The notes under the pieces are model-generated. The model had not been told where the DNA came from. It did not search any database and saw only the letters and a list, made by a program, of their open reading frames with translations. Both the position numbers and the translations under genes were made by a program. 32,000 nucleotides of DNA from Geotalea uraniireducens Rf4 (GTDB lineage: Bacteria > Desulfobacterota > Desulfuromonadia > Geobacterales > Geobacteraceae), in contig NC_009483.1 in assembly GCF_000016745.1 (NCBI RefSeq), positions 690,001-722,000 of the forward strand, written 5' to 3'. This document shows, piece after piece, positions 1 through 32,000 of this stretch. Every line of letters starts with the position of its first letter. Position 1 is the first letter of the stretch.

Positions 1-1196
1 ATCTGCACGGCAAACCGGTGGCGGGCCTTTATGTGACGGCCTACCAGGGGGAGCCCGGCCGGATCTTCCAGATGCATTTTCTCCGTCTGAAGTCCGATTA
101 CATGGCCCGCACCGACAAAAATGGCCGCTACACCATCGGCGTCAAGGAAAAAGGAATCTATTACCTTGTTGCCCGGGAACTTGGCGGAGAATCACCGCTG
201 AAAGGGGAGTTGTACGGCCTCTATGAAGGGAATGTCGACCATGCTGTCACCGTTGAACAGCCGCTCGTCAACGCGGACATCGCGGTCGGCAGGGTCATGG
301 CCGAGGCTCCCCGTAAACCGGTCCCCGGCGCAAGTCACCACCAGCGGTACAAGACGCTGCGGCTCGGCGACACGGTTGTCGAGCAGGACACCGAATGGAG
401 CGGCCGGATCGAGATTTCCGGGCGGGTGGTGGTGAAACGGGGAGTGACGCTTACGGTCAGGCCGGGGACCGTAGTGAGCTTCAGGCGGATCGACCGGAAC
501 AATGACGGCATAGGCGACGGCGAGATCCGGGTGCTCGGCCGGATCGTCGCCAAAGGGACCCCCGGCCGCAGGATCCGCTTCACTTCGGCGGAACGGGTTC
601 CCCGCAAGGAAGACTGGTCCTATCTGCTCCTCTTTACATCGGGCGCGGAGAACATCATCGAGCAGTGCATTTTTGAATATGCCTTCACCGGCCTCCAGGC
701 GCACTTTTCACGGGCTGTCATACGGGATTCGCTCTTTCTGAAAAACCGGGAGGGGCTCCGCTTCGGCAGGGCCGAACTGCTCATCGAGCATAACGACATC
801 ATGGGCAACACCTACGGCATCAGGCATACGAGGCTTGAAGGGCCGGTAACGATAGCCCGCAACAGGATCAGCGGGAATGAGGTTGGGATATTCTTCGTGC
901 CGTCCAACCAGAACATGGTGAACTTCTCTCCGCAGAGGTACGCGGTTGACCCGCAGCTGGAGATGCTCCCCCTCGTCGAACAGAACAACATCGACAGAAA
1001 CAGCAGGTACAACTACCAGCTCGGTGAACGGCAGGGGTATGACGTCTCCTTCGGGAGAAACTGGTGGGGTACGATAGCAGAGTCGGATATTTATGCTAAG
1101 CTGTATGACAAAAAGAACGATGACTCTTTGGGCAAGGTCAACGTGAGACCGTATCTGAAGGCCCCTGTGCGCGGCGCGGGGGCAAGGGGGAGATGA
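1..1196 (+). CDS. Secreted right-handed beta-helix repeat protein with an N-terminal carboxypeptidase-regulatory-like domain (5' partial)
   Basis: The reading frame is open to the window edge (codons from nt 3: LHGKPVAGLYV...), so the listed start at 18 is an internal GTG. The N-part (GKPVAGLYV...TDKNGRYTIGV..GIYYL) looks like a CarboxypepD_reg beta-sandwich. The rest has periodic parallel beta-helix-like units (IEQCIFEYAFTGLQAH / IRDSLFLKNREGLRF / IEHNDIMGNTYGIRH / IARNRISGNEVGIFF). Confidence 0.6.
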   Translation, partial: LHGKPVAGLYVTAYQGEPGRIFQMHFLRLKSDYMARTDKNGRYTIGVKEKGIYYLVARELGGESPLKGELYGLYEGNVDHAVTVEQPLVNADIAVGRVMAEAPRKPVPGASHHQRYKTLRLGDTVVEQDTEWSGRIEISGRVVVKRGVTLTVRPGTVVSFRRIDRNNDGIGDGEIRVLGRIVAKGTPGRRIRFTSAERVPRKEDWSYLLLFTSGAENIIEQCIFEYAFTGLQAHFSRAVIRDSLFLKNREGLRFGRAELLIEHNDIMGNTYGIRHTRLEGPVTIARNRISGNEVGIFFVPSNQNMVNFSPQRYAVDPQLEMLPLVEQNNIDRNSRYNYQLGERQGYDVSFGRNWWGTIAESDIYAKLYDKKNDDSLGKVNVRPYLKAPVRGAGARGR

Positions 1197-1197
1197 A

Positions 1198-1992
1198 ATG
1201 GGGCAAGCGAGAATATTTGCACTGTTCCTGCTGATCTTTTTTATGGCAGCAACCGCCGGGGCGGCGGAACAGAAGACGGGTTTTCTTTCCGGGCGGCTGA
1301 TGATAAAAAATGGCGGACCTCTTGCCGACGGTATGGCATTTTTGTTTAATCATGCGGCCGGGCCGCCACCCTCGCCGGAAAAATACTGGCGGGTCCCCGA
1401 TGAGATAGTTCCCATAGACAAAGATGGGAGATTCAAGGCCGAACTCCTTGAAGGGAAATATTACCTCGGGGCGATAAAGAGGCTTGCAGGTAAAGAGATC
1501 GGCCCGCCGCAGGAAGGCGATTTTTTCCTCATCAGCAGGGACACCAGTGGCGAACCGAAGACGTACCTTGTTAACAAGGGGGGGGAGACGGACGTCGGCA
1601 CCATTGCCGAGGCGGCCCCCTTCAAGCGGGCGACGCTCAAACTGAAAGAGGGGATTACAGCCATTGAAGGGACCGTTGTCGGTCCGACAGGAAAGCCGAT
1701 TGATGGGGCGCTGGTCTTTGCTTTCCTGACACCGTCAATGGTGGGTAAGCCCGTTTTTGTTTCGGAGAGAACGGACAAGGACGGGAAATTCCTGCTCAGG
1801 GTGTTCGGCAGTGACCATTACTACCTGAAGACGAGGGACGTTTACGGCGGCGGCCCTCCCAAGGTCGGGTCGGTGATCGGCAGCTACGGCGAGGATGCGC
1901 CGATCGCAGTGAACGTAAAAGCCGGGGAAATCAAGAAGGGAATCGAGATCAAGGTGGTAAGGTTCACCGGCCAGGGGCCAAAGCAGAAATAA
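1198..1992 (+). CDS. Secreted carboxypeptidase-regulatory-like domain protein
   Basis: ATG lies 1 nt after the upstream stop, suggesting coupling. N-terminal signal peptide (MGQARIFALFLLIFFMAATAGAAEQ). Two beta-sandwich-like units (SGRLMIKNGGPLADG..., IEGTVVGPTGKPIDGALVFAF...TDKDGKFLLRV). Confidence 0.6.
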   Translation: MGQARIFALFLLIFFMAATAGAAEQKTGFLSGRLMIKNGGPLADGMAFLFNHAAGPPPSPEKYWRVPDEIVPIDKDGRFKAELLEGKYYLGAIKRLAGKEIGPPQEGDFFLISRDTSGEPKTYLVNKGGETDVGTIAEAAPFKRATLKLKEGITAIEGTVVGPTGKPIDGALVFAFLTPSMVGKPVFVSERTDKDGKFLLRVFGSDHYYLKTRDVYGGGPPKVGSVIGSYGEDAPIAVNVKAGEIKKGIEIKVVRFTGQGPKQK

Positions 1993-2009
1993 CCCTAGAA
2001 AAAGCATTT

Positions 2010-2138
2010 GAACCGCAAAGGCGCTAAGAACGCGAAGTAAAATCAATCATTTATCTAACGGAAACCTTTCACCCGATTGGTTTGGATCTTTATCCCCATA
2101 AGTATTTGAATTTCTTTGCGCCCTTTGCGCCTTTGCGG
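2010..2138. repeat. REP-like imperfect inverted repeat pair
   Basis: 'ccgcaaaggcgctaagaacgcgaag' (2013-2037) matches the reverse complement of 'ctttgcgccctttgcgcctttgcgg' (2114-2138). The first 12 nt are identical and 9 of the next 13 match. The arms are about 76 bp apart and intergenic. Confidence 0.45.
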
Positions 2139-2191
2139 TAAACAACTGTCGTTTTTAGGATAACCATCTTTTTAACGAGGAAAGATCTTGC

Positions 2192-2236
2192 CAAAGAGGC
2201 ACCGGAATGAAAAATTCCGGTGCCTCTTTGCTTTTG
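2192..2236. terminator. Rho-independent terminator hairpin, possibly bidirectional, between convergent genes
   Basis: Perfect 17-bp stem 'caaagaggcaccggaat' (2192-2208) and 'attccggtgcctctttg' (2214-2230) with loop 'gaaaa', followed by 'cttttg'. It lies about 25 nt beyond the stop of the minus-strand PilZ gene and about 200 nt beyond the + gene that ends at 1992. Confidence 0.6.
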
Positions 2237-2256
2237 AACCGTAGGTTTCTCGCTGT

Positions 2257-2661
2257 CTACTCGAATACCGATCGGTTGCCGGCTGATGGCATGGAGCAGA
2301 TATATTCGCAAAAATCCACGGTAAGTTGCTGGGGTTTGCCTTTATGGTAAATAAAAAGATGTTCCAGGTGCAGGATCGGATATATGCTGATATGAGGTGA
2401 ATGGAAAGCAATGCCGTCTTCAGCCACGCGGGCAATTTTTGCCGGTATGGTTACCGTCAGCGTGGTCGCTCCATCTGATAAACGAATTGAGACGAGGGCG
2501 TCACCGTCGGTAACAATTGACGCCGAACCGTGTGTCTTTACGTATACGCCCCTGGTACTCAAGTTTTCTACTTCGCCACTGATTGTTTCATTATTTTGTA
2601 TGATAACTGCCGAGGCATGGAAATCTATTCTTTTGTATTTTCTTTTGTCCATTGGGCTCAT
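2257..2661 (-). CDS. PilZ domain (c-di-GMP binding) protein
   Basis: Both PilZ signature motifs are present: RxxxR as 'RKYKR', and (D/N)xSxxG as 'NLSTRG' about 25 residues later. Its own AT-rich upstream region is at 2662-2777. Confidence 0.7.
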   Translation of the reverse strand: MSPMDKRKYKRIDFHASAVIIQNNETISGEVENLSTRGVYVKTHGSASIVTDGDALVSIRLSDGATTLTVTIPAKIARVAEDGIAFHSPHISIYPILHLEHLFIYHKGKPQQLTVDFCEYICSMPSAGNRSVFE

Positions 2662-2777
2662 GCGGGACCCCGACAGGTGGTAAAAGCTGAGTTGGATTAA
2701 TTATTAAACAGTATTTAGGAAATAATTTCAATAAAAAACGGCGTTTTCTGGTAAATATATCAACCTGTCAAAAAACG

Positions 2778-4583
2778 TTATCCCCAGAGTGTCTCCCGAA
2801 GCCCGGATTTTCGCTCAATTCGCCGCTCAATTGCCCACATCAGAAGATCGTCCGGCGCCCAGAGATCTACCCCTGTCTTTGCCCGGGTAATGGCCGTATA
2901 AATCAGTTCGCGGGTGAGAACGTCCGACTGCCGGTCCGGCAAGAGGAGCAGCACCCGGTCGAATTCGGAACCCTGGCTTTTGTGAACGGTCATGGCATAG
3001 GCGGTTTCGTGTTCCGGCAGGCGAAGCGGCAGGATCGACCGCAACGCGCCGTCAGCGGCGGGAAAGAATGCACGCAGCTCGTTATCGACGGCCGGATCGG
3101 GCAGGATGATGCCGATGTCGCCATTGAAGAGCTGCAGCGCATAGTCGTTCCTGGTCACCATGACCGGCTGTCCCGCGTACCAGCGATGTCCCTGAGGATT
3201 GATAAGTCCTTCCCGGACAAGCGCGGCTTCCACCAGGCGATTGACGGTCTCTGTCCCGTACGGCCCCTGGCGCAGGGCGCAAAGGATGCGGAACCGACCG
3301 AACCGCTCATGCGCCTCGCCGGCCCCATTCCCCTTGAGGTAGGGTCCATAGCCGGCGCAGATGCTCTTCGCCAGGGTTTCGCCGAGCCTTTCCGCGGGGG
3401 GACATCCGTTGAGGGCTATGTCGGTGAACGTCTTTCCCCTGAGGAGCGCTACTGCCGCCGCACCGTTCCCTTCATTGACCAGGTTGCCGAGGGCGCCGAT
3501 GCCGCTGTCGGCGGCAAAGCGGTAACTCTTGCGCAGGACGACGATGGCATCGTGAAGACGGTGTGACGCCTCCTCGGCATAAGGTTCTGCTGCCAGGGGA
3601 TCGCCGGATATCCGCCCGGCCAGATCGCAGAAGGTGCGGGAAAAGCCATGAACAGCGCCTGTATTGCTGATGTCGCCCAGCACCGCCCCTGCTTCCACCG
3701 AGGCGAGCTGGTCCCGGTCGCCGAGAAGGATGAGCCGGGCGTTGTCGGCCAGGGCATCGACCAGTTTGGCCATGAGCGGGAGCGATACCATGGACGCTTC
3801 ATCGACGACGATCACATCGAAGGGGAGCGGGTTTTCCCGGTTGTGGCGGAAGCAGCTCGAACCGCGGACAAAGCCGAGGAGCCGGTGGAGCGTCGAAACG
3901 TCGGTCGGGAGCAGTTCCCGAACGGCGTCGCTGCAGTCGATGCTGCCTCGCGCCCCCAGGATCGACTCCTTGAGCCGTGCCGCCGCCTTGCCGGTCGGCG
4001 CAGCGAGTGCGATCCGGCATTTCTCTCCTGCCGCCTGCTCGAGGAGCAGGACCAGAACCTTGACAACGGTCGATGTCTTTCCCGTGCCGGGGCCTCCTGA
4101 AATGACGCAGAAGCGCCGGCTGACGGCTGCCAGTGCCGCGATCCGCTGCCAGTCGGTCACGCCGCATGCTTGTGCCGGGAACAGGCGTCGGACGCCGTCC
4201 TTGAGCAGCGCCTCGTCGATGGCGGCGGGGACTTCCGCTCCCCGGCGAATGAGCGCCGCGGCCAGTTGTTGCTCATAGCGCCAGTAACGGTGCAGATAGA
4301 GGCGGTTGGCCCTGTCGAGGACGAGAGGGGTGAAGTCGCCGGGGTGGCCGATCACCGGCCAGCAGCGCAGTTGTTTCCCCCATGCTGCAGGATCGCCAAT
4401 CCCCTCCTCCGTGGCCGGCTCACTCGCCATGGCGGAGCCGAGGTCGAGGCAGACATGACCGCTCCCCACCGCCTGGCTGACGAGGGCAGCGGCAAGCCAC
4501 AGCCGCCGGTCGTCGGTCCCCGCCAGGCGGCAGATGAACGCGGCGAAGTGGCGGTCTATGTCGTTCAGGCTATCAACAGGCAT
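2778..4583 (-). CDS. recD: Exodeoxyribonuclease V alpha subunit RecD
   Basis: 601 aa. Walker A 'GGPGTGKTST', Walker B 'VIVVDEASMV', SF1 motif 'MTVHKSQGSEF'. It is the last gene of a recC-recB-recD array. SD-like 'gagga' lies upstream of the ATG at 4583. Confidence 0.9.
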   Translation of the reverse strand: MPVDSLNDIDRHFAAFICRLAGTDDRRLWLAAALVSQAVGSGHVCLDLGSAMASEPATEEGIGDPAAWGKQLRCWPVIGHPGDFTPLVLDRANRLYLHRYWRYEQQLAAALIRRGAEVPAAIDEALLKDGVRRLFPAQACGVTDWQRIAALAAVSRRFCVISGGPGTGKTSTVVKVLVLLLEQAAGEKCRIALAAPTGKAAARLKESILGARGSIDCSDAVRELLPTDVSTLHRLLGFVRGSSCFRHNRENPLPFDVIVVDEASMVSLPLMAKLVDALADNARLILLGDRDQLASVEAGAVLGDISNTGAVHGFSRTFCDLAGRISGDPLAAEPYAEEASHRLHDAIVVLRKSYRFAADSGIGALGNLVNEGNGAAAVALLRGKTFTDIALNGCPPAERLGETLAKSICAGYGPYLKGNGAGEAHERFGRFRILCALRQGPYGTETVNRLVEAALVREGLINPQGHRWYAGQPVMVTRNDYALQLFNGDIGIILPDPAVDNELRAFFPAADGALRSILPLRLPEHETAYAMTVHKSQGSEFDRVLLLLPDRQSDVLTRELIYTAITRAKTGVDLWAPDDLLMWAIERRIERKSGLRETLWG

Positions 4584-4610
4584 GGTTTGCTGTCCTCAAT
4601 AAAAAATGCA

Positions 4611-4710
4611 GCCACGAATGAACACGAATGAACACGAATAAAATCAAATGAAAAAACGATTGGCATTGCAGATGCTTAAAACATTAGTGAAAATTCGTGA
4701 AATTCGTGGC
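4611..4710. repeat. REP-like inverted / tandem repeat in the recB-recD spacer
   Basis: 'gccacgaatgaacacgaatgaacacgaat' (4611-4639) contains 2.5 tandem copies of 'cacgaatgaa'. It faces 'attcgtgaaattcgtggc' (4693-4710), whose reverse complement is 'gccacgaatttcacgaat'. Confidence 0.5.
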
Positions 4711-4744
4711 CGAAAAAGGTTTTGAATCAACCCGGATGCTTACC

Positions 4745-7700
4745 CTACTGAATCAGTGCCTCCGTCAAATCCTCGATGACTCTGCGCGGCGGACGATCGA
4801 AGAAAGTGCCGGACCCCGACCCGCGCCCCGCATCGACCCCGCGCAGGAAGATGTAGTAGACCCCGCCGAAGTGGCGGTCGTAGTCGTACCCATCCACCCG
4901 CAGCTGAAGGTAGCGGTTGAATGCGACGGTGTAGAGCAGGTACTGGAGCGGATAGAGGTTCCTTTCCATTTCCCGCTGGAGCTGTGCCTGGCCGTACTCC
5001 TCGATCCGGTTCCCCAGGTGGTTCGATTTCCAGTCGACGATGTAGTAGCGCCCCCCCTGTTCGAAGACCATGTCCATGAACCCGCGCACCATCCCCTTGA
5101 CCGGCATGAAGGATAGCCGGCTGAAAAGCTCGGACATGTCCAGCGGCAGGTCCATGCCGTTCCAGCGCGTCGCGACGTTCTTCAACCGCTCGGAGCTGAT
5201 GAAGGCGAGGGGGAAGAAGAATTCCAGCTCCGTGAGCCGGTGGCCGAGTGGTACGTCGGCCAGGGTAAACACGCCTTTTCCCTGGATTAACGGGGTCTGT
5301 AGCACGTTGTTCACCATGGAGCAGACCGTTTCCCGCCAATCCGAAGGGAAGCTGTGCTTTTTCAGGAGCTCGGCGATGAGGGGAGACGCTGTCTCCGCCG
5401 CCGCGGTGAAATCGAGCGATTCGAAGATCTCGTGGAAAAAGATTCCGGCTGCAGCCCCTTTCGGGAAGGCAAAAATGCCTGATGGTGGCGGTTCCGCCGG
5501 CAGGCGCCCCGTATCCGCTTCGAGCGTTGTTTCGTCCCGGTCGGGAAATTCCTGGATGTGGGGGCGATGGCCGGCCGTCGTGGTAAAGGCGGTGAAGCTG
5601 GTTACCCGCCACTCCTGGTCGATGGCGCCGCTGAAGGCCCGGCAGGTGAATACATCGGGCTCTACCGCAGGGGGGGTATAAGAAATTCCGTCCGCTTCGG
5701 GCAGGGGAAGCACTGCTATGCTGCTTTCGGCGGCCTCGGCCAGGCGGCGGAGATCATCCAGCATCGCTTCGTCGCTGAGCGCCACCTGCCCCTTGACCGC
5801 CAAAGCCTCTGGATGGAGGAGGTAGTGCATGGCCGAATCACCGGCATCCTTGAACGCACCCCATGCCAGGTAGCAGCGGTGCCGGGCCCGGGTGAGGGCC
5901 ACATAGAGCAGACGGAGGCTTTCCGCCAGCCCCTCTTGTGCCGCCTGTCGCCGGTGGGCGTCCAGGTCGGGGGAGCCGATGTCCACAACCGTCGTGCGCT
6001 GCTCATCGTGAAAGAGGGCAGTCTTCTCTTTACCGCCGAATTCGGCCCAGCAGAAAGGACAGAAGACGACGGGGTATTCCAGCCCCTTGCTCTTGTGGAT
6101 GGTCACCAGCTGCACTGCCTGGGCGTCGGTCTCCAGGCGGATTTCATGCTCTTCCCGTTTCGGCTCTTCGGCGATCCGCTCGGCGAGCCAGGCGATGACC
6201 CCTTCCAGCCCCAGGTTCTGTTCGCCGGCTGCCTCATGGATGGTCTCGAAGCAGTGCAGGATGTTGGTCAGCCGTCTTTCGCCGGCAGGGAGAGGGAGCA
6301 GGCGGCTCCGTACCCGGCGGACCGCCAGAAAGCGCATTGCCATTGCCATGCAGCCGTTGCCGGTCCAGATCTCATGGTAAAGGCGGAACTCCGCCAAAAC
6401 CGTCTCCCAGCTGTTTTCGTCGGCAAGGAGGCCGGCCAGAACATCACCGGAAACGCCGACCATGTCGGTGACCAGTGCGGCCTTGAGAAGCCTTTCGTTG
6501 GTGGGTTCGGCGACGGCTTTGAGGAAACGGAGGATTTCCTCAGCTTCATCTGACTCGAAGAGGTTGCCGGCGCTGCAAAGCACGCTGGGAATACCCCGCT
6601 GCCGCAACGCCTGCTGGACGAGCCGCGCCTGTCGATGGGCCCGGACAAGGACTGCAATATCGCCGGGAGCGACCGGCCGTTCGCCGATCAGGAGCCGCCC
6701 GTCCGACCCGTCCTGCAAAAGCCGGGCGATTTCTCCTGCAACAGCAGCGGGGAGCATTTCCCAGGCATCACCCTTGTTGATCGGTTTCCCCGCCTCCCTG
6801 CGGTTGACGAACCAGAGCCGGAAGGGGGCTGGGTCCGGTTTTCCGTCCATGGTGAGGAGATCGATCTCCCGCTCGGCCGGGGTTACACGGCTGAAGTGGA
6901 TGTCATCGAAGTAAAAGGGCTCAACACGTGATTCGAACAGCCCGTTGACCGCCTGGATTAATGCCGGCTCTGAGCGCCAGTTTTCCCCGAGGGTATGGCG
7001 CTGTTCCGTGTCCGCGGCCGCCTCCAGGTAGGCGAAGATATCCGCGCCGCGGAAGCTGTAAATGGCCTGCTTGGGGTCGCCGATAAGGAAAAAGGGGGTC
7101 TCGTCCCCCGCCGGGTAGACGGCGTCGAAGATCCTGAACTGGACCGGATCCGTGTCCTGGAACTCGTCGATGAGCGCCGCCCGGTAACGCTCCCGGATGA
7201 GCCGGGGGAGAGGGGAGCCGTTCCTTTCCAGAGCAGAATGGAGATCGAGGAGGAGGTCCTCGAAGAAACGGACGTTGGCTCGCCGCTTCCGCTTGGGAAG
7301 TTCTGCGGCCAGGTAGTCGAAGAACCCCCGTTTCAGGGCGAGGAGCCAGGCTTCAAGCAGTGCCGGATCGATCTCCCCTTCCCTGGGGAGCAAGGGAAAC
7401 GTCGCCTGCGGAATGACGGTGACGAACGGTGAGCCGGCCCGGCGGCCGGCAATCTTCAGCAGCGCAGCCGGTCCGAGGCCGGCAGCCAGCGCTGTCTGTA
7501 CTGCCGCACCCGGCGCATCGTAGCAGTTGATCCGCCAGTAATCCGCGGCAATCTCCCTGAGAAGACCCTGCTGGTCCGTCACCAGCTCGGTATCGTAGAG
7601 CGAGCCGCTCTCGAAGGGGTTTTCCTGGAGCATCCGCTGGCAGAAGCCGTGAATGGTAAAGATCGACGCTTCGTCGAAGGAGCGGAGCGCCGTGGTCAAC

Positions 7701-8002
7701 AGCCTCCGGGCCGCGGCGCGGTCAATGGCGCTTTCCAAAAGTCCGGCAAGAAGCCGGTCGCTGCTCGTACCAATGGCAAAGGCGTTCTCCGCTTCACGCA
7801 ACCGCTCCCTGATCCGTTCGCGCAGTTCCTTGGTCGCCGCCTCGGTAAAGGTCACGACGAGGATATCCCCCACCGCAAGCTGCCGTTCCAGGACAAGGCG
7901 CAGGTAGATGCCGGCAATGGTAAAGGTCTTGCCGGTGCCGGCGCTCGCCTCGATGAGATTGCGCCCGGCAAGCGGGGTATGGAGGAGGTCGAACTGGTTC
8001 AT
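4745..8002 (-). CDS. recB: Exodeoxyribonuclease V beta subunit RecB (UvrD-like helicase plus C-terminal nuclease)
   Basis: 1085 aa. Helicase motif I 'EASAGTGKTFTI', motif II 'ALIDEFQDTDPVQ'. C-terminal RecB-family nuclease motif 'GFMDMVFEQGGRYYIVDWKSN'. Confidence 0.92.
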   Translation of the reverse strand: MNQFDLLHTPLAGRNLIEASAGTGKTFTIAGIYLRLVLERQLAVGDILVVTFTEAATKELRERIRERLREAENAFAIGTSSDRLLAGLLESAIDRAAARRLLTTALRSFDEASIFTIHGFCQRMLQENPFESGSLYDTELVTDQQGLLREIAADYWRINCYDAPGAAVQTALAAGLGPAALLKIAGRRAGSPFVTVIPQATFPLLPREGEIDPALLEAWLLALKRGFFDYLAAELPKRKRRANVRFFEDLLLDLHSALERNGSPLPRLIRERYRAALIDEFQDTDPVQFRIFDAVYPAGDETPFFLIGDPKQAIYSFRGADIFAYLEAAADTEQRHTLGENWRSEPALIQAVNGLFESRVEPFYFDDIHFSRVTPAEREIDLLTMDGKPDPAPFRLWFVNRREAGKPINKGDAWEMLPAAVAGEIARLLQDGSDGRLLIGERPVAPGDIAVLVRAHRQARLVQQALRQRGIPSVLCSAGNLFESDEAEEILRFLKAVAEPTNERLLKAALVTDMVGVSGDVLAGLLADENSWETVLAEFRLYHEIWTGNGCMAMAMRFLAVRRVRSRLLPLPAGERRLTNILHCFETIHEAAGEQNLGLEGVIAWLAERIAEEPKREEHEIRLETDAQAVQLVTIHKSKGLEYPVVFCPFCWAEFGGKEKTALFHDEQRTTVVDIGSPDLDAHRRQAAQEGLAESLRLLYVALTRARHRCYLAWGAFKDAGDSAMHYLLHPEALAVKGQVALSDEAMLDDLRRLAEAAESSIAVLPLPEADGISYTPPAVEPDVFTCRAFSGAIDQEWRVTSFTAFTTTAGHRPHIQEFPDRDETTLEADTGRLPAEPPPSGIFAFPKGAAAGIFFHEIFESLDFTAAAETASPLIAELLKKHSFPSDWRETVCSMVNNVLQTPLIQGKGVFTLADVPLGHRLTELEFFFPLAFISSERLKNVATRWNGMDLPLDMSELFSRLSFMPVKGMVRGFMDMVFEQGGRYYIVDWKSNHLGNRIEEYGQAQLQREMERNLYPLQYLLYTVAFNRYLQLRVDGYDYDRHFGGVYYIFLRGVDAGRGSGSGTFFDRPPRRVIEDLTEALIQ

Positions 8003-8147
8003 GGGATGGGTCTTCTTCTGCGTTTCTCAGGATAATGAGCAAGGTGCGAGGCGTGCATAGCTTCACAACGCCGTCAGGCCACTGGCGGGGACCACGCCCA
8101 TCAGCATCACCTGGTATGGGAAGGGAAGGACGCGACCTGCATGAATT

Positions 8148-8381
8148 TCAAGATGCCTTTTCCAGACGCTCAGCTACCCAGACCTTGATGATGGATTGCC
8201 GGGGCACGCCCAAACGTCTTGCTTCCTTGTCCAGGGAGTGGATCATCCACAAAGGGAAATCCACATTTACTCTTTTCTGCTCCTGCTCAGGCCTTCTAGC
8301 CTTTGACACATCAAGGTGCTTTGAAATATCCTTGCCGTCGTCAAATAACTTGTCAAATTCGTTAGCTTTCATAGATATCAA
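8148..8381 (-). CDS. brnA: BrnA-like ribbon-helix-helix antitoxin
   Basis: 77 aa. The C-terminal segment 'VNVDFPLWMIHSLDKEARRLGVPRQSIIKVWVAERL' is typical of BrnA/CopG antitoxins. It overlaps the stop of the upstream DUF497 gene. An alternative start is M4 at 8372. Confidence 0.8.
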   Translation of the reverse strand: MISMKANEFDKLFDDGKDISKHLDVSKARRPEQEQKRVNVDFPLWMIHSLDKEARRLGVPRQSIIKVWVAERLEKAS

Positions 8382-8622
8382 TCTCCTCTTTACGAGAACG
8401 GCGAACGGAAATGATTCTTGCCTTGTCGCTCCTGTACGTAATAACCGCTGACCAATGCTTCCCCAAAATCTTCCCGATTACCAGGTATCTTGGTTCATCG
8501 CTCGTTATTACAGGGATTTCCAGCAAATCGGGGTCATCCCAGAGCGCTTGGGCTTCATCAAAGTCAATCCCATGCTTTGTTTTATTGCTGCCGCTTTTCT
8601 TGGTGTCGAATTCAAATTCCAT
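8362..8622 (-). CDS. brnT: BrnT-family (DUF497) ribonuclease toxin
   Basis: 86 aa. 'FEFDTKKSGSNKTKHGIDFDEAQALWDDP...RYLVIG...RIISVRRSRKEEIDIY' matches the BrnT pattern (fewD..K...N..KHG..F.eA...f.dp ... RiISaR.a...E...Y). Confidence 0.85.
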   Translation of the reverse strand: MEFEFDTKKSGSNKTKHGIDFDEAQALWDDPDLLEIPVITSDEPRYLVIGKILGKHWSAVITYRSDKARIISVRRSRKEEIDIYES

Positions 8623-8630
8623 GTATAATT

Positions 8631-8658
8631 TTTATACCTTTATTGTATGGAATGTCAA
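8631..8658 (-). promoter_or_regulatory. Putative sigma70 promoter for brnTA
   Basis: Minus strand reads TTGACA (8658-8653), a 16-nt spacer, then TATAAA (8636-8631). This sits only a few nt before the brnT ATG at 8622, in an AT-rich 56-bp spacer after recC. Confidence 0.35.
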
Positions 8659-8678
8659 CCTGATCCTCTCCAATCGAT

Positions 8679-11600
8679 TCACGACGCCCGATTTTCGTCC
8701 CGTTTGGCCTTCTTTTCGCTGAAATGGGCGAGGAGGGGATCGTAGACCATCCGCGACAGCGCCATAAACTCCCCATCAAGCGGCTCCTCGTTTCCGAAGC
8801 AGCGCTGGTAGTAAGGGTCCTCCTTCTCCCCCGGGTAATCCTCGGAGCCGTGCCACTTCTTGCGCGCATCGCCAAGCGCCTTGGCTGCCTTTTTCGGGTC
8901 GTTCGCCTTCCTGGCGTATTCCAGGGCCGATTTCGGAAAAAACGGGAGCGGGGCGCTCATCCCCCGGCGGTAGATGGTGAGGAGCTGCTCAAGCAGCGCT
9001 AGGCTGTCGGAAACCGGGGCAATGGCTACGGTCACGTCGCTGGCGAGGAGGCTTGCGGTGCGGGGATAGCCGGTCGGTGCGGCGCTGGTGAGGCAGATGT
9101 GCTCGATCCAGATGCGGAGGCGGTCTTTCGCCTTGAGCTTGGCGTAGCGGTAGTGCACGAGCCCTTCAGGCCAGATGCGCTCGATCCGGCCGACGAGGCG
9201 CGACTCCTTGAATTCCAGATCGATTTCCAGCGGTGGAAGCGGCGCTCCGACGGTAGCGGCGGCTACCTGTTCGGCGAAATCCGAGGCTGCCGAGGCCAGG
9301 GTGTCGTAGGTTATGGTGCCGCACTCGCCCGGCGGCAGCTCCCCCCGGCTGCGTGCCACGGCCCGGTGGTTGTCGAGGCTCTCGCCCGCGAGGAGGGCGG
9401 CCACGATCTCCTGTCCCAGCATGTATTTTCCCAGGTGGTCGAGGGAGAACGGTTCGCTCTCTGCAAAGCTTTCGTCCCGCTGCTCCAGGTAAATCCCCAG
9501 TCGTCGGCGCAGGAAGTGTTTGCACGGGTTGGCGAAGAACTCTGCCAGGTCGTAGAGCGTGACCAGCGTTTCTTCCGCTGGGGGGAGAGGACGGCTGAGA
9601 AAGGTTGCGGGCACGGCGGGAGGGGCGATGGCGGCGAGGACCCCGTGGAGGTTTTCCCTGCTGTAGCTGAAGAGCCTTCCATCATTCGGGCGGAAATAAT
9701 CGCGGCTGAAGGGTTGCAGCGGATGCCTGACGCTTATCCCCCTGACCGCGGCAGTTTCGTCCGCCTCTTCGCCTGCCCTGGTGAACCCCTTGGCTATATA
9801 GTCGAGCAGTTCGCTGACGAGCACCGAGGGGGGGAGTTCGCTGTTGTCCTTGATGCTTTGCCCGACGTAGCTGATGGAAAAGCGTTCGCGGGCGGAGAGG
9901 AGTGCCTCCAGGAACAAGTAGCGGTCTTCGTCACGCTGGGAGCGGTCGCCTCGGCGGGGTGAAGCGGCGATCAGGTCAAAGCCGTGGGGGCGGTTGCGGC
10001 GCGGGAAGACCCCGTCGTTCATCCCCAGGAGCGCGATGACCCGGAACGGGATGCTGCGCATGGGAAGCATGGCGCAGAAGGTGACGCCGCCGGTGAGGAA
10101 GCCGAAGCCGCGCTGTTCACTGCCGAGCTTCTCCCCGAGCCAGGCGCGGACAATCTCGATGCCGACGTCGCCGCCAAAGTTCGCATGGGCCCGGCATTCG
10201 TCCAACCGCTCAATCACCTTCAAGAGGGTTGCCACGTCACGTTCGTCGTCACCGTCCGCCTTGATGAAGGTTCCCAGGAGCGAGCGGAGCACCGCCGTCC
10301 ATTCTTCAATCTGCCGGGGGCGGGCCAGGGCTTGCACCCGGCTGAACAGGGTCTCGCAGAATTCCAGGAAGCGACCGAGCAGCAGGGCATCGCTTCCTTC
10401 CAGGTGATCGTAAGGGAGGATTTCGCCGAAGAAATGACGGTCCTCGCCGGCCATGGCGTAGCCGAGGATGAGCCGGTCGAGTCCGGCCTGCCAGGAGTTC
10501 TCGCTGAACGCGGGGACACCGTGTCCTGTCCGCTCCATTGCGTCGATCCCCCAGCGGATGTTGGTGGCGGTCAGCCACTGGTGGACGGTTTCCAGGTCCT
10601 TGTCCGTCAGGCCGAAACGACGGCAGACCGGCGCCGCTTCCAGGATGTCGAGCACCTCGGTGATGGCGAAGCGGCTGCCGCAGAGCTGGAGGATGGCGAG
10701 GAGGACCTCCGCGGTTTCTCCTTCCCTGCGCAGGCTCCGGTCGGCGATGGAGTAGGGTATGCGCTGTTCCGGCTGCTCCGGCGTGCCGAACACTGCCGAA
10801 ATATAGGGGGCGTAAGCTTCGATGTCCGGGGTCATGACGAGGATATCGCGGGGCGACAGGGTCGGATCGTTGTCGAAGAGGGAGAGGATCTGGTCGTAGA
10901 GCACCTCGATCTCCCGCATGGCACTGTGGCAGGAGTGGATGCGCAGCGTGTCGTCCGTGGCCTCTATCACCTCCCTGTCGCCTGCGGCGCCCCGGTCGCG
11001 CAGGTCGAGGATGTTGGCCTGGATGGCATGGAGCAGACCGCTTCCCCGGATTTCCGTGAATGTGTCGCTGAACTCGGCATCGCCGCAGTCACCGATGAGC
11101 GAGTCGAAGAAGTCCCTGCCGATCCTGCCCATGGAGGCAAGGAGCGGGTTGCCCGTCTCGAAATAACCGTGCAGTGGATCCTCGTCCAATCCCCTTCGCT
11201 CAAGCCTTGCCAGTTCCCGCTCGGAGACGATCTTTCCCCAGTATTCCCGGCACGGGTTGAGGAGGAATAGGTTGATCTCGGTCTGCCGGGCGATGCCGGA
11301 CAGCACTTCCATGTGGAAGGGGGGGAGGGTGGGGATGCCGATCAGCGAAATCCGCCGGGGGAGTTCGGCGGCTGCGGTGTCCGGCCGGTTGATTCTCCGG
11401 CGGAATTCCGCAAGGAGGGCGGCGCGGTGTCTGTCCGTGGCGTTGCGCACCAGCTCCCGCCAGAGGAGCCCCTGCCAGCCCCCCTCGGCTCCCTCTTCCC
11501 AGGAGAGGAGCAGTTCCGGCCGGTAGATCGTGTACTGGTCGAAGGTGTCGGCAATCTTTTCCGCAAGTTGCAGCCGTTTGAGGCCGTCGCCGTCGTCGGC

Positions 11601-11954
11601 GAGGTAGCCTGCGAGCGGCTCGAAACCGGGGCCGCCAAGGCATGACGGCAACAGCTCCATGAGCCGCCAGGTGAGCACATCCGGATGGAAAGACGAGACT
11701 TGCGGCGTCTCGGCGAGATCGGGGATGACGGCGCGGAACAGGGTTTCGACAACGGCATTGGGGAAGGGGAATTCGCCGTTGGCCCAGACACCGAAGCGCC
11801 TTGCCAGCTCCATGGCCAGCCAGCGCTGCATCCCCTTGCTCTGGACGACGATGGTCTCAGGCGTAAAGGGGGAAGGAAGCGGTTTTTCCACCACCCCGGC
11901 AAGTTGGTCGACGAGCGTCTCCATCCGGTTGCTGGTATAGATTTTGAGCGGCAT
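8679..11954 (-). CDS. recC: Exodeoxyribonuclease V gamma subunit RecC
   Basis: 1091 aa. N-terminus 'PLKIYTSNRMETLVDQLA' is typical of RecC. Position is upstream of recB and recD. SD 'gaggt' lies 7 nt before the ATG. Confidence 0.9.
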   Translation of the reverse strand: MPLKIYTSNRMETLVDQLAGVVEKPLPSPFTPETIVVQSKGMQRWLAMELARRFGVWANGEFPFPNAVVETLFRAVIPDLAETPQVSSFHPDVLTWRLMELLPSCLGGPGFEPLAGYLADDGDGLKRLQLAEKIADTFDQYTIYRPELLLSWEEGAEGGWQGLLWRELVRNATDRHRAALLAEFRRRINRPDTAAAELPRRISLIGIPTLPPFHMEVLSGIARQTEINLFLLNPCREYWGKIVSERELARLERRGLDEDPLHGYFETGNPLLASMGRIGRDFFDSLIGDCGDAEFSDTFTEIRGSGLLHAIQANILDLRDRGAAGDREVIEATDDTLRIHSCHSAMREIEVLYDQILSLFDNDPTLSPRDILVMTPDIEAYAPYISAVFGTPEQPEQRIPYSIADRSLRREGETAEVLLAILQLCGSRFAITEVLDILEAAPVCRRFGLTDKDLETVHQWLTATNIRWGIDAMERTGHGVPAFSENSWQAGLDRLILGYAMAGEDRHFFGEILPYDHLEGSDALLLGRFLEFCETLFSRVQALARPRQIEEWTAVLRSLLGTFIKADGDDERDVATLLKVIERLDECRAHANFGGDVGIEIVRAWLGEKLGSEQRGFGFLTGGVTFCAMLPMRSIPFRVIALLGMNDGVFPRRNRPHGFDLIAASPRRGDRSQRDEDRYLFLEALLSARERFSISYVGQSIKDNSELPPSVLVSELLDYIAKGFTRAGEEADETAAVRGISVRHPLQPFSRDYFRPNDGRLFSYSRENLHGVLAAIAPPAVPATFLSRPLPPAEETLVTLYDLAEFFANPCKHFLRRRLGIYLEQRDESFAESEPFSLDHLGKYMLGQEIVAALLAGESLDNHRAVARSRGELPPGECGTITYDTLASAASDFAEQVAAATVGAPLPPLEIDLEFKESRLVGRIERIWPEGLVHYRYAKLKAKDRLRIWIEHICLTSAAPTGYPRTASLLASDVTVAIAPVSDSLALLEQLLTIYRRGMSAPLPFFPKSALEYARKANDPKKAAKALGDARKKWHGSEDYPGEKEDPYYQRCFGNEEPLDGEFMALSRMVYDPLLAHFSEKKAKRDENRAS

Positions 11955-11988
11955 GGTCGAACCTCGGGACGGATTTGGCGCCGGATGC

Positions 11989-13101
11989 CTATTTTGCGGC
12001 TGTTTTTACTTTTTCCAGAAATGCCCGGACCATCGGCGTAAAGGTTTCGTGCTCAAGGAGGAAGGCGTCGTGGCCGTAGGCGGAGGTGATCAGGTGGTAT
12101 TCTACCGGCTTGCCCAGCTTTTCCAGGGTGGTCACCATTTCCTCGGTCTGGGCGGGGGGGTAGAGCCAGTCCGAAGAAAAGGCGAAGAACTGGATGGGGG
12201 CCGCGACTTGGGCAAAGGCCTCTTCCAGCGATTCATACCCCCAGGCCACGTCGTAGAGGTCGAGGGCCTTGGCCAGGTAGAGAAAGGAGTTGGCGTCGAA
12301 CCGGTCGACGAAGTTGTAGCCGTTGTAGGAGAGGTAGCGCTCAACCTCGAACCGGCCGAAGAAGTCGAACTGGCCGTCCCTGGCCGAGAAGCGGCGGCCG
12401 AACTTGGCGGTCATGGATTCGTCGGAGAGAAAGGTGATGTGGCCTATGCCGCGAGCCAGCGCCAGGCCGTCCTTGGGGTTCTTCCGGTACTCCCCTTTCT
12501 TCCAGGTCGGGTCGTTGAAGATGGCCCAGCGAGCCACGGCGTTGAGGCTGATGGCCTGGGCCGATGGGCGCGGCGTTGTGGCAAGGACGATGGCCGATGC
12601 GATCCGTTCGGGGAACTGGGTCGCCCATTCCAACGCCTGCATTCCGCCCATGCTCCCCCCCATGACGCTGAAGAGCCTGTCGATCCCCAGGTGGTCGATG
12701 AGGAGCTGTTGGGCCCGCACCATGTCGCGCACGGTGATGACCGGAAAGGAGAGGTTGTACTTCTTGCCGGTCTTCGGGTTGATGGAGGCCGGTCCGGTTG
12801 AGCCGAAGCAGGAGCCGATCACGTTGGCGCAGATGATGAAATAGCGGTCGGTGTCGAGGAGCTTTCCCGGCCCGACGATCTCGTTCCACCACCCCGGCTT
12901 CTGCTCGTTTTCGCTGTATCTCCCCGCCAGGTGGGCGTTGCCGGTCCAGGCGTGGGCGACGAGGATGGCGTTGGAGCGCGCCGCGTTCAATTCGCCGTAG
13001 GTCTCATAGGCGAGCGTGATCGGGCCGAGGATTCGGCCGCTCTCCAGGCGGAGTTCGGTGTCGAAGGTGACGGATTTTTCTTCTACGATGCCGACGGTCA
13101 T
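11989..13101 (-). CDS. metX: Homoserine O-acetyltransferase MetX
   Basis: 370 aa. '[21 protein letters not shown]...[16 protein letters not shown]' and the nucleophile elbow '[12 protein letters not shown]' are present. It is preceded by an S-box riboswitch. Confidence 0.93.
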
Positions 13102-13126
13102 TGAAGCACCAGTTTAATGTTGGGGC

Positions 13127-13166
13127 AAATAAAAAGCCCCTTCTTGAGTGAATGAGAAGGGGCTTT
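13127..13166 (-). terminator. Intrinsic terminator forming the SAM riboswitch expression platform
   Basis: Minus strand reads AAAGCCCCTTCTCATTCACTCAAGAAGGGGCTTTTTATTT. The stem is GCCCCTTCT / AGAAGGGGC followed by a U-tract. Its 5' arm (CCCCUUCUCAU) is complementary to the 3' side of riboswitch P1 (AUGAGAGAGG), giving a classic antiterminator alternative. Confidence 0.8.
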
Positions 13167-13189
13167 GATATGATGCTATCGTTTTAAGC

Positions 13190-13297
13190 GCCTCTCTCAT
13201 CTTTGCCATTCGGCAGGATTTAGCACCTGGCGCTCGTTGCCGAACCGGTTGCTGTGGTTTCACAGGGCCTTTCCCTCCACCACTCTTGATAAGCAGG
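13190..13297 (-). promoter_or_regulatory. SAM-I (S-box) riboswitch
   Basis: Minus strand reads CTTATCAAGAGTGGTGGAGGGAAAGGCCCTGTGAAACCACAGCAACCGGTTCGGCAACGAGCGCCAGGTGCTAAATCCTGCCGAATGGCAAAGATGAGAG. It carries the conserved S-box blocks: CUUAUCAAGAG, GGUGGAGGGA, GGCCC, UGAAACC, GCAACC, GGUGCUAA.UCCUGC, and P1 closure GAUGAG. Confidence 0.9.
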
Positions 13298-13320
13298 TCT
13301 GCATATTCAATTTTTTTGCA

Positions 13321-13349
13321 AGGATACGGGAGAGGTCGGTTTTTGTCAA
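13321..13349 (-). promoter_or_regulatory. Putative sigma70 promoter for the riboswitch-metX transcript
   Basis: Minus strand reads TTGACA (13349-13344), a 17-nt spacer, then TATCCT (13326-13321), about 25 nt upstream of the riboswitch P1. Confidence 0.4.
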
Positions 13350-13393
13350 CGGAAAATAGTGGAAGTGTCTTAAATCCTGAAGTGTCTAAATCC

Positions 13394-13422
13394 TTGACTT
13401 GATGCGCCGTCAGGCGTATTTT
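13394..13422 (+). promoter_or_regulatory. Putative sigma70 promoter for the MNT-HEPN operon
   Basis: TTGACT (13394-13399), a 17-nt spacer, then TATTTT (13417-13422). It is immediately preceded by two tandem copies of 'gaagtgtct(t)aaatcct' at 13362-13394. Confidence 0.45.
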
Positions 13423-13492
13423 AGGGCACATTAATGGCGCTTTTTCCGTTTAGTTTGCACGCCACATCACCAACAGAGGATTCACCAAACAG

Positions 13493-13804
13493 ATGATCCA
13501 TGCCGACAAGGAAAAATTGAAACGTGAGCTGGTCGCTGCCCTGGCGGTGGACGAAAACGTGGAAAAGATCGTCATCTTCGGATCCTTCACGAGATCCGCC
13601 ACCCCCCATGATATGGATGTAGCCGTATTCTGCGATTCCAAGGACGACTACCTCACGCTGGCCCTGGCGTTACGGAGAAAGCTGCGCAGCCTCTCCAATG
13701 TCATCCCCATCGACCTGCTGCCCGTAACCGTGCCGTATGATCCAGCATCGGTATTTCTTCAGGAAATCAACAAGGGTGAAGTGGTTTATGAAAAAAGACA
13801 CTGA
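13493..13804 (+). CDS. Minimal nucleotidyltransferase (MNT-type antitoxin-like partner of HEPN)
   Basis: 103 aa. NTase signature 'IVIFGSFTRSATPHDMDVAVF' contains the GS motif and DxD. It overlaps the downstream HEPN gene. Confidence 0.8.
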   Translation: MIHADKEKLKRELVAALAVDENVEKIVIFGSFTRSATPHDMDVAVFCDSKDDYLTLALALRRKLRSLSNVIPIDLLPVTVPYDPASVFLQEINKGEVVYEKRH

Positions 13805-14174
13805 ACTATGGCTTCAATACGCCGACGAAAACCTGAAATCGGCAGAGGTCCTTCTGGAGAGCGACCTTTACAACTCTTCCCTGCAAAATGCCCAGCAATC
13901 TGTTGAGAAATACCTCAAGGCCGTGCTCATCGAAAAGGCGGCCGGCCTGACCAGAACCCACAGCATCAGGGAACTTGCAGGACTTCTCGCCGGTCTCGGC
14001 GTTCATCTCTCCATGACCGATGACGATATCGATCTTCTTGATTCAATCTATCTTCCCTCTAAATATCCCGCGTTCAGCGTATTGCCGAGATTCATGCCTG
14101 ATCAAAGCGTCTGCCGGCAATGCCTGGGGATTGCCGAAGAGGTGCGTCTGGATATTTTGAGGGTTATTACCTGA
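13788..14174 (+). CDS. HEPN domain protein (toxin-like partner of MNT)
   Basis: Start chosen at the in-frame ATG at 13788 (MKKDTELWLQYADENLKSAE...), which overlaps the MNT stop. Features include 'SLQNAQQSVEKYLKAVLIEKAAGLTRTHSIRELAGLL' and the 'PSKYP' tail typical of PF05168-type HEPN. Confidence 0.8.
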   Translation: MKKDTELWLQYADENLKSAEVLLESDLYNSSLQNAQQSVEKYLKAVLIEKAAGLTRTHSIRELAGLLAGLGVHLSMTDDDIDLLDSIYLPSKYPAFSVLPRFMPDQSVCRQCLGIAEEVRLDILRVIT

Positions 14175-14344
14175 CCTGAACTTTTCCCGGTATTGTGGGC
14201 AGTCCGAAAAGTTGCTACAACAGCAGACGGAGGACAGTCATGGTATCGAGTATTCCAATCGAAAGTGGCCCCGCGTCCTATTCCAAAATAGATTCGTCCA
14301 TAATTGTCGAAGGAAATGCTTTTGATGTTATTACTTCGCATTAT

Positions 14345-14515
14345 TCAAAGCTGCTTGCGGTACTTTACCAGCAGGTAGAAACAGAAGATGCCGCCGGAAA
14401 GCATGGAGATCTCTACCAGCCAGGAAATCGGCTTCCCCACGCCGGAGAACCAAAGGGGATAGAGGAACGCTGCGTTGAGCAGGGTTACGACAAAAAAGTT
14501 GAGCAGCGTTTTCAT
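14345..14515 (-). CDS. Small hydrophobic membrane protein (56 aa, hypothetical)
   Basis: Not in the ORF track because it is under 60 aa. Translation: MKTLLNFFVVTLLNAAFLYPLWFSGVGKPISWLVEISMLSGGIFCFYLLVKYRKQL, with two hydrophobic helices. Its ATG overlaps the TGA of the upstream dehydrogenase (ATGA at 14512-14515). Confidence 0.45.
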   Translation of the reverse strand: MKTLLNFFVVTLLNAAFLYPLWFSGVGKPISWLVEISMLSGGIFCFYLLVKYRKQL

Positions 14516-15375
14516 TTCTCGATTGCTTTGAAAAGTGCCGAGAAGTCTTCATCGCCAAATCCCAGCGCTTTGGCCCGCTTGAACGCCTCGTTGGCAGCGG
14601 CTGCTGTGAAAAGCGGCTGGCCGAGCCAGTCGCCGAGGCCGACGGCCAGTCGCAGGTCCTTCTGCATGTGTTTGAGGGGGAAGGCGGTGGTGAAATTCCC
14701 TGCGGCAATCAGCCCTCCCTTCAGTTTGAACATGGGGTTGGCCACGGCCCCGGCATCCATGACGTCGAGCATGTCCGTTACCTCAAGGCCCGCTTTGGCA
14801 CCCAGGGCAAGCCCCTCGCAGAAAATGGACATCATCCCCCCCATGACCATGTTGACTACGAGCTTCATCTCCGCACCCTTGCCCACCTCGCCCAGGAAGA
14901 GGACCTTCTTCCCCATCCGCTCGAAGGCGGGCATGGCTTCGTTATAGAGGCTTTTATCCCCGGCGGTGAGGATGATGAGTGTCCCGTCTTCGGCCGGTTT
15001 CCTGCTCCCCGATACCGGCGCTTCGAGGAAGCGCCCCCCTTTGTCGGTGACGGCCGCGCCGATCTTTTGCGCGGTAGTCGCATCCACCGTGGACATGTCC
15101 ACGTAGCCTTTTCCGGCGCCGATGCCCTCCAGCACGCCGTCGGTTCCGAAACAGACCGCTTCGTCAGCGGCCGGATCGGAGAGCATGGCGAAGGTGATGC
15201 CGCAGGATTCGACTACCTGTCGCGGGGTTGCCGCGCTCCTGGCTCCCAGCGCCGCCAGTTCCTCGCACTTTTCCGGCGACCGGTTCCAGACGGTGACGTC
15301 AAAGCCAGCCTTGAGCAGGTTTTTCGCCATGGCGCTCCCCATGATGCCGAGCCCGAGAAAACCGAATTTGTTCAT
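14512..15375 (-). CDS. NAD(P)-dependent beta-hydroxyacid dehydrogenase (3-hydroxyisobutyrate / glyoxylate-succinic semialdehyde reductase family)
   Basis: 287 aa. N-terminal Rossmann motif 'FGFLGLGIMGSAMAKNL'. The 'TVWNRS' and '...MLSDP...VDMSTV...' layout is typical of this family. Confidence 0.88.
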   Translation of the reverse strand: MNKFGFLGLGIMGSAMAKNLLKAGFDVTVWNRSPEKCEELAALGARSAATPRQVVESCGITFAMLSDPAADEAVCFGTDGVLEGIGAGKGYVDMSTVDATTAQKIGAAVTDKGGRFLEAPVSGSRKPAEDGTLIILTAGDKSLYNEAMPAFERMGKKVLFLGEVGKGAEMKLVVNMVMGGMMSIFCEGLALGAKAGLEVTDMLDVMDAGAVANPMFKLKGGLIAAGNFTTAFPLKHMQKDLRLAVGLGDWLGQPLFTAAAANEAFKRAKALGFGDEDFSALFKAIEK

Positions 15376-15408
15376 GATGACCTCCTTGATGATTAATTTG
15401 ACCGGACC

Positions 15409-16170
15409 TCAATCCCCGCGTGGCATCTCCCATGAAGCGGTACTGAATGAAAACGATGCATCATCCTTACGTATCCAGATCGCTTCTTTGGCTGATATGG
15501 TAAGCACCCATGTCTGCATTGCGGCATCCGGTTTTTTGGCTGCGAATGCCTGTGGGGTTAAAATGGCGATGCAGCAGTGTTGTTCCGGGTCTCGCACCGA
15601 TTGATAAAGAATTGCGCCGAGGGCAGAGTCCCTCGCAATTCGCCCGAAAGCCTGTGTCGCTGAATAATCGGTCGGATGCCGCCATTTTGACGCATCACAT
15701 TCGAATGGCGGTATGCGTAAATCTACGCAGCTGGTTTTAATCGGCGCCCTGAAAGCCGTAAAGGGGCATGGCTGAAGACGGTCGAGACCTGAAGTGTCCT
15801 GCAGAAAACGCCATCTCCAATAGCCAACTTCGGCGGCGGCTGTGCGGACTGTCTCGGCGGCGTAGAACACACCGGGGTCGGTTACTGCCCGGAATCGTGA
15901 ACCGGAAGGATGGCGAGTTTCATAGCGGAAGGGACTAAAGAGCAGATAGTGCAGGCCGGCAGCCTCTTTCGGTACCGGCGGCTTGCGTTCCTCCAGAATA
16001 TCCTCCAATAGTTCCTGCTCTGCGCGTGTATCCACAAGTTTGGCTGTGGAAACCACATGCTGGGCTTCCACCATGCGCCAAACTTTGCAGGAGAGAGCTC
16101 TTGCCTCAGACGACACCGCGGCAGGCGTCCAGGTAGGTGACGACACGTACGAGCCCCTCCGTGGTTTCAA
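15409..16170 (-). CDS. RES domain toxin (NAD+-targeting family); start codon ambiguous
   Basis: Segments 'VWRMVEAQHVVST.KLVD', 'FSPFRYETRHPSGSRFR' and 'VFYAAETVRTAAAEVGYW' resemble RES-domain proteins paired with DUF2384 antitoxins. The listed start at 16170 is TTG and overlaps the antitoxin by 65 nt. Alternatives are GTG at 16146 and ATG at 16074. Confidence 0.78.
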   Translation of the reverse strand: MKPRRGSYVSSPTWTPAAVSSEARALSCKVWRMVEAQHVVSTAKLVDTRAEQELLEDILEERKPPVPKEAAGLHYLLFSPFRYETRHPSGSRFRAVTDPGVFYAAETVRTAAAEVGYWRWRFLQDTSGLDRLQPCPFTAFRAPIKTSCVDLRIPPFECDASKWRHPTDYSATQAFGRIARDSALGAILYQSVRDPEQHCCIAILTPQAFAAKKPDAAMQTWVLTISAKEAIWIRKDDASFSFSTASWEMPRGD

Positions 16171-16489
16171 TCAGGTCAACCGGCTTTTTACCTGCAAGCG
16201 CTCTGTTTTCGCTGCCAAGCCATTTTTTTGCATCGTCTGACGCTCCACCAACTATGGAGTCGAGAGACCGGAATAATCTGACCAGAAGAACGGCAAAGTC
16301 CCATTCTTTTTTTGCTGGTGAGAGTCTGTAGGTATCAGCATAAAGCCGCGTGACAGTGGCAGCGCTTACGCCGAGAATATGAGCAAGTTTGACCTTGGAC
16401 AAATCGAGATAGGCAGCCGTATTTACAACCGCCTTCGTCAATACCCGGGGCTTGTTCAGTGTCTGTTGTGCCGTTGCAGTGAGTGGCAT
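16106..16489 (-). CDS. Xre/ParS/MbcA-like antitoxin (HTH plus DUF2384-type toxin-binding domain)
   Basis: 127 aa. N-terminal HTH-like 'LSKVKLAHILGVSAATVTRL'. C-terminal 'AKKWLGSENRALAGKKPVDLIETTEGLVRVVTYLDA' is typical of DUF2384. It lies directly upstream of the RES gene. Confidence 0.75.
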   Translation of the reverse strand: MPLTATAQQTLNKPRVLTKAVVNTAAYLDLSKVKLAHILGVSAATVTRLYADTYRLSPAKKEWDFAVLLVRLFRSLDSIVGGASDDAKKWLGSENRALAGKKPVDLIETTEGLVRVVTYLDACRGVV

Positions 16490-16785
16490 CGTTAATCTCC
16501 TCCCTCAACAGTCAATGCTTTCTACAGAAAATATATCACAAATAATTTTCCATGGAAACAATGTATTGTTTTACCTTGACTCATCGAGTAACGCAACGGT
16601 TTGAAATATGGCTATTTGCAGATGGTCAGACTCTGGCAGGAAATGGAGAAGCGGCTACCATTATGTCAGGTGAATTCCTCGGTATGCCGACGTAAAGACG
16701 ATAGAGAAAAGCAGGAAGGCAAAGGGTAAAGGCAAGAGATATAGGCAACGTACAACGCGCCAACCACAATACATGGGTCGATTAC

Positions 16786-17127
16786 TCAATCGCAGTGCTT
16801 GGTAGCGTTGGTGGTTATTTTAAGAATACTTTCCTGGATCTCTTTGTTGGGAATTGCCCGGTAGGAGTCGATGAGCAGTTTTTCCGCGACGGCCAGCGGC
16901 AAAGAATCATTAGTGTCAGTAAATAATGATTGAATCGGAATACTAAGCGCTTGTGCCACCTGCTGCAACCGGTCGGTGTTCATCTTGTTCGTGCCGCATT
17001 CATATTTCTGTATCTGCTGAGTACTCACGCCAATCTGCTCCGCGAGACGCTCCTGCGTCCACCCCGCCTGTTGACGAAGCTGACGTAGCCTGTGTCCTAT
17101 TTCCCTGCTGTTGAGTATTGGTCCCAT
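16786..17127 (-). CDS. XRE-family helix-turn-helix transcriptional regulator (controller-like)
   Basis: Start set at ATG 17127 (MGPILNSREIGHRLRQLRQQAGWTQERLAEQIGVSTQQIQKYECGTNKM...). The listed upstream extension to 17202 runs through the promoter palindrome. The gene is divergent from the SNF2 operon. Confidence 0.8.
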   Translation of the reverse strand: MGPILNSREIGHRLRQLRQQAGWTQERLAEQIGVSTQQIQKYECGTNKMNTDRLQQVAQALSIPIQSLFTDTNDSLPLAVAEKLLIDSYRAIPNKEIQESILKITTNATKHCD

Positions 17128-17187
17128 GTCACGCTCCGGTTTTTTATAGATTACAAGTAACCGGAAGCAACAAACACCATCCAAAAG

Positions 17188-17214
17188 TTGATTGATAATC
17201 AACCCTTGATTGAT
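17188..17214. promoter_or_regulatory. Palindromic / direct-repeat candidate operator in the divergent XRE-SNF2 promoter region
   Basis: 'TTGATTgatAATCAA' (17188-17202) is a perfect 6-3-6 palindrome. 'TTGATTGAT' recurs at 17206-17214. Both lie within the 114-bp spacer between divergent start codons. Confidence 0.4.
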
Positions 17215-17241
17215 TTTGAATACTTATGTATAACTCCATAA

Positions 17242-20109
17242 GTGAACACCCCCTACCATGCCAAATACTTTGCCGCAGAACTCTTGCGGCGATCGGCGTC
17301 CAGCGATATCGACAAGCTCTCACTGTCGTTGTTCAACGCTTCCGTTGATCTGAACCCTCACCAGATCGAGGCGGCGTTGTTCGCTTTCCGCTCACCCCTG
17401 TCGAAAGGGGTGCTGCTGGCGGATGAAGTCGGTCTGGGCAAGACCATCGAGGCCGGACTGGTACTCTGCCAGTATTGGGCAGAGCGGCGACGGAAGCTGA
17501 TCGTCATCTGTCCGGCGTCCCTGCGCAAACAGTGGAGCCTGGAGCTTTCAGAGAAGTTCAATCTTCCCTCCGTTATCCTCGAAGCCTGCTCGTTCCGGGA
17601 TGCCGTCAATAGCGGCAATGACAACCCGTTTCGGCAGGATTGTATCATCATCACTTCGCTTAACTTTGCCGCACGCTGCAAGGAACAACTCCGGCTGATT
17701 CCATGGGATCTGGCGGTGATTGACGAGGCACACAAGCTGCGCAACGCCTATCGTCCCAGTAACCGCATGGGGCAGGCCATCAAATGGGGGCTGGCAGAGC
17801 GCAAAAAACTGCTGCTCACCGCTACACCGCTACAGAACTCGCTGCTGGAGCTGTTCGGCCTTTCCACCCTGATTGATGATTATCTATTCGGCGACCTGGC
17901 TTCGTTCCGCGAGCAGTACATCGGTAACGATGCCGACCTTGACAGCCTTAAACGTCGCCTGGCCGGTTTCTGCAAACGGACTTTGCGCAGTCAGGTCCTA
18001 GAATATATCCGCTACACCGAGCGTCGTCCCATCACCCGCCCCTTTCGTCCATCCGATCAGGAACAGGCGCTCTACGAGGCAATCTCCGCCTTCCTGCAAC
18101 GGCCTGATTCCTACGCCATCCCGAACCGACAGCGGACCCTGACCACCCTTGTTATTCGCAAGCTGCTGGCATCATCCACCCAGGCGGTTACCCGGACGCT
18201 GGAAACCATGAAGGCGCGGCTGGAAGCACTGCGGGCGGGGCTTGCCGTTCCTGAGACGGTTGTAGAAGCTTTGGTGGGAGATGACGACTTCGTCGAAGAG
18301 ATAGTTGAGGATGAAGAGGACGTGGTCGACTCCACAGAAGACCAGGAACAGACCGAGTCATCAGATGATCGGTTTGACCTGTGCAGGCTCGATGCCGAAA
18401 TTGCCGAACTGGAAAGTTACATCAGATGGGCAGCTGACATCTCCGTAGACAACAAGACCCATACCCTCGGCACTGCCCTCGACATTGGTTTTGCCGAGAT
18501 GGACAAGATGGGCGCTCCCCGCAAGGCGCTGATTTTCACCGAAAGCCGCCGCACCCAGGAGTACCTGAAAACTTTCCTCGAAGCCAACGGCCATGCCGGG
18601 CGGATCGTGATTTTCAACGGCTCAAACAGCGACGCCGAAAGCAGAGCCATCTATGAACAGTGGCTGGCTGCCAATGTTGACACCGGGCGGATCAGCGGTT
18701 CAAAAAGCGCCGACAGGCGTAATGCCCTCATCGAGCATTTCCGCGACCACGCATCCATTATGATCGCCACTGAGGCTGCCGCCGAGGGGGTTAATCTCCA
18801 GTTCTGCTCCCTGGTGGTCAATTACGATCTTCCCTGGAACCCGCAACGGATCGAACAGCGCATCGGCCGCTGCCACCGCTATGGCCAGCAGCATGATGTA
18901 GTGGTGATCAACTTCCTCAACGAACGCAACGAGGCTGATCAGCGAGTCTATGAGCTGCTGACCGCGAAGTTCAACCTGTTCAGCGGCGTATTCGGCGCTT
19001 CAGACGACGTGCTGGGGAGCATCGAAAGCGGAGTGGATTTCGAGCGCCGCATCCTGTGCATCTATCAGGAATGCCGCACCTCGCAGGAGATAGAAACTGC
19101 CTTTGCCGCCCTGCAGGCCGAGATGGAGCAGTGTATCGCCTCCCGCATGGATGACACCCGCAAGACGCTGCTGGAGCATTTCGATGAGGATGTGCATGCT
19201 CGCCTGAAGGTGCGGCTCGACGAAACACGCCACCAGCTTGACCGCTTCAGCCGTCTGTTCTGGGCCGTCACCCGGTCAGTCCTGGCCGGGCACGCCCATT
19301 TCGACGATGCCGATTTGACTTTTGATCTTCACCAGCCTCCCATACCGTCACCAGCCGGTCGTTATCACCTCATATCCCGCAACCGCGAAAATGTAGAGGG
19401 AGCCTTTCTCTACCGCCTCTCACACCCGCTGGGAGAGTTCGTCGTCAACCGCGCCATGGATGAGCCTACACCGGAAGCGGAGCTGCGCTTCGACATCAGC
19501 GCCCATCCAGCAAAGATATCCGTGGTGGAGGCATTGAAGGGCAAAACCGGCATCCTCACCTTGGAACGGCTCACCATCAGCTCCTTCGACACCGAAGAGC
19601 ACGTGCTGTTCAGTGCCGTGACCGATGACGGCCGGACGCTCGACCAGGAACAGTGCGAGAAAATCTTCCACTGTTGTGCCGATGTGCTGCCATCCCCATC
19701 AATTGGCAGGTCAGAGCGCCTTGACAGGGAGGCAGAGCGCCATAGCGCCGCCGCAATCAGCCGGTCACTGGACGCCAACAACCGGCATTTTCAGCACGAG
19801 CGCGAACGCCTGGAGTCATGGGCCGACGACTTGATCGTGGCCGCAGAGAGAGAGCTGAAGGAGACCAAGGCCAGGATTAAGCTGTTAAACCGCCAGTCAC
19901 GCCAGGCCGCCAGCACAGCGGAACAGTTGGAGTGGCAGAAGCAGATCGCAGAGCAGGAGAAGAAACAACGTCGTCAGCGGCAGCGGATGTTCGATGTTGA
20001 GGATGAAATCATCGAGAAGCGGGATGCACTGATTGACCGGCTGGAGCAGCAGATGGCCCAGAAAGCCGAACGAGAGCGGCTGTTCACCATCCGGTGGGCG
20101 GTGGTGTGA
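17242..20109 (+). CDS. SNF2-family (SWI2/SNF2) DEAH helicase / translocase with an uncharacterised C-terminal domain and a terminal coiled coil
   Basis: 955 aa. GTG start lies immediately after an in-frame TAA. Motif I 'DEVGLGKTIEAG' (aa 61-72), motif II 'VIDEAHKLRN' (aa 159-168), 'LLLTATPLQN', motif VI 'QRIGRCHRYGQ'. There is an acidic insert 'VGDDDFVEEIVEDEEDVVDSTEDQEQTESSDD'. The last ~110 aa are charged heptad-like (KETKARIKLLNRQSRQAAS...QEKKQRRQRQRMFD...). Confidence 0.88.
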   Translation: MNTPYHAKYFAAELLRRSASSDIDKLSLSLFNASVDLNPHQIEAALFAFRSPLSKGVLLADEVGLGKTIEAGLVLCQYWAERRRKLIVICPASLRKQWSLELSEKFNLPSVILEACSFRDAVNSGNDNPFRQDCIIITSLNFAARCKEQLRLIPWDLAVIDEAHKLRNAYRPSNRMGQAIKWGLAERKKLLLTATPLQNSLLELFGLSTLIDDYLFGDLASFREQYIGNDADLDSLKRRLAGFCKRTLRSQVLEYIRYTERRPITRPFRPSDQEQALYEAISAFLQRPDSYAIPNRQRTLTTLVIRKLLASSTQAVTRTLETMKARLEALRAGLAVPETVVEALVGDDDFVEEIVEDEEDVVDSTEDQEQTESSDDRFDLCRLDAEIAELESYIRWAADISVDNKTHTLGTALDIGFAEMDKMGAPRKALIFTESRRTQEYLKTFLEANGHAGRIVIFNGSNSDAESRAIYEQWLAANVDTGRISGSKSADRRNALIEHFRDHASIMIATEAAAEGVNLQFCSLVVNYDLPWNPQRIEQRIGRCHRYGQQHDVVVINFLNERNEADQRVYELLTAKFNLFSGVFGASDDVLGSIESGVDFERRILCIYQECRTSQEIETAFAALQAEMEQCIASRMDDTRKTLLEHFDEDVHARLKVRLDETRHQLDRFSRLFWAVTRSVLAGHAHFDDADLTFDLHQPPIPSPAGRYHLISRNRENVEGAFLYRLSHPLGEFVVNRAMDEPTPEAELRFDISAHPAKISVVEALKGKTGILTLERLTISSFDTEEHVLFSAVTDDGRTLDQEQCEKIFHCCADVLPSPSIGRSERLDREAERHSAAAISRSLDANNRHFQHERERLESWADDLIVAAERELKETKARIKLLNRQSRQAASTAEQLEWQKQIAEQEKKQRRQRQRMFDVEDEIIEKRDALIDRLEQQMAQKAERERLFTIRWAVV

Positions 20110-20237
20110 TTTTACCGTAGGGGCACTCCCGCGTGGGTGCTCGCCTTTCGTCGGCAATGGTGACCACGGCGAATGCGGCAAGAAGGGCGACCATATGGAA
20201 TCGCCCCTGCAAAGACAAAACAGAAACGAGAGAGACT

Positions 20238-23200
20238 ATGAGCAAATATGACGACCTTGTACGCAAGCTGAAAGAAATATTCCAGATTGACCGGCCCGAG
20301 CTGGATTTCGGCGTTTACCGCATTCTCAATGCCCGTGCCGGCGAGATCAACGACTATCTGGACAACCGACTGAAGGCCAGGGTACAGGAAGCACTGGCAC
20401 ATTCCGGTAATGCCAATCAGGAGCAACTGCGCAAGGAACTTGCCGAAGCTGAAAAAAACGCCGAATCACTTGGCATGAAGGCCGACGATGTCCCCAAGGT
20501 ACAGGTGTTGCGCCAGCGGCTTGCAGAGCTTGCCGGCGGTGCTGCTGACCACGAAAACGCGGTCTATTCTCATCTGCTGACGTTCTTCTCCCGCTACTAC
20601 GACAGTGGCGACTTCATCAGCCAGCGCCGTTACAAGGGGGACACCTATGCCATCCCCTATGCCGGTGAAGAGGTGGTGCTGCACTGGGCCAACAAGGATC
20701 AGTACTATACCAAGAGTGGCGAGAACTTCGCCAACTACAGCTTTAAGCTGGATGATGGCCGCACGGTGCATTTTCGCCTGGTGGCTGCCGACACCGCTAA
20801 GGACAACCGCAAGGATAATGACAAGGAACGCCGCTTTGTCTTGATTGAGCAACAGACCCGCGTCGTGACCGATGATGATGGTGATGAATACGAAGAGGAA
20901 TTGCTGCCGGTCGAAGAAGCGAACGGCGTGCTGTTGCTCCGCTTTGAGTACAAGCCAATGCCGAAAGGGAGCAAACAGGATGACCTGATGACCAAAGCGG
21001 TGCAGAACGTTCTGTCCCATGATGCAGTAAAAAGCAGATGGCTTGATCTTGCCAGACGTGAGCCGACCGATAAGAACCCTCAACGCACCTTGCTGGAAAA
21101 GCACCTGACCACCTACACCCAGAAGAACACCGCCGACTATTTCATCCACAAGGATCTGGGCCGCTTCCTGCGGGGTGAGCTGGATTTCTACATCAAGAAC
21201 GAGGTGATGAATCTGGATGATGTGCAGAACACCGAGCGCTTTGCTGACATCGAGAAGAACCTGCGAATGATTCAGTGTCTGCGGGCCATTGCCCTGGATC
21301 TGATTACTTTCCTGGCCCAGCTGGAGGATTTCCAGAAGAAGCTCTGGTTGAAGAAGAAATTTGTGGTTGCGGCACATTACTGCATTACGTTGGACAGGAT
21401 CATTAAAGACGCACCTGAACTGCTGGCGGTTATTGTGGCCAATGAAAAGCAGTGGGAGCAGTGGGACAAATTGGGGATGTTGGAGGGGAAGAACGTTGAC
21501 CTGTTCAAGCAGGCCAAGTCTGGAACCGTGGGCTACCTGCGCGAGCATCCGTTTTTGATGGTTGATACTGCCTTATTCGGTAGCGAGTTCAAGGACAAGC
21601 TGCTGGCGGAGATTGATAATCTGGATGAATCGTTGGATGGCCTACTGATTCATGGGGATAACGTCCAGGCCTTGAACCTGCTACAGGAGCAGTATCGGGA
21701 ACAGGTGAAGTGTGTTTACACCGATCCACCATACAACACAAAAACACGCGATTTTCTTTACAAGGATTCGTACAAGCACTCGAGCTGGGCTTCAATGATG
21801 TTTGACCGGATTTCGGCTTGTCATGGGTTTCTTACCAACGAGGGGTTGATCTGCCACTATATTGATGAAAATGAACATACCATTGCCAGCCTTGTTCTAA
21901 ACGAAGTATTTGGTACTGATAATCGTTGTGGTGATGTTGTATGGAAAAATTCCAGTAAAAATGATCAGGACTATGTGTCTATGCAACATGAATATTTGTT
22001 GCTGGCTGTGAAAGGTAAGGCATTTAACAAGGGTGAATGGAATGAGAGAAAAGAAGGGTTAGAAGAAATATATGCTGCATTTAATGGTTTTCGTAAAAAG
22101 CATGAAACTGACTGGAAAGCTATCCATTCTGAAGCCTTGAAGTGGTATCGACAATTTCCAGAATCAAACCCTATTACTGATAGCAAGCATTATTCCTGGA
22201 TGGATGAGCGAGGCGTTTACTTTCCTGCTGATATATCAGGCCCAAATTATGGCCAGTACAGGTACGATGTACTTCATCCTGTTACCGGAAAAACATGTAA
22301 AGAGCCGGCGAGTGGCTGGCGATTTCCAGAAGAAACTATGAAGAAAAGAATTGTCGATGGATTAGTTCACTTTGGTGATGATGAGGCAACGATTCCTAAC
22401 AACAAAACATATCTTAAAGACACAGAAACACAGAGTCTTACGAGTATCAAGTATCGAGATGGCCGTGTGGCTAGCAAGTTGCTTGCGGCAATGTTTGGCG
22501 GTAAAACTTTCTCGAATCCCAAAGATGTTGACATTTCAATGCGTTTACTTCGTGCGTTTCAAACACAAAACGAGTGGGTTCTTGATTTTTTTGCTGGTAC
22601 GGGGACAGCCGGTCATGCGGTTCTTGCGTTAAATCGAGAAGATAAAACTCGTAGAAAATACATACTCGTCGAACAGGGCGAATACTTTGACACTGTTCTC
22701 AAACCCCGCATTCAGAAAGTCGTCTACTCCGCCGACTGGAAGGACGGTAAGGCAACAGCACCCGACTCCGGCATCTCACACGCCTTCAAAGTCCTCAAGA
22801 TCGAAAGCTACGAAGACACCCTCAATAACCTGGAACTGCGCCGTACTGACACCCAGCAAAGCCTGTTGAACAGCCTGCCGGATAGTGCAAAGTGCGACTA
22901 TCTGCTCCGCTACATGCTCGACATCGAAAGCCAGGGTTCCATCCTGTCGGTGGATTCCTTCCGCAAACCGTTCGACTGCAAACTGAAGGTGGCGGTTGAT
23001 TCAGCCGGGGCATTCGAGGAGCGGACTATTGACTTGGTGGAGACCTTCAACTACCTGATCGGCTTACGGGTCAAGTCCATCGATTCTCTGCGGGAGCGAG
23101 GGATAGTGATGGTGCAGGGGACATTGCCGACCGGCGAGAAGACGCTGGTGCTTTGGCGCGACTGCGAACAGGTGGACTACGAGGCGCTCAACCGCTTCTG

Positions 23201-23378
23201 CGACCGCCACGCCATCAACCCCAAGGATAGCGAGTTTGAAGTGGTCTACATCAACGGCGACCACAACATTCCGGCGGTGCTGACCACCACCGAAGATGAA
23301 GGCGGCATCACCAAAACTCTGAAGCTGCGCCAAATTGAACCGGAGTTCCTCAGCCGCATGTTCGGCGGGGAGGTTTAG
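20238..23378 (+). CDS. Beta-class (Mod-like, N6_N4_Mtase-type) N6-adenine DNA methyltransferase with a ~460-aa N-terminal and a ~215-aa C-terminal extension
   Basis: Start set at ATG 20238 (MSKYDDLVRKLKEIFQ..., 'gagagag' upstream). The listed GTG at 20133 adds a non-protein-like leader. Motif IV 'TDPPYN' is at 21723-21734 (aa ~496). Motif I 'DFFAGTGT' is at 22584-22607 (aa 783-790). The order IV then I is the Type III Mod arrangement. Confidence 0.88.
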   Translation: MSKYDDLVRKLKEIFQIDRPELDFGVYRILNARAGEINDYLDNRLKARVQEALAHSGNANQEQLRKELAEAEKNAESLGMKADDVPKVQVLRQRLAELAGGAADHENAVYSHLLTFFSRYYDSGDFISQRRYKGDTYAIPYAGEEVVLHWANKDQYYTKSGENFANYSFKLDDGRTVHFRLVAADTAKDNRKDNDKERRFVLIEQQTRVVTDDDGDEYEEELLPVEEANGVLLLRFEYKPMPKGSKQDDLMTKAVQNVLSHDAVKSRWLDLARREPTDKNPQRTLLEKHLTTYTQKNTADYFIHKDLGRFLRGELDFYIKNEVMNLDDVQNTERFADIEKNLRMIQCLRAIALDLITFLAQLEDFQKKLWLKKKFVVAAHYCITLDRIIKDAPELLAVIVANEKQWEQWDKLGMLEGKNVDLFKQAKSGTVGYLREHPFLMVDTALFGSEFKDKLLAEIDNLDESLDGLLIHGDNVQALNLLQEQYREQVKCVYTDPPYNTKTRDFLYKDSYKHSSWASMMFDRISACHGFLTNEGLICHYIDENEHTIASLVLNEVFGTDNRCGDVVWKNSSKNDQDYVSMQHEYLLLAVKGKAFNKGEWNERKEGLEEIYAAFNGFRKKHETDWKAIHSEALKWYRQFPESNPITDSKHYSWMDERGVYFPADISGPNYGQYRYDVLHPVTGKTCKEPASGWRFPEETMKKRIVDGLVHFGDDEATIPNNKTYLKDTETQSLTSIKYRDGRVASKLLAAMFGGKTFSNPKDVDISMRLLRAFQTQNEWVLDFFAGTGTAGHAVLALNREDKTRRKYILVEQGEYFDTVLKPRIQKVVYSADWKDGKATAPDSGISHAFKVLKIESYEDTLNNLELRRTDTQQSLLNSLPDSAKCDYLLRYMLDIESQGSILSVDSFRKPFDCKLKVAVDSAGAFEERTIDLVETFNYLIGLRVKSIDSLRERGIVMVQGTLPTGEKTLVLWRDCEQVDYEALNRFCDRHAINPKDSEFEVVYINGDHNIPAVLTTTEDEGGITKTLKLRQIEPEFLSRMFGGEV

Positions 23379-23382
23379 GCCA

Positions 23383-26300
23383 ATGGCGAGCTTTCACAAA
23401 GAACTGGTGCTCAATCGCTGGATGTATGGCTTCTTCTGTGGCGGAAGCCTGCAGGCGCTTAAAGCCCGTCTTGGCGATGACCGGCATGAGGGAATCGAGG
23501 ATGATGGCCAGACTCGCTTCTTCCACGAACTGTCACGCAATCTGTTCGAGGTTGATCGTATCAGCGCTGATGATCTGCGCCGATATGACCTGAACATCGT
23601 CAATCATTGGCAGCAGATTACCCGCAAGCGGAATCGGCTGGAAGAGACCGAGATGCAGATGAAGTATTTTCAGTATCTGTCGCTCTTGTTTACCGAGATC
23701 TATCTGGATTGGTATTTTAACCGGCGTCAGGAGTTGCTGGATGGCCTGAATGAAGAGATTACCGAGTACAACGCCAAGACAGCGATAGCTGAAAGGTTCC
23801 AGCCATTTGATGCGGACGAACTGAACAAACTTGCCTTCTGGAACGCCACTGGTTCCGGGAAAACCCTGCTCCTGCATATCAATATCCTGCAATACCTACA
23901 ATACTTCCAGCGGGGCAATCAGAATCTTTACCCCGACAAGATCATCCTGCTGACGCCGAACGAAGGGTTGTCCCGTCAGCATCTGGCCGAATTGGACCTG
24001 TCAGGTTTCCATTTCTTCCAGTTCTTCGACAAGAACAAGAACGCCTTCCGTGGCACGGTTGAGATCATCGACATCAACAAGCTGGGTGATGAGATGGGTG
24101 ACAAGACGGTTGCGGTTGAGGCGTTCGAGGGGGATAACCTGGTTCTGGTGGACGAGGGGCACCGGGGAACCGGCACGGCCGCCGGGGCATGGATGAGCCG
24201 CCGCGAAACCCTCTGCCGGGGAGGCTTTGCCTTTGAATATTCGGCCACCTTCGGCCAGGCGGTGGCCCGTGGTTGGGTTGTTACCAAATCGGAAGAGGAG
24301 GCGCTGAAAAAGAAGGCCAAAATTCTGTTCGAGACAACCGCGCTTAAGAAATTGACCGATGAGCAGCGCTGTCAGATTGCCCTGAACAGCGAGGAAAAAC
24401 GAAAAGCCCGCCTGCTGGCAACACGGGAAATCTATGCCAAGTGCATCCTTTTCGACTATTCGTACAAGTTTTTCTACGAGGACGGCTATGGCAAGGAATC
24501 GCTGATCCTCAACCTGGCCGAAGACAATGACGATGAGATACGGCATATCTATTTTACCGCCTGCCTGTTGAGCTTTTACCAGCAGCAATATCTGTGGGAA
24601 CGTCACCGGGAACAGTTGGCCGAGTTCAACATCGAAAAGCCGCTCTGGGTCTTCGTTGGTAACAAGGTTAATGATGATGACTCGGACATCCTGACGGTGG
24701 TTCAGTTTCTGGCCGATTTCCTCAACAACGATGCCCATTACAAGGCATGGATTTCCGACCTGCTGGAAGGCAAGGCACGACTGCTGGACAAGAAGGGGCG
24801 CGACATTTTTGAGCGCCGTTTTACACCGCTGATGGGGCTTTCGTCAGAGATGGTCTACGCGGATATTTTGAAGCGGCTCTTTAATAGTGAATCCCGACAA
24901 CGGCTGAAGCTGGTCAACCTCAAGGGAAGCAAAGGAGAACTGTCCCTGCGTGTGGGAGAGAACGATCCGTTCGGGTTGATCAACATCGGTGATGATGCCG
25001 CTTTTTTCAAACTCTGCGACGATGCGACCGGATTCGATAACGAGGGTGACGAGTTTGGCACTTCGTTATTCGGCACGTTAAACGACAAAGAGAGCCACCT
25101 GCATATCCTTATCGGATCGCGCAAGTTCACCGAGGGGTGGAGCAGTTGGCGGGTATCAACGATGGGACTGCTCAATATGGGACAGGGCGAAGGCTCCCAG
25201 ATCATCCAGCTCTTCGGTCGTGGGGTTCGACTCAAGGGCAAGGAGTATTCGCTGAAACGGAGTACACTGGGGCAACGGCCAAAGGGGCTTCATCTCGACA
25301 AACTGGAAACACTCAATATCTTTGGTGTTCGCGCAAGCTATATGGCGCAGTTCAAACAGTATCTGCAAGAGGAGGGTGTCACCACCAGTGACGAAATAAT
25401 CGAGCTGAATTTTGAGACACGACTATCCCCACATTTTCCCAAGGACAAGTTGAAGTCACTCGCCTTGAAGGATGGCTATAAGGACAACCAGAGAAACGGC
25501 TTCAAGCGAAAACAATTTCCTTGGCTGTATGATATTCCGGCTGAGTTTGCCGGGAAGATCAGGACGCCCCACATTGAGCTGGACCTGTATCCCCGGTTGG
25601 AAGCCTTGAGCAGCCAGGATAAGGGGGTAGGGACACCGGTAATCACCGTCAGGCAGACCGGCAAAATTGCCTCGGCAACCATGGCGCTATTCGATTTCGA
25701 CCGGATATACATGGGACTGCAAGAATACAAACTGCAACGAAGCTGGAGCAACCTGCGGCTGGACCGGCAGAGGTTGGAAGCATTCTGCATAGAATCAAAC
25801 GGTTGGTACACCCTGCACATCCCCGCTTCGGATCTGGCAATCAAGACCATTGCCGACATTCGCAAACAGGAAGATATCCTCATCCGTCTACTGCAGGATT
25901 ACACCGACCGCTTCTACAAATCTCTGAAAAACGCCTATGAAGGACAGTTCTATGAGGTTGTGAGTGTGCGTGGCGATGACGACACCATGCTCAAGGTGTA
26001 TCACTTTGAAATAGAAGATTCTGATGATGGTCAGGAATACAAAAAACGTCTGGAAGAACTGCAAAAGCTGGTTGTTTCCGGTCAGCTGGGGGAATCCAGC
26101 AAGTGGAATGCAAACCAGATGGTAGCGATCTGTTTTGACCGGCATCTGTACTATCCTCTGATCTCAATTGAGGGAAATGTGCCGCTCAAAATGCGCCCGC
26201 TGGCCTTTGACGCCCCCAGCGAGATTGAGTTCGTGAAAGATCTGGAGGCTTTTTACACATCACCCGCAGGCAAAGCGGCTATCGGCAACCGCAGCCTCTA

Positions 26301-26673
26301 TCTGCTTCGCAATGCCGACTCCAAGGCCAAGGGGCTGGGCTTTGCCATGGCTGGCAATTTCTATCCCGACTTTCTGCTCTGGCTGGTGGATGACACCACC
26401 GGTCAGCAATGGCTGAGCTTCATCGATCCGAAGGGAATTCGCCAGATTAATTTGACTGATCCAAAGTTCGGGCTGTATCAGGAAGTCAAAGTGCTGCAAA
26501 CCAAGCTGGCCGATCCAAACCTGGTGCTTAATGCCTTCATACTCTCAAAGACGAAGTTTACGGACATTCTTAACAAGAACTGCACCGAGCAGGAGTTGGA
26601 AGAGCGGCATGTGCTGTTTATGGAGCATGGCGGGCAGGCGTATCTGACGCAGATGTTTAGAAAAATGGTGTGA
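23383..26673 (+). CDS. Type III Res-like SF2 helicase / ATPase fused to a C-terminal PD-(D/E)xK-like nuclease module
   Basis: Start set at ATG 23383, 4 nt after the MTase stop, with SD 'ggggagg' at 23367-23373. Walker A 'NATGSGKTLL', DEAH-like 'LVLVDEGHRG', 'SATF', motifs V/VI 'SRKFTEGWS...' and 'QLFGRGVRLKG'. C-terminal segment: 'SEIEFVKDLE...NFYPDFLLWLVDD...LSFIDPKG'. Confidence 0.8.
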   Translation: MASFHKELVLNRWMYGFFCGGSLQALKARLGDDRHEGIEDDGQTRFFHELSRNLFEVDRISADDLRRYDLNIVNHWQQITRKRNRLEETEMQMKYFQYLSLLFTEIYLDWYFNRRQELLDGLNEEITEYNAKTAIAERFQPFDADELNKLAFWNATGSGKTLLLHINILQYLQYFQRGNQNLYPDKIILLTPNEGLSRQHLAELDLSGFHFFQFFDKNKNAFRGTVEIIDINKLGDEMGDKTVAVEAFEGDNLVLVDEGHRGTGTAAGAWMSRRETLCRGGFAFEYSATFGQAVARGWVVTKSEEEALKKKAKILFETTALKKLTDEQRCQIALNSEEKRKARLLATREIYAKCILFDYSYKFFYEDGYGKESLILNLAEDNDDEIRHIYFTACLLSFYQQQYLWERHREQLAEFNIEKPLWVFVGNKVNDDDSDILTVVQFLADFLNNDAHYKAWISDLLEGKARLLDKKGRDIFERRFTPLMGLSSEMVYADILKRLFNSESRQRLKLVNLKGSKGELSLRVGENDPFGLINIGDDAAFFKLCDDATGFDNEGDEFGTSLFGTLNDKESHLHILIGSRKFTEGWSSWRVSTMGLLNMGQGEGSQIIQLFGRGVRLKGKEYSLKRSTLGQRPKGLHLDKLETLNIFGVRASYMAQFKQYLQEEGVTTSDEIIELNFETRLSPHFPKDKLKSLALKDGYKDNQRNGFKRKQFPWLYDIPAEFAGKIRTPHIELDLYPRLEALSSQDKGVGTPVITVRQTGKIASATMALFDFDRIYMGLQEYKLQRSWSNLRLDRQRLEAFCIESNGWYTLHIPASDLAIKTIADIRKQEDILIRLLQDYTDRFYKSLKNAYEGQFYEVVSVRGDDDTMLKVYHFEIEDSDDGQEYKKRLEELQKLVVSGQLGESSKWNANQMVAICFDRHLYYPLISIEGNVPLKMRPLAFDAPSEIEFVKDLEAFYTSPAGKAAIGNRSLYLLRNADSKAKGLGFAMAGNFYPDFLLWLVDDTTGQQWLSFIDPKGIRQINLTDPKFGLYQEVKVLQTKLADPNLVLNAFILSKTKFTDILNKNCTEQELEERHVLFMEHGGQAYLTQMFRKMV

Positions 26674-26799
26674 GGCCAAGTCGAAATCAAACGATTAAGT
26701 TGTTGCAGCAACCTGTCAACGCCAAAGGCTCAATAATGAGTTGATGCCATGAGAGACCGCAGCCAGGTCGTTTGGTGAAAGCATGGTGAAAGGCGCCGA

Positions 26800-27225
26800 T
26801 CATTCCTTGAACGGATTTACTATGCGCAAGGTCTTTTCAACGATCAGGCCATTATGCATGTCTTCCGTGTAGAGCAGCTTCGCTTCCGCGTGCAGCGCAG
26901 CTGAGACGATAAGGCTGTCCCAGTACGAAAAATTATAGTCGCCTCTCAGGGTCGAAGCGTGAAGGAGTACATCTCTGCTGAATTCGACGACCTCGTACCG
27001 ATTGTAGAACGAAGCAATAATCCCGCAAATATCCTCTTCCTGCAACTCGGTTTTCTTGAGGAGATTGACACACAATTCATTGATAACCTGGGAACTGGTG
27101 GCGATCTTGTGTCCTTCTATCAGGCGCTTTGCCGTGCCGGTCTTGTGGTGGTCATCCGACTGGATGAAGGCGTAAAGCCAGATATTGGTGTCGATGAAGC
27201 ATTTTCTATCGGGCATATATCTCAT
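26800..27225 (-). CDS. vapC: PIN-domain toxin VapC
   Basis: 141 aa. 'CFIDTNIWLYAF' holds the first acidic residue, followed by '...INELCVNL...' and 'WDSLIVSAAL'. It overlaps the upstream small antitoxin gene. An alternative start is M4 at 27216. Confidence 0.85.
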   Translation of the reverse strand: MRYMPDRKCFIDTNIWLYAFIQSDDHHKTGTAKRLIEGHKIATSSQVINELCVNLLKKTELQEEDICGIIASFYNRYEVVEFSRDVLLHASTLRGDYNFSYWDSLIVSAALHAEAKLLYTEDMHNGLIVEKTLRIVNPFKE

Positions 27226-27436
27226 CCCTTTTCAGAGGATGAAACCCTTTTATCTCCAAGGGAGAGGCAAGAAGCCTCTCAATCATGTCAGGCCCCGCCT
27301 TTTTTCCGGCTTCGTGCGCGGTCGCATCTTCTTTCAGAATGATGACCTTGACGGTGTCGGTGATGGAGTCCTTGAATTTTTTAGGGAGCTCGATAATACC
27401 GTTTTTAACTTTTGCTCTGAATTCTACGGCGTACAT
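27206..27436 (-). CDS. vapB: VapB-type antitoxin (small, AbrB/SpoVT-like N-terminus)
   Basis: 76 aa. 'AKVKNGIIELPKKFKDSITDTVKVIILKED' resembles a swapped-hairpin antitoxin N-domain. Strong SD 'gaggagg' precedes the ATG. It is directly upstream of and overlapping vapC. Confidence 0.6.
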   Translation of the reverse strand: MYAVEFRAKVKNGIIELPKKFKDSITDTVKVIILKEDATAHEAGKKAGPDMIERLLASPLEIKGFHPLKRDEIYAR

Positions 27437-27604
27437 TTCTTGTCCTCCTCACGCGTCCATCTCGTTCGGCTGTAATCCTAAGATATATCTGACGATAACA
27501 ATAACCTTTTTCGCGGAATCCGTCAATCAATGGGCGAAAGTGCGGCTTGTCAGGCTTGCATCAAAGACGAAATCCGTTTTTCAGCCGCCAGTTGCTGTAA
27601 TCTG

Positions 27605-27668
27605 GGAAACCATTGGTGCCAGGCTTGGGGAAACCATTGGTGCCAGGAAACCATTGGTGCCAGGCTTG
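27605..27668. repeat. Triple direct tandem repeat (17-nt core AAACCATTGGTGCCAGG)
   Basis: Exact core copies at 27607-27623, 27631-27647 and 27648-27664. Copies 1 and 3 are both followed by 'cttg'. Copies 2 and 3 abut directly. The array is intergenic, about 170-230 bp upstream of vapB. Confidence 0.85.
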
Positions 27669-28106
27669 CAACAGTGCAATTTAGATATCTAAAAAGTACC
27701 TGGCTACACCCTGACAAAACAAAAAAAAGCCACCCAGTCAGCACCATACTGAAAAGAGCGGCTTCAATGTAACGGGGAACCAATAGGGGCGGCATGCTCC
27801 AGCTTGGCGTCTATGCAAGCAGGGTCTTGGTAACGATGGGTAATATCAACAAGTCAGAGGGCGGCTAAAAACTTGTTGGGGTTTTCAGAGAAAAGAGGGA
27901 AATTGTCAGTGGTCAGGATAACCGGGCAGACATCGGGAAAATGTTTCATGAATGCTTCAAGACCTTTTGCGGATTTTCGCCGGCATCACTATTTGGAAGG
28001 TTGGTCTAGTAAAATCACTAGCCTTAGCTTGTGAATCATTTACACCATTTGACCAACCTCTGCAATGCTTTTGACTTGTTACTTTTGTTTCAGTGAGAAT
28101 AGAACT

Positions 28107-28275
28107 CTAGGAGCCTGTCGGACTTAGGAATGAATCTACTGCGAGAACGGAAAATCGGTCCATATTTCCGGAAATTTTCGACAAATAGGTCCACTATTCG
28201 CTCTCAAATTTCCGAAAATCTGTCCTCGATTTGCCATTCTCTCGCTACGATTCCCTAAGTCCGACAGACTCCTAG
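28107..28275. repeat. MITE-like long imperfect palindrome (169 bp)
   Basis: Left end: CTAGGAGCCTGTCGGACTTAGGAATGAATCTACTGCGAGAACGGAAAATCG. Reverse complement of the right end: CTAGGAGTCTGTCGGACTTAGGGAATCGTAGCGAGAGAATGGCAAATCG. 21 of the first 22 nt match, then blocks match with indels. No ORF is present, and the element sits in an AT-rich spacer. Confidence 0.55.
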
Positions 28276-28654
28276 TAAAATGGTCTTATTGAGACCAGTT
28301 ATAAATCTGACATTCGGTTTTTCAATTTCCATAAAATGATTTATGCGAGAAATCAGCAATGAATAATCGTTTTCCTGCGTATAAAATGATTTTTCTACAT
28401 ATATTCCTTACCCACCACTTTTTTCGTCTTCAAAAAGCCATCATTTAGGCAAGTCTGCGCATAATATGTTGAAATTACGCAGTGCAGTCTGTGGTACTGC
28501 TATGAAGGAGGGACACCTCCTGAACGGCCGTGATAAATCAAAATCTACCGAATACATGTATGATAATCAATAAATAAGTTTTTGTGCTTGATATAGTTGT
28601 ATATTTGCGTTTATCATAATATGCAATCATTTTTTTACCATTTGAGGTGATAAA

Positions 28655-30193
28655 ATGCACAAGATTCCTTACAATCAGAAGCCCGTTGGGTACGGAGAAT
28701 TGATTCGGCGCCTTTCCCTGAACATTCTGCCCCATTACGTGACATCGTTTGTCACTGATGGAAAGGGAAGACGCCATACGGTTATAGATCGGCACATACG
28801 AAAAGAAGTATATCCTCTCCCCTATTACCCGGGTGAAAGCCTGGGCGATCATCTTACGTTCGCGCTCAAATATGAAGGAGTCAACCTGGAGATACTTGCC
28901 GCGGTTTTTCAGACCGTATCACCCCACGAAATCGAGGCCATCGTCCGAGAGACCCCGACCGGCAAATATGCCCGTCAGATCTGGTTTCTTTACGAATTCC
29001 TCACGGGAAAAGAGCTGGACTTGGAACCGGTCAAGGTAGCCAATTACATCGACATATTGGACGAGGATCAGTACGTCACGGCCCGGAAAGAGCCGGTGCC
29101 CCGACAAAGAATCAACAACAATCTGCTTGGTGAACGCCGTTTTTGCCCCATGGTCCGCAGAACGGATGAGCTCAAAAGATACCAGGAGATCGATTTTCAT
29201 GCGCGCACGAAGGAAGTGGTCGGCAGGTACCCGAAAGAAATCCTGCAGCGGGCCGTTACCTATCTTTTCACGAAAGAAACCAAGTCGTCATTCGAGATTG
29301 AGCGGGCCACCCCTGACCAGAAACGGGCGGCACGTTTCGTGGAACTGCTGAGACATGCAGAGGAAATGGACTTCTTTACCAAAGAGAGCCTGATAGAGCT
29401 TCAAAAGGCGGTGGTCGATGCGAGGTTCGCAAACGACGACTTCCGGAAGAATCAGAACTATATCGGAGAATCGTTGGGTTTTGGCCGGGAAAACGTTCAC
29501 TTCGTCACCCCACGGCCGGATGACCTTCCTGATCTGATGGACGGAATGTTCGTCTGCCATGAAAAGATGATGATCTCGGGGGTACATCCGGTCATAGCAG
29601 CGACTATCGTCGCCTTCGGCTTTGTCTTTATGCATCCTTTTGAAGACGGCAACGGGAGGATCCATCGGTTTCTGATCCACAACATCCTGGCGAAGAGAGG
29701 ATTTACGCCGCAGGGGATGATCTTCCCCGTTTCGGCTACCCTTGTCCAAAACATGATAAATTACGACCAGGCACTTGAGCTCTTCTCAAAACCTCTCCTT
29801 CCCCTGATCGACTACGACATGGACGAATCGGGCCAGATGCGGGTGAAGAACGATACCGCCATTCATTATCGGTACATCGACATGACGGCAATAGCGGAAA
29901 GAATGTTCGGTTTCATAGAAAAGACTGTCGAAAAGGAACTGGTTTCCGAGTTGGACCTCCTGGTCAATTATGAAAGGGCCAAGTCAACCATGCGGGAGGT
30001 AGTCGACATGCCTGACAGGATGATTGATCTGTTCATACGGATATGCCGTGAGAACGGGGGGAGGATTTCCCTGAACAAACGAAAGTCCCTGTTCGACAAG
30101 CTAACCGATGAAGAGGTTGCTGCACTGGAGGAATGTGTCAGCCAGGCATTCGGGCTGAATTCCAACGGTTCTTCGGCCGACCGGAATAATTAG
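28655..30193 (+). CDS. Fic/DOC family protein (putative AMPylase or other NMP/phosphocholine transferase)
   Basis: 512 aa. Canonical Fic motif HxFx(D/E)GNGRxxR as 'HPFEDGNGRIHR' at 29633-29668. An upstream inhibitory-helix-like 'SFEIER' is at about 29288-29305. SD 'gaggtg' precedes the ATG. Confidence 0.9.
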   Translation: MHKIPYNQKPVGYGELIRRLSLNILPHYVTSFVTDGKGRRHTVIDRHIRKEVYPLPYYPGESLGDHLTFALKYEGVNLEILAAVFQTVSPHEIEAIVRETPTGKYARQIWFLYEFLTGKELDLEPVKVANYIDILDEDQYVTARKEPVPRQRINNNLLGERRFCPMVRRTDELKRYQEIDFHARTKEVVGRYPKEILQRAVTYLFTKETKSSFEIERATPDQKRAARFVELLRHAEEMDFFTKESLIELQKAVVDARFANDDFRKNQNYIGESLGFGRENVHFVTPRPDDLPDLMDGMFVCHEKMMISGVHPVIAATIVAFGFVFMHPFEDGNGRIHRFLIHNILAKRGFTPQGMIFPVSATLVQNMINYDQALELFSKPLLPLIDYDMDESGQMRVKNDTAIHYRYIDMTAIAERMFGFIEKTVEKELVSELDLLVNYERAKSTMREVVDMPDRMIDLFIRICRENGGRISLNKRKSLFDKLTDEEVAALEECVSQAFGLNSNGSSADRNN

Positions 30194-30279
30194 GGACACT
30201 CAACCACAAAACGGTGGAAATCAACTTCTTCCTGCTCGAAATCCCACCCGAAAAAGCCCATTACCCCATCTAACTACCA

Positions 30280-30309
30280 TTGACGATTGCTTGTGCCGGA
30301 TGATATGCT
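30280..30309 (+). promoter_or_regulatory. Putative sigma70 promoter for the downstream SNF2 gene
   Basis: TTGACG (30280-30285), an 18-nt spacer, then TATGCT (30304-30309), about 65 nt upstream of the GTG at 30376. Confidence 0.3.
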
Positions 30310-30375
30310 ACGGCTGCGGTAAAACATATTTCTTCCCATTCGTTCCGATGCAATGCATAAACAGGTATACGTGCC

Positions 30376-32000
30376 GTGAACCTTACCATCACTCCATCCG
30401 GTCATCTGCTGGTGATCGGCTCATCTGCTTGTGAAACATCCGATGCTGCCATAACCAGTCACTTTTGTGCTGAAGCTATAGCGCAGGCTTTCGCAGATTC
30501 GCAATCCGCGGGAATCATGGCTCTGGCAGGGGGCAAATCCGCTCCTGACTGGCCGCTCCCCTGGATGTTCTGGCGTGATTTCGGCACACGCTATCTTCTC
30601 CTTCTCTGCCAAAGCCAGCCAACTGCCGAACGGCTGGAACCGTTGCCCCCCCTGGATGATGCAACCCTTGCCTGTCTGACCCTGAATATCCCTCCCATGC
30701 CGGGTGCTGAATACTGTACTCCCGATGTGCTCGCAGCTATCTGGACCGATCTCGACACCTGGGCGCTGGATTCGATTGCCCGGCATGCGGAAGGCCTGGT
30801 CGGCTTTCTGCACCGGTATGCGCCGCTCTGGCGCCAGGTGGGGCGGGTCTGTTTCCACCTGGCCGAAAACAAACAGGACCCCGAATTCCCTTTCGCCTTC
30901 ATGGCGACCTATATACCCCGCCTGGGTAAAAACGCCCGTGCCCAGCATCTCCCCCTGAATCAGGCGCTTTGCGAGTATGCCGGCGCCAACAACCGTGAAG
31001 CGCTCCTGCGCCTTCTGGAGCCGGTTCACGAGGCCGGCACCCGCTGCGAGTGGGTACGGGAACTGCTGGAGAGCAACGACATCTATCACCCGCTGGCCTG
31101 GACGCCGGAGGAGGCCTACCCGTTTCTTAAGGATGTGCCTGCCCTTGAGGAGAGCGGCCTGGTGGTGCGTCTGCCGGATTGGTGGAAAAAACGCCCCCGC
31201 CCCCGGGTGCAGGTTGCCATCGGCTCCAACGTCGGAGAAACCCTTTCGGCGCAGGCCTTGCTGGACTTCAGGGTGCAGCTGACCCTGGACGGTGCAGACC
31301 TTACACCGGAGGAAATTGCGGCCCTGACGGCGACCGGGGAGGGGCTTGCGCTTCTGCGGGGGCAGTGGGTCGAGGTGGATGGCGAAAAACTCCGCCAGGC
31401 GCTGGAGCAGTGGCAGCGGGTCGAAGCCGAGGCCGGGGATGGTCTTTCGTTCATGGAAGGGATGCGTCTTCTGGCCGGTGCCCGACGTGACCTGTCCGGC
31501 AATGATCCCACGCTGGATGAAACCGGCTGGGCCTTTGTGGAGGCTGGCGGCCAGTTGCGGGAGATGCTGGCAGGACTGCGGGAGCCGGCCAGGCTGGCAG
31601 CCGTGCAGGCCGGTGACCGGTTGCGGGCGACCCTGCGCCCCTATCAGCAGACCGGCCTCAACTGGCTCTGGTTTCTGTCGGAACTGGGGCTGGGCGCTTG
31701 CCTGGCCGACGACATGGGGCTGGGTAAAACCATCCAGGTCATCTCCCTTTTGCTGGCACAAAAGGGGCGTGCCGGGAAAACCTCTCCCAGCCTGCTGGTG
31801 CTCCCGGCTTCGCTGCTTGCCAACTGGAAGAGCGAGCTGGATCGATTTGCGCCGTCGCTCAAGGTCGTCTGTCTGCATCCGTCGGAGCTGGAACGATCAG
31901 AACGGGAGCGCATTGCCGCTGATCCCGCAGGCGGTCTTGCCTCCGTCGATGCGGTGCTGATCACCTACGGCATGCTGCAGCGCCAGGAGTGGCTCAGAAA
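30376..32000 (+). CDS. Second SNF2-family helicase with an N-terminal SNF2-helicase-associated-like domain (3' partial, runs off the window)
   Basis: Found by hand translation of the frame containing nt 30361 (position mod 3 = 1). It is missing from the track because it has no stop in the window. There is an in-frame TAA at 30358-30360, and the first start is GTG at 30376. Translation begins VNLTITPSGHLLVIGSS...FPFAFMATYIPRLGKNARAQHLPLN and continues to ...LRATLRPYQQTGLNWLWFLSELGLGACLADDMGLGKTIQVISLLL...LLVLPASLLANWKSELDRFAP, which carries SNF2 motifs Q, I and Ia. Confidence 0.85.
   Translation, partial: MNLTITPSGHLLVIGSSACETSDAAITSHFCAEAIAQAFADSQSAGIMALAGGKSAPDWPLPWMFWRDFGTRYLLLLCQSQPTAERLEPLPPLDDATLACLTLNIPPMPGAEYCTPDVLAAIWTDLDTWALDSIARHAEGLVGFLHRYAPLWRQVGRVCFHLAENKQDPEFPFAFMATYIPRLGKNARAQHLPLNQALCEYAGANNREALLRLLEPVHEAGTRCEWVRELLESNDIYHPLAWTPEEAYPFLKDVPALEESGLVVRLPDWWKKRPRPRVQVAIGSNVGETLSAQALLDFRVQLTLDGADLTPEEIAALTATGEGLALLRGQWVEVDGEKLRQALEQWQRVEAEAGDGLSFMEGMRLLAGARRDLSGNDPTLDETGWAFVEAGGQLREMLAGLREPARLAAVQAGDRLRATLRPYQQTGLNWLWFLSELGLGACLADDMGLGKTIQVISLLLAQKGRAGKTSPSLLVLPASLLANWKSELDRFAPSLKVVCLHPSELERSERERIAADPAGGLASVDAVLITYGMLQRQEWLR

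Follow-up and report, generated by a model that had tools for sequence, protein, structure and literature searches.

The locus considered here raises the question of whether a SNF2-family ATPase, a DNA methyltransferase and a helicase-nuclease encoded side by side on the chromosome of Geotalea uraniireducens form one system, and which kind of system this would be. Within the window (the whole stretch of 32,000 nucleotides that was analysed, to which all positions refer) four intact genes were identified, i.e., a divergent XRE gene and those encoding the SNF2 protein, Mod and a Res-like protein. The initial annotation had described them as an XRE-controlled, Type III-like defence candidate fitting no canonical architecture, and what it said on the genes, their motifs, the operon layout and the surrounding island was borne out, with every quoted motif present. 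The features are:

16786-17127, minus strand: XRE/Cro-C1-type HTH regulator, 113 aa from ATG (Pfam HTH_3)
17188-17223, no strand: two tandem 18-nt repeats, TTGATTGATAATCAACCC and TTGATTGATTTTGAATAC, palindromic core TTGATT-N3-AATCAA (repeat search)
17242-20109, plus strand: SNF2-family ATPase of RapA/DrmD type, 955 aa, GTG start (Pfam, PADLOC DrmD)
17431-17445, plus strand: SNF2 motif GLGKT (aa 64)
17722-17733, plus strand: SNF2 motif DEAH (aa 161)
18856-18888, plus strand: SNF2 motif QRIGRCHRYGQ (aa 539)
19081-20106, plus strand: SNF2 C-terminal module, aa 614-955 (long helix, alpha+beta domain, coiled-coil hairpin, terminal strand)
aa 685-816 of the SNF2 protein, plus strand: alpha+beta domain (AlphaFold model)
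19714-20052, plus strand: SNF2 antiparallel helical (coiled-coil) hairpin, aa 825-937 (AlphaFold model)
20238-23378, plus strand: Mod, beta-class N6-adenine (N6/N4) methyltransferase, 1046 aa (Pfam, PADLOC MTase_III)
20238-21677, plus strand: conserved N-terminal extension of Mod, aa 1-480 (no Pfam family)
21723-21734, plus strand: Mod motif IV DPPY (aa 496)
21798-22517, plus strand: hypervariable target-recognition segment of Mod, aa 521-760 (conservation profile)
22590-22604, plus strand: Mod motif I FAGTG (aa 785)
22725-23375, plus strand: conserved C-terminal extension of Mod, aa 830-1046 (no Pfam family)
23367-23373, plus strand: Shine-Dalgarno sequence GGGGAGG for res, within the mod 3' end (direct sequence reading)
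23383-26673, plus strand: Res-like SF2 helicase-nuclease, 1096 aa (Pfam ResIII, PADLOC REase_III)
23851-23865, plus strand: Res helicase motif GSGKT (aa 157)
24151-24162, plus strand: Res helicase motif DEGH (aa 257)
25207-25230, plus strand: Res helicase motif QLFGRGVR (aa 609)
26215-26670, plus strand: Res C-terminal PD-(D/E)xK nuclease module, aa 945-1096 (E947, D996, D1015, K1017)

Three intact open reading frames of ~1000 codons are far beyond chance, as follows from their full motif sets and from thousands of full-length homologues. The mod stop codon (TAG, 23376-23378) is separated by four bases from the res ATG at 23383, which suggests that Mod and Res are translationally coupled. The module is neighboured by MNT/HEPN, RES/Xre, PIN and Fic genes and thus resides within an island rich in toxin-antitoxin genes, whose G+C content is 41-58% from 13 to 30 kb as compared to 62-65% in the flanking recBCD region.

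The SNF2 protein, whose N-terminus (VNTPYHAKYF) agrees with the homologue consensus MxTPYHAKYF, possesses a helicase core at ~aa 30-600, identified by Pfam SNF2-rel_dom and Helicase_C, and its Walker A, DEAH and arginine residues were found to be invariant in 72 sequences. RapA was its top match both by sequence in the PDB and by Foldseek, the PADLOC DrmD model PDLC02619 was matched with E=9e-197 over model positions 26-651 of 872 only, and the NCBIfam model DrmD_b with 660.8 bits, i.e., under its cutoff of 950. The C-terminus (~aa 600-955), previously noted as unassigned and ending in a coiled coil, indeed matched no Pfam family, and the AlphaFold (AF2) model (pLDDT 69.5, C-terminus confident) contains the corresponding hairpin. 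Neither a nuclease motif nor a recognisable effector domain was seen in the SNF2 protein.

Mod matched Pfam N6_N4_Mtase (E=5e-27) and, over model positions 1-1057 of 1057, PADLOC MTase_III PDLC03646 (E=0), and its residues 503-815 were found to be homologous to EcoP15I Mod (4zcf_A, E=5e-59). In 72 sequences D-P-P of motif IV and G787 of motif I were invariant, the fourth residue of motif IV being Y or F. Among 58 homologues, identity amounted to 73% in aa 121-160 and 281-320 as opposed to 8-27% in the hypervariable segment. For Res, the Pfam ResIII match (E=1.3e-6) was limited to aa 150-281, whereas PADLOC REase_III PDLC03654, the sole REase_III model of PADLOC to match, was aligned with E=0 over 22-1128 of its 1154 positions. 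No sequence relative of Res was obtained from the PDB, profile search included, so that similarity to EcoP15I Res, the sole solved Type III Res structure, is undetectable. Among the same number of sequences (72), Res residues K160, D257, E258, R613, R616, E947 and D996 were invariant and positions 1015/1017 were D/K or E/H, the nuclease-type residues here being P995-D996 followed by D1015-P-K1017. The AF2 model of Res is poor overall (pLDDT 45) and not usable as a whole; within it the C-terminus has the order helix-strand-strand-strand-helix-strand, with the motif residues in canonical places, and large N-terminal, inter-lobe and pre-nuclease regions are without an assigned domain. The claim that the locus fits no canonical architecture was hence overstated, as Mod and Res match Type III families over their whole length and the Mod core shares clear homology with EcoP15I Mod; annotation tools would consequently label these two genes as Type III R-M.

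Whether the trio is conserved as a unit in unrelated genomes was answered positively from both ends. A SNF2-seeded search (one genome per species) yielded 348 relatives, of which the best 80 loci, covering ~20 phyla, were analysed: Mod was found downstream of SNF2 on the same strand in 79/79 loci with downstream DNA, and Res in all 56 loci (56/56) having more than 1.2 kb after Mod. The SNF2-to-mod gap was at most 150 nt in 51/79 loci, and genes were inserted between both in 27/79. In a Res-seeded metagenome search SNF2 was located on the same strand in 44 of ~50 informative loci (~88%), upstream of res in 38 and downstream in 6, and it was missing from 5-6. The SNF2 gene is therefore a constant partner of Mod/Res and no chance neighbour. 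About 10% of close Mod/Res pairs are without a SNF2 gene (L116, L134, L135, L136, L141, L118), meaning that the pair may work alone and that SNF2 may be dispensable or independent. Co-variation of Res with the non-variable part of Mod was strong (r=0.94), while that of SNF2 with Mod and Res was looser (r ~0.54). In E. coli and Klebsiella the trio was also identified on IncF plasmids, and further copies lie on IMG/VR viral contigs. SNF2 proteins of this family (43-49% identical over the full length) are also linked to a second, shorter Type III pair (PDLC03636 + PDLC03648). Divergent long Mod/Res pairs bear other helicases: in Priestia a UvrD-PD-(D/E)xK helicase-nuclease, in Hymenobacter one that is RecD-like. 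Unrelated cargo genes, including defence-type genes, reside between trio members in ~1/3 to 1/2 of homologous operons, and for Hma operons insertions between components were likewise reported (PMC11232893). In the literature, neither a paper naming the SNF2-Mod-Res trio nor an experiment on any of its members was found.

The XRE gene, whose mechanical ORF reaches a TTG at 17202, encodes a protein with a Pfam HTH_3 match (E=4.6e-13) and weak PADLOC 'Control_protein' matches (E=1.2e-7). Homologues occupy the same position in 7/80 loci, all of them Geobacter-like (L003, L004, L007, L046, L057; weakly L005/L006), and in other lineages the trio is accompanied by unrelated HTH genes or by none. The XRE gene is thus lineage-specific and outside the conserved core, and XRE control does not hold as a family trait; in this genome the protein is a candidate C-protein-like controller of the operon. 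The tandem repeats lie within the 114-nt XRE-SNF2 intergenic region, and as the exact palindrome showed no conservation in related Geobacter-like loci, they are proposed as a putative operator only.

Comparison with known systems by sequence places the trio closest to Type III R-M (EcoP15I/EcoP1I). Shared are the position of mod upstream of res, a beta-class Mod with the order motif IV, recognition segment, motif I, and a Res with SF2 motifs toward the N-terminus and the PD-(D/E)xK module at the C-terminus, both proteins being full-length members of PADLOC Type III-labelled families. In contrast to Type III R-M, a near-constant third gene is present, Mod is ~400-500 aa longer owing to its extensions without assigned fold, and Res resembles a single REase_III model. 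Membership of the trio in DISARM, ARMADA, BREX and Hma was tested, in each case with a negative outcome. Class 1 DISARM (DrmD, DrmMI, DrmA, DrmB, DrmC) likewise pairs a DrmD-like SNF2 protein with an adenine methyltransferase, together with another helicase, in a defence island; however, DrmA, DrmB (DUF1998) and DrmC (PLD) are missing from the trio, its methylase is of the PF01555 rather than the PF13659 DrmMI type, and the C-terminal third of its SNF2 protein differs. ARMADA I/II resembles the trio in its RapA-like SNF2 protein, adenine methyltransferase and large SF2 helicase with C-terminal PD-(D/E)xK-superfamily nuclease (10.1101/2025.09.15.676423; PMC13463889), but its helicase belongs to the YprA family and carries OB, CON and DUF1998 domains plus a Vsr-type nuclease, and its methylase is PglX-like. 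The helicase of the trio is instead ResIII-like and lacks DUF1998, and its methylase is of the Type III Mod kind. Hma/BREX-related (BR) systems and BREX type 3 also have an R-M-like operon in which a RapA-like SNF2 helicase and a DNA methyltransferase occur together, often with defence genes inserted (PMC8565338, PMC11232893, PMC12839542). The earlier suggestion of Hma was nevertheless wrong, as Hma consists of a SNF2-NOV_C nuclease (HmaA), a DUF1156 methylase and a DUF499 ATPase (PMC8565338, PMC11232893), all missing here. BREX requires PglZ and BrxC, and the reported absence of DrmA/B/C, PglZ, BrxC and BrxL was confirmed for the window by PADLOC scans.

Considering these data, the locus probably encodes a three-component methylation-guarded restriction system with a Type III-like Mod/Res core and a dedicated SNF2 DNA motor. 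Its R-M character is suggested by the homology to EcoP15I Mod, the hypervariable segment, the tight Mod-Res co-variation and the 4-nt gap, and the defence context by the low-G+C island and the cargo genes. The loose co-variation of SNF2, its switched position in six loci and the inserted genes weaken this reading and speak for two independent systems, i.e., a two-gene Type III R-M and, co-travelling with it in islands, an SNF2 gene with a defence or maintenance role of its own; the pairs without SNF2 and the plain Type III labels also point that way. Such independence is considered quite improbable, given the exceptionless SNF2-side linkage among the best 80 relatives, the Res-side linkage, the constant strand and mostly short gap, the second Type III pair of unrelated size with the same SNF2 family and the lack of a recognisable effector in the SNF2 protein itself.

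Ranking ahead of it, though unlikely as well, is a DISARM/ARMADA/BREX-like mode, whereby methylation marks self and the SNF2 and Res-like helicases load on unmethylated or incoming DNA, degrade it processively or block its replication, instead of cutting after head-to-head collision between two sites as Type III enzymes do. This mode agrees with DrmD models being closest to the SNF2 core, the undetectable relatedness to EcoP15I Res, the other processive helicases of Priestia and Hymenobacter, the parallel architecture of ARMADA type I (10.1101/2025.09.15.676423) and the large conserved extensions of unassigned function in all three proteins; however, Mod core, gene order, coupling and target-recognition variability are typical of Type III, and the hallmark DISARM, ARMADA and BREX components (PglZ, BrxC, DrmA/B/C, PglX-type methylase, YprA/DUF1998 helicase) are missing. 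A non-defence role, e.g., epigenetic gene regulation or DNA repair by an orphan-like methylase and remodelling helicases, appears very improbable: the SNF2 core has its nearest solved relative in a transcription factor, RapA, but the invariant Res ATPase and nuclease motifs (save for the D/K or E/H alternation), the hypervariable Mod specificity, the patchy horizontal spread over phyla, plasmids and viral contigs and the defence-type surroundings and cargo argue otherwise. Type III Mod proteins can also serve as phase-variable regulators, which would suit such a role.

For the three-component system we infer methylation, cleavage and protection. Mod would read a short DNA sequence via its hypervariable segment and presumably methylate adenine at N6 via DPPY and FAGTG, thereby marking host DNA as self. 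Res would bind Mod, most likely as in EcoP15I Mod2Res, and, going by its motifs and the established Type III mechanism, ATP hydrolysis (GSGKT, DEGH, QxxGRGxR) at unmethylated sites would drive long-range communication along DNA, followed by cleavage by the C-terminal module. In this genome the divergent XRE repressor probably times expression, like controller proteins of other R-M systems. The SNF2 protein, a predicted RapA/DrmD-type double-strand DNA translocase without own nuclease, may serve as accessory motor on target DNA, which is the most tentative of the steps assigned to the three proteins. This role would parallel that of SNF2 partners in class 1 DISARM, ARMADA, BREX type 3 and ietHAS: ARMADA defence requires the SNF2 component ArmA (bioRxiv 10.1101/2025.09.15.676423; mBio 2026, PMC13463889), an essential partner in ARMADA II (10.1101/2025.09.22.677730), ietH is essential in ietHAS (PMC13069673), and in Serratia class 1 DISARM joint deletion of drmD and drmMI almost removed protection against one phage (10.1101/2021.12.28.474362). 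About half of the ~3100 residues of the three proteins fall in no described domain, so that unanticipated activities are possible. By stripping or pushing DNA-bound proteins, or by driving or recruiting Mod-Res, the SNF2 motor could render the restriction of invading DNA efficient.

The four genes described in the initial annotation, namely those of an XRE regulator, an SNF2 ATPase, a methyltransferase (Mod) and a Res-like protein, were all identified as intact and in the described layout when the open reading frames of the window were read, and each of the quoted motifs was located at its assigned place:

16786-17127, minus strand: XRE regulator, 113 aa, Pfam HTH_3
17242-20109, plus strand: SNF2 ATPase, 955 aa, GTG start, Pfam SNF2-rel_dom and Helicase_C
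20238-23378, plus strand: Mod, 1046 aa, Pfam N6_N4_Mtase
23383-26673, plus strand: Res-like protein, 1096 aa, Pfam ResIII (weak, E=1.3e-6)

The end of mod is separated from the res ATG by 4 nt and a GGGGAGG Shine-Dalgarno sequence is found within mod. No promoter-like site was seen in the spacer between the SNF2 gene and mod, the RNA structure of which does not exceed that of shuffled controls (z=-0.8). A palindrome in the spacer between the XRE and SNF2 genes, a candidate operator, is not kept in related Geobacter-like loci. Control by XRE, as proposed initially, does not hold as a trait of the family, the XRE gene being limited to seven Geobacter-like loci. Overall, the first observation of the module was confirmed, whereas its interpretation stands in part only.

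As a major outcome, the SNF2 gene was identified to be a partner of the Mod/Res pair and not a mere neighbour. A scan seeded with the SNF2 protein and carried out with one genome per species revealed 348 relatives, of which the best 80 loci (58-76% identity over the full length) were analysed. These span about 20 phyla, including Desulfobacterota, Verrucomicrobiota, Planctomycetota, Bacillota, Chloroflexota, Nitrospirota, Acidobacteriota, the Chlorobium/Ignavibacteria group, Actinomycetota, Synergistota, Deinococcota, Spirochaetota and others. A full-length Mod homologue comes next on the same strand in 79/79 of the loci with downstream DNA, and a Res homologue is present in all of those with more than 1.2 kb past Mod (56/56). 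A scan of metagenome contigs, with a divergent Res alignment serving as query, identified the SNF2 gene upstream in 38 loci and just downstream of res in 6; it is absent from 5 loci with both flanks present and from 1 with the upstream flank alone, while 30 loci were too short to judge. With 44 loci possessing and 5-6 lacking the SNF2 gene, linkage from the Res side thus amounts to about 88%. The Res loci without SNF2 are flanked by unrelated genes (Crp, an M78 peptidase, a poly(A) polymerase and a Gabija-like pair). Conservation of the SNF2 gene with Mod/Res as a unit, a check proposed in the initial annotation, is hence borne out from both sides, and in this linkage the trio differs from Type III restriction-modification (R-M), which consists of two subunits alone. 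Pairwise identities of Mod (non-variable part) and Res correlate closely (r=0.94) as compared to those of SNF2 with either of them (r=0.54), from which Mod and Res were taken to form a tight complex, joined by a looser motor that is exchanged now and then. In one locus (L001) identity is 76% for SNF2 and 42% for Res, in another (L046) 62% and 93%, respectively.

Characterization of the Mod sequence revealed the beta-class order of motifs that defines Type III, with DPPY at residue 496 ahead of FAGTG at 785 and a Pfam match to PF01555. The PADLOC model MTase_III PDLC03646 is covered from position 1 to 1057 of 1057 (E=0), and over aa 503-815, where the catalytic region lies, homology to EcoP15I Mod is clear (4zcf_A, E=5e-59). 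The catalytic residues D-P-P-(Y/F) and the motif I glycine G787 are invariant among 72 sequences. Between the two catalytic motifs, aa 521-760 are hypervariable (8-27% identity), and judged from its position this block is the expected place of the Type III recognition domain. Parts of the N-terminal extension reach 73% identity and are the best conserved of the whole protein.

The Res protein matches the PADLOC model REase_III PDLC03654 (positions 22-1128 of 1154, E=0), with zero matches to the other PADLOC REase_III models or to any NCBIfam model. Likewise, no PDB chain, the Res chain of 4zcf included, was matched by phmmer or with a profile built from 18 divergent homologues. As a consequence, the Type III label of Res stands on how its motifs are arranged and on the name given to the family in the database. 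Its helicase motifs GSGKT, DEGH and QxxGRGxR are invariant, and E947, D996 and (D/E)1015-P-(K/H)1017 are conserved. Among 72 sequences K160, D257, E258, R613, R616, E947 and D996 are invariant and residues 1015/1017 are D/K or E/H. At the latter positions (window 26425-26433) E-P-H replaces D-P-K in 6/18 divergent homologues of the Res alignment (A3) and in 4/72 of the larger set; with each position counted separately, the D-to-E and K-to-H counts are equal. The AlphaFold2 model (pLDDT 45) was built on 45 homologues of 71-100% identity, an alignment too shallow to yield a model fit for fold comparison. Within this poor model the last 150 residues are predicted to follow the helix-strand-strand-strand-helix-strand order of a PD-(D/E)xK core, in which E947, D996 and D1015-x-K1017 would take, with moderate confidence, the canonical places of the nuclease core. 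Taken from motifs and, with moderate confidence, from the model, Res is predicted to join an ATPase of the SF2 helicase type to a PD-(D/E)xK endonuclease at its C-terminus, as is characteristic of Type III.

The SNF2 protein is closest to the DrmD models of PADLOC (E=9e-197), whereby the helicase core alone is aligned, and its nearest solved relative is RapA. K67, T68, D161, E162, H164 and the motif VI arginines are invariant among 72 sequences. In its model (pLDDT 69.5) the C-terminus is predicted with confidence: a long helix leads into an alpha+beta domain, which is followed by a coiled-coil hairpin and, at the end, by a strand. Foldseek matches were confined to the SNF2 core (RapA, ISWI and others), the C-terminal module being without matches, and no nuclease signature was seen in the model or in conservation over 72 sequences. 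For the unassigned segments of all three proteins, Pfam and PADLOC scans returned the trio's own PADLOC models and no other family. Altogether, about 1500 strongly conserved residues of the trio locate outside any described domain.

The identity of the trio was further considered against the named defence systems. Class 1 DISARM requires DrmA (helicase), DrmB (DUF1998) and DrmC (PLD), none of which was found among the scanned window ORFs; their absence, as assumed at the outset, was thus confirmed for the larger ORFs by PADLOC and Pfam. The large upstream genes, considered as DrmA/B, were ruled out, as they are recD, recB and recC. Also the trio's SNF2 protein does not reach the curated NCBIfam thresholds for DrmD: it scores 660.8 bits against DISARM_DrmD_b (cutoff 950 bits; model positions 23-652 of 868) and 272 against DISARM_DrmD (cutoff 610). 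BREX depends on PglZ, BrxC and a PglX methylase, and the initial statement that its markers are absent agrees with the scanned window ORFs, where PADLOC and Pfam gave no match. ARMADA depends on a YprA-family helicase (DUF1998/MZB) and a PglX-like methylase, and the trio is without both: Res matches ResIII/DEAD alone in Pfam and no YprA-, DruE- or DrmAB-type model in PADLOC, and the methylase belongs to PF01555. Hma, which had been suggested initially, is composed of the SNF2 protein HmaA with a NOV_C/DUF3883 nuclease, the DUF1156 methylase HmaB and the DUF499 ATPase HmaC (PMC8565338, PMC11232893). The HmaA model does match the trio's SNF2 protein via the shared helicase core, but with E=6e-58 as compared to 9e-197 for DrmD. 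No Hma model is among the best 25 of the 33 PADLOC matches of Mod, and Res matches REase_III alone. The suggestion was dropped, as neither DUF1156 nor DUF499 was found and Pfam assigns PF01555 to Mod and ResIII/DEAD to Res. The same absence separates the trio from the BREX-related (BR) systems, which like Hma need DUF1156 and DUF499 proteins. Papers on ARMADA, BR/Hma, DndFGH and 'component modularity' were compared and excluded as descriptions of the trio. No paper naming an SNF2, Type III Mod and Res trio was found in the searchable literature, beyond which one may exist. The initial view that the locus fits no canonical architecture therefore needs dividing: its Type III-like core is known and already recognised by tools, whereas the near-constant SNF2 partner is new, as is its sharing and exchange among Type III lineages.

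This sharing was identified among IMG/VR contigs, where full-length SNF2 relatives (43-49% identity, C-terminal module included) adjoin a shorter Type III pair, consisting of a Mod of 530-580 aa (PDLC03636) and a Res of about 900 aa (PDLC03648). The short pair is clear in 14 of these loci and partial in 7 more, and the long pair, i.e., the trio's own Mod/Res family, is found in 16. The SNF2 partnership is hence not confined to the long Mod/Res family. In five loci (L213-L216, L226; e.g., L215:7929-15317) an SNF2 protein with another C-terminus precedes the short pair; in L213 and L215, the two measured, it comprises 875-881 aa and is thereby as long as the DrmD_b models, and the ORF lists of both hold no further large gene downstream. 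The DISARM label of the DrmD_b model family may misdescribe its usual context. Divergent long Mod/Res pairs on plasmids (33-39% identity) possess an upstream gene other than SNF2. Loci with the short pair and loci with divergent long pairs include:

L178, L183, L187, L193, L197, L199, L200, L217, L220, L222, L224, L229 and L230 (IMG/VR contigs): SNF2 with short pair
L083:3057-12192 (Priestia plasmid): upstream UvrD-PD-(D/E)xK helicase-nuclease
L082:181-12270 (Hymenobacter plasmid): upstream 1210-aa RecD-like helicase and 433-aa protein of unknown family
Halobacterium (haloarchaeal plasmids L084/L085): upstream AAA/DUF4143 ATPase
Natronosalvus (haloarchaeal plasmids L084/L085): two upstream proteins of unknown family

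With SNF2 beside two types of pair and other helicases beside divergent pairs, the placing of a DNA motor beside a Type III-like pair was concluded to be a recurrent and exchangeable arrangement.

The trio is also a hotspot for other defence-type genes. Inserts of more than 400 nt reside between the SNF2 gene and mod in 27/79 loci and between mod and res in 28/56 (examples: L062:3322-5562, L027:3869-5134, L036:3347-4821, L032:17950-19722 and L116:8598-9617). Their content differs by locus and, as identified by eye from sequence (RhuM by Pfam), comprises proteins with the Fic motif HPFxDGNGR, DUF262/GmrSD-like proteins, RelE/HigB-like and HTH-HExxH pairs, ATPase pairs, an AIPR-like protein and RhuM. 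The same habit of carrying defence genes between components was described for Hma (PMC11232893). In E. coli and Klebsiella the trio is borne by conjugative IncF plasmids, with IS elements on its flanks and with a different, co-oriented HTH gene, the whole trio being kept in 2/5426 complete E. coli genomes. On the E. coli plasmid pEC316_2 (NZ_CP018955.1) the HTH, SNF2, mod and res genes occupy 29496-39248. The trio is a real, intact and widely transferred three-gene unit. A 298-bp res fragment (8324-8621 of the plasmid-borne copy L081:3566-13318) recurs on E. coli plasmids at >99% identity (matches H28-H33 and about 155 more), carries the annotation 'DUF1158 domain-containing protein' and resembles what would remain of a system after its deletion.

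Within the window, the module resides in a low-G+C surrounding with toxin-antitoxin-type genes, in accordance with the island context claimed initially. The recD, recB and recC genes upstream (2.8-12 kb) have 62-65% G+C, and the 13-30 kb stretch has 41-58%, with genes of the MNT/HEPN, RES/Xre, PIN and Fic types:

13493-14174, plus strand: nucleotidyltransferase/HEPN pair, toxin-antitoxin-type, flanking the module
15409-16489, minus strand: RES-domain toxin and Xre/MbcA-type antitoxin, flanking the module
26800-27436, minus strand: PIN-domain protein and overlapping 76-aa upstream ORF, toxin-antitoxin-type, flanking the module
28655-30193, plus strand: Fic-domain protein, 512 aa, matching the PADLOC candidate family PDC-S24 over nearly its full length (E=8.5e-183)

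The Fic gene is another candidate defence gene of the island. In the non-coding stretch from the PIN pair to the Fic gene, 17 nt are repeated perfectly in tandem (GGAAACCATTGGTGCCA, 2.1 copies, 27629-27664). Between recB and recC, two ORFs of 138 and 103 aa lie on the opposite strand (8035-8722, plus strand) without Pfam or PADLOC match; at 52% G+C, the 8-9 kb stretch stands out from the surrounding operon (about 63-65%) and may be a small insertion. No tRNA gene was found and no integrase was recognised in the window.

As to the mechanism, Mod and Res would probably carry out methylation-guarded restriction, with the SNF2 protein assisting as a double-strand DNA translocase, and of the steps in this proposal the one assigned to the translocase has the least support. 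A wider reading, which taken as a whole is considered rather unlikely, is that RapA/DrmD-type SNF2 translocases serve as a general, exchangeable 'motor module' that would make methylation-based systems a distinct restriction class, being hosted by at least two Type III Mod/Res lineages here and by DISARM, ARMADA, BREX-3, Hma and ietAS elsewhere. The long Mod/Res would then represent a new R-M type with an accessory helicase that is obligatory and differs by lineage (SNF2, UvrD-nuclease or RecD-like), and the long conserved extensions of Mod and Res would dock the motor. EcoP15I-type enzymes hemimethylate an asymmetric site and their ATP-dependent cleavage needs two inversely oriented unmethylated sites; under the same unlikely reading the cleavage rule would differ from this two-site collision, e.g., a single-site trigger followed by processive destruction or protein stripping.

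Type III R-M has been treated as a two-subunit system, and annotation tools would count the present locus as such and ignore its SNF2 gene. What was found is a large and horizontally mobile 'Type III' set with a near-obligatory SNF2 motor, represented by thousands of homologues in about 20 phyla, on clinical IncF plasmids and on viral contigs. With such a motor in many 'Type III' systems, part of the surveyed Type III R-M has an unrecognised third component. The trio also ties classical R-M to the group of DISARM, ARMADA, BREX-3 and Hma, and it provides a compact three-gene model with recognisable nuclease and methylase, of which one intact copy is available on the E. coli plasmid pEC316_2.
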